Shown: one piece after another, positions 1 to 64,000 of the stretch
Position numbering within the stretch: the first letter of the stretch is position 1
Layout: each line of letters opens with the position of its first letter
IMG/VR virus record: IMGVR_UViG_3300035182_000466
Location: 106,062 to 170,061 of that record
Length of the DNA stretch: 64,000 bases
Direction: 5' to 3' (one strand)
From: a virus
Program-made: the position numbers and the translations under genes
Notes under the pieces: model-generated
The model's database searches: none
What the model was told of the DNA's origin: nothing
Seen by the model: only the letters and a program-made list of their open reading frames with translations

Positions 1-1782
1 CAAGATCTTAGAGCACGAGACTCTTGGAAGGACCTTGTTGATGGTAGTACCGGAGAAACCTTAATAGAACATAATGCTGCTATTGGGACATTTCTACAGC
101 AATCTTTAGAGACTGCCTTTAAAGAGTGTTTTACAGATACAGCCTCCAGAGATAGTTCTATTTATGCAATAACTAGAATGTTGGGTATTAGAGTATCCAG
201 AAAATTACCTGGAGTGCAAAGTTGTAACATTCAAAGATCCAATATGCTTAACTTGCCTATAAGTAATTCATTGGTTATTCCAGAATTTTCACAGTTTACT
301 GTTGGTGATGATATTCCTTTTTATAATAGATCTACCTTGAACTTTGTAGAATCTAGTGCAACATTAAATAATGTTCTTTTATATCAAGGTAAAATTTATA
401 CTAAAAAGTATGTAAGCTCTGGAGAACCATTTCAGAGAATAATAATTCAATCATCCTCACCAATGTCTATATCAGATATAGATATAATTGTTTATGTTGG
501 AGATGAAAAATGGACTGTCGTTTATGATGGTTTATGGAATTATGGAATAGATGATAAAGTTGTAGCAGATTCTACTTTAGGTACTGGTGACGTTATTCTT
601 CAGTTTGGAAATGGCTATAATGGAGCATTACCTGCAACTAATCAAGATATAACCGTACAGTATGTAGAGACTTATGGTGCAAAATTAAGTATGATAGGTT
701 CAGGTGCAAACGTTCAATTAAATAATCAACTTAATGGATACTCTATATCTGGTAATATTATACGACTACCAGATGTTACCCAAATTTTTACTACCTTAGG
801 TGGTTTGAGTTTAACACTAAGTAGTTTAACTAATCCTACTCCAGTAGTTTATTTACCTTCTGGAAATAGTTGGGACATAACTAATGTTGGTTTTCAATTA
901 GAAGAGAGTAATGGAGGACTTGCTTTAATAACAGGAGTAAATGGAAATGAAGCAACCTTATCTGTAGTGTCTCCTTTTACGACAAAAAATTTATCTGCTG
1001 GATCCTGGTTTATGTCAGTACCAACTACGGGTCAAGATGAAAAACCTAGTTATTATTATAAGGTTCTATCACCTAACATGAGCAAGGCAATGGGAAGAGC
1101 TGTTACTACTCAAGACCACTCTGCTGTTATAATGCAATACAGCGGAATAAGTGATGTTTTGGTAAGAACAGAAAAAGATATAATAAAAGCTTTGACGCAA
1201 AAAATACAGAAAAGTGCAGAGGTTATAGCTAGAGAACAGTCTCTCAATATTTATAACGGTGTGGATTACTATGAAATAGTTCCAGATATACATCCTGCAC
1301 TTCAAAATGTGATATGGGTTTCATTTTTAACATCTAGTGGATTAAGTTTTAATTCACTTCAGAATACCGAATTTTTAAACTGGTTTAGATCTAAGCAATT
1401 TGATGGAACTACTATTAAACTTCAGGTTCCTACTAAAAACATGGTAGATTTATCAATTTCTTTATATTGCAATTCTGGAAAAGATCTTCTGGTAGCACAA
1501 TCATTGGCAGAGACTGCAATAAGAAAGATGTTTGCAACAGACAAGCCTATGTTGAGCAAAAAGATTGTAATGAATGATATTTATGATACTTTAAGTAATA
1601 GCCTTGATGACTTTTTAGATTATTCTTCTATAGAGGCTAAGTTAGATGGAGTAGCAACCTTTGAGTTAGTTCCAAAGAATGCAGCTATAGATGACTTCGG
1701 TTTTCCTGTACCACCTGGATACTTATATTTGCAGAATTTATCTATAACAGCCAAAACTACAGATAGAAGAAGTAAAAGGTAG
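1..1782 (+). CDS. Baseplate wedge protein (T4 gp6/baseplate J-like), 5'-truncated by window edge
   Basis: Frame is open from base 1 (QDLRARDSWKDLVDGSTGETLIEHNAAIG...ECFTDTASRDSSIYAITRMLG), so the gene starts upstream of the 178 ATG. Motifs LQFGNG..G..P and RAVTTQDH resemble gp6-like wedges. Confidence 0.8.
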   Translation, partial: QDLRARDSWKDLVDGSTGETLIEHNAAIGTFLQQSLETAFKECFTDTASRDSSIYAITRMLGIRVSRKLPGVQSCNIQRSNMLNLPISNSLVIPEFSQFTVGDDIPFYNRSTLNFVESSATLNNVLLYQGKIYTKKYVSSGEPFQRIIIQSSSPMSISDIDIIVYVGDEKWTVVYDGLWNYGIDDKVVADSTLGTGDVILQFGNGYNGALPATNQDITVQYVETYGAKLSMIGSGANVQLNNQLNGYSISGNIIRLPDVTQIFTTLGGLSLTLSSLTNPTPVVYLPSGNSWDITNVGFQLEESNGGLALITGVNGNEATLSVVSPFTTKNLSAGSWFMSVPTTGQDEKPSYYYKVLSPNMSKAMGRAVTTQDHSAVIMQYSGISDVLVRTEKDIIKALTQKIQKSAEVIAREQSLNIYNGVDYYEIVPDIHPALQNVIWVSFLTSSGLSFNSLQNTEFLNWFRSKQFDGTTIKLQVPTKNMVDLSISLYCNSGKDLLVAQSLAETAIRKMFATDKPMLSKKIVMNDIYDTLSNSLDDFLDYSSIEAKLDGVATFELVPKNAAIDDFGFPVPPGYLYLQNLSITAKTTDRRSKR

Positions 1783-1788
1783 GATGTT

Positions 1789-3957
1789 ATGATTCCGACT
1801 AAAGCTAGCAATTGGGAATATATCTATTTAGATACTAATACTAACTTGTATGTTCCACATTACTATAACATAACTGATAGAGTAATGTTTGAAGATAATG
1901 AGTACATAGCTCAAGTAAGTCATTATGCTACTAGTTCTTTCACGCAAGACTACTTAAATGGATATTGGAAACGTTGGAATCTTATAAAGACTAGAGAATG
2001 GCTTCCAGGAACAATTTATGCATCAGGAGATAAAATTAAGTATGGTCATATAACATATATATGTAAATATGGTCATTTATCTCAAGACTTATTTAGTAAA
2101 GATCTTAGTGTAAATTTAGATAACTTAAACTTCGATTTTTTATATAAGAGAAATGATTATAACAAAGTTTCAAAATCTTTTCCTTGGGCAGGCATAAAAG
2201 TATATACCAAAGATGAATTAGTAATAGATAGAGATATAACATATAAGTGTTTACAAGATCACACAGTCAACACTCTTGCTGACATATATTCAACTAGACC
2301 TTTATATGGTGTAAATTGGAAAAGCTATTGGACTTTTACTATTGAAGAACCTAAAGATTTAAACACTCGTTGGGCGCAAGGTCGTATCTTTAATATTAAT
2401 GATCTGGTAGAAAATAATGGTAAGTTATATCTTTGTAAGAGCGCCTATAATGGATTATCTCCTGAGTATATAGATAATAATGAACCTGGAATGGGTTCTA
2501 CTTGGAAAGATTTTTGGGATGAATTTGTACTATGGGATGTAGAACTAACCAGATGTGATTATGTCAACTGGATGAGTGATGTACCATTTCTTCGTGATTA
2601 TTTAGAAGTTATTGATCTATTGCAAATAACTAATATAGATCATCCAATAGTCAAATTGACAAAATTGAGATCATTAGATACAGAAACAGAGCAGGAGATA
2701 TTAAAACTAACCACTAGCTTTTTAGGTTTTTCTTTCCTAGCCGAGTCTTCTTTAATAGATCCATCCTCATATTATCAATACATAAATTATTTGTCTATGT
2801 ATAAGAGTGAGTCTGGAACTGAATCTTACTTAAAATTTTTAAACTTTATAGTAAGACATGATTTAGATATACCTTCAAACGATACTCCTCTATCTCAGTA
2901 TATAGATAAAACTACAAAAGTTCCACTTTGGAAAATTAAAGAACTATATACTCATAATTATAAATCTTTTTGGACTAAAGAAGAAGTTATTTGTAAGTTA
3001 GGACTGAGCAAAAAATACTTTAAAACTACTTTCTTTAGATCTAATGGACAAACAGTATATAATATGTTTGAAACAGTTGAATATATGGGTTGGGTTTGGA
3101 GTAGTCTTGTTGATAATAATGAAGACTTACCTACTTTAACTTCTCCTTATTGGACCAGAGTTTCTGCTCTACCTGAATCTGAATTTGTAGATAGTTCATT
3201 ACTTTCAAATTTTGATGATAGTGAGGTTTTGTATTTAAATTTTCCTATGACATTTAGAGGAACTTGGTTCAAGCTAGAGTCTTATTATTTGAATGATACA
3301 GTAATATATAATGGTAAAATATGGAACTGTATTAAAGCTGGTGCTAAAGGATATATACCTTATGATGGAAGTTCTTACTGGAGTAAGGTTTCAGATATAA
3401 ATCTTTTTGAAGTGTATAATAGTTATAAAACATACTATGTAGATGATAAAGTAATGTACAACAATGAAATTTGGCAGTGTACTAAAGCCAGAATAAAAGG
3501 TCAAGAACCATCTGACTCCAGTAGTTCTTGGAACAAGCTCTCTGACTCCAGTTCTGTAGCTAGTTCTGAATTTAAGAATTATGGTTATTATAGAACCAAT
3601 AGAGTATATTTATATAGATCTGATGATATGCGTAAGATGGGTTCTGACTTAGAAAAGTATCCTGAATATGCAGGTATAACTAAAATATTTTATGAATTAT
3701 CAATTGCAGCTAAAGTAATTTATATAAAGGAGATTGGATATGATTATGTATTATCTAACTTACCAAGACTTGTTCAGATAAATCCAGATAATAGTGAATT
3801 TGAAGAAGCTCACTATATACCATTTATTTGTAATAAAAAAATTACATATCCTACACCTGTAAGAGTAGGCAATTGGGTACCAGATGACCTTAGATCTTGT
3901 GTAACTTGTCCACAAAAATTATTTACACCTAATATTACCGAAAGTCAACAACTGTAA
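1789..3957 (+). CDS. Baseplate/tail protein with multiple CBM5/12-like (Y..GD.V.Y.G..Y.C) repeats and a central tail-protein-I-like segment
   Basis: Repeats such as IYASGDKIKYGHITYIC, YYLNDTVIYNGKIWNC and YYVDDKVMYNNEIWQC; central LGFSF...YKSESGTES; lies between the wedge and fibre genes. Confidence 0.6.
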   Translation: MIPTKASNWEYIYLDTNTNLYVPHYYNITDRVMFEDNEYIAQVSHYATSSFTQDYLNGYWKRWNLIKTREWLPGTIYASGDKIKYGHITYICKYGHLSQDLFSKDLSVNLDNLNFDFLYKRNDYNKVSKSFPWAGIKVYTKDELVIDRDITYKCLQDHTVNTLADIYSTRPLYGVNWKSYWTFTIEEPKDLNTRWAQGRIFNINDLVENNGKLYLCKSAYNGLSPEYIDNNEPGMGSTWKDFWDEFVLWDVELTRCDYVNWMSDVPFLRDYLEVIDLLQITNIDHPIVKLTKLRSLDTETEQEILKLTTSFLGFSFLAESSLIDPSSYYQYINYLSMYKSESGTESYLKFLNFIVRHDLDIPSNDTPLSQYIDKTTKVPLWKIKELYTHNYKSFWTKEEVICKLGLSKKYFKTTFFRSNGQTVYNMFETVEYMGWVWSSLVDNNEDLPTLTSPYWTRVSALPESEFVDSSLLSNFDDSEVLYLNFPMTFRGTWFKLESYYLNDTVIYNGKIWNCIKAGAKGYIPYDGSSYWSKVSDINLFEVYNSYKTYYVDDKVMYNNEIWQCTKARIKGQEPSDSSSSWNKLSDSSSVASSEFKNYGYYRTNRVYLYRSDDMRKMGSDLEKYPEYAGITKIFYELSIAAKVIYIKEIGYDYVLSNLPRLVQINPDNSEFEEAHYIPFICNKKITYPTPVRVGNWVPDDLRSCVTCPQKLFTPNITESQQL

Positions 3958-3960
3958 ATA
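3951..3960 (+). promoter_or_regulatory. ACTGTAAATA motif (putative phage promoter) upstream of the tail fibre/radical SAM operon
   Basis: Copy of a recurring sense-oriented motif, followed by an AGGAGG RBS and the ATG at 3988. Confidence 0.5.
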
Positions 3961-3987
3961 TAATATAATATAATAGGAGGTTTTACT

Positions 3988-6552
3988 ATGGCTACAATGC
4001 AAATAACTAAAGTCGGTTATGAGCAAATAACCGATGCACTACAAAGTGGTTATACTTTAAAGATTACTAAAGTTAAATTTGGTACTGGATCAGATTATGT
4101 TCCAACAGCAGGAGATGTTGAACTTCATGGTCATATTCTATATGAAGGCCCAATTAGTAATGTGGATGTAGTAAATGATGATATAATTGATTTTCTTTGT
4201 ATTTGCCCTGAGAACTTAGGTGTAGACACAGTCACTATTGGTGAAGTTGGATTATATATAGAAAATACTGATGGAACCGATACTCTATTTGCATTAGCTT
4301 GTTATCCTTATCCTTTCAGTAAAGCACCAAATATGCGGTATAAAACACACTGCTTAGTTTTGAATCCATATATAAGCAATGCAGTAGATTTAACTTTAAC
4401 TTGGACTATGAGTTTACCACGAGTTAATTATTATGGAGATTTACCTAATCCGGAAAGAACTGGAGATAATGCTTATATAGTAAACCACGGATTTACAGAT
4501 AGTGGTGTTTTAAAACCTTCTTTAGTTACACGATACGCAATGTCTGATACAGGCCCACTAGCGTGGGGGCTCTTAAATGGAGATTTATATTATGATGGCT
4601 ATGTTACTCCAGTTGAAGGGGATCCAGCCAGTTTTAAATTAGCTGGTTTACCATTGTCTAACTTTCCTGCCATAAATATTAAATTTGCTTTTGTTTATGT
4701 TTGTGAAGGTACAGGAAGAACTCAGTGTAGAGCATTATCTTATAATGCATCACTAGATTGCTTTACTACTTTGTATGAAGACTTTTCCTTAACTGTTAAG
4801 GGATCTGGAACTCCTTCCTATGAAGGAGCTTGTAATACAGGTAACACTGCAGGTACTGTGTTGCATATAACTAATCTAGATTCAAGCTCAAGAGTATTGA
4901 TTTGGACAGCGGTAAGGATGGAAGCTACTGGTCTTGTTTTTAGAGGTCGTTGGGATGCAGCAGCAGGATATCCATCTAGTCCTATTCCAGGATCATACTG
5001 GGTAGTATCTGGTAATGGTATTATAAATGGAACCTGTTATCAAGTTGGAGACTGGATGGTATTTTCTGGTGATGAACAGTGGGATAAGATTGATAACACT
5101 GAACTACCTTACTTACTATATCGTGGTGATTGGGATGCTTCTACCGGTCAAGCTCCACCGCCACAACCAATACAATATTATTGGCAGAATATTCGTCAAG
5201 GACATTATTGGGTAATAAGTACTGCTGGAGTTATAGCAGGAGTATGGTTTGATGTTGATGATTGGATAGTATGGAATGGAACAAAGTGGCAAAAAGTAGA
5301 TAATAAAGGTGGTCTAAAATTTAGAGGGTATCATGCTATAGTATCTGATAATCATGTGCCTACTGTTTTAACTGATGGTGACTATTGGATTGTGTCCCAA
5401 AAAGGAACTATTAATGGTATTCGTTATGATGTTAAAGATATCCTAGTATGGACAGGTTCAACCTTTATGCGGTTGATAAATCAAGAAGGCTTAGTTTATC
5501 AAGGTCTTTATGACCCAAGCATAACTGGTGAATATCCAGTGCCTTTCAAATCTGGTGATCTTTGGATTGTTAAAAAGAATGGTGAAGTAACTAATCAAGA
5601 TGATCCTACAGTTAAAGATAACTTATATGTAGATGATTTTTTAGTAGCTATTCCAACTACTAGTACTACTTTTACCTGTGATACTAATAGTAATAGTACC
5701 ATTTTAAATACTACTGGTAATATGCGTTGGAAAGTAATTTCAGCAGGAGGATTAACCTATCGTGGTACTCATGATGCATCTACTGGTATTATGCCAATTC
5801 CCCTGCATAAAGGAGACTATTGGGTTATTACTAATCCAGGTTATTTAAATGGTGTATATTATGAAACAAATGATTGGATTACATTTAATGGATCTTCTTT
5901 TAATAAAGTTAGTAATAGAGAAGGTCTTAAATATCAAGGACTGTGGGAAATTGGTACCAACGGATCTGTACCTCCAACTCATCCAGTAGAAGGTGACTTT
6001 TGGATTGTTAGCTCTCCTGGATCTGTACAAGGCACTGGATATAGTATAGGTGATTGGTTAGTTTGGACAAATTCTGGATGGACTAACGTTGATAATAGAC
6101 CTGGATTCTATTATAGAGGAGACTGGAATCCAACTTCAGGAACAAATCCAGTTGCATTAAAAGAAGGCGATTTGTATCGTATTAACGCTGCTGGTACATT
6201 CAATGGCGAGCATGTAGCTCCTGGAGACTTCATTGTTTGGACAACAGCAGGATGGCTCCTGATCTTAGGAACTCTTGACCGTATAGATATTCCTAGATAT
6301 AACATAACCACTAATGATTACATGCTCCGTGAGTATGAATATGCAGATGCTTCTACTGGTAAAGTATATAACTCAGCTAAAAACCTTAAGATAGGATTTG
6401 CATTAGAGATTTTATTTAAAGATAGAACTAATCCAGTGTATGTACCATATCTTGAACAATTGAACGAATTAGAGTTTTGTGGTTGTACTTGTACTTGTAC
6501 TTGCCAATGTACGGCACCTTGTAACTGTTGTAAAGGCGCAGGTCCAGTTTAA
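3988..6552 (+). CDS. Tail fibre: N-terminal DUF3751-like baseplate-attachment domain, about 7 Trp/Gly-rich ~58-aa repeats, Cys-rich C-terminus
   Basis: N-terminus ITKVG...ITKVKFGTG...IGEVGLY...LFA; repeats GLxYRGxWD...GDYWIVS..G...Y..GDW.VW.G..W..VDN; ends FCGCTCTCTCQCTAPCNCCKGAGPV. Confidence 0.8.
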   Translation: MATMQITKVGYEQITDALQSGYTLKITKVKFGTGSDYVPTAGDVELHGHILYEGPISNVDVVNDDIIDFLCICPENLGVDTVTIGEVGLYIENTDGTDTLFALACYPYPFSKAPNMRYKTHCLVLNPYISNAVDLTLTWTMSLPRVNYYGDLPNPERTGDNAYIVNHGFTDSGVLKPSLVTRYAMSDTGPLAWGLLNGDLYYDGYVTPVEGDPASFKLAGLPLSNFPAINIKFAFVYVCEGTGRTQCRALSYNASLDCFTTLYEDFSLTVKGSGTPSYEGACNTGNTAGTVLHITNLDSSSRVLIWTAVRMEATGLVFRGRWDAAAGYPSSPIPGSYWVVSGNGIINGTCYQVGDWMVFSGDEQWDKIDNTELPYLLYRGDWDASTGQAPPPQPIQYYWQNIRQGHYWVISTAGVIAGVWFDVDDWIVWNGTKWQKVDNKGGLKFRGYHAIVSDNHVPTVLTDGDYWIVSQKGTINGIRYDVKDILVWTGSTFMRLINQEGLVYQGLYDPSITGEYPVPFKSGDLWIVKKNGEVTNQDDPTVKDNLYVDDFLVAIPTTSTTFTCDTNSNSTILNTTGNMRWKVISAGGLTYRGTHDASTGIMPIPLHKGDYWVITNPGYLNGVYYETNDWITFNGSSFNKVSNREGLKYQGLWEIGTNGSVPPTHPVEGDFWIVSSPGSVQGTGYSIGDWLVWTNSGWTNVDNRPGFYYRGDWNPTSGTNPVALKEGDLYRINAAGTFNGEHVAPGDFIVWTTAGWLLILGTLDRIDIPRYNITTNDYMLREYEYADASTGKVYNSAKNLKIGFALEILFKDRTNPVYVPYLEQLNELEFCGCTCTCTCQCTAPCNCCKGAGPV
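6478..6531 (+). repeat. Cys-X repeat tract (TGTACT x3 core) encoding 9 Cys in 18 residues
   Basis: TGT GGT TGT ACT TGT ACT TGT ACT TGC CAA TGT ACG GCA CCT TGT AAC TGT TGT. Confidence 0.95.
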
Positions 6553-6569
6553 ATTAAAGTGAGGATAAT

Positions 6570-7307
6570 ATGTCAAGAGTATATTTTTGTGTTAAAAACA
6601 GTTATTCTTCTACCACTCCTAAACCTGCGAATATTACGTCTGTAGGAGATGTAACTATAACAGTATCTAATTCAAACATAATAATAAATCAACCCGATGT
6701 TCTTATAGACTCAGATAGAGATATACATTTAATAGTTGCTTCAGATTTTACATTTAATACTCCTGGTCTAGTTCAGACTTCGCATGTTTTTGGTTCAAAG
6801 GATTATTTTGATAAAGTACAGGTTTATTATTATAATAATACCTATTTCTATTATTTTGAAAGTGTAGAACATTACTGTGCCGTATATGAGCGTCACTTTT
6901 CTACAGTTTATTTTAGACATGATCCTACTAAAATATTCTGTGAAGTAACATCTAATGCGATAGCTATTCAAGGAGCAGGTAAATTTGTTTTTCTAATCAG
7001 AGGTCTTTTTGTTTCAGAAAATGTAGTTACCTTGAAAATGCAAGATGAAGAAAAAACTGAAATACCAATATCTTTAATATCAGATAGTAATACACAAACT
7101 ACGTTAAACTCTATAAATACTTCTTTCAATACGTTAGAAAATGGTACTATAGTAGATTCCTTTATTCAAAGTCGTGGATTCTTTTTAGAGCTAGACCCCG
7201 ATGTTTTAAAAGGTGAAGGTTATCTAATAATAGAGAATGAATTACCTACAAGTTTTGCAATAACCGGTGTATCTAAGACTAGAAGTAAAATGATGTTCTT
7301 TATTTAA
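6570..7307 (+). CDS. Hypothetical protein between the tail fibre and radical SAM genes
   Basis: 245-aa ORF with GAGG RBS; no motif recognised. Confidence 0.7.
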   Translation: MSRVYFCVKNSYSSTTPKPANITSVGDVTITVSNSNIIINQPDVLIDSDRDIHLIVASDFTFNTPGLVQTSHVFGSKDYFDKVQVYYYNNTYFYYFESVEHYCAVYERHFSTVYFRHDPTKIFCEVTSNAIAIQGAGKFVFLIRGLFVSENVVTLKMQDEEKTEIPISLISDSNTQTTLNSINTSFNTLENGTIVDSFIQSRGFFLELDPDVLKGEGYLIIENELPTSFAITGVSKTRSKMMFFI

Positions 7308-7341
7308 AATAATAACTGATTACTGGTAAAGGAAAAATAAA

Positions 7342-8706
7342 ATGATAACTAAACATGATTTAGAAGATGATATTTTAACCTTTTCTAAAGATAGGTCTTT
7401 TAGGTATTTTAAAACAAAAGGCGGATTATTAGTAAAGAGCTTTCTTAATACAAATAGATACTATATAGAAAGTGCTGATGATGATTTACCTATTGCCTCT
7501 GTTTGTTTTGGAGAAGAAATATTTACTAATGATGAATTAGATCAACTATATGATATTATAAATCAAGATAAAAAACAGTTACGCCAAGATATATTTAGTT
7601 TAGGAATATTCAATTCTACCTGTAATGTTAGTTGTGAATATTGTACTAATGGCGATAGAACTAAAATGCTCCAGAAGCTACCAAGTATAGAACAACTACA
7701 AGAGGTCTTTAATACTTATAACATCAAATATGTAAGTGTAGCTGGAGGAGAACCATTAGTAGAATGGCCCCAACTAAAAAATATTCTGACATTTTTAGAT
7801 GAACAACCTGGTATAAAAACAATGGAAATCTTATCAAATGGAAGATTACTTAAGCCTGAGATACTTGAGTTTATATCTAGTTTAACACGAGACGTTAAGT
7901 TATTTTTAACTGTTACTACAAAAGAAGACTCAAAAGATCACATGAATATACAAGAGCTTTATGAGTTATATCCGAAGTTGGTAGGACACCCTGTTGAAAT
8001 AAATATTGTTATAGACCACTATAAATTTGATGTAGATAGATTTTTATCTTTAATTGTAGAAATGGTTAAAAAAGGAAATTTTGGAGTAACCTTAAATGCA
8101 ATACGCAGAGAAGACGCAACAGAAGAAGGACTATTGCAATTAATAAATAATGTAAAAGCAATGATCCGAAGTCCTCATATTCGTGATTTGTCTTGCCCCG
8201 AAGACGATAATCCAACAACACCTTTTTATTATGCAACCGGAAGTTGTAGTAGTGGGATGATTTGTGCTTCATCTAAAGGTTATTCCTTTTGTTTGGCCTC
8301 TATGCCACAATATATAGAACAAACTGTAGAAGGTGTAAAGAATATAAGATATATGCAGTCTAAGCATGGATGTGAATCTTGTGATGCTTATTTTGATGAT
8401 GTCTTATGTAAGAATAATATTTTCTCTGGTAGTTGTTATAAACTAGAAAGATTCAACTGTTTAACTTGTCCTAATTTATGCCAATGCCAATATCAGAAGT
8501 GTTATTATCTTTCAGTGAAAAAAATAACAAATCCAGTTGCAGATTATAATAGAGACTTAAGATGTATAGCTTATGTTTTAATTTTCAATCTTATTGACTA
8601 TATAAAACATCAACATATAGATTATTCTGATAGTAATAGTGTGTATAAAATAGACTCAAATAAAATACCGGAGAAATTAGTAAATGAATATTTTTCTACT
8701 AAATAA
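7342..8706 (+). CDS. Radical SAM protein with an extended Cys-rich SPASM-like C-terminus
   Basis: CNVSCEYC (CX3CX2C), AGGEPL, SNG; 14 Cys in the C-terminal third. Confidence 0.9.
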   Translation: MITKHDLEDDILTFSKDRSFRYFKTKGGLLVKSFLNTNRYYIESADDDLPIASVCFGEEIFTNDELDQLYDIINQDKKQLRQDIFSLGIFNSTCNVSCEYCTNGDRTKMLQKLPSIEQLQEVFNTYNIKYVSVAGGEPLVEWPQLKNILTFLDEQPGIKTMEILSNGRLLKPEILEFISSLTRDVKLFLTVTTKEDSKDHMNIQELYELYPKLVGHPVEINIVIDHYKFDVDRFLSLIVEMVKKGNFGVTLNAIRREDATEEGLLQLINNVKAMIRSPHIRDLSCPEDDNPTTPFYYATGSCSSGMICASSKGYSFCLASMPQYIEQTVEGVKNIRYMQSKHGCESCDAYFDDVLCKNNIFSGSCYKLERFNCLTCPNLCQCQYQKCYYLSVKKITNPVADYNRDLRCIAYVLIFNLIDYIKHQHIDYSDSNSVYKIDSNKIPEKLVNEYFSTK

Positions 8707-9802
8707 ACATCACACTTGCTACCTATCAAATTCTGAGTTAAACTTTCTTAGGTTCTGTGCAGAGAAGCTTAAAGGTCTTGAATATGTAGAACAACCAGAG
8801 CTAGCAGATTTAATTGTTTATTCCGGATGTTCTGTTTCTGACGATTATATCATGAGGAATAATAAAGAGCTGGATAAACTTATAGCGCTATATCCAGAAA
8901 AGAAATTTATGTTATTTGGATGTGCTGCACCTTATGGTGAGCACTCAAATGTAATTAGTATTGTACATCTAGAACATTCTAAATTAGATGATCTCTTTAA
9001 TTTACCTTCTGGTTCAATAAAGCAACTTCACTCTTATTATTTCACCTATGAGAAAATTTTTGAAGATCAGAAAGCTATTTTTATATCTAGTGGTTGTGCT
9101 AGTAATTGTACTTATTGTAATATTAAGTTATCTAGACCTAAATTAAAATCAATGCCTTTAGAAGATATTCTTGAAAGAGTGAATCAGTTTTATGCAACTA
9201 ATCATCATTATGTCTTATGCTCAGATGACTGTGGTTCATATGGATTAGATATAGGGACTAATTTTGCAGTTTTACTAGAAACTTTAGTTTTAAATTTTCC
9301 TGATATACTTATAAATATAAAGTGGGTTAATCCACAATGGTTTATAAAGTATTATGATGTTATAAAGAAATATGTGGATACAGGTAATGTTATAGGTATA
9401 GAATGTCCTATTCAGTCAGGATCAGATAGAATATTAAAGTTAATGAATCGTCCATATACTGTAGAAGAAGTCATTGATAAATGGACCAAGATAAAAGGAA
9501 AGTTACTATCTTCTAAAGGTACAGTCATAGTAAACTTTCCTGGAGAAACTTGGGAAGAATTTTTAGCTTCTATGTCTTTACGTAAACATTATGAAATTTT
9601 TATAGTATATATTTTCAAACTAAACAAAAATACAGCTAGTGCAAATCTTCCAGATAGACGAACAGAGGAGGATGCTAAGAGACGACTTGAATATCTAAAA
9701 GAACATTATCCAGACATATACTATGGTGGAGATCTTATAGATAATAACTTAGACCGCTGTATAGACAAACCTTATATGGTAGATAACTTAGAATATGATT
9801 GA
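8684..9802 (+). CDS. MiaB/RimO-family radical SAM methylthiotransferase-like protein lacking a TRAM domain
   Basis: UPF0004-type Cys (TCYLSN, ADLIVYSGCSV, FGC), ISSGCASNCTYC, PIQSGSDRILKLMNRPYT, IVNFPGETWEEF. Confidence 0.85.
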   Translation: MNIFLLNKHHTCYLSNSELNFLRFCAEKLKGLEYVEQPELADLIVYSGCSVSDDYIMRNNKELDKLIALYPEKKFMLFGCAAPYGEHSNVISIVHLEHSKLDDLFNLPSGSIKQLHSYYFTYEKIFEDQKAIFISSGCASNCTYCNIKLSRPKLKSMPLEDILERVNQFYATNHHYVLCSDDCGSYGLDIGTNFAVLLETLVLNFPDILINIKWVNPQWFIKYYDVIKKYVDTGNVIGIECPIQSGSDRILKLMNRPYTVEEVIDKWTKIKGKLLSSKGTVIVNFPGETWEEFLASMSLRKHYEIFIVYIFKLNKNTASANLPDRRTEEDAKRRLEYLKEHYPDIYYGGDLIDNNLDRCIDKPYMVDNLEYD

Positions 9803-11015
9803 TACTTTATCCATAAAAATGGTAGATATTCCAGGTGTTCTTGAATATCATTCTTCGACGCATTCTTTCAATTATTGTCCTGAAGTTATACAGACTGAAA
9901 GAATAAAATTTGAAGATAGAAATGAAATACAACAAGACTTCTCGAAAGAATATCTTAATAAACAAAAAGAAGAATCAGATAAAGTACCAATTATAGGTAC
10001 AGTAACCATTACTAATGAATGTAACATGGGATGTTCTTTTTGTTATGCTCATAAAAATGAGCAACTAGGAAAAATAAATTTAGACTATCTTATACGATTA
10101 AAGGAAAAGCTTCCTAAAGAATGTTTTGATCATCTTATTTTATCTGGTGGTGAACCATTATTATATTTTGATACGGTTAAGTCAGTAAGAAAGTTATACT
10201 CAAAGGTTGTAATATATACTAATGGTAGTCTTTTAACAGAAGATATTATTAAATGGTGTATAGATACAAAGACATGGTTATACATAACGTTAGATTTTGA
10301 TATTCCAGATTTTATTGGTCATCACTCTAGTCCTGTAAGAGATTTACTAGAAAAGTACATTTATAAGTATCCTAAATTGTTAGATATAATATCTTTTGGG
10401 ACAGTTCTTCCAATAGAAGAACTTATAAATTTGCCTAAGCTTAGGCAACAACAAAAACCTTTTGAGTCAGGTATATGGAGACTATACAATTTTTTAGATC
10501 CAAAAGATAAAAATTATGTAGTTAGTTCTGAAGGTTTTGATCTTGAAATGAGTAATATAGAAACTGGTTCTATTAGTCTTCAAGAATCAATATTTTTTAG
10601 ATATTTGAACTATGTACAAACAGCTTCTACTAATGAATACAACTATAGTTGTTGTGGAAATTCATTAGCCCTAACACCCAGTGGAAACTTAACTATCTGT
10701 AATGAGTTATCAAGTTTACCTGAGTCTCGTTTAAAAAATACAAAAGTATGGTCAATAGATTCATTAGATTTAGAAGAAGTTAAACAAGAACAATTAAGAG
10801 TAGGTAAATACGGTATTAAAAGTTTTTGTGGTTCATGTATTATGAAATATTTTTGTTCAGGATTGTGTTGGCAGAAAAAGGGTAATCTTAAACATCAATG
10901 TCAAATGGCACGCTTCGGAATAGCATATAGTATGTATTATAAGTTTAACTATTTGAATACTAATTCAATACTAAATCCGAATACAAAGTTATCAGAAATC
11001 TTAAGAGATAGGTAA
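9795..11015 (+). CDS. Radical SAM/SPASM protein
   Basis: CNMGCSFC, SGGEPLL, TNG; SPASM-type C...TPSGNLTIC and CGSCIMKYFCSGLC...C. Confidence 0.9.
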   Translation: MIDTLSIKMVDIPGVLEYHSSTHSFNYCPEVIQTERIKFEDRNEIQQDFSKEYLNKQKEESDKVPIIGTVTITNECNMGCSFCYAHKNEQLGKINLDYLIRLKEKLPKECFDHLILSGGEPLLYFDTVKSVRKLYSKVVIYTNGSLLTEDIIKWCIDTKTWLYITLDFDIPDFIGHHSSPVRDLLEKYIYKYPKLLDIISFGTVLPIEELINLPKLRQQQKPFESGIWRLYNFLDPKDKNYVVSSEGFDLEMSNIETGSISLQESIFFRYLNYVQTASTNEYNYSCCGNSLALTPSGNLTICNELSSLPESRLKNTKVWSIDSLDLEEVKQEQLRVGKYGIKSFCGSCIMKYFCSGLCWQKKGNLKHQCQMARFGIAYSMYYKFNYLNTNSILNPNTKLSEILRDR

Positions 11016-11022
11016 TATATTT

Positions 11023-12291
11023 ATGTCTTCATCAAAAATTTTAGTAAATGCTATTGGTATAAAAGATAATTCTACGGGATTTGCTATCTTATATGTTCCA
11101 GAATTTCATTTATTTTTAAAGTCTGAAATACGTCAAAATAAACCTGTAGAATTTTATACTAATTATTCAATGCCTGTACTTTGTACTCATCAAAATGAGA
11201 TATATGAAGAGTACAATAAACTAGAAACTCAGGCAGTAAATAAAATTCCTAACATAGGTTATGTAATAGTTAATAATGTCTGTAATATGAATTGTACCTT
11301 TTGTTATGCTGCGGCTAATACTAATCATAAAAGAGTAGACATTTCTGATCTAGAGCACCTGTCTAAGATATTGCCCAAAAATTCGTTTAGAAAAGTAATT
11401 ATTTCTGGAGGAGAACCTTTATTAGACTTTGATCTTGTAAAACAAATAAGAACATTTTTTGATGAAATGACTATAAACTCTAATGGAATGCTTCTTACAG
11501 AAGATATAGCTAATTGGTTAGTAGAAACAAAGACAAAAATGTATATCGCCTTAGATTATGAGATTAAAGATTTTGAAGGACATGACTTTAATGCTAAAGC
11601 GCATGTAGAAAGTATAATCGCTAAAGTTCCAGAAGTTCTTCCATTTATAGAAGTCGCTGTAACTTACCCTAGTGATAAACTAGATGAGTTAAAAGATATT
11701 AGAACTCAAAATCTTCCATTTGAAAAAGAACTGACCCACGATTTTAATTACATTAAAGGAAAGGATCCTTTAGTTTTAACTAAATCTATATTTGAAAAAG
11801 AAATAGAAAGAATAGAAAGAGATGAAATTTCATTACAAGAATCTATCTTTCATAAACCTCTTAAATATATACGAAATACTTATAACTGGAGACTTAATAT
11901 AGAGTCATGCTCTCCAGCCGTACATTTAAATCATCTTGGAGATTTACATCTATGTCAGGTTAGAGCCTCCAATACAAATAGACCTGAAGAGTATGAGAAA
12001 GATGTTATCTGTAAAGCTAAAGATTTTAATTTAGACATATATAGACAAAGATCCAACAAAGATAAAAAGATTGGAGTTTGCACAATAGATAAAAATTGTA
12101 ACTGTAGATGGTTTTGTGGAAATATATGTTGGGCTAATATAAAACATAATAAACATAATTGTGAAGTTCTTAAATACTCGTTATTCTATTCTATGTATTT
12201 AGTTCATAATTATCTTTCTATGGAAGGTTTTAGTTTATTAAATTTAGATAGATTTTTCAATTCAAAACTAAAAGGATTGAACTATGTCTGA
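11023..12291 (+). CDS. Radical SAM/SPASM protein (paralogue of 9795-11015)
   Basis: CNMNCTFC, SGGEPLL, SNG; C...HLGDLHLC and CNCRWFCGNICW...C; shares ISLQESIF with the previous gene. Confidence 0.9.
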   Translation: MSSSKILVNAIGIKDNSTGFAILYVPEFHLFLKSEIRQNKPVEFYTNYSMPVLCTHQNEIYEEYNKLETQAVNKIPNIGYVIVNNVCNMNCTFCYAAANTNHKRVDISDLEHLSKILPKNSFRKVIISGGEPLLDFDLVKQIRTFFDEMTINSNGMLLTEDIANWLVETKTKMYIALDYEIKDFEGHDFNAKAHVESIIAKVPEVLPFIEVAVTYPSDKLDELKDIRTQNLPFEKELTHDFNYIKGKDPLVLTKSIFEKEIERIERDEISLQESIFHKPLKYIRNTYNWRLNIESCSPAVHLNHLGDLHLCQVRASNTNRPEEYEKDVICKAKDFNLDIYRQRSNKDKKIGVCTIDKNCNCRWFCGNICWANIKHNKHNCEVLKYSLFYSMYLVHNYLSMEGFSLLNLDRFFNSKLKGLNYV

Positions 12292-15200
12292 TATTCGTCC
12301 TGTACTAAGTATTTTAGAAAAACCTGAAACCTTAAATAAAAGTAAGCAATGTTCTTTTACCTTTAAGTCATCTAAACCTTTGAAATATGTCTGGTGTGTT
12401 TTGGATAATAATCCAAGTTTTAAACTATATCCATCAAAAGATTATCCAGAAGGTGATATTGCTATTTTATCTTTAACCTATGATGATTCTGATGATAGAG
12501 TTAAACACGAGCTAACAGTTCAAGCAGTAGATACAGATGATAATCTTGAGATATATAAAAATGTAATAGTTTGGACTAATGTTTTTATACCTATACAGTC
12601 TACATTAGTAGAACATCCTTCTGATCCAGATTTAGACTTAGCAAGTTATTTTCTAATTACTACAAATAAAACTGTATTGGGAGTAAGATATTCCTTAAAT
12701 AATAATCCTTATGTTTTTGTCAAACCTTCAGATAGAGTTTCTGATAACAAGACAGTAGATATTTCATTATATGATCTATCAGAAAGATCATATACGATAA
12801 GATATAAAGCTGTAGATGAATTTGGATTCGAAGAATTAACTGAACATGAATTTACTTGGAATAAAGTAGTACGTCCTATTACTACAATAGTAAATATATC
12901 TGAAACAAACGATCCAAAAGTAATAGAGTTATCTGTAAATAAACAAGTTGCATATATTGAAAGTTATCATTATTACGGTGAAGATAAAGAATCTTTTAGC
13001 GAAATTTGTTCAGAAGTAAACTCCTCTGGACAAGAAAGATTCTACTTTAGAATACCACAACCTTTTGAAGGTAAAAATGAAGTACAATTTACAGCTGTAG
13101 ATACTAAAGGTTACAGAGAATTAGAACCCGTTGTTTATACTTGGTATGAAGATAAAACAGTTTTATATTCTACCTTTATTGAGACACCAGCAAAAGTATC
13201 ACAGATTACAGATTCTAAATTTACTATTGTAACTAATAAACCAGTCGATCATATAGAATATACTTTAGACGATCAACCGGAGAATAAAATATACCCTTGG
13301 CCTGAAGATGTAACTAATAAAACGTTCAAGATAACATTTACATCTATGCAAGAAGGGTTTCATAATCTATCTATAAGAGCAGTAGATGGGTCTGGATATT
13401 TGGAGGATGAGGCACGTGTTTATTCATGGAAAGTAGAAGATCCACCAGTTTCAAATATAATAAAGTACCCAATTAGTCCTAGTACAGAATCAACTGCTAC
13501 CTTTAAAATTGTTGCTAACAAACCATTGAGTCATGCATTATACTCGTTGAACGGATCGTCTTGGAAAGTATTTAATATAGATCCTAATGACTCAACTAAG
13601 ACAAGTGCAAGTATAACAATATCTAATTTAAAAAATGGCGATTATACTATACAGATAAAAGCAGTAGATTTATTTGGAGCTGTGGAGAGAGAATCAACTG
13701 AAAAATCTTGGAGTGTAGAAGGTATTGAAGTTGTTTATCCAAATGTAGGATATGGTTCATCTAAAACAATCTTACCAGATGGAGTTACAGAAGCATTTAG
13801 ATTTCACCCATCTCCAGGTGTATATTTTCCAGAGAGCTTACTTGAGTTACCATCTGTTAGATCAATAATATATCCAGATACATTTATTGTAACATTTCCC
13901 GAAAAGTTTTCTAATCAAACTTCAGGAGTATTTACATTTTCATCTACTAGAATTGGAGCAACCTACCAGATTAGTTTAGATGGTTCTGAGTGGAAAGATG
14001 TAGGTAATCTATATAAATTTAATGATCTAGTTTTAGGCTCTCATTTACTTAAAGTTAGATCTATAGATAGAGCTGGGAATATTGATCCATCACCAGCAGA
14101 GTATTCTTGGAGTATAGACACTAAAAAACCAGTTTCTACCTTTGTAGAAACTCCACCTAATATATCTATCTCACAGGAAGCATCTATAAGAATAGAGGTA
14201 GATAAACCAGTTCAGTACGAGTTGTACTCTTTAGATAATTCTATATGGTTAAAGTCTTATCCTTTAGAGTCAGATCCAGATAATAGAACGATATTAGTAG
14301 AATTATATAATCTAAATTCTGGACCGCATAATTTTAGAGTAAAGGCTTGTGATATATATGGTAATATAGAAGTACCAGAAAAGTATTATAACTGGTTTGT
14401 AAATACAGATAGGACTCCACCTGATACTATTATAACTACTATAATTCCTGAATATACTAATAAAGTTAACTGGGATATAGACTTTATGTCACCTAAACTT
14501 GGTTGCACTTTTGAAGTAGCTTTAGACGTAACATTATCTAATACAGATATACGATATGGTGAATGGGTGTCTGCGAAAAGTCCTTATATTCTTTCTGATT
14601 TAGCTGATGGACATTATGTGATAAAGGTTAGAGCGATTGATCTATTTGGAGATATAGATGTTACACCTGCTCAATTAGCTTGGAATATAGATACAGTTCC
14701 ACCAAAATTATTTTTTGTTACAAAGCCGACAGGACCAAATGGAACATTTGAAGTTGTCTCAAATAAAACAAATTGCAGCTATCATTTTATTTATAATGAT
14801 AGTGATACAGAAAACGTAGTATACAGTCCTATCATACCATATAGCAATTTACCTGAAGGAGTTAATATTGTAAAAATTTATGCTAAAGATATGGCAGGAA
14901 ATTCTGGAGATGTTATTTCTTATACTTGGACTATTGATTCAGTAACACCTAATACCTTTATTGATACTTATCCAATAGATAATAGCTCAAGTGGGCAGTT
15001 TACTTATCACGCAGATAAACCTAATTGTGTCTTTGAAGTTACTTTGGACTCAGTTACAAGTTTTAAAGAAAGTCCTTTTACTTTCACTAATTTATCTTCA
15101 GGTTTTCATACCTTTTCAGTTAGAGCAAAGGACTTAAATGGAAATTTTGATGTTAATCCCAAAACATATACTTGGGAAGTAAAGATTTTAAGTACGATAA

Positions 15201-15859
15201 CTGTTACAGTTTTTAATGCAATTAATGCTAAAGCTATCTCAGGTGCACTTGTATCTATAGACACTGGAGAATCTAGTAATACAAATACTTCTGGTGAAGC
15301 TAAGTTTACTAGTATAAAGGCAGGACTTAGAACAGTCACAATCGCTAAAGATCAATTTGTTACAGAAACCGTAACAGTTACTTTAACTGAAGCTGCGATA
15401 GCAATAACTGTTTTATTATCGCCCTCTCTATGGGATGGTGCCTATCGTGCTGTATTACGTTGGGGTTACAAACCTTCTGACTTAGATATCCATATGTATG
15501 TACCATCAGGATCAACTTACATAGACCGTAACTGGGCTAATAAAGGAAGTGAAATTTCCACACCATCTGGATGGCTAGACATAGATGATACTGATGGTTA
15601 TGGTCCAGAAACTGTTACTGCTAAAACTCCAAATATAGGTATTTATCAAATATGGGTGTACAATTATTCTCAAACACCAGATATAACATCTTCAAATGCT
15701 GAAGTTAGTATATACTCAGACCAAGGAAAACAGCGTACTTATAAAGTACCTTTAAACTTAGGTACAGGATATAAAGCTTGGCATATATGTGATATCGACT
15801 GTGTAAACAAAATTATAACTGATGTAAATTTATTAAGAACAAATCTACCAAATATATAG
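12284..15859 (+). CDS. Large Ig/Fn3-like repeat protein with C-terminal carboxypeptidase-regulatory-like and YfaP/DUF2135-like domains (probable virion adhesin)
   Basis: About 10 repeats of ~95 aa (SLD...W...L..G.H...VRA.D..GN.D..PA...W.ID); C-terminal VLRWGYKPSDLDIH and LDIDDTDGYGPETV; no signal peptide. Confidence 0.7.
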   Translation: MSDIRPVLSILEKPETLNKSKQCSFTFKSSKPLKYVWCVLDNNPSFKLYPSKDYPEGDIAILSLTYDDSDDRVKHELTVQAVDTDDNLEIYKNVIVWTNVFIPIQSTLVEHPSDPDLDLASYFLITTNKTVLGVRYSLNNNPYVFVKPSDRVSDNKTVDISLYDLSERSYTIRYKAVDEFGFEELTEHEFTWNKVVRPITTIVNISETNDPKVIELSVNKQVAYIESYHYYGEDKESFSEICSEVNSSGQERFYFRIPQPFEGKNEVQFTAVDTKGYRELEPVVYTWYEDKTVLYSTFIETPAKVSQITDSKFTIVTNKPVDHIEYTLDDQPENKIYPWPEDVTNKTFKITFTSMQEGFHNLSIRAVDGSGYLEDEARVYSWKVEDPPVSNIIKYPISPSTESTATFKIVANKPLSHALYSLNGSSWKVFNIDPNDSTKTSASITISNLKNGDYTIQIKAVDLFGAVERESTEKSWSVEGIEVVYPNVGYGSSKTILPDGVTEAFRFHPSPGVYFPESLLELPSVRSIIYPDTFIVTFPEKFSNQTSGVFTFSSTRIGATYQISLDGSEWKDVGNLYKFNDLVLGSHLLKVRSIDRAGNIDPSPAEYSWSIDTKKPVSTFVETPPNISISQEASIRIEVDKPVQYELYSLDNSIWLKSYPLESDPDNRTILVELYNLNSGPHNFRVKACDIYGNIEVPEKYYNWFVNTDRTPPDTIITTIIPEYTNKVNWDIDFMSPKLGCTFEVALDVTLSNTDIRYGEWVSAKSPYILSDLADGHYVIKVRAIDLFGDIDVTPAQLAWNIDTVPPKLFFVTKPTGPNGTFEVVSNKTNCSYHFIYNDSDTENVVYSPIIPYSNLPEGVNIVKIYAKDMAGNSGDVISYTWTIDSVTPNTFIDTYPIDNSSSGQFTYHADKPNCVFEVTLDSVTSFKESPFTFTNLSSGFHTFSVRAKDLNGNFDVNPKTYTWEVKILSTITVTVFNAINAKAISGALVSIDTGESSNTNTSGEAKFTSIKAGLRTVTIAKDQFVTETVTVTLTEAAIAITVLLSPSLWDGAYRAVLRWGYKPSDLDIHMYVPSGSTYIDRNWANKGSEISTPSGWLDIDDTDGYGPETVTAKTPNIGIYQIWVYNYSQTPDITSSNAEVSIYSDQGKQRTYKVPLNLGTGYKAWHICDIDCVNKIITDVNLLRTNLPNI

Positions 15860-15879
15860 TAGTATAATACGAGGACTTT

Positions 15880-16098
15880 ATGACAACTATTTTAGATCCT
15901 TATTACACTTTATTAAGTCAATATTACAATAATTATGATCTATTCATATCTAAGTGTAAAGATAGTGGTTTAACAGTCTTAACCATAGTAGAGTTTAAAG
16001 ATAAAATAAATACTTTATTTCCTAAAACTAGTAACGTTCATAGAACACCTGTTACTCGTTCTCCACGAAGTTGCTGTGGAGGTGGAGCATCTCGTTGA
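15880..16098 (+). CDS. Small protein ending RSCCGGGASR
   Basis: 72 aa, GAGG RBS. Confidence 0.65.
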   Translation: MTTILDPYYTLLSQYYNNYDLFISKCKDSGLTVLTIVEFKDKINTLFPKTSNVHRTPVTRSPRSCCGGGASR

Positions 16099-16141
16099 AC
16101 TATGTAATTTATTATGTAGTTAATATATTAACAAAAGGAGA

Positions 16142-16525
16142 ATGGAAATGGAAGACAATACTACTAAAACTGAAGAAAACGTAACTGCAAGTGAGGAAAA
16201 GCCAAGTGAGGAAAAGAAACAACAACCATTTATTAACCATAATACTTTTGCATTAGCTTTTGTTATTATAACGGTAGTATATATTACACTAGTGTTTAAG
16301 TATTTTAATCCTACTACTGGTCCTGAGTACGGAACTGCACTTAGAATAAGTGCAAGTTCTATGCAGTCTACAGCTTTATGGTTTATCTCTGCATTAGGTT
16401 TTGTGATTACTCTAAATGGTCTTAAATTCGATGTTTATAAAGAAATAGTAGATGAGCATAATATAGCATTAGCTCTTTTAGTTGGTTTTGCATGGTTAGC
16501 TCTTGCTTTAGTTATAGCACTATAA
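16142..16525 (+). CDS. Three-TM membrane protein, DUF350-like (holin candidate)
   Basis: Three hydrophobic segments; DVYKEIVDEHNIALALLVG; directly upstream of the putative endolysin. Confidence 0.55.
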   Translation: MEMEDNTTKTEENVTASEEKPSEEKKQQPFINHNTFALAFVIITVVYITLVFKYFNPTTGPEYGTALRISASSMQSTALWFISALGFVITLNGLKFDVYKEIVDEHNIALALLVGFAWLALALVIAL

Positions 16526-16537
16526 CTGGAATTAAAG

Positions 16538-17188
16538 ATGAAGAAGTTAATCTTGTTAATTTTAACTTTCTTGTTTTTATTTTCAGTACCTAACGTAGTA
16601 TTTTCTGGACCTTATGATCTAGAGGTCTTAAAGAAAGCAGAATCTTACTTATATGTAAGAGAGCTTAATCCTATTAATGGTAATAGAAGTCCAGAGATAG
16701 ATATGTGGCTTAAGTATGTAGGGCTACCACCTGGATTATCTTATTGTGTTACTTTCAATGTCTATTGTGTTGGTAGTGTCTATGAAGCACATGGCAAAAG
16801 AAATCCTTTACCAAAAATTGGAAGAGTATCAACATTGCTAAAAATAGTAAAAAAAGATAAGTATGCTTTTACTGTAGTACCTGCAAAAGATGTAGAATAT
16901 GGTTCGTATATTCTAAAACCTGGGATGATAGCTATTTGGTCTAACAATAAAAAATTAGATGGTTCTGGTTTAGATAAGTATGATTGGGCCGGTCATGCAG
17001 AGTTTGTAACAAGTCCGCTGGTTAAATCTAAATTTGGTTCTATTGGGGCTAACACTATAGGTGTAGATGACATACGTTCACAAAGAGAGCAAGCTAAGAC
17101 TGGACCTGTAGGTGGAGTTTATAGAAAAAGTAGAAACATAAGTAAACTTAAATCTTTTAATACAGAAGCATTTATTAAAATAAATTAA
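16538..17188 (+). CDS. CHAP/NlpC-P60-like peptidoglycan hydrolase with N-terminal signal peptide (putative endolysin)
   Basis: MKKLILLILTFLFLF signal; VRE...NRSPEID...GL..GLSYCVTF (Cys), GHAEFV (His), SIGANT, GVYRKSR. Confidence 0.7.
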   Translation: MKKLILLILTFLFLFSVPNVVFSGPYDLEVLKKAESYLYVRELNPINGNRSPEIDMWLKYVGLPPGLSYCVTFNVYCVGSVYEAHGKRNPLPKIGRVSTLLKIVKKDKYAFTVVPAKDVEYGSYILKPGMIAIWSNNKKLDGSGLDKYDWAGHAEFVTSPLVKSKFGSIGANTIGVDDIRSQREQAKTGPVGGVYRKSRNISKLKSFNTEAFIKIN

Positions 17189-17200
17189 CATAAGAGGTGT

Positions 17201-17632
17201 ATGATGCCCGAAGCAAGTAGAATTTTTATATCTGGACCAATGATGTTCCAAGTAGACCAATATCTTATGACTCGGTATAAACTAGATCCAGTAGCTGCAT
17301 CTACTACTCAAAGTTTTAGATTAGATTTAACTAGTACAAAAGGCGTTTTAATTTCTGTTAAAGTTCAGTGTTTATCTACTTCTTATGATGTTTATATCAT
17401 GCCTTTTGAAAATGTAGACATAGATTCTTTAATGACAATTTATAGAAAAACTGACATAAATAAACTATTAGAAGATACAAATTTATCTTCATTTTGGGCT
17501 AAGTTTAATCCTTTTCATTCACAGAAGTATGGAGAATTAGATACAGATAAGTGTCTATACTTTAAGATTGAAAATAAAGCTGAAGATACTGGAGATATTT
17601 ATGTAGAACTTATTTATAGAGTAGCATTATAA
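17201..17632 (+). CDS. Hypothetical protein
   Basis: 143-aa ORF with GAGGT RBS. Confidence 0.7.
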   Translation: MMPEASRIFISGPMMFQVDQYLMTRYKLDPVAASTTQSFRLDLTSTKGVLISVKVQCLSTSYDVYIMPFENVDIDSLMTIYRKTDINKLLEDTNLSSFWAKFNPFHSQKYGELDTDKCLYFKIENKAEDTGDIYVELIYRVAL

Positions 17633-17944
17633 ATGACTTCTTCTTGTTCAATAATACTTTTATTTGTTAAACAGGTTTTTGAAGTATATGCTATTACTTT
17701 GATTTTAGCTAGTAGTTCTATCTTAGAACCTTTTAGATATGTTATTATAAAAAGATACCCAGGTCTTTACAGTCCGTTAAACTCATGGATAAAAGCTCCA
17801 TTAGTTTATGAAAAACACTTTATCGAGTGTAGGATGTGTATGGGATTCTGGGTATCTTTGTTTAGTTGTATTTATTATAACAATCTAAGCTATTTTGTAG
17901 TTGTTTTTGGTATAAGCTATTTTATTTGTACTCAAGAAAGGTAG
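17633..17944 (+). CDS. DUF1360-like membrane protein
   Basis: SSILEPFR and ECRMCMGFWVS motif with hydrophobic segments. Confidence 0.55.
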   Translation: MTSSCSIILLFVKQVFEVYAITLILASSSILEPFRYVIIKRYPGLYSPLNSWIKAPLVYEKHFIECRMCMGFWVSLFSCIYYNNLSYFVVVFGISYFICTQER

Positions 17945-17954
17945 GTAGACAAAG

Positions 17955-20402
17955 ATGATTTTATTAAAAGATATGAAGACTAGTCTTTTTAAAAATGCTG
18001 ATGCCTATTGGAAGAGTAATAGAAAAGATCATATCCAACTTGAAAGTTATGATCTATATATAGGTGCTAGATTCAGATGTAAAGTACGAACAGGATCAAC
18101 TTTAAAGTATTTATACTTTACTATAATATCTTTAGATCCTGCAGTTATAGCTTATTGGATTCAGGATGAATTTGCAATTTATCTAGCACCTGTAGATTTT
18201 GAGCAACTATTTATAAGAAGGATACTCAATAGACGTAACCTTATAGAAAAAATGTTACATCCACAAGATATTCGAATTATACCCGTCAAAGTATTAAACT
18301 CCATACAGACTAGAAAAATGCTTTGGATGATACCTAGATTAACACAGAAAGATGTTCAATCAGCGCCTTATAGCTTGAACATTATTTCTCCTAAACTGAT
18401 TTACAACTTTAGTACCTACATTAGTGCAGGTAAAGAAGATATCTTCGGGTGGTTACTTAATCTAGTAACACAAGCCAATTCTGATTATCATACAGGTAAA
18501 AAACAATCAAGTCTTACTGATGATCAATATGACGAACTAAAAGAACTGTTGCTATCTATAGATCCTAAAAAAGCTAAGATTTTAGAATCAGTTGGGGCAC
18601 CAGTAATAGAAGAAAAAGATGTTAGGAAAAAGGTAGAACTTGAATATAAAATGGGTTCATTACGTAAGATTAAACCAGATGGTTCTACTACAAATAAATT
18701 TATAAAAGATACAAAAGATGATGAGTATATAGTCTCTGATAAGTTAGATGGATTAAGTCTGAGTTTAACTTATAGAAATTCAAATTTAGTAAAAGCTACA
18801 ACTAGAGGTGATGGTTATATTGGACAAGATGTAACTAGGCATATACTTCAAGTTCCTTCTGTACCTAAGAAACTTAATTCTAAATATGCTAAAGAGAATC
18901 TAACTATACGAGCTGAAGGAATTTTAGCAAACTCTGATTTTGAGATGTTTAACAAACTCTTGGTTAAAGAAGGTAACTCGGAATTTGCTAATCCACGCAA
19001 TATGATAGCTGGTGTATTTAATAGATTATCACCTAATAAAAAAGTTTTAGCTAAGTTAAATGTTGTAACTTATGCTATAATGAGTAGAGAAAAAGACTTA
19101 GATAAAAAGCAACAACTTAAACAACTTGAAGATATGGGTTTTCATGTAGTTCCTTACAAAGTATTTAAAGCTAAAGATATTTCAGAAGAGAAGTTAACAA
19201 AGTATATTTCTGATAGAAAGCTAATGGGTGACTTTGATTTAGATGGGGCTGTAATAGAAGTAAATAATGCTAAGATCAGACAATCCCTTGGTAATGAAAC
19301 TAATTCAATAAATCCTAAATATGCTAAAGCATTTAAGACTGGTGATACTGAAAAAGTTGAAGCTAAAGTACTAGAAGTTGTATGGGCTGTATCTAAACAT
19401 GGATATTTAAAACCACGGATTCGTATTTTTCCTGTAAAATTAGGTGGTGTTACTGTATCATATGCTACAGCTTTTAATGCCTCTTTTGTTTATGAAAATA
19501 AATTAGGTCCTGGAGCTAAGGTATTATTAACACGTTCTGGCGATGTAATTCCACATATACTTAAAGTAATAGATAAAGCTAAGAAACCTCAAATGCCAGA
19601 TAAAGATGTAGTAGGTAATTATGAATGGAATGATACAAAAGTTGATTTAGTATTATCTGAACCACATGAGAATGATACTGTAAAGATAAAACAAATATCC
19701 GGATTCTTTAGTCGGATAGGAGTAGATTATCTTGGACGTGGCTTAATAACACGTTTTTATGAACACGGCTTTGACTCTATAGATAAAGTAATTCACATTA
19801 CTGTAAAAGATTTATTATCTATTGATGGTATTCAAAAGAAAAGTGCAGAAAAATTATATGAAGGTATTACTAAAGCATTACAGACTGTAGACTTACCTAC
19901 TCTAGCTTCTGCTACTCCATACTTTGGAGTAAACTTTGGAGAAACAAGACTAGATAAAATATACGAAGTTTATAAAGATGAAATGTTTAGTAGATGGAAA
20001 GGTTATACAGTAAGAACTGTAGCAGAAGAAATTTCTAAAATACCTGGATTTAGTTCTAACACTGCAATTCAATTTGCAAAAGGTATTAAACCTTTTAATT
20101 CATTTTTGAAAAGAAATTCTGATGTATTAAAAATAAACAAGAAGAAGGAACAAAAGAAATTAAGTAATGTATTTTCAAATGTATCTATTTGTTGGACTGG
20201 CATTAGACAAAGAGACTTAGAAGAACTACTTATAGCAAATGGCGGTAAAGTAGAATCATCTGTTAAAAATGGATTGACCTATCTTGTAGCAAAAGATCCG
20301 AATAGTACTAGTGCTAAAATGCAGAAAGCTAGAGATTTGAAGATAAAGATAATATCTCCAGACCAAGCAATAAAATTGTTTAAAGATAAAGGTGTTTTAT
20401 AA
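17955..20402 (+). CDS. ligA: NAD-dependent DNA ligase with ~160-aa N-terminal extension
   Basis: DDQYDEL, KLDGLS, TRGDG.IGQDVT, NPRN, DGAV, OB fold RSGDVIP, HhH repeats, C-terminal BRCT. Confidence 0.95.
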   Translation: MILLKDMKTSLFKNADAYWKSNRKDHIQLESYDLYIGARFRCKVRTGSTLKYLYFTIISLDPAVIAYWIQDEFAIYLAPVDFEQLFIRRILNRRNLIEKMLHPQDIRIIPVKVLNSIQTRKMLWMIPRLTQKDVQSAPYSLNIISPKLIYNFSTYISAGKEDIFGWLLNLVTQANSDYHTGKKQSSLTDDQYDELKELLLSIDPKKAKILESVGAPVIEEKDVRKKVELEYKMGSLRKIKPDGSTTNKFIKDTKDDEYIVSDKLDGLSLSLTYRNSNLVKATTRGDGYIGQDVTRHILQVPSVPKKLNSKYAKENLTIRAEGILANSDFEMFNKLLVKEGNSEFANPRNMIAGVFNRLSPNKKVLAKLNVVTYAIMSREKDLDKKQQLKQLEDMGFHVVPYKVFKAKDISEEKLTKYISDRKLMGDFDLDGAVIEVNNAKIRQSLGNETNSINPKYAKAFKTGDTEKVEAKVLEVVWAVSKHGYLKPRIRIFPVKLGGVTVSYATAFNASFVYENKLGPGAKVLLTRSGDVIPHILKVIDKAKKPQMPDKDVVGNYEWNDTKVDLVLSEPHENDTVKIKQISGFFSRIGVDYLGRGLITRFYEHGFDSIDKVIHITVKDLLSIDGIQKKSAEKLYEGITKALQTVDLPTLASATPYFGVNFGETRLDKIYEVYKDEMFSRWKGYTVRTVAEEISKIPGFSSNTAIQFAKGIKPFNSFLKRNSDVLKINKKKEQKKLSNVFSNVSICWTGIRQRDLEELLIANGGKVESSVKNGLTYLVAKDPNSTSAKMQKARDLKIKIISPDQAIKLFKDKGVL

Positions 20403-20414
20403 AAGGAGAATTAG

Positions 20415-20555
20415 ATGTTAAATTTTACTAAAAACTATATGTTAAAAACAAAGGTAATAGTATACATTTGCATAGTGTTTATTTTATTCAGCTCTATAGG
20501 TTCAACTGTATTCATTGAAGAAGTAAAAGAATCTGTTTCGGTATTTAGGATATGA
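20415..20555 (+). CDS. Small single-TM protein (46 aa, not in ORF track)
   Basis: AGGAG RBS; MLNFTKNYMLKTKVIVYICIVFILFSSIGSTVFIEEVKESVSVFRI; ATGA overlap with the next gene. Confidence 0.5.
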   Translation: MLNFTKNYMLKTKVIVYICIVFILFSSIGSTVFIEEVKESVSVFRI

Positions 20556-21715
20556 GAAAAGTATCTATAGCTGCTAGAAAAAATCCTACTCAAAATAAGA
20601 AAATATCTGCTGTTGATTATTTAAGGCAGTGGAAAAATGATCCAAATGCCTATATTAGTTTCACTGAGATAAACAAGATAGGTATAAATCCTAAAAGTAA
20701 ATATAATACCCCTTTAGGTATTTATACCTATCCATTAGCTACAGTATGGGTAGAATACGATTTAGACTATGCATCTTCACTTAACAAATTGCCTTTTGCA
20801 GCTAATTTACCTCATATTTGGATAATAACCCCAAAGTCTAACTCAAATATCTTTATAGATGATTTATACTCTGATTATACTTCTAAAAACTATGATAAGG
20901 ATTCAGAACTTTTAAAAGATCTGTTTATAGAAGAATCTTTAAAAAACATGGAAGTAGATTTATCTTATACTAATACTCATGATGTAGCTTTTATAGAACG
21001 CTGGAAGAAAGAGTATAAACAAAAAGTGTATGATAAATGGGCAAATATTTATGCTAAGAATATAATAACTACAAAAGTAAAAAATCCTGGTGGTTTCTTT
21101 TGGAATTTATGCAGATTAATATCTATGAATTTAGCTGTCCCTTCAGAGGATAGTACTACACCAATTTTAAGTATAAATTCCTTTACAGATGTTGAAAGAA
21201 GAATAGCTTCTATCAAATGGAATTGGCTTTTGAGAAAATGTGGTTATTCTGGTTTTGCAGACAAACACGGACAAGGTATTATACATGAGTCAGAACCAAT
21301 TCAAGCTGTATTTTTATCAACAAGTTCTTTTAAAGTAATAGGAAACTGCAATAACATTTCACCTGTGTATAAAGATAAAAGAAAATATATAAAAACTGCA
21401 TCAGATCTGTTTCCTATTTTATCTAATGCTAAATATCATCCAAGCAATTTAAATCAAGATGAAGATAGAGCTTTTGATAAATTACTATTAGGTTATTTGA
21501 TTGGATTCTATAATGAATCAGTTTTAAAGGAACTACCTTTTAAGGTTGTTGTAGATAAAAACGTATTGTGGAATTCTTTTAATAAAATACAATATGAAGT
21601 TCTTTTGGACTATTGTAAAGAACATTCTTATGAAAATTTAAAGGAAAAGAAATGGTGGAGAAACACTGCAGTAACTTATTTAGAGTTGATAAAAGAAAAG
21701 CATGATTGGAGATAA
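20552..21715 (+). CDS. Hypothetical phage protein (possible virion component)
   Basis: 387 aa; KIGINPKSKYNTPLGIYTYP and GYSGFAD..G.GIIH.SEP.QAVF. Confidence 0.75.
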   Translation: MRKVSIAARKNPTQNKKISAVDYLRQWKNDPNAYISFTEINKIGINPKSKYNTPLGIYTYPLATVWVEYDLDYASSLNKLPFAANLPHIWIITPKSNSNIFIDDLYSDYTSKNYDKDSELLKDLFIEESLKNMEVDLSYTNTHDVAFIERWKKEYKQKVYDKWANIYAKNIITTKVKNPGGFFWNLCRLISMNLAVPSEDSTTPILSINSFTDVERRIASIKWNWLLRKCGYSGFADKHGQGIIHESEPIQAVFLSTSSFKVIGNCNNISPVYKDKRKYIKTASDLFPILSNAKYHPSNLNQDEDRAFDKLLLGYLIGFYNESVLKELPFKVVVDKNVLWNSFNKIQYEVLLDYCKEHSYENLKEKKWWRNTAVTYLELIKEKHDWR

Positions 21716-21953
21716 GATGAGACAGAGTGTATTGAGTGCTTCAAATTTAAAACTTAATAAAGTGTCAGTTAAAGATATAGTCGTATATTTAGATAAAACT
21801 ATAGATGAAAAAGATGATTTCATGAGAAGTACAAAGTCGCATATCTCCAATCCTTCTATTAAAGAAAGCTATTTAAAAGCAGAATCAGTTAAAGATTTTG
21901 CTGAATATTTAAAAATGGCTATAAAAACTAATTCTCCACATTACTTAAAATAA
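21702..21953 (+). CDS. Hypothetical protein
   Basis: 83-aa ORF; the likely start is the second Met (MRQSVLSA) after GGAG. Confidence 0.6.
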   Translation: MIGDKMRQSVLSASNLKLNKVSVKDIVVYLDKTIDEKDDFMRSTKSHISNPSIKESYLKAESVKDFAEYLKMAIKTNSPHYLK

Positions 21954-21973
21954 CACTATAGTAGGAGGGGTTA

Positions 21974-22354
21974 ATGATGAATAAGCATCTACAACAACTT
22001 GTAGATATAGCTAGAGGGCTTGGAACTGAAGTTATTTTTATAGATAATATTTCTGTTTTAGGTCGGTGCGATTATCAAAACAAGAAGATTTATGTTTCAA
22101 AAAATGAAAAACTAAGAAAGAAAATAATTATACTTGCTCATGAACTAGGACACTGGCATTCATACTTATATAATAAAAAGAATACTAATATATCAAGAAA
22201 TGATAGAGAAAAATTAGCGTATGAGTATGGTTGGAGAATACTTATAAATTTAAAACTTCATACTGTCTTTAATATTACGCCAGAAGATTGGTATAAAATA
22301 AATATGTATAATTTTACAAATACCGATCCAGATACAAAGGTGGCATGGACATGA
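21974..22354 (+). CDS. ImmA/IrrE-like HExxH metallopeptidase
   Basis: ILAHELGH with downstream REKLA; AGGAGG RBS. Confidence 0.7.
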   Translation: MMNKHLQQLVDIARGLGTEVIFIDNISVLGRCDYQNKKIYVSKNEKLRKKIIILAHELGHWHSYLYNKKNTNISRNDREKLAYEYGWRILINLKLHTVFNITPEDWYKINMYNFTNTDPDTKVAWT

Positions 22355-24102
22355 AACTAACTATTGCAGCAATTAAACTGTCAGATCTTAAAAAAGCTAA
22401 TCAGAAATATGATTCAAGTAAAGATGATAAACCATCTAAAACTTGGTTAAAGATGTCAGATCAAGAGAAAGAAAACCTTGCGAATAAAGAGAAACAACGT
22501 AGATTAGAAAATGAACGTAAAATTGGTGAAAAAATAGAACCATACAAAGCAGAACGTTTGTGGGAAAAAGAAAAGAAAGGTTCTGCGAATAAGAAGTCTA
22601 AAGCACCTGATAATACTAAAAATGAAGATAATGAAAAAGCTCCTGATAATGAAAAAAATGAAGATAATGAAAAAGCTCCTGATAATGAAAAAACATCAGA
22701 TAATGAAAAAGAACCAGATAATACTAAAAAGGAAGATGTAGATGTAAAAACAGAGGAACAAAAAGAACAAGAACAAAAAGAGCCAGATAATATTTATTCA
22801 GAAGAAAAAGTTAAAAAGGACGCAGCAAAAATAACAGAAGAAGTAAAAGAAGAAATAAAGAAATTGCCTAGAGAAAAACGAAAAAAGATGGCAGAGGATA
22901 TAGTAGCAAATAGATCAACCTATGTAAAAGACGGTAAAATTTTCTTAACCGATACTTATAGAAAGATAGGTGAATCTACCTTTGCTAAATTAGCTTTGTT
23001 TTCAGCGGCTTTTATAATATTAGGTCCATTTGCTGCGGTATTAGGTAGAGAAGCACTTGAAATAACAGATGACGTTCTTGAAGAAAGAAAAAGAAAACAT
23101 CTTGAAAAGTTAGAAAGAGAAAGAGAAGAGCAAATAGAAAAACAGAGAAAGTATATAGAATCTATTACACCTAAGTCATTATCAATAGAAGATAAAGATA
23201 CTTTCAGATCAGACTATGGTAATTTATCTAAAAAAGAATTGTGGTCTAAATATAAGAAAGCAGGTTTAAATAAGAATGATCTTATTGGATATTTAACATA
23301 TGAAGAACAACTAGAAAAACTTAAATCTGCAAAAGCAGACAAAGATGGTATATACCATATTAAGTTATCTAAGAATATGCAATTTACTGGAAATGAAGAT
23401 CAACTTAGGCAGTATATAGAAATGCTAGAATTGAAACGAGACAGTACAGGACAACCTGATACTTATTATCAAGATGATACTAATAGTAAAAGTAAAAAGA
23501 AGAAGATTAATAGTAAAAGAAAATCTAACAATAAGAAAAAGGTCGTGTCTGCTGATGACAATAAAAATGAGCTTGCGGAAAACTCCGACATTGAAGAAGT
23601 TACAGAAGATGAAGTCAATAGCAAAAAAGAATCCAATGACCCGATTGAAGAGCTTAAAAACGTTACAGCCAAGAAAAAAGAAATAGAGGATAAAGATATA
23701 GAAGGTATTCCAGATGTTTTGAAGAAGAAATTGAAACAAGCTTTTGAAGATGCACCAGATAAGCTAGATGTTAAGTACATAGACACTGAAGATGAAGATG
23801 AATATGAAGATATTGATGATGAGAACGGAGAAAAGACAGAGGTTAGAGAACCTAAAAGTACAACTAAATACGGAGAAGAAATAGAAGATACTGAACCAAT
23901 AGATGATGAAGAAGAGGAAAGTAAAGATGATAAGATTATTGAGGATAAAATCTCTGAGGTAGTAAACTTTTATTTGAAGCGTGACCCAGTTAAACTAAAA
24001 GAATTCTTTGAGAAAAAGTATCCATCATTAGTTAATAAGAAGAAACAAGAAAAAACTGAGGCAGCAGATTATATAAATTCTTTAGAAGAAGTAGACATTT
24101 AG
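22345..24102 (+). CDS. Highly charged low-complexity protein with one hydrophobic segment
   Basis: 585 aa, Lys/Glu/Asp-rich; LALFSAAFIILGPFAAVLG. Confidence 0.75.
   Translation: MDMKLTIAAIKLSDLKKANQKYDSSKDDKPSKTWLKMSDQEKENLANKEKQRRLENERKIGEKIEPYKAERLWEKEKKGSANKKSKAPDNTKNEDNEKAPDNEKNEDNEKAPDNEKTSDNEKEPDNTKKEDVDVKTEEQKEQEQKEPDNIYSEEKVKKDAAKITEEVKEEIKKLPREKRKKMAEDIVANRSTYVKDGKIFLTDTYRKIGESTFAKLALFSAAFIILGPFAAVLGREALEITDDVLEERKRKHLEKLEREREEQIEKQRKYIESITPKSLSIEDKDTFRSDYGNLSKKELWSKYKKAGLNKNDLIGYLTYEEQLEKLKSAKADKDGIYHIKLSKNMQFTGNEDQLRQYIEMLELKRDSTGQPDTYYQDDTNSKSKKKKINSKRKSNNKKKVVSADDNKNELAENSDIEEVTEDEVNSKKESNDPIEELKNVTAKKKEIEDKDIEGIPDVLKKKLKQAFEDAPDKLDVKYIDTEDEDEYEDIDDENGEKTEVREPKSTTKYGEEIEDTEPIDDEEEESKDDKIIEDKISEVVNFYLKRDPVKLKEFFEKKYPSLVNKKKQEKTEAADYINSLEEVDI
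22603..22728 (+). repeat. Coding tandem repeat, 7 x 18 nt (xxDNEK/xxDNTK)
   Basis: Includes an exact 36-nt duplication at 22621-22656 and 22657-22692. Confidence 0.9.
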
Positions 24103-24113
24103 GTTATAGAGAA

Positions 24114-24139
24114 AGCCTGTGTAAAATTTTACACAGGCT
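24114..24139. terminator. Bidirectional terminator at the convergence of the two gene blocks (perfect 26-bp palindrome)
   Basis: AGCCTGTGTAAAA|TTTTACACAGGCT flanked by T/C-rich tracts on both strands. Confidence 0.75.
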
Positions 24140-24163
24140 CTTTCTTTATCTTCATCTTCATCT

Positions 24164-24499
24164 TTATTTGTTGACAACCGGAACTTTTGATGATGATAGT
24201 TTATTTATTTCTAATAATGTATTATAGTTTTTATCTCCCCATAATAGAATCCTATTTAAGTTTTCTTGTAACAGTTCTAAATCTTTTCTACTTAAACCTC
24301 CTATTACTTCAGGATCATCTAAGCGTCTAGCTTTCACTTCTATTAATGAAGGTCTTTCTGAAACTGGCCATACTTTATACTGACAATTAATTGGTTCCGG
24401 TACTGGTGGGCAAACTATCGGTTTTTGGCACGCCGAAAGGAATAATAACAACAGGCTCAAGAATAGAATTTTTAGTGACATTACATTTAGTACCTTCAT
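24164..24499 (-). CDS. o-spanin (Rz1-like lipoprotein)
   Basis: Lipobox LLLLFLSA-C, Pro-rich; overlaps the 3' end of the i-spanin out of frame; GGAGG RBS. Confidence 0.75.
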   Translation of the reverse strand: MKVLNVMSLKILFLSLLLLFLSACQKPIVCPPVPEPINCQYKVWPVSERPSLIEVKARRLDDPEVIGGLSRKDLELLQENLNRILLWGDKNYNTLLEINKLSSSKVPVVNK

Positions 24500-24875
24500 C
24501 TGTTAATCCTCCCAATTTTATTTCGCCTTGTGGAATTGACTTTAAATACTTAATATAATTTGCATATAGATTATTATATTTAGTTTCTAGCTTTGAGTTC
24601 TTTTCTTGTATAACTTTAGTTGTATCTATATACTTTTTAAGATCTGCGGATAACAAGTCATTAGATTTACTCAAACGATCTACCGATATTTTTTCTCTTG
24701 TTATATCTTCATTTAGACTCTGAATCTTTACATCTTTGGCTCTATTATCTGCTAATACTTTCTTGAAATAATATCCAAATCCTATCAATATTAATACTAA
24801 AATTCCTATTATTATCTCTTTTTTATACTCCCATAAAATGGACAGAATTTTAGCTCCAGTGAATACAAAAACCAT
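24387..24875 (-). CDS. i-spanin (Rz-like)
   Basis: N-terminal TM (IIIGILVLILIGFGYYF) followed by a coiled coil; overlapped by the lipoprotein gene. Confidence 0.75.
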   Translation of the reverse strand: MVFVFTGAKILSILWEYKKEIIIGILVLILIGFGYYFKKVLADNRAKDVKIQSLNEDITREKISVDRLSKSNDLLSADLKKYIDTTKVIQEKNSKLETKYNNLYANYIKYLKSIPQGEIKLGGLTDEGTKCNVTKNSILEPVVIIPFGVPKTDSLPTSTGTN

Positions 24876-24876
24876 T

Positions 24877-25302
24877 TTAGTTTTCCTCCTTCATTCTTGA
24901 TAACAACCACTTTGTTTCATACATAAGTTCTAACATCCATATACCTTTAAATTTTTTACCTTTTAATTTAAAAATAAGTTTTTTGTTTGTAACTTCTAGT
25001 GGTATATATACACCACTGTCATATACTTTAACAATTCCTGCACCATACTCACCTTTAGGGATAACACCTTCAAAAGAAATCCAGGACATACTATGATCTT
25101 CAGTTCTAATAGCTAACCTTTTTACTTCAGGTTTTTTGGGAATACCTTTAGGTACAGCCCAGCTAAATAAAACCGTTCCAACTTGAAGTCTTAAATCATA
25201 ATGTAATCCAGCTTTAAGTGCATTATGTTCTTGAACTACAAATTTAGGAGCAAATTTCTCATTATCCTTATCAAGTGTATCTAGTTTAAACTTCATAGTC
25301 AT
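24877..25302 (-). CDS. Stand-alone LigD 3'-phosphoesterase domain protein
   Basis: FVVQEH, LHYDLRL, SWAVPKG, KRLAIRTEDH, FEGVIPKGEYGAG. Confidence 0.9.
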   Translation of the reverse strand: MTMKFKLDTLDKDNEKFAPKFVVQEHNALKAGLHYDLRLQVGTVLFSWAVPKGIPKKPEVKRLAIRTEDHSMSWISFEGVIPKGEYGAGIVKVYDSGVYIPLEVTNKKLIFKLKGKKFKGIWMLELMYETKWLLSRMKEEN

Positions 25303-25308
25303 TTCTTT

Positions 25309-25527
25309 CTATTCATATACTAAACGAGGATATTTTTCATTTACTATAGTTTTTGAATTTGTACACTTTGTGCATACGTGTTCATAGAGAGTAATATACT
25401 TAGATGTATCTTTAATATCTTTTTGAGACTCTACCTTACCTGTAAATTCTAAGTATCCATCGCAGTTTTTCTCTTCACATTTTAAAACTTCTTTAAAGGT
25501 TTTAACTTCATACTTTTCAATTTTCAT
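25309..25527 (-). CDS. Small Zn-ribbon-like protein
   Basis: CEEKNC...HVCTKC...YP. Confidence 0.55.
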   Translation of the reverse strand: MKIEKYEVKTFKEVLKCEEKNCDGYLEFTGKVESQKDIKDTSKYITLYEHVCTKCTNSKTIVNEKYPRLVYE

Positions 25528-25984
25528 TGGATTGCCAATTAACTGAAATTGAATATTTAAGATCTAAAAATTTAAGCCAAACAGGAATTCCTTTTATTAT
25601 ATGTGATCTAAGCTGATCACAGCTTATTGTCTCAATATCTTCTATAGAATACTCTACTATTGATCCTGCAATTAAAACTATCTTTTTTACATGCTGTTTC
25701 TTTTTAATCTGGCTCTTTTCATATACATCTAGCATTAAAGATACGAAAGTATAATATTGTTTATTATTGCAGTTAAAACAACCTATATCTAACATGCTAA
25801 ATACTTTATCTTGAATAGGATTATATTTAAAATATACTTCTCCACAAGATTCACACTTAACCATTGAAGTTAAACCTTGTGCAACTACATACTGATAATT
25901 GTCATTTTCCAAATTTTCAGTTTTTGTTTGTCTAATTGTTAAGAGATCTTTTATCTTATTTTTTATGCTCATGATTTCCTCCAT
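25517..25984 (-). CDS. Hypothetical protein with two CxxC motifs
   Basis: CESC and CFNC. Confidence 0.6.
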   Translation of the reverse strand: MEEIMSIKNKIKDLLTIRQTKTENLENDNYQYVVAQGLTSMVKCESCGEVYFKYNPIQDKVFSMLDIGCFNCNNKQYYTFVSLMLDVYEKSQIKKKQHVKKIVLIAGSIVEYSIEDIETISCDQLRSHIIKGIPVWLKFLDLKYSISVNWQSNEN

Positions 25985-26004
25985 TTTTTATATATTATAA
26001 ATTA

Positions 26005-26781
26005 TTAAATATCAGTTTTGTGAGGGCGTAGCCCACAGTGCTTTGCTTTAGCTTCAGGGCAGTATCCTAGTTTAATACACTTAGGTCCAGCATTTTCAAA
26101 TACTACAGGATCTAGTTCTTTACAGATTCTAAGCATTTCTCTAGCCATACCTCGGATTTCCCATTGAGCGCAACTGCAGGTACGTTCAGCAAAGAAATCA
26201 AGAAGAGCATGACTATTCATCTGAATCATTATCTTTGTTTTTGATGCTTCTAGGAGACCAAAGCGACTGTCTTCATTAGGCACAGACTTAGCCTGCATTC
26301 CTTCGTACCATTGATGAGATATATCCGCTAATTCTTCTAAAGATACTTGTATATCCATACCTTTCTTAAATTCAGGACTCTCTTGTAAATTACCAGGTAA
26401 ACAATTAAAAGGTATACGAATAGTAGCAGTTTTACCTTCAAGACTCTTAGGTACAATTATCTGATATTCCCCATCTTGACTTGTGTAGCGCATACTTTCT
26501 TGGGCGTAACTAGCAATCCTTTTTCTTACAAGTTGATGAGTCAATGTTCTTGATACTCCCTCTACACCAAAAATCCAATTATCAAACTCTAGTACAGATA
26601 AATGGCCGTAGCCTACTACTCGTTTAAGAATAGCTTCATCATCACTATCGTCATTCATTATTTCAGTTATAGACTTCGGGCTGGTACAGAACTTAGCGGC
26701 CTTTGCACTCAAGCGTTCTTGGCTACGGATAGTAGGTGCTTGCAGACAAACAACCTTACACTCAACGACCTTTACACTCAC
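26005..26781 (-). CDS. thyX: Flavin-dependent thymidylate synthase
   Basis: GHLSVLE, GVSRTLTHQLVRKRIASYAQESMRY, AQWEIR, GPKC...GYCPE. Confidence 0.93.
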   Translation of the reverse strand: MSVKVVECKVVCLQAPTIRSQERLSAKAAKFCTSPKSITEIMNDDSDDEAILKRVVGYGHLSVLEFDNWIFGVEGVSRTLTHQLVRKRIASYAQESMRYTSQDGEYQIIVPKSLEGKTATIRIPFNCLPGNLQESPEFKKGMDIQVSLEELADISHQWYEGMQAKSVPNEDSRFGLLEASKTKIMIQMNSHALLDFFAERTCSCAQWEIRGMAREMLRICKELDPVVFENAGPKCIKLGYCPEAKAKHCGLRPHKTDI

Positions 26782-27031
26782 AATTATTCTCCTTACCTAG
26801 TCTTAGTTCAATTAAATTATCTATTACTAATATTAGTTCTTCAACAGTTACACCCTCGCTAATCTTTTGCTCTAAATGTTCAATAGTTAAACCACTAGCC
26901 TTATGTAGTAGTTCTAAAAAATTAAATTCCTCATCTGTGATACTTTCAAAGTCTGTACTAACTAGATACTCAACAAATTTTTTAATTTGTACTGCATATT
27001 TACTACATTCAATCTGATCTTTAAAAGTCAT
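26762..27031 (-). CDS. Hypothetical protein
   Basis: 89-aa ORF in operon context. Confidence 0.6.
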   Translation of the reverse strand: MTFKDQIECSKYAVQIKKFVEYLVSTDFESITDEEFNFLELLHKASGLTIEHLEQKISEGVTVEELILVIDNLIELRLGKENNCECKGR

Positions 27032-27041
27032 TTTAACCCTC

Positions 27042-27455
27042 TTAAATTAGAATCAAGGCTTCCCTAGTATTTTTAGTCAAAAACTTTTTAATTGTATCCT
27101 CAGTTCCTCCTTCACGATTACTACTAACTAAGGCAATAAGAATATTAGCTTTATCCGCTATTTTAGTATTTCGTGCATAAGCAACTTGGGCATAAGCTGC
27201 TTTACCATTTATTTCAGCTAAATTTTTATCAATGTTCCATATCTGAGGATAATAAATAAGAATGGGTAATCCTAGTTCTCTTGCTAGTTCTTCCGCAAAA
27301 TGATCTCCACCAGTAAGACAACCTCCAGAGACTATTCTTATTTTAGAGAAGTTATTTCCTAATCTAGCTATCTCTTCTAACAGGGTTTTCTTTAATACCT
27401 TTTTATCATGATCCGAATTTCTAGTACGGCTTCCAATTATACCTATATAAGTCAT
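27042..27455 (-). CDS. SLOG-superfamily (DprA/YspA-like) protein
   Basis: IGIIGSR, IVSGGCLTGGDHFAE, ARNTKIA, GGTEDTI. Confidence 0.8.
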   Translation of the reverse strand: MTYIGIIGSRTRNSDHDKKVLKKTLLEEIARLGNNFSKIRIVSGGCLTGGDHFAEELARELGLPILIYYPQIWNIDKNLAEINGKAAYAQVAYARNTKIADKANILIALVSSNREGGTEDTIKKFLTKNTREALILI

Positions 27456-27458
27456 CGC

Positions 27459-27956
27459 TTAATCCTCATGAGGTTTATAAATCTCAATAATTATTTCATC
27501 TGAAATAGGTGTAAGTACTTTGTTCATTAGTGAACTTACTTGCATCCAATCTAATCCTCCATTTGAACACCCTAATGCAGGAATAGCTATTGAAAGTTTA
27601 GTATGGTCTTTAACTGTTGTTAACCGACCATTCAACTCTCCTAGTTTGAATACTAAGTCAATTAGTCCTTGTTCAATATATTCAAGCTTAGAACTATTTC
27701 TCCATAGAACTTTGGTGGGGAAGTTAAAGATATATTTAGGATTATCTAGCAAGCTATAGGTCTTGTGTACACCTATTTTTCCTACTCGCACTTCATTATT
27801 TTTACAAGACACCTTATACTCTTTAAACATCTCCGGAAATCGTTTCTTAAATTCAAGAGCAATACCTTTACCCATTACACCTTCACAATTAACGGTATTA
27901 ACCCATATCATGCATCCACTATCAAATAGATTACCATCAATAAACTTAATGGCCAT
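27459..27956 (-). CDS. Macro domain protein (DarG/TARG1-like ADP-ribosyl hydrolase)
   Basis: GNLF, VNTVNCEGVMGKGIALEFK, FNFPTK..W, SIAIPALGCSNGGLDW. Confidence 0.9.
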   Translation of the reverse strand: MAIKFIDGNLFDSGCMIWVNTVNCEGVMGKGIALEFKKRFPEMFKEYKVSCKNNEVRVGKIGVHKTYSLLDNPKYIFNFPTKVLWRNSSKLEYIEQGLIDLVFKLGELNGRLTTVKDHTKLSIAIPALGCSNGGLDWMQVSSLMNKVLTPISDEIIIEIYKPHED

Positions 27957-28009
27957 AACTAGTATTCCTTAGGTGTAACGTTATCTAGTCTACCTTGTCC
28001 ATAGGTATC

Positions 28010-28164
28010 TGTATATTATTTGTAAGTATTCTCGGCCTATTTGCACACATCCTAAACAAGCGCAAGGACCCAACTCTCATCCACACCAGTGAGACTCCAT
28101 TTTTTTTTCAGGGATAGTTTCCATAAATTTCATCAATAAGAGCATCTGATTTTACATTACTCAT
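28010..28164 (-). pseudogene. Disrupted small Cys-rich gene (WCG*ELGPCACLGC)
   Basis: Frameshift near the 5' end and an in-frame TGA; 3' limit approximate. Confidence 0.4.
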
Positions 28165-28374
28165 AAAGCTCTCCAATTATGCAGCACTTCATCTACTCCA
28201 TATGGTATAAAAGTCTCATTCTGTCCGATGTATACTTCTTCACAATTCTCACATTGGTATGCTGACCCGTCATAAGATAGAAGTTTAGTAAAACCTATGT
28301 ATCCACATTCTGCACAACAGTAAGTACATCCATTTATCCAAACACTACCTTTTTCATTAGTGGAAATTAAACCT

Positions 28375-29022
28375 TTACTCATTGTTGCCCCCATTTAGTT
28401 TATTCAATACATTCTGTAGAGAATACTGCATAGAAGGCATCAAGGCATTCATGTTATTTAACTGATTTGCCATTCCATTCATATTAGCAATAAAATAAGA
28501 TACTAAGGCATGTTGAGCCATTTCAGGGAAGGCTCTAACTACTTCTTGCAGTGCAGTATTCTTTATTTCTTCCATTTGAGGATCTTCTTTTACAAAGGTA
28601 GAAACGTGAGTATTGAATACCTTTCGAGCTTCCTCTATTACTATCTGTACCATCATATCTCTAGTAGACGTAAAATTTTGTACCATATATTTTTGGAACT
28701 CAGCGCTAAACATTATTTCTTCATCTGTGGCGATTCCTTTTTCAATCTTACTTTTTAAGGTCCAGTCGAGATTAAAACTCTTAAACTTTTCAGGTACACT
28801 CGGACTCCAATAATCATTACCGCAGGGTTTTGTCCAAGTCTTTTTAATATCCATAATTTCTTGCTGAATCCAATTAGCTTTTTCAAAATCAATAGGATCA
28901 GCAAACCATTGTTTCATCATTGACATTGCAAGTTCTGATCTTTGTTCAGTAGTAAGATTTTTAAAAATATCTAGAACTGTATCGCCCATTTGTGATGCGT
29001 CTATGTTTAGTGTTACTTGCAT
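28375..29022 (-). CDS. Hypothetical protein
   Basis: 215-aa ORF with AGGAG RBS. Confidence 0.7.
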   Translation of the reverse strand: MQVTLNIDASQMGDTVLDIFKNLTTEQRSELAMSMMKQWFADPIDFEKANWIQQEIMDIKKTWTKPCGNDYWSPSVPEKFKSFNLDWTLKSKIEKGIATDEEIMFSAEFQKYMVQNFTSTRDMMVQIVIEEARKVFNTHVSTFVKEDPQMEEIKNTALQEVVRAFPEMAQHALVSYFIANMNGMANQLNNMNALMPSMQYSLQNVLNKLNGGNNE

Positions 29023-29266
29023 ATTGTTTCTCCTTTATTGTGTTTTTAGCTTCTTCATAAGTCATTGTAAACTGATAGTATGGTTTAATACCTGCGTCTA
29101 ATTTACCAATAATAATATCTAAAATGTTTTTTATTTTAGCTTTTTCTTCTTCAATATAAAATATTTCTAGTTCTTCCCGTGTACAATTTTCAATAATAAA
29201 AGAATTAGTATTTGAACTAAATACAGCGTATTTACCATTAGGCTGTTTAATTATCTGTCTTGACAT
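28961..29266 (-). CDS. Hypothetical phage protein
   Basis: MSRQIIKQPNGKYAVFSS N-terminus. Confidence 0.6.
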   Translation of the reverse strand: MSRQIIKQPNGKYAVFSSNTNSFIIENCTREELEIFYIEEEKAKIKNILDIIIGKLDAGIKPYYQFTMTYEEAKNTIKEKQYASNTKHRRITNGRYSSRYF

Positions 29267-29756
29267 TTTGAGTCCTTACAATCTCAAGATCAACATTAGT
29301 GCTTGAACAGGATAAGGTAACTACTCCAGAAGCACATTCAATACAGAATGATATAAGCACTTCCGTAATAGGCATAAAGGTAAGAATATCATAATGTTTA
29401 TCCAGTTTTCTATTATGTATTGATATGCCATTAGCTATTAAATATTTATGATCTAAGGGTGTTGTAAGATAGTCACCATAAAAGCATTTATTGAATGTAA
29501 TCTCATATTTTTTATTTTTTGCTTCTACTATAATGGTATAATCTACTGAATCCTTTATTTCACTTAGCTTGAGCTTTGTCTTTTTAAGTTCAGAGACAGT
29601 ATCCATAAATTCTTTACATGACTTTATGGTATGTTCAATATTAAGCCATTGTAAATTATGAGCTTGCTTCTTTTGTTTAGATTCAAGCCTCTTTACTTTG
29701 GCTTTAAAAGATTTAATAAGTTTATTAGACTCAGTAATTATTAGTTTAATTTTCAT
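29247..29756 (-). CDS. Hypothetical protein
   Basis: 169-aa ORF coupled to neighbours. Confidence 0.65.
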   Translation of the reverse strand: MKIKLIITESNKLIKSFKAKVKRLESKQKKQAHNLQWLNIEHTIKSCKEFMDTVSELKKTKLKLSEIKDSVDYTIIVEAKNKKYEITFNKCFYGDYLTTPLDHKYLIANGISIHNRKLDKHYDILTFMPITEVLISFCIECASGVVTLSCSSTNVDLEIVRTQNVKTDN

Positions 29757-30361
29757 CCTAGATCCTTATTTTCCTTTACTATAGAAAATTCTTTACCACA
29801 CTCAGGGCACGTAACTTGATAATATTTTATTAGTCCTTCTTCTCTACATATTCGCTTACCATCAGCTTGTTCCCATATTACTTCAATTCTTTCTTTAGGT
29901 TTCTTATTCATTTGACAAGCACAATATGGACTTTTTTCTGTAGCTTTATATTTTCTTTTCTTTGTCTGTTGTGTACCAAATATACCACCAAGGTCTTTTT
30001 CAAGTAAGTATATTGCTCTAAATCTATCCATTTCTTTTATCAATGGAGCATCATTATCTTTTCCTTTGTTGCATGTTCTACAAGCGAGTACCATATTTGA
30101 TTCCAAAGGGTTATTAAACATTTTTGGATAAAAATGATCCCTTGTCCAACCATCCAAATACTTTTTAGAGTAAGGTGCAGGAGACATAGGATTAAAACAA
30201 TAAAAACAGCAGCCATTTTGACGTACATACAATTCCCTTTCTGACAAAACGATATTTTTACCATTCAAAATATCCTCATGTCTTTTGTGTTGTCTTTTTA
30301 GTGTTTTATTTTTTGTTTTAGACATAAGTATAGGGATTCCATTTTTAAGTTCTTTACACAT
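29753..30361 (-). CDS. HNH endonuclease-domain protein
   Basis: CFYC...TRDHFYPK...NMVLACRTCNKGK plus a C-terminal CPEC ribbon. Confidence 0.8.
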   Translation of the reverse strand: MCKELKNGIPILMSKTKNKTLKRQHKRHEDILNGKNIVLSERELYVRQNGCCFYCFNPMSPAPYSKKYLDGWTRDHFYPKMFNNPLESNMVLACRTCNKGKDNDAPLIKEMDRFRAIYLLEKDLGGIFGTQQTKKRKYKATEKSPYCACQMNKKPKERIEVIWEQADGKRICREEGLIKYYQVTCPECGKEFSIVKENKDLG

Positions 30362-30390
30362 AACTTATTTAATCCTCCTTAACAAGAAAT

Positions 30391-30419
30391 AGGGTAGCCA
30401 GCACTTGGCTAACTACCCT
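30391..30419 (-). terminator. Hairpin terminator
   Basis: AGGGTAG...CTACCCT stem followed by ATTTCTTGTT on the - strand. Confidence 0.55.
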
Positions 30420-30426
30420 TTTATGA

Positions 30427-30981
30427 TTATTCAAATCTAAGTTTATGCTGAATAGCACCATAACCAAGTTCATCTCGTAAGTGATCTGGATTATCAGGAC
30501 TATACTTATCACGAATAAGCTTAACAGCTTTCATGGTCTTTAATACTTTCTCTGTAGACATACGTCCATCTGTCATCTCATCCTTAGTGAAGGTTAAATT
30601 ACACAACAAGGCAATTTCAGTAAAGGACTCTGCTATATCTCCATATTTAGCTTGACGACTTTCAACAATATCATTAGCTTCAAGAAGAACTGATTTAATA
30701 TTAGCTTTTGTTTCGTTACTAGATTTAGGCTGATACACAAAAAGTAAGATACTCTTAGTAGAAGCCTTAGGCATAGCAGAAAGTATAATGTGTTCTTTAC
30801 CTATACAATTTTTTGGGACAATTTCTCCATCACATAATACCATATAATTCTCTAAAGGTTCAGCCAAACACGTATAAGGAATAATAACTTTTTCTTTTAC
30901 TACTTTCAAGGATACTACACAAACCTCATAATTTACATCTACAATTTGTGCTCGCATGTTTAAGTCCTTTCTATATTTCAA
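30427..30981 (-). CDS. DUF6378-like domain protein
   Basis: LLEANDIVESRQAKYGD...F..IA...DHLRDELGYGA. Confidence 0.6.
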   Translation of the reverse strand: MKYRKDLNMRAQIVDVNYEVCVVSLKVVKEKVIIPYTCLAEPLENYMVLCDGEIVPKNCIGKEHIILSAMPKASTKSILLFVYQPKSSNETKANIKSVLLEANDIVESRQAKYGDIAESFTEIALLCNLTFTKDEMTDGRMSTEKVLKTMKAVKLIRDKYSPDNPDHLRDELGYGAIQHKLRFE

Positions 30982-31393
30982 AATATTCTGAAATCATTGC
31001 TAAAGTAATGCTACCAAAAATTGCATCTTTTGCTCTTACTTGTGGTGGTAGCTTTGAATACTCTAGCAAGTAAGGATGTGTCTTTAAATCCTCATCTTTA
31101 ACTTCACCATAACTCCATCCTTCTGACATTCTTTGTTTCATCCATTGATTATGATTTTCTTCATCTGAAATATTTGGATTACTAAGTCTTGCTATAACAC
31201 CTTGTCTCATTGAATTTAATACTTCTGGATTGGCATTTTCATACTCAGGAAAAGAAAAGTCACCGATAACATAACTATACTGCTTATTAGCGTAATAACA
31301 GACTTTTACTATCTGATCAATCAGACTATTTAAGAAATCAGAGTTTAAAGCTAAAGCTATTCCTTCTCTTTGTTGTTGTTGACTTTCACTCAT
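30971..31393 (-). CDS. RyR-domain protein
   Basis: HNQWM..RMSEGWSYGEVKDEDLKTHPYLLEYSKLP...KD; start placed at the ATG after AGGAG. Confidence 0.85.
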   Translation of the reverse strand: MSESQQQQREGIALALNSDFLNSLIDQIVKVCYYANKQYSYVIGDFSFPEYENANPEVLNSMRQGVIARLSNPNISDEENHNQWMKQRMSEGWSYGEVKDEDLKTHPYLLEYSKLPPQVRAKDAIFGSITLAMISEYFEI

Positions 31394-31434
31394 GTAAGTT
31401 CTCCTTTTTTTAATTATAACCCAAGCATCCACTG

Positions 31435-32169
31435 TTATTTTTGAGCTAGTGATAAATAATTAGTTATAACTTTAACAACATCTAAGTATACTTCCCGTAG
31501 CGGTTTGTTAGCATCTATGTGGACTAAATTCTTTACATAAAAATTGGGTCGTAATTGTGAATATTCTTTATTCACAGTTTTATGAAATTCTAGGGTTTCA
31601 TTATCTAGTCGTACTTGCTGATTATTTTGGTCTACATTTCTCTTAGTAGAACGACTTAAACCTGTTTCCGTGTCTACATCAAATACTAATACTAAACCTG
31701 GATGATATGCTACTTTATCCACCGAAATAGCTTTAGTATTTAGATCATCAAAATCACGCTCATTGACACATTTACGGGTACGGCATTGATAGATATAGGT
31801 ACTATGATAATACCTATCACATAGTACAAGTTTATTATCCTTCAAAGCAGGTATAACTGTATCTACTAAATGTTGCTGACGTGCTGCACAAAACAAAAAG
31901 AACTCAGTTACTCCATTCATTGTAATATTATCACGATGAAGAATAACATTCCTAATCTGTTCTGCTATTTGACAACCACCAGGTTCACGAGTCAGTATAG
32001 TACCTTTAGCATCTGTAAGGTATGCTTTTAAAAATTCATTTTCTTCCTTGCATGTTTCCCTATTATAGATATCTCTACACTCAATCTCTCTTATAAGTGC
32101 ATCTACTTTTTTAATAATAGTAGTCTTACCACTCCCTTCTCCACCTTCAAATGTAATAAAGTTTTTCAT
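31435..32169 (-). CDS. tmk: Thymidylate kinase
   Basis: FITFEGGEGSGKTT, TREPGG, LFCAAR, VLCDRY. Confidence 0.95.
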   Translation of the reverse strand: MKNFITFEGGEGSGKTTIIKKVDALIREIECRDIYNRETCKEENEFLKAYLTDAKGTILTREPGGCQIAEQIRNVILHRDNITMNGVTEFFLFCAARQQHLVDTVIPALKDNKLVLCDRYYHSTYIYQCRTRKCVNERDFDDLNTKAISVDKVAYHPGLVLVFDVDTETGLSRSTKRNVDQNNQQVRLDNETLEFHKTVNKEYSQLRPNFYVKNLVHIDANKPLREVYLDVVKVITNYLSLAQK

Positions 32170-32267
32170 TACAATCTATCCTCCACAAGTTTTCTTCCAA
32201 CATTATTAATTTCACAGGCTTTTACACTTGTTATGTCTAATTACTTGGCGTTCATAAATTTCTCCTT

Positions 32268-32684
32268 TTAGTAATGAGGCTTTACTGCATCTAGTAATCT
32301 CTTAACAACATCTTGCGAGGTATGTCCATCCCATTCAGGAGCATTTTCTAGTTCTTTAATACCTGCAACTTTTAGATACTCGATATACATATTTTTAAAA
32401 TGGTATGTAATCATTCCAGTAGGTAATTGAATACCTGCAATAACATAACCTTCAAACATTGTTCCATCATAATGTAAACGACTCCACCAGCTAATTTTAG
32501 TATTACAACTCATTAATGCTATAAAGAGTGCAATACGGTGTTTGTACAATTCATCAATGGTATGGTATCCATCACTAATTTGCTGAATATCATGGATAAG
32601 AAGTTCACCACAATTCTGACAATATACTTGATCTTGATAAATATCTACTTTAAACACTTGCTTTTTCTCCACTAGCTTGTTCAT
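32268..32684 (-). CDS. Conserved phage protein (WDGH motif)
   Basis: SDGYHTIDELYKHR...ITYH...APEWDGHT. Confidence 0.7.
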   Translation of the reverse strand: MNKLVEKKQVFKVDIYQDQVYCQNCGELLIHDIQQISDGYHTIDELYKHRIALFIALMSCNTKISWWSRLHYDGTMFEGYVIAGIQLPTGMITYHFKNMYIEYLKVAGIKELENAPEWDGHTSQDVVKRLLDAVKPHY

Positions 32685-33045
32685 CTTTTTCTAATATTAG
32701 TTTATATCCCTGAGATTGTGCCCATAAACTGAATCCAGTAAAAATAACACTTCTAATAAAGTCCTTATTATCCTGTAGATTAAAAGGAGGACTATCATAG
32801 ACTAAACTATCTACATTCCCATCATGGTCTTGAAAAGTTATACTAAATTTACAAGAAGTCAAATCCTGTCGTTTATGGTATTCTTTAGTAATAAGAAACA
32901 AATTTTTCTTATTGCGCTTATTTAATAAACGATATAGTTTCCTGCACGTATTAATTAAGCTCATAATTATTAGTTCTATAGTTCTACTTTTATTTATATT
33001 TGGTAAGTCTTCTTCTATCTGATCTAGTTCTTTAACTTTATACAT
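32650..33045 (-). CDS. Hypothetical protein
   Basis: 131-aa ORF in operon. Confidence 0.6.
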   Translation of the reverse strand: MYKVKELDQIEEDLPNINKSRTIELIIMSLINTCRKLYRLLNKRNKKNLFLITKEYHKRQDLTSCKFSITFQDHDGNVDSLVYDSPPFNLQDNKDFIRSVIFTGFSLWAQSQGYKLILEKDEQASGEKASV

Positions 33046-33287
33046 TAAGGTTTACCCTTCCTTGAAAAGTGTTCACATCCTATACTATGCTCTCCTGTAA
33101 GCATACACTCGCCTTTGTTATCTTTATCTGCTATACAAACATAAATCCCAGTATGTTTACTAATACTTTGTTTATTAAACCACGGATGTCCCATTAATCT
33201 TTTTCTATTGATGCATACACAACAACATTGGTGTGCTTTAGATTCAAGATAACATTTATTATGTGGTAGATACTCTAACCTAAGCAT
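33045..33287 (-). CDS. Small Cys-rich protein
   Basis: QCCCVC...GCEHF. Confidence 0.6.
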   Translation of the reverse strand: MLRLEYLPHNKCYLESKAHQCCCVCINRKRLMGHPWFNKQSISKHTGIYVCIADKDNKGECMLTGEHSIGCEHFSRKGKP

Positions 33288-33296
33288 ACATACTCC

Positions 33297-34292
33297 CTAT
33301 TTATATTTTCCTGATTTAACTGCAAGATAAGTATCTTCAACAAAGCCATTCCATATATCTTTATTTGGCTCTTCTGGAAGTCCACTATTATCTTTTAATT
33401 CTAGTACTTCTTGAATCAACTCTTCTAGTTTTGTTTCAAGTTCAGAATAATCTAATATACCTAATTTAATTTGAATTAGCTCTTGTGCTTCTTTTAATGG
33501 AAATGTAATAGTGCCTTTAGTAAATAGCTCTCGTACTTGGTAGGCTGCTCTAAAGGCATGACTGATTGCTTTCCAATCAATATTAGCGTTATCCTTTGCC
33601 TGTCTGGCTCTTACTCCATATTCTGAATCATATTTAACCAGTGGTGCTAGTATAAAATTAAGCGGCGTAGTAACAGTAAATGTTTTTTCACATATTTTTA
33701 CACTTGGAATTATTTGTAGATCAGGATGTGCAGTGCTAGAGTCTGGTGCTTCCAACCATTTAATATAATCTCCTTTAGGAAAGGTATCTAAATCAGCATC
33801 CCTTAATTTAGTACGTGGACCATATTTTGATATTTGCTGCTCCATCCACTGTATTACTTCTTGAACATTAGCTAGTCTACTTCCTTTTAGGCCATACTTT
33901 GCTGCTTGCCTACGAGCATACCCAATAAAGGAATGAAGATTTTTAGAATAAAAGGATGAACGATTGCTATAGATATAATACCAAAGTAGATGATGTAACA
34001 TCCAAAATTCTTTTGGTGCATGTAGCATGTCTAAGGCTACCGTTTGACCTTCTAACGCAAGTTCAATAAAGTATTTTAAACTATAGATTTCAGTATCAAC
34101 ATCTTCACTAGTATTTTTATTATTATTTTTACCAGTTGAATGTCGATAGATTATCTTCATCTTTTTTCCTGTTTTTTCCTCATGTAATATCTGGTCAATA
34201 GTGGGAAGTCCAATACCTTTAAGATCAAGATCACTTTTATCTGTATTAGTACCGTATAAATGTGATCCAAATATTGTTTTAAAGATTTCCAT
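33297..34292 (-). CDS. Pol-beta-superfamily nucleotidyltransferase (T4 NrdC.11-like)
   Basis: FGSHLYGTNTDKSDLDLKG, GYARRQAAKY, DWKAISHAFR. Confidence 0.85.
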   Translation of the reverse strand: MEIFKTIFGSHLYGTNTDKSDLDLKGIGLPTIDQILHEEKTGKKMKIIYRHSTGKNNNKNTSEDVDTEIYSLKYFIELALEGQTVALDMLHAPKEFWMLHHLLWYYIYSNRSSFYSKNLHSFIGYARRQAAKYGLKGSRLANVQEVIQWMEQQISKYGPRTKLRDADLDTFPKGDYIKWLEAPDSSTAHPDLQIIPSVKICEKTFTVTTPLNFILAPLVKYDSEYGVRARQAKDNANIDWKAISHAFRAAYQVRELFTKGTITFPLKEAQELIQIKLGILDYSELETKLEELIQEVLELKDNSGLPEEPNKDIWNGFVEDTYLAVKSGKYK

Positions 34293-34812
34293 ATTCGCTA
34301 TATATCCCTTCTTGCTTACGACTAATCATTTCCATTAGATCATCAAAAAGAATCGGCATGTACTCATGAAACTCACAGTTGATATTAAAGTAATTAACAT
34401 CATGGATAAACAGCAAAGGTTCATTCCTATGAATATGACCATGTATATTTACATGATCTAAGTATCTATGTTTTAGTTGAGAAGGATGTATAGGTATATG
34501 AGTAAGAACCAACTTGTTAGCATAAGTAAGAAGACTGGAAATTTTATTAAAAAAGTTTTGATACCTGGATACAGAAGTATGTTCATGATTACCTAAAACT
34601 AAATGTTTTATACCATTTAATTCAGACAAAATATTAAGATTATTTGTTTGAAAACAAACGTCTCCAGTAATTATTACTTTATCTTTATCTCGTACTCTTG
34701 AGTTCCAGTTATCTATAATAAATTCATCATGCTCATCTAAAGATGAAAATCCTCTCCACTCTGCACAATTTTTGTGTTGTAAATGAAGATCAGAAATAAA
34801 AAATGTACGCAT
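34279..34812 (-). CDS. Calcineurin-like metallophosphoesterase
   Basis: SDLH, GD, GNHE, THIP, HGHIH. Confidence 0.9.
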   Translation of the reverse strand: MRTFFISDLHLQHKNCAEWRGFSSLDEHDEFIIDNWNSRVRDKDKVIITGDVCFQTNNLNILSELNGIKHLVLGNHEHTSVSRYQNFFNKISSLLTYANKLVLTHIPIHPSQLKHRYLDHVNIHGHIHRNEPLLFIHDVNYFNINCEFHEYMPILFDDLMEMISRKQEGIYSEYGNL

Positions 34813-34829
34813 ATATTCCTCTTGAAATT

Positions 34830-34855
34830 AAGAGAGGTGTATATACACCTCTCTT
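34830..34855. terminator. Perfect 26-bp palindrome downstream of nrdJ (probable terminator)
   Basis: AAGAGAGGTGTAT|ATACACCTCTCTT. Confidence 0.6.
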
Positions 34856-34866
34856 CTTAATTACTA

Positions 34867-37800
34867 TCAGGCACATTCAGAATATCCACATACGTGGCAT
34901 ATATTACATCCACCTTCATGCTCTACAATTCCACCGCACTCAGGACAGGCACCACGTTCAATAGTAGCTTTGTGAACTTTGTCAATATGTCCTACCTCAA
35001 GTAGATGCAGTTGAATAGCCTTAGCAACTGCATCGGAACAGGATAGAATACGATTATCGCCAAATCCACTAGGGATGTGACAAGATATACCAAGTAATTG
35101 TTTAACTACTTGTTTGGCTTGCACACCTGTTCGCCAGTTAAGACTAATCATGCGTCCCAAGGCTTCAGCTTGAGAAGCTGCACATCCTCCAGCCTTACCC
35201 ATAGTAGTAAACAGTTCAAAAAGCCCATCTTTATCTTCATTTATTGTAACATAAAGTGGACCGCAGCCTGTTTGCATTTGGTAAGTAGCACCTTTTAGAG
35301 CTTTAGGCCGTTCTTTTACTCCGCTATCTACTTTTTCTTCTGGTGTATTTTCTACTTTAGTTATAGTAGATAATACTTGTTCATCTCTTGATCCATCACG
35401 ATAAATCGTAACTCCTTTACAGCCTGTTTTATACGCCAGCATGTATACTTCTTCTACATCTTTAATAGTGGCACTATTACAGAAGTTTACTGTTTTAGAA
35501 ACAGCATTATCAGTGTACATCTGAAAAGCTGCTTGCATACGCACATGATACTCAGGGCTAATATCATGAGATGTTACAAATACTTTACGAACATCTTCTG
35601 GAATTTCAAGAATGTTCTGAATAGTACCATGTTCTGCAATTTTTTCCATTAGCTGTGGTGAATAGAATCCACGTGACTTAGCTATATATTCAAACATAGG
35701 ATTTACTTCAATTAGACGGGTTCCATCCATTACTGTTTTTACATAAGATACTGCAAATAATGGCTCAATACCTGATGATGCATTTGCTATCATGGATATT
35801 GTTCCAGTGGGAGCAATAGTTGTAACAGTAGCATTTCTCATGTTCTTGTCAAAGATAGAACCTTTAATGTTAGGGAATGATCCACGTATTTTTGCTAGTT
35901 CTAATGATTTTAAAATAGCGTGATCTTGAATAAACCGCATCACATCTTTTGCGAGATTTATAGCTTCTTCAGAGTTGTATGGGATACCTAACAAGATAAG
36001 CATGTCTGCCCATCCCATTACACCTAAGCCAATTTTTCTATTTGCTTTAGTCATTTCATCAATTTGCTTTAAAGGATACTTATTTACTTCAATAACGTTA
36101 TCTAAAAATTCTACAGATAAATTTACTATTTCTTTTAATCCTTCATAATCAATAGTAGAATTTACTACAAATTTGGATAGATTAATAGAACCTAAGTTAC
36201 AACTTTCATAAGGTAGCAACGGCTGCTCACCGCACTGTCCAGTCATAATGCCATTAAAGATACCTGTATGCTTTTTAGGCTCAGTAAAGCAATAAACTGT
36301 ATTTTCTTTTTTATTTCTTTTTATAATGCTTGTAATAGTTATAAACCTAGAGGCATCCCTATTAGGCTCTTTATCTTCAATTTTGACCCGATTAAGCTTG
36401 AGTCCCAAATCTAACAATTTAAAAGTATTAAACTTGTTAATAGCAAGTCTATAACAATCTTGTACGTTATATTTTTTAGGCTCTCCATTAGTATCTGGTA
36501 GATAAGAAATACCTGCTTCTTTTCCAAGACTTAGCGTTGAGAAACAACCTAAAGTAGAAAGCATCAACTTTACGTCAGACAAAAATGCCCTATCTACTGA
36601 CCAAATAGTAAGCCCATTCTCATTCTGATAGGAGCCATCACTATCAACTAACCCAGCAAACCAACTAAGACGAGTATCAACTGTATATTTACTTGATGGA
36701 ACCCAACATTTATCTCGTACAGAGAATGCCGTTTCTACCATAAGTCTATTCTGGCGGTCATTACTACAGTCGATACATTTTTTTATTAGAAGCTTGTCTT
36801 TAAGTTTAATCTTGTCTTCATATAACCAAATATCATTATGACCTTTACTTCCATCTCCACTATAAAAACCTTGAGTATAGGCTTTCTTAGATTTTATTTG
36901 CTTAATACCCTTAATGATGGGAAAACTCCACTTTTGAAGTTTTGCACCTTCTTCTAATTCTTGAGCTTCACGTTTAGACCCATCAGCTAATACAAATTTA
37001 TGCTTTGGGGTACAAGATAAACAGGAGCCATCTGAAAATTGAATTTTAAGAATATTTTGGTTATATCCTGTAATCTCAGGTATAGTCGTAGACCATTCTT
37101 CTCCATTCCAGATCTTTGTTTTCTTGCCTACTCTGGAAGCAATTTTCTTATAGCCCTTCTTGGTAAGAATAAGAGTGTCACCTGTAACACATGGATTTGT
37201 AGACTCAATCTCACCAATATGTGGAGTAGGATTATCTTTATTTATTCTATCTAAAAATACTATTCCAGGTTCACCGTTTCTCCATGCTTGTTTCACAATA
37301 AGGTCAAATACTTCTTTTGCATTGAGTACTCCTACTTCTTTTTTATCTCTCGGATTATATAGTTTATACGTTTTATTAGTCTCTACAGCTTCCATAAATT
37401 TTTCTGTTATCCCAATAGAGATATTAAAGTTATTTAAAACCTTCATATCATCTTTACATTTAATGAAACTCATAATATCGGGATGATCTACTCTAAGTAT
37501 ACCCATATTAGCACCACGTCTTGTGCCACCCTGTTTGATACATTCAGTAGCCTTATCAAAAACACTCATAAAAGATATAGGCCCACTCGACACACCACTT
37601 GTAGTTTTTACTAAGTCATTAGCTGGGCGTAGACGAGAAAATGAAAATCCTGTCCCTCCTCCACTCTTATGGATCATAGCCGTATGTTTAATAGTTTCAA
37701 ATATCTCTTCAATAGAATCACCTACAGGTAGAACAAAGCAAGCGCTTAACTGGCCCAATTCACGCCCTGCATTCATTAATGTCGGGCTATTAGGCAAAAA

Positions 37801-37995
37801 TTTTAAAGAAGTCATCATATTATAAAATGCATTTGTTTTCGCCGTAATTTCTTTTTTAGGACTAACACTAGCAATTGTTGAAGCTACTCTACTAAACATA
37901 TCTTCAGGTTTTTCAATTACTTTACCTGTCGCATCTTTAATAAGATAGCGTTTCTCAAGTACAGTCCTAGCATTTTGTGTAAGTTCCAGTTTCAT
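34867..37995 (-). CDS. nrdJ: Class II (B12-dependent) ribonucleotide reductase, intein-containing, with C-terminal TSCPD/Zn-ribbon
   Basis: [28 protein letters not shown][intein][43 protein letters not shown]...CHVCGYSEC. Confidence 0.93.
36235..37191 (-). mobile_element. Intein (319 aa) with LAGLIDADG homing endonuclease, inserted at the catalytic Cys of NrdJ
   Basis: STNP|CVTGDT...CTPKHKF...GFYSGDG...FAGLVDSDG...[21 protein letters not shown]|CGEQ. Confidence 0.92.
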
Positions 37996-38030
37996 TTACA
38001 TCTCCCTTTGGTAGTAGTGTTAGAAGCTTT

Positions 38031-38267
38031 TTACTTCAAGTAAGTTTTTACATGTTCTTTTTGTTTTCCAACATTTTTAATATCTCTATGAGTTAATCCT
38101 GCTTTAGCTAAAGCAAAACGTATATCAGTTCCACAGTCAATAAGTAAATTAAACTCAGGACGTACTTCATCCAGAAGAAGCATATTAGTCTGGTAGCCTT
38201 TCATGGTAAAAGCACTACCCGTTCCTAAAAACTTAATATACTTTGTATTAAAGTTATCTGCTTTCAT
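38031..38267 (-). pseudogene. Truncated metallo-beta-lactamase-fold (RNase Z-like) gene
   Basis: IKFLGTGSAF...LLIDCGTD...DIKNV, then ends before the HxHxDH motif. Confidence 0.7.
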
Positions 38268-38702
38268 TTTAACTCTTTCTTTATCTATGAAGTGGAGTAC
38301 TTAACCAAACATTTGATTTAACCTCAACTCTAGGTTACTCTAAGCTTTTCTCTTGTTCAGTAGAATAACCTGGAGTCAATAATCGAATGTAGTTTACCTC
38401 CATGTAGTACTACTATATTGCCAATTTCATACTGAAAATATCTTTTAGTTTTTGTAGATCATCTTCTGTAGGTTCTCCTACTACTGATAGATATATTGTA
38501 TTCTTTTTTAGTGGTTCTGGTGTTACTTTGGATTCTGTAGCACAGGTGGGTTGAATAAAATTTTGAGAGGGTACTGATATTTCCATTAGCTTCTCCTTTA
38601 AAAAGAATATTAGATAAAAAGAATATTAGGAAGCTGTTTAAAAATATCAATAATATATTGGCAGGATATTTATAAACAAACTTCAATACTTCCGATATTA
38701 CT

Positions 38703-38712
38703 TATTTACAGT
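38703..38712 (-). promoter_or_regulatory. ACTGTAAATA motif
   Basis: Intergenic, sense-oriented copy of the recurring motif. Confidence 0.45.
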
Positions 38713-38713
38713 T

Positions 38714-39085
38714 TTAACTTCTTATTACTTTTGGTAGTTCACTCATTGATCTTTGCATTTGATTAATATCATTAGTCAGTGTCCTAACTTCTGATAACAC
38801 CAATTTTAGACTTTTATTAAAAAAAGTAGTCATTTTCTCAACATTATTATTTATTTCTGATAACTTTGAGATAAGTTCGTCTGGATGTGATTCTTGTACA
38901 TCCTTTATTAAATCTTTTAATTTAGTTACTTCTAAATCTACTTGATCCTGCTTTTCTTCTATATCATTTTTATATTGATCTAGTAACCACTCTATAAATT
39001 CATCTTTATCTTTTATCAAACCTAATTTCCAATAGCTATATATGGTTTCAAAAGTATAGTCTTCTGTATTTAAAAGTACACTCAT
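38714..39085 (-). CDS. Coiled-coil hypothetical protein
   Basis: 123-aa ORF, heptad-rich. Confidence 0.6.
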   Translation of the reverse strand: MSVLLNTEDYTFETIYSYWKLGLIKDKDEFIEWLLDQYKNDIEEKQDQVDLEVTKLKDLIKDVQESHPDELISKLSEINNNVEKMTTFFNKSLKLVLSEVRTLTNDINQMQRSMSELPKVIRS

Positions 39086-39703
39086 TTATAGTCTCCTGTT
39101 TCATCATAATACTGGTCTGGTTTATCAGCTACTCTGATACATACTTTATCTCCACTAATTATTTCTAGTTCATTATCAGTTATTGAAAATACCATTGAGG
39201 GTGCATAAAAGATAAAGCTAACTATAACTTCTGTATCGGTAACATTTTGTACTTTTCCTAATCCTAATCGTTTATGCCAAACTAATAAATCCTTAATTAA
39301 GCTCATTGCAGTCAACCTCCTTATAGTCTTCTGGATATAATGCAGCCTGTGCAACTATACAAATATAGTCTCTTTGTCTTTTTACATCTACTGAACTGAT
39401 AGTACATAAGATAATTAAATTTAGAGCTTTTCGCATACGCAAATTACTGTCTTCTATGTTTGCTATCTCTAAAATTTTATTTGATAAGTCCTCCTTTTGA
39501 TTAGTGCTAGTACTCCACATTATATTCTCACTTTTCTAGGAGGCTTATTCTTAAATACCTCTTTAATATCTGGAGTTATATCATATTTCTTTAATATTTG
39601 ATAAGGAATACTATTTAGAACTATATTAATATGTGCTCTTGCATCTGCATCATCTAATGCATTAAGATTTAATCTTAGGACTGCATTATACTCTGGTTTC
39701 ATA

Positions 39704-40252
39704 TTAGTCCTCTTCTGTTTTAGAATTTTTAGTGAAGTATTCAGAAGATAAATTTTTAGCAATGTCTACTACAGATTTGGCATCAGAATTAAAATAATAA
39801 GGATTAGATACTAAAGAACAAAGTAGATTTCTAGTAAAAAATTCTTTTTGTTCTTTGGAACTTGATAGCCTACTTTGCATATCATTTAAAGCTTCCTGTA
39901 GCATAATTCCTGCTTGTTTCAAATTGTTAATGTCTTTAGTCATAGACTCAATATTTAACCTAAGTTGTTTATTCTCCTGTTCATAAAAATCTTTTGAAGT
40001 TTTAAAACCTGCCTTGCACTCTGTACAATATACTTCATTTCCTAAGTTATGGACATTAAAGGATCTCGATCCACAAGTACAAGACATGATATTAAGTTTA
40101 TTTAAAGCCCCATCATTAGATACTAAAGATTCATCTTTTGTATATCTAGCTTCAATTAATTCTTGAATTAACTGCATATCTTCTTTATGCAATACTTCTG
40201 ATTCTGACCATTTCTTAAATTCTTCTAAAGTAATATTAGATGGGTTGCTCAT
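39704..40252 (-). CDS. Hypothetical protein with Zn ribbon and coiled coil
   Basis: CTCGS...CTEC; AGGAG RBS. Confidence 0.65.
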   Translation of the reverse strand: MSNPSNITLEEFKKWSESEVLHKEDMQLIQELIEARYTKDESLVSNDGALNKLNIMSCTCGSRSFNVHNLGNEVYCTECKAGFKTSKDFYEQENKQLRLNIESMTKDINNLKQAGIMLQEALNDMQSRLSSSKEQKEFFTRNLLCSLVSNPYYFNSDAKSVVDIAKNLSSEYFTKNSKTEED

Positions 40253-40516
40253 TAGAATGCTCCTTTTTTGGCTATTCCTTCTTGGATTCTTTGTTCTAGT
40301 GTTCCTCTTCTTTTAGCTTATCCCATATACTATCCTTTTTAGTCCAAAATATAACTTTTTGCTAGAGGACAATCCTCTGGTATAATTATCTCACCACGTT
40401 CATTTATACGGCTTTTGAAAGATCAACACCTTCATGACAATAGCTACCAATTTCATCTCGTCCAGTTGGATACTCAAGACACTCTTGACAATATTCTACT
40501 TGAGTTACACAGATTC

Positions 40517-41071
40517 TCATTTAGTATTCTCTATTACAGTAGGTATCTCTTTCCACTCTCCACCTCCACCATTACTGCTGTGCCATGCAAAGTATCCTTG
40601 AAGTACTGTATATCCATCTAATGTTTTAAACAGTCTATAGTCCTCAGGCTTATTACTACAAATACGAATATCTCCTATACTACTTGCAATTTGTGTTGGA
40701 TAACCTATTTGTGAGGTCACATTTGAAGAAGTGAAAATTGGTTTACCTTGTTCTGCTTCAATATAATTATGATAGTCAACTAAGTCCTCACTTGTTTTAA
40801 ACCAAGTTTTTCCTTTTCTCCAAACACCTATACTTTTCTTTTTGGTGCTAGGATTGTTCACTTTCCATATTAGTAATGGAATACCTTCTAAATCTTGAGG
40901 AGGTTCTTTAACTGGAAGATTAATAACTACATCAATATGAGTATAAGTATATCCTAGCTGTTCTGCAGATTTTTCACTACAACAACAGTCACGTTCTCGT
41001 TCACTACAATAAATACAGTATCCATGTCCATCATTTATAAATTTTTTATACTTCATTATCCTCGTCATCAT
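40517..41071 (-). CDS. Hypothetical protein
   Basis: 184 aa; CIYC...CCC. Confidence 0.6.
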   Translation of the reverse strand: MMTRIMKYKKFINDGHGYCIYCSERERDCCCSEKSAEQLGYTYTHIDVVINLPVKEPPQDLEGIPLLIWKVNNPSTKKKSIGVWRKGKTWFKTSEDLVDYHNYIEAEQGKPIFTSSNVTSQIGYPTQIASSIGDIRICSNKPEDYRLFKTLDGYTVLQGYFAWHSSNGGGGEWKEIPTVIENTK

Positions 41072-41305
41072 AATAAAGTTCTCCTACTCTTCTTTTACAT
41101 TAGGTAATTCTTTCCAATAAGAACCATAACTATATTGTTCACGCCAATTAAATAAGCCCTCTAAAACAAAGGTACCATCTTTTTCTCTTTAAGTCTATAC
41201 TCTTTAGGTACAGTATCTCCTATCCTATAAGTACTTCCTGAAGTTAAAAAATTTGCTTTCAAAATTCTAAATTCTTTCTTCTGTATAACACCATCTGACA
41301 TATAG

Positions 41306-41827
41306 TTATCCTTTATCTAATTTAGTTTCCCAAAAGTAATCTATCCAAATATTTGAGTCTACTTCATTTTTTGATACATTAATGATGTATGCATCTAGTT
41401 CTTTAGAAAGATCTTTAACAAAATTGGTTGATTTATGTAAGGTTATCCAACATATTACTTTTGGAGTTTTTGACTTTACCATGCGTAGATAACGTTTAGT
41501 TATTTCTACTAAAGTATCTCCAGTATCTAGTATATCATCTACTATAAACACTGTATCCAACTTAGGCATACCCAACATTGTAAATTCAGGTTTTCTTTGA
41601 TTGTTAAACCACATTAGTGGTACAGGAGATGTTTTTGAATAGTAACTTACTAACCTATCGGTTAACATCTTTCCACCATTTTTTATTCCTACAATTATGT
41701 TTGGATTAAGATTTAAACTATCTAAAGTCTTTATCAGATCTTCACAGTCTTTTTCAAAAGAAGCTGAGTCATAAAATAAGTGTTGTTGATTATCAGTAGA
41801 ATTGTGTACAATCATTTTAGTATCCAT
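41306..41827 (-). CDS. Type I phosphoribosyltransferase (Gpt-like)
   Basis: IVGIKNGG, PRPP motif VFIVDDILDTGDTL, WIDYFWE. Confidence 0.85.
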   Translation of the reverse strand: MDTKMIVHNSTDNQQHLFYDSASFEKDCEDLIKTLDSLNLNPNIIVGIKNGGKMLTDRLVSYYSKTSPVPLMWFNNQRKPEFTMLGMPKLDTVFIVDDILDTGDTLVEITKRYLRMVKSKTPKVICWITLHKSTNFVKDLSKELDAYIINVSKNEVDSNIWIDYFWETKLDKG

Positions 41828-41892
41828 CCTGTAAGGCTTCCTGTAAAGTTTCTATTTTAGTCTCTTGTATAAATCATATCTACTAGATTTTT

Positions 41893-42438
41893 TTAAATTG
41901 GTACTTTTGGAACAATGTCTATGTCTACATTTATGTAATAGTTCGTGTGAGGTTTTATCAAACATGCACTAACGTACACTTTTTTAAGTGTTTCAGAATA
42001 CATAATCACTAGTTTATATGGAAATAAAAGGTGATACCATTTTAATGGGATATCTTTATTATCCATGATGTACGCATCTACTGGTTTAAAAATTTTAAAA
42101 CCCTCAAGCAAGTCTGCAAGCTGTGCCATCCATCTTTTAGGAAAATCAGGATATAGATCAAACCAGTCTAAACGTTCTCTAGTTGTATTACACTTTGTAG
42201 CAGATGATATTGTTTTACTTTCCAATAAACGTTCAATATAGCTATCACAGCAATCAGACATTTGAGACTCTATTGGTTCTTGGGAGTCACCAAATATTCG
42301 ATTTAAATTAGTATCATCTACTATTTTAGATCTAATTGTATCTATCACCCTCTTCTTATATGTTGGACTTTCAACTTTTAAAGTTTTATTTCCCCATACC
42401 AATATACCAGAGTCTTTTACAGTAAATTTCTCGGACAT
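41893..42438 (-). CDS. Hypothetical protein
   Basis: 181 aa, AGGAG RBS. Confidence 0.65.
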   Translation of the reverse strand: MSEKFTVKDSGILVWGNKTLKVESPTYKKRVIDTIRSKIVDDTNLNRIFGDSQEPIESQMSDCCDSYIERLLESKTISSATKCNTTRERLDWFDLYPDFPKRWMAQLADLLEGFKIFKPVDAYIMDNKDIPLKWYHLLFPYKLVIMYSETLKKVYVSACLIKPHTNYYINVDIDIVPKVPI

Positions 42439-42556
42439 AATTTTTTCTCCTAATCCTTACATTCGCCTAGCATCTGGATTATATAGTATGATTTATAATC
42501 AGACAGCCATTTATATAATGAGTCTAATCATTGTTTTCATTCTTTATCAAAAAGTC

Positions 42557-42655
42557 CTACTGTATCCTTGCACCAATAGATAGCCTATTACAAGTTGACC
42601 TAGTAGCAATATCTTTTGTTATCTTAATAAAATACTCATCCCACATTGGTCGCAT
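42557..42655 (-). pseudogene. N-terminal remnant of a ComEB-type dCMP deaminase
   Basis: MRPMWDEYFIKITKDIATRSTCNRLSIGARIQ*; no HAE/PCxxC seen downstream. Confidence 0.7.
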
Positions 42656-43040
42656 ATTTATCACCATTCAATACAATAGTTTTTCATGTTTACTAAAGAA
42701 CAAGTGCTACCACTACGGGTAATTACATATCCCAAATTCGTTAATGTATCTACTTCTGTTTGGGTCATAGTTCTTTCTATTCTTCGTAGTCCATTAGCAC
42801 AAGCTTCTCTGATTTCTTTATATACATAAAGATTATCATTGACAATTGATCTTGCTTGTTCCGCAGTTAAAGGTCGTAAATTATTAGAATCATTTGAAGC
42901 AAGTGGTTTATCACACATATTTATTTATCCTCTACTTTGCTTAAAGTTATTCCCATATTAATAATGCTTCCACCAAAAGTCTCTGATAAAATATTTGTAT
43001 TATTTGTAATAGGTTTACTCATATTAGTATCTAAAGGATA

Positions 43041-44024
43041 CTAAGGAATATGTGGATTAGTTTTTGATTTAATTACGGCATAAACAAAGGTTGGAATTGG
43101 TTCAGTTCTTACAGGTAATGAAGGTTCAGAAAGTTTAATCCTGTCTATTAAATCTTGTCTGTTTATTGGAGTCTCCATACACTTAGTAATATCTTTACAG
43201 CATACAAATTCTTTGCATCTAAACTCCGAAAAATTATATACCCAATTATCCTCTAATGACTTTTGTAGAATGTTTCCTATTATAGGGAGTTCTCTATAAT
43301 AGCTTCTCATTGATAAACATGGTACAATATCTCCATTAGCTAAAATACCAATAGACTTTAATCCAGCAGTACACGGTCCGCTATTCATATTATCTGCACA
43401 TATAATAGTAGCTTTAGAAGTATAGACATATTGCATCAACAACTTCTGCGCTTCTTCATTTTGATATACCGCATTTTCAGATTTATCTTCATCCTCATAC
43501 ATAGTGTACTGTATTTGCCATGTCAAGTTATTAGCTAATACAAATTCTTCAATCTTCTTAAATTGAAAAATATTTTTAATATTAAAGTTTGAAATAATGG
43601 TACATTTATAAATTAAAGATTTAAAACACTTTGTAGTTTTAAATCTTTTAAGTTCAGCCAGAGTATTTATTGATACTCCAATCCAATCGTATAGTTCTAA
43701 AACACTTTGACTATCATCCATACTACAAGTGTTATAGGTACAAATGTTATAAGGATTAATAAGTATCTTACATACTACATCTTTTTGCTCTAACTTATTG
43801 ATCAAGTGTTCATGGCTTATATATGGTACTATAAGAGGATTACCTCCAGAAATACTAATTTCTTTGGGAGGATAATCGTATATAGCATCAACAATACTGG
43901 CAATAGATTCTTTATCTATCTTAGTTTTGTTTAAAGAATCTTTTGATCCGCAGTAAGTACAACCTGCTTCACAATTATCAGTTATCTCCCAAATAATTTC
44001 TTCTAGTTTAATGTGAGATTTCAT
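43041..44024 (-). CDS. Stand-alone radical SAM protein with Twitch/SPASM-like domain
   Basis: WEITDNCEAGCTYC, SGGNPL, CTAG...GILANGDIVPC. Confidence 0.88.
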   Translation of the reverse strand: MKSHIKLEEIIWEITDNCEAGCTYCGSKDSLNKTKIDKESIASIVDAIYDYPPKEISISGGNPLIVPYISHEHLINKLEQKDVVCKILINPYNICTYNTCSMDDSQSVLELYDWIGVSINTLAELKRFKTTKCFKSLIYKCTIISNFNIKNIFQFKKIEEFVLANNLTWQIQYTMYEDEDKSENAVYQNEEAQKLLMQYVYTSKATIICADNMNSGPCTAGLKSIGILANGDIVPCLSMRSYYRELPIIGNILQKSLEDNWVYNFSEFRCKEFVCCKDITKCMETPINRQDLIDRIKLSEPSLPVRTEPIPTFVYAVIKSKTNPHIP

Positions 44025-44577
44025 GTTGTCTCCAGTTGTTCTCTAGTCATTTCAACTTGTTGTTTATTGTCTTTAAACCAAATGATATTTTCTTCATCTA
44101 CGAACATCAATTTGACGTTTGCTATGTTTATCCATATACTAGAATAATGCGTAGTGGTATCTACTTCCTGAATAAGTATTCAGGCTTTCACTAAATGTTC
44201 CTCGAGCACTATAACTCCTTTAACGGCGCTGTCTCTTTCTTCAAAATACGTGTAGATCACGTTACCTATCTTATTTCCATCTTGGTCCAAAAAATGGAAT
44301 GTTATCTGAAATCTTAAGACCCTCTGAGGAGAATATCTCTCCATTTTGATTACACTTATTCATGTTTAAGATAGGAACTGTTATTTGCATATTGAACACT
44401 TACCTTTTAGTATGACTACCTTTTTGTATTAAATGAAAAATCTCTGAACTTCATTCTATCTAATTCTTTATGAACCTTTGGATCAAGAACAACTAGAGTA
44501 TCATCAGGCATCTTGTGGTGAATACCTCACTTCTCTCTTTATCTGTAATGGAAATAGTTTTATTAACATGTTTGTTC

Positions 44578-44587
44578 TATTTACAGT
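44578..44587 (-). promoter_or_regulatory. ACTGTAAATA motif
   Basis: Sense-oriented copy in an ORF-poor interval upstream of the 43041 radical SAM gene. Confidence 0.4.
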
Positions 44588-45261
44588 TTTGACCTACCTC
44601 ATAATACTACACGTTTATTTGTAAGAATATCTTAGGACTTACAGTAACATACGCAGTTCTTTTGTGACTTAGAGAACATGCGACAGAATACTTTTGGGTT
44701 ATGATTTAGTGGAAGTTTATAGATACAGGTGTAGCAAGTATTACTATTACTCCACCAAACCTTGAGCCTATTTACCTGTTCTATATGCTTTTGATACAAG
44801 CTCTTCATGGTTAATCCTTAAATTATTTCTGTCCAATAGTCATAAATAATATCCATAGAGGTTTCTAACTGATTTATTAGTGTGCATGGTTTAGTATTTA
44901 TGTCAAAAGGTTTTATCCATAATCCAAAATAACGTCGTCCATGTAGATCTGCATCTACTTTACGCTCAGTAGTTCTCTTTCTTATATTTTTGAATCCGGC
45001 ATGTTTTAAAACAGTAACTATGTCACTCTGTGTCATAATAGCCTCTATTGATTTGATGAAAAGCTTCCTGTTTAAACCAGGATCTTTTAACAATATTACG
45101 AGAGGCAATTAAGGTATTACCTAAACCTCGTCTGCCCATCTGTTCACCTTTATGATAAAAATGAACAGTATTATTTATGGCATCTTGCTCAGGTATTCCT
45201 TGCTCTATTTGAAGTAATAAATAGTCTTCCCAATTATATGGTAGCAGTATCTTATTCATAT

Positions 45262-45681
45262 TTATCCCAATCCAAAATTACAAGTACATTCAATCCCTAT
45301 ATCTTGTGGTTTATCACAAGTTACATAGCATATATATCCACCTTGTTCTACAAGTCTATACCATTGACACTCTTCACAATAATAAACAAATGGACCTTCG
45401 TGTATTTCTTCAATTAATGCGTACTCATTGGTTTTACCTTCAGATATATCACCAGCATCTTCTTTTACCCATCTATCTGCTTGTTCAAAAGACATTGAAA
45501 AGCCATGAGCTCTATGTTTTACTTCATTATAATAATGTATACCCATAAATAGCAAATGTCTTAACGACCCGATTCCATATCCAGGTTTACTAAATAGCTT
45601 AAGAAGCTTATAAAGAATACCCCATTGCTTATTTTTATACTTTCTTGTATCAAATGTGGATATAACAAATATAGAGTTCAT
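45262..45681 (-). CDS. Hypothetical protein
   Basis: 139-aa ORF in operon. Confidence 0.6.
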   Translation of the reverse strand: MNSIFVISTFDTRKYKNKQWGILYKLLKLFSKPGYGIGSLRHLLFMGIHYYNEVKHRAHGFSMSFEQADRWVKEDAGDISEGKTNEYALIEEIHEGPFVYYCEECQWYRLVEQGGYICYVTCDKPQDIGIECTCNFGLG

Positions 45682-45683
45682 GA

Positions 45684-46295
45684 TTAGTTCTTTGTAGACA
45701 ATGATTTAAACTGATCACAGTATTTGCCATTAAAATCCTTGAATAGCTCACACCAGTTGTTTAACTTGTTATTAAATTTTCGCCATTCACAATTATCACA
45801 CATATCAAAATGATGTTCTACAAAGAGAGTAGGATCATAAAAATAAGCATAAGTCTTTGAAGCCTTATATCCTTCTTTTGTAATAAGAAAATCTATACTT
45901 TCTTTTAACTTATCAAATGCTCTTGTACAAACATCGAAGCGAATTGGACAGTTTGTCCATTTATCAAATAGCTTACAGTGGTCAATAACCAGATGTTGGT
46001 TAATATAGGAATAGCAATCCTTACTCTTTGTACTGTATCCACCTTGTAGTTTACTTGTCTTAATACTTAAAAACAAACTATTTTTATATCTATGAACAGA
46101 ATATTTGATAGAATGCTGACGTAAAAAATTTGTAATTAAAAGCCACTTCTCTTGTTGTTCATTGTCTAGTTGTACAAATTCTTTATTTAACCCAATTGGA
46201 AACACTCTATACTCATTATCATTAGTCCAAACTTTTGTCCAATATTTCTTATCACTGTAAGTTTGAAAGCATTTAACACCTTTTTTGTTAATCAT
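45684..46295 (-). CDS. Hypothetical protein with C-terminal Cys cluster
   Basis: CDNC...WC...YCDQF. Confidence 0.6.
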   Translation of the reverse strand: MINKKGVKCFQTYSDKKYWTKVWTNDNEYRVFPIGLNKEFVQLDNEQQEKWLLITNFLRQHSIKYSVHRYKNSLFLSIKTSKLQGGYSTKSKDCYSYINQHLVIDHCKLFDKWTNCPIRFDVCTRAFDKLKESIDFLITKEGYKASKTYAYFYDPTLFVEHHFDMCDNCEWRKFNNKLNNWCELFKDFNGKYCDQFKSLSTKN

Positions 46296-47239
46296 TTATC
46301 TATCCTTTCTATAGCCTAAGTACACAACAAGATTTACCATCTATACCTTTCATTAGCTTTAAGCATTTAGGACAATATGACCTAATTGGTTCTACAGGAT
46401 AGGTAAATACCTGCTATCTATATATACCTTCCCATTCACAATGCGGATATTTAATTTTTTCTATCCGCAATACTATATTATCTCAGTTATTATTTTCTAA
46501 CCTTTCAATACGAAAGTTTAAGTTTTCTTCTAGTCTTTCTACTTCACAAGATAGTCTACCTATGGTCTTAATAAAGATCATGGACTCAACTTGTTTCATT
46601 TTATACATTAATTGACACAAGTGCTGTATACTTTCATTATCTAAATCCTTTGCTTCAAGATCAGATAAAAACTGTATTACCTTTAATACTTTATTCTGAC
46701 TCATGCTTTTATTTCCTTCCATAGTAAAATCTGGTCTAAAGTAAACATACTAAACTTTTCAAGTGTTTCATAATTATAGATGATAGCAACAGTATGTAAG
46801 TCTAAAGGACCCACATGAGATAAACTAGCAGTCTTGCCTTTAACTTTTTCACCAAGCTTAGTTATCACAGAAATAGGTATTCCGAAAGGAGGAATCGTTC
46901 CATCTAAAGTATGTATCTCTTTATACCCATCTCGTATAGCCTCTAGTATGATGTCCTCAATTTCATCGGTAAGTAATTCTTCTATCATAGCTAACCTCTT
47001 CTAGCTCAAATGTATAAAATCCTCTATATGATATTCCTTTTCATAATACCAAAATTCACACCATTTAAAACGATTATAAATTTGTAACCAATAGCGTTGG
47101 TAGTGTTCTTTATCTGCATCTTCAAATGTATTATCATAAGTGTTTCTATGGTATATATCTATAAGCGCTTTATTATAGATTTTTCTACGTTCTGCTCCTA
47201 TTTTACTCATTTTATATACCTCTGCTATTATAATAATCA

Positions 47240-47620
47240 CTAACTAACTAACCTTGTCCAAGTACCTTTAGTGCCTATATAATCATCCATAGTATCCTCC
47301 ACTCTAGCAAGAATAAATTCTTTATCAGAAATAGGTGGAGTGGGCAGATTACTTTCAGTACATACTTTAATGTTACCTTTATATTCTCCATCATAAAAAG
47401 CTTTTACTCTATTTTCACTATTTTTATTTTCTGATACTATTGCTAATAGATCTTCATACTCTTTATCTCTGTTAGCTTCATTATCATAAATCCAAGTTAG
47501 CCTATAATTTTCAAATGCAAATAGTATTACTGGTTTTTCATTCTCTTTTATTTTACGGAAAAATTGACATTGTGCTAAGTTAATTGCACTATTTCCTGAT
47601 CTGCTTGTAACATAATACAT
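47240..47620 (-). CDS. Hypothetical protein
   Basis: 126 aa, AGGAG RBS. Confidence 0.6.
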   Translation of the reverse strand: MYYVTSRSGNSAINLAQCQFFRKIKENEKPVILFAFENYRLTWIYDNEANRDKEYEDLLAIVSENKNSENRVKAFYDGEYKGNIKVCTESNLPTPPISDKEFILARVEDTMDDYIGTKGTWTRLVS

Positions 47621-47630
47621 AATTATTCTC

Positions 47631-47978
47631 CTAGACTTTAAGTTTTCGTTCTTTGTCTATATGTAAAACTAAATTTGGGAAAGATTTATGTAGATAAGAA
47701 TCTAACCACATTAAGTACATTTCATGCATAGTATCTTGATCTTCTTCTAAGAAGGCTTTATAAAAGATCTGCCGTTCTTCGATAGAAGCAAGCTCTCCAC
47801 CACAGCAAGAAAAATCTGGACAACACTCGCCTCCTTCTAATTTAAAAGGACCTTCCTTATCTCCAAATCCATCAATAATAGAATAAAGGTTATTATTATT
47901 ATGAATTGATTTACCATTTAACCACTTTTCAAGTTGTTCTTTTGTAGTCATCTTAATCACCAGTCTTAATCCGTTCAT
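47631..47978 (-). CDS. Conserved-looking phage protein (ECCPDFSCC)
   Basis: EQLEKWLNGKSIH...ECCPDFSCC. Confidence 0.6.
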   Translation of the reverse strand: MNGLRLVIKMTTKEQLEKWLNGKSIHNNNNLYSIIDGFGDKEGPFKLEGGECCPDFSCCGGELASIEERQIFYKAFLEEDQDTMHEMYLMWLDSYLHKSFPNLVLHIDKERKLKV

Positions 47979-48360
47979 AATAAGGATATTCAGGTACTGT
48001 ATATATTACTTCTCTTATTCCTAATTCACGTATCATCCACATACACTGATCGCAAGGTTTAGCTAATGCTAAGTCATTATTCTTTTTAACTCGCAAAATA
48101 AATAAGGTTTTACCTTTAACTATTTCCTTATCCAGTTTTCTTAAACAGTCTCGTTCTGCATGTAAGGTTTCTTCAAACTTTGCATATTTATTTCCACGGC
48201 CACAATAACGAATTTGATTATATCCTGTAGATAATACTTTTCGTTTGTTACAACAAACTGAACCTAACCTTTGTTGGTAATCACTTTTTTGTGCTTCATT
48301 GTAAGCAGTAAGAAATTGAGGATACTTAGCTACTAATATTGCAAGTTTATTTGTACTCAT
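47953..48360 (-). CDS. Cytidine/dCMP deaminase-like Zn protein
   Basis: STGYN, LHAE, AKPCDQC. Confidence 0.85.
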   Translation of the reverse strand: MSTNKLAILVAKYPQFLTAYNEAQKSDYQQRLGSVCCNKRKVLSTGYNQIRYCGRGNKYAKFEETLHAERDCLRKLDKEIVKGKTLFILRVKKNNDLALAKPCDQCMWMIRELGIREVIYTVPEYPYYERIKTGD

Positions 48361-48364
48361 AATA

Positions 48365-49117
48365 TTACTCGTCTAATTTTAAAAGATCTATATGAAGAGG
48401 AACCGAAATTCTATTTCTAACTAGTTCATCCTCTAGTTCTTCTTTAGTATATTGTACACAAAATTCAAAAGATACTTCTGGATTAAGAATATAATCAATT
48501 AGCTGCTGTTCATTAGTTATCAAGGTACTAATAATATTATAACATCTCCTAAGTTGTCTAACTCCATGAGCATCGGAATTACATACTCGTTTTAGTTTAA
48601 ATCTTTCATAAGGATCTTTTGATCTAAATACCTGTCTACGATTATGTATAAATTCATATCCATCAATAACTAAATGACCTAGTTTAGATATGAACCTCTT
48701 GGCATTCATTGGATGACATAGAATAATAGCACAATCATAATTATGCCTTGATCTGACATAAGCTAAATCATTTACACCAATAGAACCTTTTTCTTCTCTT
48801 ATTCTAAATATATCTCTTATAGCTTCTGTTCCAAATACAAGTACTTCCTCGTAACCTTTTACTGAAAGTTCTATTCCATTTATAATTGGATAATTCAAGT
48901 CTATAGAAACATTATGAGATTCAAGAATTTGTCTATTAAAGGATTGAGGAGTCAAACTGTATTCTGGATAAGTTTTACCTTCACTCTTAGAGTATAAATG
49001 GTCAGTAATTACTAAACAAGAGTGATTGAGTTCTTTACATGCGATAGCAAGTTCTCTAATAGTATTAGAGCCATCACTAAAATCACTATGAGTGTGAAGA
49101 TTTATTTTATAATACAT
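48365..49117 (-). CDS. PHP-family phosphoesterase
   Basis: LHTHS..SDG, ITDH, GIE, CHP, NSDAH. Confidence 0.88.
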   Translation of the reverse strand: MYYKINLHTHSDFSDGSNTIRELAIACKELNHSCLVITDHLYSKSEGKTYPEYSLTPQSFNRQILESHNVSIDLNYPIINGIELSVKGYEEVLVFGTEAIRDIFRIREEKGSIGVNDLAYVRSRHNYDCAIILCHPMNAKRFISKLGHLVIDGYEFIHNRRQVFRSKDPYERFKLKRVCNSDAHGVRQLRRCYNIISTLITNEQQLIDYILNPEVSFEFCVQYTKEELEDELVRNRISVPLHIDLLKLDE

Positions 49118-49174
49118 CTCTTTTTATCTTATCTTCGCTTCATAGTCATATTTAAAATCTATTTTCTCTTTCAT

Positions 49175-49630
49175 TTAATTTTCCTTTAAATATTCATAAA
49201 TAGCACTAGCAAATCTATCTGGATTTACATATTTTATATCTATAGCAATATGAGTATAATGACTTGCTTGACAATGTTTTATCAAAAACTGTTCCCACCA
49301 ACTTTGTTCTTTTGCCCAATCCAAAAGTTTAAAGAAACCTTCAGGTGTAGAAAAATCAATAAAATAAAAAGTACCATTTTGCCTTCCTATAGTATTGGCA
49401 TGTTCAACAAACCCTTCAGCTACTCTAGCTGCTACTTTTTTTGAGAGTTCTTTATAACCTTGTCTGTATACTAAACCACATTTTGAACAAAATACTTTCC
49501 AATCACAACCAATTAAGGAATTATTTTCACTTGAAGTATACTCTTTACCTACTTCAGAAATAAAATTATGCCAGCATTCATTAATTGCTTCTGTTAGAAA
49601 CTTATTCTGTTCTAATCTTAACACTTTCAT
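49175..49630 (-). CDS. Hypothetical phage protein
   Basis: ECWH...CSKC...DFSTPEGFFKL. Confidence 0.6.
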   Translation of the reverse strand: MKVLRLEQNKFLTEAINECWHNFISEVGKEYTSSENNSLIGCDWKVFCSKCGLVYRQGYKELSKKVAARVAEGFVEHANTIGRQNGTFYFIDFSTPEGFFKLLDWAKEQSWWEQFLIKHCQASHYTHIAIDIKYVNPDRFASAIYEYLKEN

Positions 49631-49768
49631 ATCTTGTTCCTTTAAGTAATATAAAGAGTATCTACTGCTTTAGCTTCTTCAGGATGCTCAGAAATAATGT
49701 TAGATGTTTAACCATTACATAGATATGCCTATCTATTTTTGATCTAAATGAAATAAATTCAAATATAT

Positions 49769-50416
49769 CTATGCATCCAGTAGCTTAACTTCATCAGTAT
49801 TCTCAGAAATTAAATAAAATGGTCTACGTGTTCCTGTAGTTAAGTATTCCGCAGCTTTAAGAGCCATCAGTATCTTGTCTTCTGCATAAAGCTTTACTCT
49901 TCTAGGTTTCTCATCAAATTCGTAAGAGTATAAAACTCCTCTTGCTACGTCATCACCAGATCCAATAGCATGACCCCAATTTTCACAGTCAATAACAGAA
50001 AGATTACAGCATATCTCGTAAATCTGTCCATTATAGCCTATGATAATATCTGCATCCATTTCAGGTTCTTCATTCTCATGTTTTAATAAGTTATATCGAG
50101 ATAAAGTCTTTTGTAGGAAAGGAACGAAGGTACAACGGAGATAACTAGAAAATTGTGTATTAATATCTAAAGCAACTGTAGCAGTAGTAGGCTTAAATGA
50201 TAAGAAATTAGGTAAAGTATTCTCAATCTCCTGTGCATAAGATTCATAAAAAAGTGTATCAGCTACTCGTCCTGAACCTGTTACTCCAATTACCATTTGG
50301 CTAAGTTTAGCAATCTTTGCGTTGTTTCCGGTAATTCGTGTACTTCTATTTTGATATAATGAATCTGCACCCATTGATACTATTTCATTTTCTACAACAG
50401 CTACAATTGTTGACAT
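49769..50416 (-). CDS. Ntn-hydrolase, HslV/proteasome-beta-like peptidase
   Basis: MSTIVAV...MGADS...KI...GVTGS...AIGSG...ARG. Confidence 0.75.
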   Translation of the reverse strand: MSTIVAVVENEIVSMGADSLYQNRSTRITGNNAKIAKLSQMVIGVTGSGRVADTLFYESYAQEIENTLPNFLSFKPTTATVALDINTQFSSYLRCTFVPFLQKTLSRYNLLKHENEEPEMDADIIIGYNGQIYEICCNLSVIDCENWGHAIGSGDDVARGVLYSYEFDEKPRRVKLYAEDKILMALKAAEYLTTGTRRPFYLISENTDEVKLLDA

Positions 50417-51653
50417 ATATTACTCCTATATTTATAAATATAGTATCTCTTTTATTAACTATTAGTAATATGGATATAGGCAGTTTATTAGATAGGTTAG
50501 AATGTATTGATTAGGATAATACATTACTATTGGTTGTAGGTAGTAAGCTTATTCCTATGGTATTTATATCCATATTTATTGCAATCTGAGTTTTTGATAT
50601 GTGAAACTTCTGATAAATATATTCAATAATACATTCTGGACTCATAGTATGTTCTTTATATAAAAGATATATGTGTTTTACAGATAAAGCATAATCTTTC
50701 TGTGTAAATAAGTCCATTTAAATCATATATAGTATTGTGTTCACATACTTTAGTTTTTTCTATATGCTTTATCTACATCTTCAACTTCTTGTTCTGTAGC
50801 AGGTCTTACTTTAGACACTAGTACATAAGGACCCTAATATTCTTTATCATATTCTACGAATGGAGCAGGCATGTTTCCTCTTATAACCAATGTTCTATAT
50901 CTTTACGAAGAATAGTTGCACGTTCTACCTGCATTGCATTACCTGAAGTAAAATACTTTCTCACAATAGCTGCAAGTTGTCTATCACGTTCAATAGGATC
51001 AACTACTTCAAGATATGTTGTTCCATCATAGATATAGATAGTAGTTCCGTAACGATTAACTACTTTAGCGTAGTCACCTCTACTTGCAGGTATCTTACAA
51101 AGTTCTTCATAAGAACTAGCTACTTTATCAGTATGAGTGTTTAGCATTTTACTAGCTCCTTAAAAGCTACTACAAATTCATCCTCATGAAGATGAATAGG
51201 TTGATTTTTATTTGATAGATAGTTACCAGGAGCATCCATCTATGCTTGCCCATATCCTTCTGGACATTTATTATTCGGTTTCTGATTCATTAGATTTAAG
51301 CCTCTCTTTCCAAGTGTTAATATATTGTTGACAAATAAGACATGTTACTTTATCAATATCGTAAGTTATTCTATTTCTATCACCTACAGGTGTTTTACAT
51401 ATAGCTCTACCATTATCTGCTTCTAAATGTATTTTTAGCTCATTTAAAATAAGTATATTACAGCCATTTTTATCACATACTCTTTTCATAGAGTCAATTG
51501 CACTATATACATGTCCTGCAACTAAACCATTTGCTAGAAGCCTTATAACACGCAAGCGATCTTTATGTGGAATAATTTTTACTAGTTCTTCATAATTATT
51601 AGACATAATGTTAAACCTCGTTACTACATATTTTTAAATATTTTTATATTGTA

Positions 51654-51663
51654 TATTTACAGT
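51654..51663 (-). promoter_or_regulatory. ACTGTAAATA motif
   Basis: Immediately downstream of the 51677-51702 hairpin and upstream of the ORF starting at 51606. Confidence 0.55.
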
Positions 51664-51676
51664 ATTAAAAATAAAA

Positions 51677-51702
51677 AAGTAGCATAGATATCTATGCTAC
51701 TT
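51677..51702 (-). terminator. Terminator (perfect 26-bp palindrome plus U-tract)
   Basis: AAGTAGCATAGAT|ATCTATGCTACTT followed by a T-run on the - strand. Confidence 0.75.
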
Positions 51703-52008
51703 CTAGTTTAAACTTTTACTATTGTTCTAGCCCTGTGTATTTCTTGTTTACGCCTAACTCGTATGTATTCCTCACTAGGAACTGTAGTTGCATTAGTTAT
51801 GTCTATAAAACCATTATTATAAAAATATGTTAGTTTTGTATATTCTTTCTTATTATTATGATCATCAAAAAATTTAATTTCAGCTAAGTCTCCATACTTA
51901 AATTCTTTGATCTTTAAATTTTCCAACTCCCTTAGTTTAAGTAAGGCCAAGTCCTTTGTATCTTCTACTATTTTAAAGACCTTAACTTTCATATATCACT
52001 CCTAATTC

Positions 52009-52707
52009 TTATATAGAAGAAGAATCATATTCAAAATATGGAGTACAATCTTTATAATACTTTTTACAACGAGCACTAAATCTTTTAAGATCATCTTTTA
52101 GATCCGGAGGAAGTTCATTGAAAAATTTTTCTTTGATAACTGACTTATCTTCACCTGAATTTAAAAGATCTAAAATATTTTTAATTCGTCCCATAGCAAG
52201 TTGCCTACCTTGTAACTTAGAAAAATGATCTTGAGTATCACACTTTGACCATCCGATTAGATAGCTGTTTGAAGGAACATGCAAAACAGATACAAACATA
52301 GCAACAGGATTGCCTTTAGTTTCTTTTAATGTAATAGTCTTTCTTTTTGTTTTTTCATCTACAACTACAGATGAAATAAATACTGGTTTACGTGCATAAT
52401 CTACAAGATAATTTTTAACTAGTTCTTTCATTCTCTCATCTCCTTGTTGTTTTTTGTTTACTAGATCATCTACGAATGAAACTATGTCTTCTACCCTATT
52501 CCAGCTGTCTATTACTTCTTCTGAAATTCCTGAATCATCATACTCTCCTTCATGGTCATAATTATCTAAAATGTCTAGTATAATGTCTTGTATCTCTTCT
52601 TCATAGATGCCTATAAAATTAAGTTTATCTGATAACTTTATATCTTCTACATCTACATATGAGTATACAGAAATTAAATCTATTACATCATCTTCTACAT
52701 TCATCAT
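52009..52707 (-). CDS. Acidic acyl-carrier-protein-like N-domain fused to a phage domain (G.S.C...D.F.K..G...A..R)
   Basis: ACP-like pattern V...V...I.......EDI.L...L..IG...I..E.......VEDIV.FV; internal AGGAG plus ATG at 52431. Confidence 0.55.
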   Translation of the reverse strand: MMNVEDDVIDLISVYSYVDVEDIKLSDKLNFIGIYEEEIQDIILDILDNYDHEGEYDDSGISEEVIDSWNRVEDIVSFVDDLVNKKQQGDERMKELVKNYLVDYARKPVFISSVVVDEKTKRKTITLKETKGNPVAMFVSVLHVPSNSYLIGWSKCDTQDHFSKLQGRQLAMGRIKNILDLLNSGEDKSVIKEKFFNELPPDLKDDLKRFSARCKKYYKDCTPYFEYDSSSI

Positions 52708-53402
52708 GATATTACCTCCTCCTTTTCCTCATCCTTTTTCTTTCTTAAAATTGCATATCTTTCTTTTTCTACTTCGTCTTCAATTAAGTTATAAAAATAT
52801 ACAGTTCTGTCTAACTCATAGTTACAGGCATCTTCACTTGAAATTTCTGACCAAATTTGTCTTTCTATATTTTTATCTACATTATTTTTAGAACATAAAT
52901 CATAGTTTGTCTTTATTTCAAAAAGTTCTGAAACATCTATTGCGTAAATAACTTGTCTCATAGAGTGATTAGGAACTTTGATTGAGCCTTTTACTATTTG
53001 TATTTCAGAAGGTAGTATATTTACTAAAGGCTTTATAATAGTTTTAAGCCTGTTTAGTCTTGTAGTATATGCTCGTATCTTTCGATAAGGCATTTCTAAA
53101 AACATTTGGTCAGAACCTTTATCATTTTTTACTGATAAAACTTTTTCTGTTACATAATTGTTTACGGTTTTACCATATTGTCCATCAAAACCTCCAGCTT
53201 GAACATACTCTTTAAAGAAGCATGGGAATTTTCTTTGTCTAGGTTCAAAAACATATACACATAAACCATTTATAACATGGTCACAGCCTTCGCAATTTTC
53301 ATGTAATTGTCTTTTAGGAGGACGCTTTAAATCTGCACAATAATAAGTAGAGCTGTTTACTTCATTTTTTGGTATTGTTGCAAAAATTGGATCTTTAGGC
53401 AT
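52704..53402 (-). CDS. Hypothetical protein with N-terminal Cys cluster
   Basis: CEGCDH...C...PC; AGGAG RBS. Confidence 0.65.
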   Translation of the reverse strand: MPKDPIFATIPKNEVNSSTYYCADLKRPPKRQLHENCEGCDHVINGLCVYVFEPRQRKFPCFFKEYVQAGGFDGQYGKTVNNYVTEKVLSVKNDKGSDQMFLEMPYRKIRAYTTRLNRLKTIIKPLVNILPSEIQIVKGSIKVPNHSMRQVIYAIDVSELFEIKTNYDLCSKNNVDKNIERQIWSEISSEDACNYELDRTVYFYNLIEDEVEKERYAILRKKKDEEKEEVIS

Positions 53403-53417
53403 AAATTACTCCTTAAA

Positions 53418-53693
53418 TTAGTGCTTTAATTCTTTTCGTTTTATTGTCCATTTATAAATACCTAAGATATTTATCACCATAAAAATAACGTTAGTTAAAA
53501 CAAAACTAATATCCTTTGTTATAAATCCATATATAAAAAATATTATTGTGGCTATACCAGACAATGGATAGGCTATTTTTAATTGCCCTTTTAAGTTATA
53601 AATAGCTGCAGATAAGATACATCCATTTGCTAATAACGAAATAAAATTTTCTGGTTTACTAAATTCAAACCATTTTTCTAATAACATATACAC
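53418..53693 (-). CDS. Small three-TM membrane protein (PnuC/PQ-loop-like)
   Basis: Three hydrophobic helices ending NILGIYKW. Confidence 0.5.
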   Translation of the reverse strand: MYMLLEKWFEFSKPENFISLLANGCILSAAIYNLKGQLKIAYPLSGIATIIFFIYGFITKDISFVLTNVIFMVINILGIYKWTIKRKELKH

Positions 53694-54007
53694 CTCTTAT
53701 TTAGAAGGTTTTAAAGCCTTCTTTATCTTAGCTTCCAGGTTATATATTTCTTTTCCTGAGAGTTTTATATGTATAGTATCTTTATAGTTAAGTCTTTCGT
53801 TATGTATAAATATTTTTAAACAATTATCATCATTACTAATTTCCATGTCTATAAAAGAATGATTCGGATGAGGTGAAGTCTCTTTACTATATACTTCTTG
53901 TGAGGATGAAGGAAAATAACTTGGAGGTGAATAAAATAAATCCTGTTCAAATATTGTCAACAACGCTACGAAGGCCATACTTTATACCCTCATTTTATTT
54001 TTTAATA

Positions 54008-54017
54008 TATTAACAGT
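54008..54017 (-). promoter_or_regulatory. ACTGTTAATA motif
   Basis: Just downstream of the terminator at 54025-54063 and upstream of the ORF starting at 53978. Confidence 0.55.
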
Positions 54018-54024
54018 TTTAGAC

Positions 54025-54063
54025 AAAAAAGAAGGGTAGCGGTTTTATCCACTACCCTTTTTT
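54025..54063 (-). terminator. Rho-independent terminator
   Basis: AAGGGTAGTGG-ATAAAA-CCGCTACCCTT-CTTTTTT. Confidence 0.85.
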
Positions 54064-54243
54064 AGAACCTTGAATTAGTAATAACTAACAGGTTCCAGCT
54101 CGTAGCCTTTCTCTGATGTCTTAAGGCGACTTTCCTAAGTTTTAAGACTTGTCAGATACTCACTCTAGCTCTAAGGAGGGCTCTGTTTGGAACGCATGAA
54201 AACAGAGAGATGCAGCACACACTGTACAAAAGAAAGTCGCCTA
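54064..54243 (-). ncRNA. Candidate structured non-coding RNA (unassigned)
   Basis: Multiple perfect stems, an 11-bp long-range pairing, GC-richer than flanks, no ORF, ends at a terminator. Confidence 0.55.
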
Positions 54244-54705
54244 TTTTAGTAAATTTGTTATAATTTCATTTGCAACTTTTCCTTCAAACTGATTTTTATA
54301 CTCAGAAGATAAATGTTTCATTATCTGACCTTTATTTACTAAAGGAGTTGTATTAATAAAGTTTTCAATAATTTTAGTCAATTCTTGAACCGTAAGTTGT
54401 TTAGGTAGATAGGCTGTTAAGATATCTATCTCTACCTCAAACTGTAAAGGAGATACTAAAGTAATATGTGATGATTTTTTACAAATTTCTAAGTTCTCTT
54501 TTGCCTTTTTAATAAACTGTTGTATAACGTTAGTAACAACCAAGTCTTCAGGTTCTTTTTTATCTTTACAACAATCACCAATTAAGGTAGCTAATAAGTT
54601 CTTTTTTATATCAGCTAACTTTTTACCGTTTTCATCTTTACTTTTGTATGACTCAAGCATAGCTTCTTTTTTATCTAATTTGATCTTATCAATAAGCAAC
54701 ATCAT
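54241..54705 (-). CDS. GatB/YqeY-domain protein
   Basis: IKLDKKEAM...EIDILTAYLPKQLT...KGQIMK.L...FEGK. Confidence 0.85.
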   Translation of the reverse strand: MMLLIDKIKLDKKEAMLESYKSKDENGKKLADIKKNLLATLIGDCCKDKKEPEDLVVTNVIQQFIKKAKENLEICKKSSHITLVSPLQFEVEIDILTAYLPKQLTVQELTKIIENFINTTPLVNKGQIMKHLSSEYKNQFEGKVANEIITNLLK

Positions 54706-54720
54706 ATACTCCTTATAATA

Positions 54721-55644
54721 TTATATCTTCTCAAATGGTATATCTGAAATAACGCACCCTGCAGCACCTTTGTGTCCGCCACCACCATAAGTTTTTGCAA
54801 TAACAGAGCAGTCTACATTGTCCTTCTGACTGTAAAAACTAATATCGAACTTTTCACCATTAAATACAAAGCGAATACACACATCATACTCTTCTATTAA
54901 AGAACCAAATTGTCCACTACCTTTATTACCTGTATTTAATGCAAATGAACTCAATTCTTCAAAACCTATTATTGAAGCCTTGTATCCATAGTCTTTAATA
55001 TACTTTTTGTTATTAACAGATAAATATTTTGAAACTTCAATTCCAGCTTCACAATACTTTAAGATGTCTAGATCATCACAAAGAAATCCTTTTTTAAACC
55101 ACCATTCAAGAGCTTCAGGTATACTTGGATCTAAGTCCATAGTTCTTAATCCAAGTTGTAATTTGCTCATGAAACTCCAATTTGATTGGGATTTATCCCA
55201 AACATCATAACGTCCTAACCAGTATACGATTGGACATTTAATTCTAATTTTGCTTAAAAGATCTTTAGCTTGTTCTTTAACATAACTAGAGTCTTTAAGA
55301 TTCATTTTAAAGTACATATAGGTTAGTTCACAACCAGAAATACCATCAACTTGAAGACCTTCTAATACAAGATCTTTACATGCATCTAAGGATGTCTTAT
55401 GATGGTCAATCCACACAAAAGATTTGGTAGAATCTTTTATTTTTAACATCTTATCTAATGGAAATGAAAAGTCTACCATTATAACTTCATCTTCTTTTGT
55501 AAGAAAGGATAAATCATGTGAATCAACATCTACATAATCAATACCTATTAATTTTACCAATTTAGGGTTTTCAATAGTAGACATAACAATAGCGGCAGAA
55601 CAGAATCCGTCAAAATCTGAACTATGATAATAGATGTAACGCAT
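54721..55644 (-). CDS. DHH/DHHA1 phosphoesterase
   Basis: YH..DFDG, MVDFS, WIDHH, GGGGHKGAAG. Confidence 0.9.
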   Translation of the reverse strand: MRYIYYHSSDFDGFCSAAIVMSTIENPKLVKLIGIDYVDVDSHDLSFLTKEDEVIMVDFSFPLDKMLKIKDSTKSFVWIDHHKTSLDACKDLVLEGLQVDGISGCELTYMYFKMNLKDSSYVKEQAKDLLSKIRIKCPIVYWLGRYDVWDKSQSNWSFMSKLQLGLRTMDLDPSIPEALEWWFKKGFLCDDLDILKYCEAGIEVSKYLSVNNKKYIKDYGYKASIIGFEELSSFALNTGNKGSGQFGSLIEEYDVCIRFVFNGEKFDISFYSQKDNVDCSVIAKTYGGGGHKGAAGCVISDIPFEKI

Positions 55645-55668
55645 TATTACATGTTTCCTTTCAGTTAA

Positions 55669-55744
55669 TGGAGTTGGCGATAGGACTCGAATCTGCAGTC
55701 TACTGATTACAAGTCAACTGCTCTACTAATTAAGCTATACTAGC
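55669..55744 (-). pseudogene. Degenerate tRNA-Thr(TGT)
   Basis: 76-nt cloverleaf with CCA and anticodon loop CTTGTAA, but 3 mismatches in the acceptor stem and 2 in the T stem. Confidence 0.75.
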
Positions 55745-55763
55745 ATTTTATCTAATAAACAAG

Positions 55764-56123
55764 TTATTCTCTAGATCTTAAAAAATTCAATCTTGATTTT
55801 AATTCGCTTAATTCTTCTGACCATTCTATAATTTGTTCTGAATTTATTATAATACTTTCAGAACTTTCTGAGTATCGAATAATTGCTTTTGCAAGTTCCT
55901 CAATTCTTGATTCTAACCACAATGTATGAGATATAATACCAATTGGAGGTTTATCTACATCTTCGGATGTTTTAAATTTTATATCAAGAATATATCTTGA
56001 AGGTTTGCCTGTAGAAGAATATGGTTCACAAGGTTCTACATGGATATTAGCTATATCTGTATAGACAGAAGTTACGGCATTCAAAAGTGATTCAATTAAT
56101 TTTTCAACTGTGTCTCGTTTCAT
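55764..56123 (-). CDS. Hypothetical protein
   Basis: KPPIGI...W.E.RIEEL..AI.RY; AGGAG RBS. Confidence 0.65.
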   Translation of the reverse strand: MKRDTVEKLIESLLNAVTSVYTDIANIHVEPCEPYSSTGKPSRYILDIKFKTSEDVDKPPIGIISHTLWLESRIEELAKAIIRYSESSESIIINSEQIIEWSEELSELKSRLNFLRSRE

Positions 56124-56138
56124 TCTAGCTCCTTATTA

Positions 56139-56492
56139 TTATGAAAGTTCTTTTTCTATATCACAAAAATGTAAAGGTTTCTTATAACAAACGATATTCC
56201 GTTCTTTAGAACCTTTTAGTATCTCTGGACTGGCAGACATAAATATAATCTTAGTGTCTGGTGCATAATCTTGTACATAAAGTGCAAGTTGAGCTCCTGT
56301 AATACCAGGCATCATAATATCTGTCAAAAGTAAGGCTATGTTCATAGCCTTTAGAATATGCATCGCTGAAGCATAAGAATCAGCTAAGTAAATATTTTTA
56401 TAACCGTTTGACTCAAATAATGTCTTACACAATTCAAGACTAAAATAATCATCATCAACTATCAATATATTACTTGACTTATCTATAGCCAT
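56139..56492 (-). CDS. Single-domain response regulator (CheY-like receiver)
   Basis: ILIVDDD, LLLTDIMMPGITG, IIFMSA, KP. True start is MAIDKSS after GGAGG; the ORF track's 5' extension overlaps the tmRNA. Confidence 0.88.
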   Translation of the reverse strand: MAIDKSSNILIVDDDYFSLELCKTLFESNGYKNIYLADSYASAMHILKAMNIALLLTDIMMPGITGAQLALYVQDYAPDTKIIFMSASPEILKGSKERNIVCYKKPLHFCDIEKELS

Positions 56493-56510
56493 AATACCTC
56501 CTGCTAAAAT

Positions 56511-56950
56511 TGGTGGAGGTGGAGGGCTCCGACTCCCTCGTCTTGCATATGCATCCATAATCACATCTACGCTAATAGCTTCATTTAATTTAAACACTGG
56601 AGTAATAGAAGCCTAAACTATCCAGAGTCGATTAAGTTTTATGCTGAAAACTTACAAACAGGTTCCTCTTGTTAGCTACACATAACTTACCGAAATGTGA
56701 TCTTCTGTTACTCAGCGAAGGTTTACTAAGAGTATCTTCCTTTACTGTACCTACGATTCTACTGTAGGAATTTGTTACTTCTAAGCTGCTGCCAATTGGT
56801 CGAAACCATAGTTGTCAGCAGTGAAGAAGCCTTTTACTTTTTCAATTACAGTGTTTGCATTTATTGTTTAGTGGATTATTAATGAGGCCAACCACAATCC
56901 TCATAGCGCAGTAATTACTTTACATACACAATCGAATCCAATTCACCCCC
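56511..56950 (-). ncRNA. ssrA: tmRNA (440 nt), tag (A)ANTVIEKVKGFFTADNYGFDQLAAA*
   Basis: 5' GGGGGTG pairs with 3' CACCTCC-A-CCA giving G3:U; GGATTCGA after the acceptor; long P2 helix; pk1 (ATGAGG/CCTCAT plus GTGG/CCAC); resume context ATAAAT-GCA; tag ORF 56858-56781 ends LAAA. Confidence 0.95.
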
Positions 56951-56959
56951 ATAATTAAT

Positions 56960-57139
56960 TTAAGGCATTACACCACGTTTTGGTTTCTAGTCACGGTATT
57001 ACGACCTATGCTGATTGTTACTCCCGATTGAAGCTTTCACCTAAACAGTCTATTGATATATTATTTCTAAGTAGACATATAACTTAGGCTATTGCTAAAT
57101 AGAGAGATTTTTCGCAGACAATTGGTATCCGTGTCTTAA
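56960..57139 (-). ncRNA. Candidate ~180-nt structured RNA upstream of tmRNA
   Basis: No ORF; nested stems CTCTC/GGGAG, CCTAAG/TTTAGG, GTCTA/TAGAC; imperfectly complementary ends. Confidence 0.3.
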
Positions 57140-57142
57140 GTA

Positions 57143-57337
57143 TTAGTATAAAGCTAGCTTAGACTTATTCTTTTTATCTTTAAGTTTAAGCTTAAAACTT
57201 ACTTCAAAAGTAGACTTACAACTAGGGCACTCTATTGGTACTATTTCTTTATTCTTTGTTACCAAGAGTTTAATATCATTTTTAGTAGCTACTTTAATTG
57301 TCTCTTTACACTCAGGACATTCTACAAATACTAACAT
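57143..57337 (-). CDS. Small Zn-ribbon protein
   Basis: CPEC...CPSC. Confidence 0.65.
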   Translation of the reverse strand: MLVFVECPECKETIKVATKNDIKLLVTKNKEIVPIECPSCKSTFEVSFKLKLKDKKNKSKLALY

Positions 57338-57556
57338 ACTCTCTCCATAAATTCAATGATGTATACTATATATATTAAACTCAAATCCTTTAAGTCCACG
57401 ATAGAAATTTATAAATAATCCTTTATGGGGACCACTTGTTTTTACCATAAAAGTCCAGCTATACTTTTTATCACTACTTATAAGGACGTTACTTCCAATC
57501 TCATAAACTATATCTTTTGTAATCATTCCATGTTTCATTTACTAACCTCTTAATTA

Positions 57557-57631
57557 TGGCTCCCGAAGTAGGACTCGAACCTACAACCTAATGATTAACA
57601 GTCATTTGCTCCACCATTGAGCTATTCGGGA
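57557..57631 (-). tRNA. tRNA-Asn(GTT)
   Basis: TCCCGAA acceptor, anticodon loop CTGTTAA, GGTTCGAGTCC, encoded CCA. Confidence 0.95.
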
Positions 57632-57675
57632 GTGTAAAATAATGACAACCACTCTAAAATATAATTGTCATTATA

Positions 57676-57762
57676 TGGTGCGGGTAGGGAGACTTGAACT
57701 CCCACAACCTTACGGTCAACGGATTTTGAGTCCGGTGCGTCTTCCTATTCCGCCATACCCGC
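57676..57762 (-). tRNA. tRNA-Leu(CAA)
   Basis: GCGGGTA acceptor, loop CTCAAAA, long variable arm, encoded CCA. Confidence 0.95.
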
Positions 57763-57770
57763 ATATACTA

Positions 57771-58139
57771 CTAACCACAATAGATAAATTCTATTTCACC
57801 ACCCCATTGACGGCGTTTCTTTGTACTATGTTTCCATGAACCACGATAATGATTTATCGGAATATCATCGTATGTACTAATTAATGATTTTGCATTACGT
57901 CTTCTATTTACAGTTTTTGATATTTGTTTGAACTGATCTACAAAGTCATACCATTTACGTTTTTCCTGAACGCTTTGTGAGCGCCACATTCTACTTTTGT
58001 TCCATCTATGCTTATGAATACCTGGAACTGGACCTAACCTATACACAAAGTAATGATTTGCATATTTAGTAGAATACAGAAAATAACGTTCACCTCTTAT
58101 TAGTTTTGAATACTTTTCTGGTTTAAAAGAATAGTACAT
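57771..58139 (-). CDS. Basic hypothetical phage protein
   Basis: Ends YDDI...GSWKHSTKKRRQW; GGGGAGG RBS. Confidence 0.65.
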   Translation of the reverse strand: MYYSFKPEKYSKLIRGERYFLYSTKYANHYFVYRLGPVPGIHKHRWNKSRMWRSQSVQEKRKWYDFVDQFKQISKTVNRRRNAKSLISTYDDIPINHYRGSWKHSTKKRRQWGGEIEFIYCG

Positions 58140-58388
58140 TGTTTCCTCCCACTAGGTTTAGTTACCTAATGGAAGTATTCTTCTTGTCCTCTATACATAA
58201 GTATCTCCTTATCCTAGTCTCTCCTAAAAGTAACACCACTTTAACGTGATATTCTTATGAAGAAAAATAGTCTACAGGTGTAGCCTAAATAAAATTATTT
58301 TCCTTTAGTCTTATCTTTCTTTGGTTTCTTAGCTTCACGTCCACCTTTGTCCTTGTTTCCCATTACTGTTCTCCTTATAAGTTTTTAT

Positions 58389-58463
58389 TGGAGCGACCAA
58401 TCGGGTTCGAACCGATGACGTTCAGCTTGGAAGGCTGACATTCTACCACTGAATTATGGTCGC
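58389..58463 (-). tRNA. tRNA-Gly(TCC)
   Basis: GCGACCA acceptor, loop CTTCCAA, GGTTCGAACCC, T discriminator, CCA. Confidence 0.95.
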
Positions 58464-58670
58464 TTATATTTAGAATTATAATTCATCACGTCTGCTTATT
58501 ACATAAATAAAAAGAAGTAATAAAATAAAGTGTATTAAAAATACAGCATTTACAGTCAGATTTTTAGTATCTACTGCATCTGAAGTTGTAGATTTAAGTT
58601 TTGATACTGATCATAAGTTAAAAGGTAATTTTAACATGTAATGCCTCTAGTAGCTTAATTTATAAAATTA

Positions 58671-58698
58671 AGGGTTGCTAGGAGAGGCTAACAACCCC
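58671..58698 (-). terminator. Hairpin terminator after the cold-shock gene
   Basis: GGGGTTGTTAG-CCTCTC-CTAGCAACCCT followed by TAATTTT. Confidence 0.6.
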
Positions 58699-58727
58699 TG
58701 TTGTTTAATAATTATTAGTCTATATAG

Positions 58728-58934
58728 TTATGCTACTTTAACAACGTTAGCAGCTTGTTTACCTTTCTGCCCATCAATAATATCAAAGGTTACAGCTTCA
58801 TTTTCCTTCAACGTCTTAAATCCTTCTGTCTGAATTGCTGAAAAATGCACAAAAATATCTTCCGTAGCTCCTTCCGGTGTTAAAAACCCAAAACCTTTTG
58901 CCTCATTAAACCATTTTACTTTTCCATTCACCAT
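58728..58934 (-). CDS. csp: Cold-shock protein (CspA family)
   Basis: [28 protein letters not shown]. Confidence 0.96.
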
Positions 58935-59061
58935 TTCTTTGTACTTCCTTTCTTTTCTTGTTACGGTATTTCTCTACCGCTTTGTAATCTGCTCAAAAAA
59001 TTGAGCAGTAATTTTAGTTATCATTATAAAATACATAAAAATTTTATGTCTTATATTTTAG

Positions 59062-59418
59062 TCATCTTACTATCTGTAGTTTAGAATTAGGCATAGAAGT
59101 TGCTGGCATTATACCAGTCTTTTTATGTATATAGCCATCTGAAATTTCTTTAGGAGCAATAATATATGATATTACTTGGTACTCTTCTATTGATACTCCT
59201 TTTCCATCATTACTAAATGGTGCCATATAGTCATGGATAATAGGCGATACGTTACCCATATTATCTATTTGACGTAAAGATAAACCATAGCAATGATCAA
59301 AATATTCTTTCTTTGTAATCTCGTCAAAACGTAATGTTCCTACAATAAACTCACCACTAACAAGTTTAGCAATAACAACTTCATCTACAACTTCAGTAGT
59401 TTGCTTGTTAAATAACAT
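59062..59418 (-). CDS. Phage Sm-like/beta-barrel hypothetical protein
   Basis: KLVSGEFIVG...Y...TGI pattern seen in T4-like phages. Confidence 0.45.
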   Translation of the reverse strand: MLFNKQTTEVVDEVVIAKLVSGEFIVGTLRFDEITKKEYFDHCYGLSLRQIDNMGNVSPIIHDYMAPFSNDGKGVSIEEYQVISYIIAPKEISDGYIHKKTGIMPATSMPNSKLQIVR

Positions 59419-59574
59419 TTAAGTATCACTCCTTTTTATTCTTTATTAATAATTCTTTTATCTTCTTTTCTAGTAAATTAAAGTCTACTGGTTTAGTAAA
59501 AACATGCTCAAGATTATTTTGTACTTTTTCATATTATAATAATTTCTATAAGATGTTATAGTAGTTGACATACC

Positions 59575-60663
59575 TCACAGCCATTTTTTCTTTTTAAACC
59601 ACAAGTAAATACCAATTATTATAAAAATATTTACAACTATAAATATGATATAACCTCCAATCAAGTGATTCTTTTGCTCAGGCATTTCCCAATTCATTCC
59701 ATACCAACCACAAAGAAAAGAGCCAGGTAAGAAGAATGCTGAGAGTATAGTCAAAAACTTCATTATCTCATTCATACGATTACTAGATATTGCAGAGCTC
59801 AAATCAACAATAGAAGATAAAGTAGCTTTGAATCTTTCAAGCATATCCAGTATCTGAGTTAAATGAATATCCACATCTTTTATATACGCAATACTATCTG
59901 CGGTTATTAAATTACTAAAGTCATCAACCAAGGAGTTGACAAGCTCTCTCATGGCTTTAGTATCTTGTAATATTGCTTGCACCTTATTTTTCATCTGATA
60001 TATTTCTTTCAAATGACTGGCAGGGTCATCAGAATTTACAATATTATTTTCCAACTCGCTAATTTCTTCATCAAGTTTGTCTGTCATAATGTAGTACATA
60101 TCAACAACATAATCAAGAATTACACAAGCTAAACGATCTGGACCTTTTCTACGAGTTTCTGATTGTTCTGATGAAAGTCTGTTAAACAATGGCTCAAACA
60201 TTTCATCATGTGTTTCTTGAAATGTAATAACTTCTTTCGGAGTCAACCATATTGATAACTGCTTACGATTAAACTCTAAGTTATAGTAAGTAAGTATAAA
60301 ACATATCTTATCATCTTTTGTTAAAATATGCGGCCGTTGATTTACGTTTAAGATGTCTTCAAGAATCATCGGAGGCAAATCAAATGCAGATACTGTATAT
60401 TGAATGCTTGCTACATTTTTAAAACCTTTTATCAGTAACCACTTGTTTATATCAGATTCAGTCCAGATTTCTTCATTGCTAGGATTTGTATCGAGTTTAA
60501 ATCCTTGCTCATTATAATGAGCTAACTCATATTTAGTTTCAAGGTCTGAACGCTCACCAGTATAGATAACAGTTCCTGGAGGCAATCCAAACTTTACAGA
60601 ACTCTTCATAAATTTTGCTATAAAACTATGTGTCTCAATGAGACTACATACTGTTTTTGACAC
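59575..60663 (-). CDS. corA: CorA Mg2+/Co2+ transporter
   Basis: GLPPGT, EDILNVNQRP, SNRMNEIMKFLT, signature YGMN..MPE, two C-terminal TMs ending KKKKWL; start uncertain (GTG 60663 or ATG 60609). Confidence 0.92.
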   Translation of the reverse strand: MSKTVCSLIETHSFIAKFMKSSVKFGLPPGTVIYTGERSDLETKYELAHYNEQGFKLDTNPSNEEIWTESDINKWLLIKGFKNVASIQYTVSAFDLPPMILEDILNVNQRPHILTKDDKICFILTYYNLEFNRKQLSIWLTPKEVITFQETHDEMFEPLFNRLSSEQSETRRKGPDRLACVILDYVVDMYYIMTDKLDEEISELENNIVNSDDPASHLKEIYQMKNKVQAILQDTKAMRELVNSLVDDFSNLITADSIAYIKDVDIHLTQILDMLERFKATLSSIVDLSSAISSNRMNEIMKFLTILSAFFLPGSFLCGWYGMNWEMPEQKNHLIGGYIIFIVVNIFIIIGIYLWFKKKKWL

Positions 60664-61284
60664 CTTTAAAACAAGATATGCTAATAAACATTAGTCTTAC
60701 AATCTCTATGATGCCCATTTAAAGTCTCCCATTAGCTATAGGTGACATGAACTTAAAAGCTGTTTTATAGACTCTCCTTATTAGATTTTTAGCTAATCAG
60801 AGCTTCTAAGTTCATTGATGCACGTTATGATTTTATATCATATATTCATTGTATTTCTATATAAATTCATAGTTTTATTAATGCTTGATAATAAATTTTT
60901 CCCATCTTAGGATGAGATTCTATAACTATACCACCTGTTACAGAGTATTGACCTTCTTTTAAGAGAGAGTTTACTTCTCGTTCTAAATCTTTTATGTCAT
61001 ATTCTCTTATTATCTTATACAACGGAAACTGCACTGCACACTCCTTCAGACTTATTAAAAACATTACCACAGAAAACACACTCTACTAAGTTATTTTTTA
61101 ATTCAGGATCTCTAAGTTTATGTATTCCAGAAGTATTACATTTAGGACAAGTTGCACGTTTATTCTTGGTAATACTAGGTTTTCTCTTTATAGGTTTCTT
61201 CTCAATAGACGCATAGTATTCAGCATGACTGCTATTCATAAATAAAGACATGTTAAAGTCCTCTTCCTCTTTATATAAAAATTA

Positions 61285-62745
61285 TCAGTAAGAATATAAG
61301 TTTGTTGTAGGTCTAGTACAGGAAACATACAAACATTTCATGGCTTCTCTTTTATTAGAGTTGGCTAAAATATCTTGTTGGTCTACATATACTTCTTTGT
61401 AAGTACTTCCTTGTGCTCTGTGTGCTGTAAGAGCATATCCATATCTAACTTTATTAAATTTTGATTTAGTTCTCCAAAAATCACTCCATGCATCTTTTCT
61501 CTCTGTGCCTTTTAACCATTTAGCTTTAAGAGCTTTTTTATTTAAAATACTATCTATGAGTGAAACATCTTTAGGAATATTTAGGAATAAAGTCTTATCA
61601 CCTTTAACGGTTAAACATGTAACTGGAACTGAAATATTATCAACTATAACCATAGAGTCTTCTACTCTTTCTACTCTATACTCATCATCTACATAGGCTA
61701 TTATTTGTTTATCCTGTTCTATGGGTTCGGCGATAAGAATTATCTCATTTATACAAAACCTATCTTTAAATCCAAGATGCTGCCGTATGATATTATTATA
61801 ATACTCTACTGTTTTGTTACGCCAAGCAATAACTTTGGAATGAACCAAATCATCTACCGTGTTTATACTATTAAGTAATTTTGCTTCAAAGTCTCTTTTA
61901 GAAGAGTACATCCAGACACCAGATGTAGTGTGATCATTCTTTAAAGGGCTTGACCAATCCTTATTTAAAAGTCTATTGCGTATAGCAGAAGCTAATGTGA
62001 GTAATTGATTATCATGTCTAACAATTTTCTTTAAAACCGCAATGTTATTTGGATCTTCCGTTACCTTCCATGCTCTTGTTTTATCTTCCCCTACAGGTGG
62101 TAATTGAGCAGGATCACCTACATAAAGTATCTTAATACCACTAGATAATCTTATGTCATCTATTACTGAGCATAAAACCTTTCCACACATAGAAGCTTCA
62201 TCTATTACTAATACTGAGTTTTTAGGAAAATAGGGAGGTGTTTCACTTTGAGTTAAACGTAATTCATCCTCTACTTGTTCCATTCTTAAACCTAAAGTAG
62301 AATAAGTTGTTTTTATCTTAGCCGTAGGTCCTAACAACTCTATCAATACCTTTGTGGCTTTGTTAGTAGGAGCACTAAAATATATATTGTCTTTTATATC
62401 TTTTAACAACTGAAGTAAAAATGTCTTTCCAGTACCTGCATAACCTTTTAATACAAAATAAGGTTCATCTGGTTTTAACAACCATTTGAAGATCTTATCT
62501 ATAGCTTCTTTCTGATCTATGCTAAGTTTTACTATTTTATTACCAACCTTAACTTCTACTATATTTTCAGTATCAGTGTAAATTAAAGGATTACCACCAA
62601 ATAATTGGTAATTAGCACAATACATGTTCACTTTTTGTATTAAGCTATATTTAGTTTTATCAATATCTGAGAGTAAACCGGTAGCTAGTAAAGCCTCATT
62701 TAGCTTTTTAGCTTGATCTAACAATTCCTTATCCATACTATCCAT
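61285..62745 (-). CDS. SF1B DNA helicase (T4 Dda/RecD-like)
   Basis: GYAGTGKT, APTNKA, IDEASM, GDPAQLPPV, YALTAHRAQGSTY, LYVSCTR. Confidence 0.92.
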   Translation of the reverse strand: MDSMDKELLDQAKKLNEALLATGLLSDIDKTKYSLIQKVNMYCANYQLFGGNPLIYTDTENIVEVKVGNKIVKLSIDQKEAIDKIFKWLLKPDEPYFVLKGYAGTGKTFLLQLLKDIKDNIYFSAPTNKATKVLIELLGPTAKIKTTYSTLGLRMEQVEDELRLTQSETPPYFPKNSVLVIDEASMCGKVLCSVIDDIRLSSGIKILYVGDPAQLPPVGEDKTRAWKVTEDPNNIAVLKKIVRHDNQLLTLASAIRNRLLNKDWSSPLKNDHTTSGVWMYSSKRDFEAKLLNSINTVDDLVHSKVIAWRNKTVEYYNNIIRQHLGFKDRFCINEIILIAEPIEQDKQIIAYVDDEYRVERVEDSMVIVDNISVPVTCLTVKGDKTLFLNIPKDVSLIDSILNKKALKAKWLKGTERKDAWSDFWRTKSKFNKVRYGYALTAHRAQGSTYKEVYVDQQDILANSNKREAMKCLYVSCTRPTTNLYSY

Positions 62746-63202
62746 AAACTTCAGCTTTCTTTTTCATTGCTTTCAATAATTGTGCTTGTATATCTAATAC
62801 ATCAATAGCCATTCTTATGCTTATAGGATCTGTGTCCTTTATTGAATCCCATAAGATCTTTATGGTATAAGTATTAGTATCAAGAATAAAATCTTCATTT
62901 TCTTTTAACTTCTCATCTCGAGCATACACAGTACAGTCTATGTACTTGAACTTAGGTATTTTCATTCCTGAATCTACAAATTGCTTATACGTTATAGGAT
63001 GACAATTAGCTAGTTGAAAAGTTTCACCATACAGGATATTAGATTCTTTTGGAATACCTGTTAAAAATGTTACAAGTTTAATATCACCATCTATGGGTTG
63101 TAATAAAACTTCTTCTTCCAAGAATCTTCTACATTTACTTACGATATTTTCATCGACTTGGTTGATTGGTAACTGGTATCCTATAAAAAAGTATGGGTAC
63201 AT
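62738..63202 (-). CDS. Hypothetical protein
   Basis: 154 aa, coupled to the helicase gene. Confidence 0.65.
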   Translation of the reverse strand: MYPYFFIGYQLPINQVDENIVSKCRRFLEEEVLLQPIDGDIKLVTFLTGIPKESNILYGETFQLANCHPITYKQFVDSGMKIPKFKYIDCTVYARDEKLKENEDFILDTNTYTIKILWDSIKDTDPISIRMAIDVLDIQAQLLKAMKKKAEVYG

Positions 63203-63564
63203 ATCACTGATCCTTTTTCTATTCCTTCACGCTTACACAAATCTGCAATATTTGGACTGACAATTCTTCCTTTTACTTTATAGTGATAATACTCTTTAGG
63301 AAAATCCGGTTCTATGTAGCATTCGTTATCTACGAAACCAATAGTATGTTCTATCATGTTGCAGATTTCTTCTGCAAACATTCTTCTATTAAATTTACTA
63401 TACGCAAAATATTCTCCTTCAAGTTCAGAGAGTATAAATGCTTCATAGCTTTCACGAGTAGAAAATTCTACTAACTTAGGTATATTAAATCCACGTCCTG
63501 CTACAATAATTTCCTTCTTAACATGATTTACTATTAAGTAACTTGGATAATAGATATTAGCCAT
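63181..63564 (-). CDS. Hypothetical protein
   Basis: 127 aa in operon. Confidence 0.6.
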   Translation of the reverse strand: MANIYYPSYLIVNHVKKEIIVAGRGFNIPKLVEFSTRESYEAFILSELEGEYFAYSKFNRRMFAEEICNMIEHTIGFVDNECYIEPDFPKEYYHYKVKGRIVSPNIADLCKREGIEKGSVICTHTFL

Positions 63565-63862
63565 GATTAATAAGACCTCTAAGTTTATTCGGTTCTAATA
63601 GACATAGTTTTCTTAGACCAACCTGAATCCAACTCTCTTCTCTAAAGTCAATACAATTTAAATTAGAACAACCTTTTCCTGTTAAGTATGAACCACAAAG
63701 TAAGCAGGACTCAGCTTTGCCTCCAATAACTAAAGAATCAGATACTTGAATAGCTCCTTTAGCAATGTTCTTAATAACGTTATACTCCTTAGGCTGGTCT
63801 AATTCAATTTCAACTTTTTTAGTAGATCTTTTCTTTTGAGTTGTGTCAATAGTAGCTGGCAT
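63557..63862 (-). CDS. Hypothetical protein with Cys4 motif
   Basis: CLLCG...CSNLNC. Confidence 0.6.
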   Translation of the reverse strand: MPATIDTTQKKRSTKKVEIELDQPKEYNVIKNIAKGAIQVSDSLVIGGKAESCLLCGSYLTGKGCSNLNCIDFREESWIQVGLRKLCLLEPNKLRGLINHG

Positions 63863-63904
63863 AATTCATTTCCTTTTAGTTCTTAATTTACTACATCTAC
63901 TATT

Positions 63905-63914
63905 TATTAACAGT
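63905..63914 (-). promoter_or_regulatory. ACTGTTAATA motif
   Basis: Directly downstream of the hairpin at 63920-63950 and upstream of the ORF starting at 63862. Confidence 0.55.
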
Positions 63915-63919
63915 ATTAG

Positions 63920-63950
63920 AAAGAGAGCAAAAGACAATTTTGCTCTCTTT
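63920..63950. terminator. Hairpin terminator
   Basis: AAAGAGAGCAAAA-GACAA-TTTTGCTCTCTTT. Confidence 0.75.
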
Positions 63951-64000
63951 ATTTTAGTCTATTTCTTACTCCTTATTTTAAATACTATACTATTACTTAC

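Follow-up and report, generated by a model that had tools for sequence, protein, structure and literature searches.

We consider it reasonably probable that the window (the whole stretch of DNA analysed here, 64,000 nucleotides from the 170-kb record of an uncultured large phage) carries a RiPP-like maturation cassette, whose substrate would be the C-terminal cysteine ladder of the phage's own tail fibre, bridged by thioethers with the aid of a helper protein and a methylthiolation-type step. That the phage modifies the tip of its host-binding fibre is very probable, because ladder and enzymes are paired in every related phage contig that could be read, and the modification is most likely a cross-linking. 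RiPP-like thioether cross-linking of the fibre tip is the best reading since the structural model of one of the enzymes (P0005) is closest to CteB, a Cys-to-Thr thioether synthase. The first-pass annotation had made the same core inference, namely that the adjoining radical SAM enzymes act on the Cys-rich end of the fibre, with a precursor fused to a structural protein; it is supported by this pairing, by a background of about zero, and by folds and motifs typical of thioether maturases. That the ladder is the substrate remains an inference, as do the bond type and the chemistry: neither a thioether nor a methylthio group has been seen so far, and the evidence includes neither biochemical nor proteomic data. 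No published description of such a system was found in the literature.

Gene content of the cassette

The genes of the cassette and their neighbours are listed in Table 1. The predicted wedge and CBM5/12 genes place the cassette within a baseplate/fibre module. The tight packing claimed for the junctions (overlaps of 23, 8 and 8 nt, and a single 7-nt gap) was reproduced from the ORF coordinates; the gaps between P0001 and P0002 and between P0002 and P0003 are 17 and 34 nt. All four cassette enzymes pass the Pfam gathering score for Radical_SAM. The enzyme set proposed by the first-pass annotation stands, but not the order that it implied: the MiaB/RimO-like gene comes second among the four enzymes, not last. 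The full seven-Cys SPASM motif is present in P0005 and P0006, and the C-terminal domain of P0003 is SPASM-like. The 1191-aa protein that follows shares 8 nt with the 3' end of P0006, and a Cys-rich tract was looked for in it and not found. A fifth radical SAM gene lies in the same genome away from the cassette (43041-44024). For an anaerobic host there are weak hints only.

Table 1. Features of the proposed maturation cassette and adjoining genes (positions in the window)
Feature	Position	Strand	Evidence
Baseplate wedge subunit	178-1782	+	phrog_219, E 6.9e-23
Tail protein with CBM5/12 modules, 722 aa	1789-3957	+	PF02839, E 1.1e-17; phrog_14098
P0001, tail-fibre protein, 854 aa	3988-6552	+	ORF translation, PF12571, PHROG
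Cys ladder, putative core (substrate) segment, P0001 residues 831-854	6478-6549	+	Translation
P0002, orphan ORF, 245 aa	6570-7307	+	No family match
P0003, radical SAM enzyme, 454 aa, CX3CX2C	7342-8706	+	PF04055, 39.8 bits
P0004, MiaB/RimO-like radical SAM enzyme, 372 aa	8684-9802	+	TIGR00089, PF04055, PF00919
P0005, radical SAM/SPASM enzyme, 406 aa	9795-11015	+	Pfam Radical_SAM, SPASM motif, model
P0006, radical SAM/SPASM enzyme, 422 aa, P0005 paralogue	11023-12291	+	Pfam Radical_SAM, 35% identity to P0005
Fibre/adhesin-like protein, 1191 aa; Ig-like, Y_Y_Y and CarboxypepD_reg domains	12284-15859	+	Domain matches

The tail fibre and its cysteine ladder

P0001 is identified as a tail fibre by a match to PF12571 (22.6 bits, just under the cut-off of 23), by matches to three PHROG tail-fibre families (phrog_1162, phrog_3737, and phrog_1780), and by its place after the wedge gene and the CBM5/12 tail protein. 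It has a tail-collar-fibre-type N-terminus, some 7 to 8 GDYW...GDW...W repeats, a pre-ladder segment (...NPVYVPY...), and the ladder. The Cys-rich end reported for this protein is real: its stop-free ORF terminates in CGCTCTCTCQCTAPCNCCKGAGPV, the exact C-terminus of the translation being ...EFCGCTCTCTCQCTAPCNCCKGAGPV. The ladder segment reads CGCTCTCTCQCT-APCNCC-KGAGPV, that is (Cys-X)6, here alternating Cys-Thr, followed by P-C-N-C-C and a GxGPV end; the i, i+2 spacing of the Cys is strict in P0001 and its relatives. Among all frames of more than 60 residues in the 170-kb record, none other contains a Cys window as dense as the fibre tail with its 9 Cys in 24 residues; the only two denser windows lie in stop-to-stop frames that are 51 and 60 residues long. 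Such density, together with the conservation of the tract at the protein level across eight diverged lineages, cannot be put down to chance. No other substrate candidate emerged: none of the remaining real ORFs of the record reaches the Cys density of the fibre tail, and the intergenic gaps measure 7-34 nt.

The next gene, P0002, is preceded by a good Shine-Dalgarno sequence (GAGG) and stands where a gene for a fibre-assembly or helper protein would be expected. It has no match in Pfam, NCBIfam or PHROG; proteins of 239-275 aa stand at the same position in lineages L003, L006, L134, and L303, and P0002 shares 24% identity (E 1e-4) with the one in L003.

Pairing of ladder and enzymes across lineages

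The P0005/P0006 family is tiny: a search of 1.84 billion proteins gave 22 cluster representatives at E<=1e-30. Co-occurrence of ladder fibres and adjacent radical SAM genes had been suggested as a check, and it was borne out: wherever the DNA upstream of P0005/P0006-family enzymes could be read, in seven of seven lineages (the window, L003-5, L006, L134, L303, L304, and L305), it directly encodes a protein that ends in a (Cys-X)n ladder as the preceding gene. Homologous clusters without a Cys-rich fibre, named beforehand as a refutation, were not encountered in these seven lineages. The fibre bodies differ and are unrelated or only partly related (P0001 and the ladder-tailed fibre of L134 share 45% identity over 437 aa), and the ladder is conserved in register in 9 proteins from 8 lineages, with Thr as the most common residue between the Cys.

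The eighth lineage, L083, is a lambda-like contig found solely by a DNA pattern for CTCTCTC. Its tail module, which includes a gpJ-type 1208-aa protein, encodes a 191-aa protein ending in CCECECTCTCTCTCTCTCTCTCTEQCCSECDCGD, and the gene of a SPASM maturase overlaps this ladder gene. The L083 ladder continues straight from three HxH motifs (GHYHVF, GHYHYV, and AHTHIV). It is the only independent case (n=1) of the reverse test, in which ladder fibres are picked regardless of enzymes, and the enzyme is present. As background, a single ladder-ended ORF of at least 100 residues, apparently spurious, turned up in 1.7 Mb of sequence from 160 generic radical-SAM loci. P0005/P0006-family enzymes were not found outside ladder cassettes, and a comparison with one genome per species from 185,579 prokaryote species gave no orthologue among the matches listed.

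The radical SAM enzymes

P0005 comprises an RRE-like N-terminal beta domain (residues 1-60), a radical SAM core (C76, C80, C83), and a SPASM domain (C287, C302, C345, C348, C354, C358, C369) whose seven-Cys motif is conserved in the 22 family members. The orthologues of P0006 in L003 and L303 are 39% and 38% identical to P0006. The best structural match of the AlphaFold model of P0005 (pLDDT 88.2) is CteB 5why (Z 23.5, rmsd 3.9, 335 residues aligned, model residues 1-385), in an alignment that takes in the N-terminal leader-binding (RRE) region; further matches are ChlB (Z 21.8), anSME (Z 20.3, rmsd 3.5, 313 residues), and EpeE (Z 15.4). Since the alignments begin at model residue 1 for CteB and TigE and at 63-65 for anSME, the N-terminal domain is matched by the former two and not by anSME. 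Judged by predicted fold and by motif, P0005 and P0006 thus appear to group with the thioether-forming peptide maturases. Every named maturase family has a curated cut-off far above the scores of the enzymes (P0005 reaches 37 vs 425 bits on the SCIFF model TIGR03974, 35 vs 340 on PapB, and 20 vs 350 on CXXX-repeat), and transfer of function therefore rests on fold and context. SPASM enzymes also perform epimerisation, C-C bond formation, and other reactions. Two homologues are labelled 'sulfatase maturation enzyme AslB' by a JGI source.

P0003 carries its CX3CX2C motif at residues 94-101 and has a very Cys-rich C-terminal domain; its L003 orthologue is 32.5% identical over 446 aligned aa, and rS417 of L134 is a distant relative. 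P0004 shares with RimO (the uS12 Asp88 beta-methylthiotransferase; PDB 4JC0/2QGQ) and with MiaB/MtaB a three-Cys UPF0004-type N-domain (C12, C49, C80) and the radical SAM core (CX3CX2C, 138-145), both sets of cluster-binding Cys being retained. It scores 149.2 bits on TIGR00089 (profile positions 25-358 of 429), 69.4 bits on PF04055, and 22 bits on PF00919, and among relatives of solved structure RimO is the best (72 bits), followed by MiaB (61 bits). Unlike this family, however, it stays below every curated cut-off (251 bits for TIGR00089), is encoded inside a fibre cassette, and lacks a TRAM domain in the profile/domain comparison. The TRAM domain binds RNA in MiaB and MtaB, and RimO is, as far as is known, the member of the family that modifies a protein. 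An orthologue of P0004 stays with the cassette in L003-5 (33% identity in L003); as most cassettes lack the methylthiotransferase, we regard it as accessory.

Comparison with known maturation systems

CteB, the SCIFF maturase, links Cys to Thr via a C-gamma thioether in a Cys-rich substrate (PMC8326336). The CteB/CteA system (SCIFF ranthipeptide, Clostridium thermocellum; PDB 5WGG/5WHY) resembles the phage cassette in the adjoining maturase and substrate genes, and CteB resembles P0005 in the RRE-like N-domain, the barrel, and the seven-Cys SPASM domain. The cassette studied here differs in its phage setting, in a putative substrate formed by the C-terminus of a virion protein of 854 aa instead of a peptide of about 45 aa, in having Cys at every second residue, and in its two to three paralogous enzymes plus methylthiotransferase. 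PapB/PapA (freyrasin; NCBIfam NF047865) forms repeated Cys-to-acceptor thioether bridges along a repetitive core, albeit on a CX3D motif where the phages have CXC. The PapB model is the best match of the L083 maturase beside its CT ladder (208.6 bits), which is still under the cut-off of 340, and the window enzymes reach 31-35 bits; the L083 enzyme also matches TIGR04115 (140.5 bits), QhpD (136), and the SCIFF maturase (128). The CXXX-repeat system (maturase TIGR04115, targets TIGR04114/TIGR04117), comparable at the level of family models, again combines a SPASM maturase with a periodic Cys-repeat target, but the Cys period is 4 instead of 2, the window enzymes score 17-20 bits (cut-off 350), and the phage cassette has extra enzymes, including the methylthiotransferase. 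QhpD installs several Cys-to-Asp/Glu thioether bridges in QhpC, a subunit of quinohemoprotein amine dehydrogenase that stays in a functional complex, and so offers a precedent for structural, non-antibiotic use (PMC8326336). The ladders offer acceptor residues of this type in their terminal PC(N/E/D)C motif; QhpC, however, is a small dedicated subunit of a bacterial enzyme without phage link, and the QhpD model TIGR03906 (cut-off 453 bits) is not among the best 25 NCBIfam matches of P0005 or P0006, and gives 30 bits for rS435 of L006.

Alternative explanations

The enzymes might act on the ladder through non-thioether chemistry, such as anSME-like conversion of Cys to formylglycine (giving reactive aldehydes), L-to-D epimerisation, or C-C or C-O cross-links. 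The closeness in fold of P0005 to anSME and to the epimerase EpeE, the AslB name, and the three diverged paralogues, which suggest more than one reaction, leave room for this; we deem it unlikely in view of the CteB/TigE-type N-terminal domain, the absence of the sulfatase motif C/S-x-P/A-x-R from the P0001 tail in which it was searched, and the proximity of the L083 enzyme to the thioether synthases PapB, QhpD, and SCIFF. The make-up of Cys plus Thr, Asp, Glu, and Asn also fits known donors and acceptors (PMC8326336). Quite unlikely, too, is a ladder serving as metal- or Fe-S-binding module of a trimeric fibre tip, in which Cys on one beta-strand face would stand in for the HxH iron sites of the T4 long-fibre tip, with radical SAM proteins that assemble, insert or remodel a cluster or metal centre and form no C-S cross-links. 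The i, i+2 period does set all Cys on one beta-strand face, the L083 ladder does run on from HxH motifs of the type that binds iron in the long-fibre tip gp37 of T4, and the first-pass annotation listed metal/Fe-S loading as an option. Yet the nearest folds and the PapB-like L083 enzyme are maturases that cross-link peptides rather than proteins of cluster assembly, simple metal binding would not require as many as two to four radical enzymes of its own, and no SPASM enzyme is known to us to load a client protein with metal.

We give very little credence to the enzymes being auxiliary metabolic or host-takeover genes (tRNA/ribosome methylthiolation, cofactor or nucleotide chemistry) in a late operon beside an unrelated structural ladder. 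Radical SAM auxiliary genes do occur in phages (QueE, viperin-like; PHROG names), this genome has its fifth radical SAM gene, and the P0004 family is best known for tRNA modification; but P0004 has no RNA-binding TRAM domain, the adjacency of ladder and enzymes is kept in eight lineages despite changing fibre bodies, gene order, and phage type, no family member was found outside ladder cassettes, and the prokaryote genomes gave no orthologue among the matches listed. It is just as improbable that the fibre is a giant leader from which the modified Cys tail is cleaved and released as a free bioactive ranthipeptide or sactipeptide instead of staying on the virion. Many fibres do shed C-terminal chaperone domains, and the Cys-rich products of radical SAM enzymes known so far are small peptides that are released (PMC8326336). 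But a leader of 854 aa would to our knowledge be without precedent, no cassette read holds a protease or exporter gene, and the tract always lies at the extreme C-terminus of a tail-module protein, the site of receptor-binding tips.

Proposed mechanism

In the thioether cross-linking that we favour, the C-terminal tract of the newly made fibre, (Cys-Thr/X)6 and then P-C-N-C-C, would be unstructured, and P0005, P0006, and probably P0003 would dock just upstream of the ladder via the N-terminal RRE-like domain; the role of each paralogue is inferred. The SPASM enzymes would take hydrogen from the acceptor residues between the Cys, mainly Thr, and bond the carbon to a neighbouring Cys sulfur, giving a stack of redox-insensitive thioether bridges of the ranthionine or sactionine type. 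By analogy with RimO on Asp88 of S12, the TRAM-less P0004 may add sulfur-based tailoring, most likely beta-methylthiolation in the terminal PC(N/E)CC motif, and P0002 may be a conserved helper, either a chaperone/adaptor or a tip partner. The fibre tip would end up rigid and covalently knotted, its benefit to the virion being likewise an inference. If this is true, the fibre tip of a virion would be processed by a chemistry that until now has been known only for small peptides of bacteria.

Genomic setting of the ladder-ended fibre

The IMG/VR virus record is 170 kb long and estimated to be 63% complete; the window is its final 64 kb and has a GC content of about 30%. P0001, the protein that ends in a Cys-X tract (the ladder), is considered a putative tail fibre because its N-terminus resembles the tail-collar fibre domain PF12571 (22.6 bits, just below the cut-off of 23), because it matches the PHROG tail-fibre families 1162, 3737 and 1780 (E 4e-7 to 6e-5), and because of its neighbours: the baseplate wedge is encoded upstream, as is a tail protein with CBM5/12 modules, and a 1191-aa Ig-like/Y_Y_Y protein lies downstream of the cassette (the fibre gene with its adjacent radical SAM enzyme genes). 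The assignment is one of domain matches and module position, and presence in the virion is not shown. When the full record was scanned in six frames, no frame longer than 60 residues had a Cys window as dense as the fibre tail, with its 9 Cys in 24 residues; the two windows that exceed it come from stop-to-stop frames 51 and 60 residues long.

P0002 is separated from P0001 by 17 nt and from P0003 by 34 nt; P0003 and P0004 overlap by 23 nt, P0004 and P0005 by 8 nt, P0006 follows P0005 after 7 nt, and the gene for the 1191-aa protein overlaps P0006 by 8 nt. With gaps so small there is no space for a separate precursor gene. The first-pass annotation had described a tightly packed operon of an unknown ORF, three radical SAM/SPASM enzymes and finally a MiaB/RimO-like enzyme; its gene set and junctions are correct, but of the four enzymes the MiaB-like one is encoded second instead of last. 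With four enzymes, the gene set of the window is unusually rich. The 8.3-kb region had no match among GenBank phages by megablast, and scans for promoters and terminators were uninformative, promoter-like sites being fewer than in shuffled sequence.

Elsewhere in the window, the ribonucleotide reductase has its best phage relatives in Moorella, Bacteroides and Microcystis phages. Host searches with the baseplate and ribonucleotide reductase returned only distant relatives from mixed hosts, and the host is not identifiable from the reductase, the ligase or the tRNA genes. A fifth radical SAM gene, situated among early/replication genes, matches the SPASM family TIGR04133 weakly at its C-terminus (42.7 bits) and showed no neighbour rich in Cys.

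Features of the window and of related loci
Locus	Feature	Coordinates	Strand	Description
Window	P0001	3988-6552	+	Ladder-ended fibre, 854 aa, C-terminus ...LNELEFCGCTCTCTCQCTAPCNCCKGAGPV
Window	P0002			245 aa, no family
Window	P0003			454 aa, radical SAM, Cys-rich C-terminus
Window	P0004			372 aa, MiaB/RimO-like
Window	P0005			406 aa, radical SAM
Window	P0006			422 aa, radical SAM, 35% identical to P0005
Window	Fibre ending CC[KN]G[AS]GP[VI]	6535-6549		Cassette with MiaB/RimO-like enzyme
L003	Fibre ending CC[KN]G[AS]GP[VI]	5701-5715		Cassette with MiaB/RimO-like enzyme
L003-5	Ladder protein			407 aa, end CSCTCTCECTCTCPSPCECCNGSGPI; then 241-aa orphan, MiaB-like enzyme, three SPASM-type enzymes
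L006	Ladder protein			643 aa, after Baseplate_J, end CLCLCTCTCQCTCTCTCRCTCTSKCDCWD; then three radical SAM genes and 275-aa orphan
L134	Ladder protein			720 aa, end CSCTCTCTCTCPCTCQFYSPHSCCQGMM; then 250-aa orphan and two radical SAM genes
L083	Ladder protein	5539-6114	-	191 aa, downstream of gpJ-type gene in lambda-like tail module; HxH motifs GHYHVF, GHYHYV, AHTHIV directly ahead of ladder; end CCECECTCTCTCTCTCTCTCTCTEQCCSECDCGD
L083	Second enzyme	2898-4247	-	B12-binding radical SAM, PhpK-like (88 bits); not a methylthiotransferase
L303, L304, L305	Ladder-ended proteins			Two in tandem in L304; radical SAM genes directly downstream
L304	Two successive long-ladder proteins	2-373 and 2194-3537	+	CQCQCTCTCTCPCPCQCTCIAPCCG, CSCPCTCTCTCTCQCPCTCTCTCTLPGC; ahead of one radical SAM gene pair
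Window	NAD-dependent DNA ligase	17955-20402	+	N-terminal extension of ~165 aa
Window	Ribonucleotide reductase	34867-37995	-	1042 aa, Cys-rich C-terminus
Window	Fifth radical SAM gene	43041-44024	-	327 aa
Window	Three tRNA genes	57557-58463	-	Asn, Leu, Gly
L136	Seven consecutive CX3CX2C ORFs	4385-15049	+	290-kb IMG/VR contig; four ORFs with Cys-rich C-termini

Pairing of ladder and enzymes

The radical SAM enzyme P0005 has very few close relatives: three real homologues came from a word-seeded search of 5.8 billion proteins, and 22 matches at E<=1e-30 from an exhaustive profile search over 1.84 billion representatives, with a sharp drop thereafter. Among family members for which DNA is available, a ladder-ended protein accompanies the radical SAM genes in all seven lineages that could be read. 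This count leaves out L306, a contig too short to judge, and the contig of P0008, for which no DNA was available and which displays the same gene-size pattern as the ladder cassettes. A gene for a putative Cys-rich substrate adjoins a SPASM maturase gene, as in sactipeptide and ranthipeptide systems, the ladder-ended gene being directly upstream in the window and in seven other lineages. The fibre bodies are mostly unrelated among the seven lineages; the L134 ladder protein is 45% identical to P0001 across its N-terminal 437 residues. In L003-5 the genes behind the ladder protein all have window orthologues (24-42% identity) and are ordered differently. As two ladder proteins precede one enzyme pair in L304, one enzyme set may serve several substrates.

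For background we took 160 loci with generic radical SAM cores, among the matches listed from metagenome and genome collections; their 1.7 Mb held one ladder-ended ORF of at least 100 residues, apparently spurious. In the reverse direction, an IMG/VR DNA scan for CTCTCTC coding gave at least 119 loci, nearly all off-frame readings of simple repeats, and L083 is the genuine ladder case among the matches listed; all 39 loci from the scan for CTCTCQC coding were spurious. Co-occurrence found from the ladder, independently of the enzymes, therefore rests on this one case. The family alignment A2 retrieved one true orthologue from IMG/VR (L134) and, among the matches listed from metagenome and genome collections, only generic radical SAM cores. 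P0005 alone found no related locus in IMG/VR, and tblastn of P0005 and P0004 against GenBank phages gave only remote or generic matches. The run of CX3CX2C ORFs in L136 is unrelated to the P0005/P0006 family except for the radical SAM core.

Radical SAM/SPASM enzymes

All four enzymes, P0003 to P0006, carry CX3CX2C and exceed the PF04055 gathering cut-off of 29.5 bits (39.8, 69.4, 49.2 and 45.8 bits, respectively). A SPASM domain was recognized by the C-terminal seven-Cys motif CX9-15GX4C ... CX2CX5CX3C ... C, which holds two auxiliary clusters. The P0005/P0006 family meets this motif, C287 and C302 being invariant and C345, C348, C354, C358 and C369 conserved in at least 90% of 22 members; P0006 itself is without the C345 equivalent, and the Pfam SPASM model gave no match.

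The AlphaFold model of P0005, from a 22-sequence alignment, is confident (pLDDT 88.2). Its fold matches those of the SPASM enzymes CteB, ChlB and anSME (Z 20-23.5). Foldseek and VIA-align both put CteB on top (Z 23.5, rmsd 3.9, 335 residues aligned), ahead of ChlB (Z 21.8), anSME (Z 20.3), TigE (Z 19.3) and, at about Z 15, SuiB and the epimerase EpeE. CteB is a SCIFF maturase with an RRE and two auxiliary clusters that makes a Cys-to-Thr C-gamma thioether; QhpD installs Cys-Asp/Glu thioethers in a protein subunit, and anSME oxidises Cys or Ser to formylglycine (PMC8326336). The CteB alignment spans model residues 1-385, including the N-terminal beta-rich domain. The alignments of both CteB and TigE begin at residue 1. 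Residues 1-60, predicted as four strands and a helix (pLDDT about 90), may correspond to an RRE but fall short of the canonical length. For all its likeness in fold, P0005 falls far under the SCIFF maturase cut-off (TIGR03974, 37.4 against 425) and under those of the PapB family (NF047865, 35.3 against 340) and the CXXX-repeat maturase (TIGR04115, 17.4-19.7 against 350), its matches to named maturase models being confined to the radical SAM core. Membership of the window enzymes in the SCIFF, PapB, CXXX-repeat or QhpD (TIGR03906) families was rejected, their scores being far below the curated cut-offs.

In L083 the ladder gene is overlapped by a SPASM enzyme gene, and the B12-type enzyme then follows. 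This SPASM enzyme (PapB model 208.6 bits, CXXX-repeat 140.5, QhpD 136.2, SCIFF 128.4) is much nearer to named maturase families than the window enzymes are; from these scores, two different peptide-cross-linking SPASM branches adjoin the same Cys-Thr ladder.

MiaB/RimO-like enzyme and orphan protein

P0004 shares with MiaB, RimO and MtaB its two Cys sets (C12, C49 and C80 of the N-terminal UPF0004-type domain, for the auxiliary cluster; radical SAM C138/C142/C145), and its L003 orthologue (33% identity) has Cys at corresponding places by inspection. Unlike these enzymes, it has no TRAM domain, the protein ending 33 residues past the last aligned core position, and it scores below the TIGR00089 cut-off (149.2 bits, E 1.5e-43, against 251; profile positions 25-358 of 429 covered). 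PF00919 matches residues 30-83 weakly (22 bits, cut-off 27). The best solved relative is RimO (72 bits; MiaB 61), whose alignment ends at residue 355 of 438, and the L003 orthologue is shorter still (335 aa). Cassettes that include an enzyme of this type are those of the window, of L003-5 and perhaps of the P0008 contig.

For the orphan P0002, a word-seeded homologue search returned only P0002 itself, and the ESM Atlas gave no usable match. Its AlphaFold model (4-row alignment) is unusable (pLDDT 45.6), and complex prediction with the fibre tail (score 0.01) gave no verdict, counting neither for nor against binding.

Sequence of the ladder

In the aligned tails the ladder core is (C-X)n with 6 to about 12 units, X being mostly Thr and now and then Gln, Pro, Ser, Glu, Leu or Arg. 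Next come a short spacer and a terminal Cys cluster, often P/K/E-C-(N/E/D)-C-(C/W/G). Part of the window ladder is encoded by a 3.5-copy hexamer repeat; conservation across lineages is at the protein level. Upstream of the ladder, at a distance of 10-13 residues, five lineages share a hydrophobic strand, Y-[VIF]-P or the like, which is a candidate leader-like element for binding to an RRE as a beta strand; this is an inference without binding data. The ending CC[KN]G[AS]GP[VI] is absent from the five ladder fibres without a MiaB/RimO-like enzyme and may be a recognition or target site of the methylthiotransferase; as a sequence correlation in only two lineages, it is a lead and not a finding. 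The last 110 residues of P0001 retrieved only P0001 itself in a homologue search, and the tail alignment A1 found nothing in IMG/VR.

Proposed mechanism and alternatives

We consider it likely that the ladder is the substrate of the adjacent radical SAM enzymes. Under RiPP logic the whole fibre would serve as leader; the SPASM enzymes would link the sulfur of Cys to carbon atoms of the residues in between (giving thioethers with Thr, Asn, Asp or Glu), P0004 would contribute a methylthio-type tailoring step, and P0002 might give help of an undetermined kind. As to the main product, we lean with no great assurance towards thioether bridges, their formation being inferred. A further step, in which three SPASM paralogues and the methylthiotransferase would build a thioether stack within and between three fibre chains and so covalently lock a trimeric receptor-binding tip, is speculative and in our opinion improbable.

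Several other readings have to be weighed. The enzymes might apply other radical chemistry to the ladder, such as epimerisation or formylglycine formation; the latter draws on the closeness of the P0005 fold to anSME, yet the ladder tail has no Arg and no anSME substrate motif (C/S-x-P/A-x-R). The fold similarity being high, anSME-type chemistry is not excluded. Loading of the ladder with metal or Fe-S is kept alive by the HxH motifs immediately ahead of the L083 ladder, which are similar to the HxH sites that bind iron in the tip of the T4 long fibre. The modified tract might also be released as a peptide, like the short precursors of sactipeptides and ranthipeptides; instead of a short leader-plus-core precursor, however, the ladder forms the C-terminal end of tail-module proteins 191-854 aa long, and the cassettes hold no protease or exporter gene. 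Finally, the enzymes might belong to an auxiliary metabolism unrelated to the fibre.

Significance

So far, thioether formation by radical SAM/SPASM enzymes has been described for small secreted peptides and for a single bacterial enzyme subunit, QhpC. Full-text literature searching revealed no account of phage fibres or virions being modified by radical SAM enzymes; the nearest reports merely mention radical SAM genes among the contents of phage genomes and presume them to be metabolic or 'antibiotic' genes. The enzyme chemistry is known; the substrate class, a structural protein of the virion, and the biological use would be new. The hypothesis is directly testable and, if true, would provide a naturally fused substrate in which the leader is the whole protein, with enzymes that are easy to test, as well as new enzymes for protein stapling. 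The TRAM-less methylthiotransferase would then join RimO as just the second member of the family that acts on protein. For phage structural biology, the ladder would represent a new class of post-translational modification and a redox-independent substitute for disulfides in stabilising host-recognition tips. Should the locking between chains also prove true, this would be the first enzymatically cross-linked virion organelle, and the first case of RiPP chemistry, including protein methylthiolation away from the ribosome, building a virus particle.
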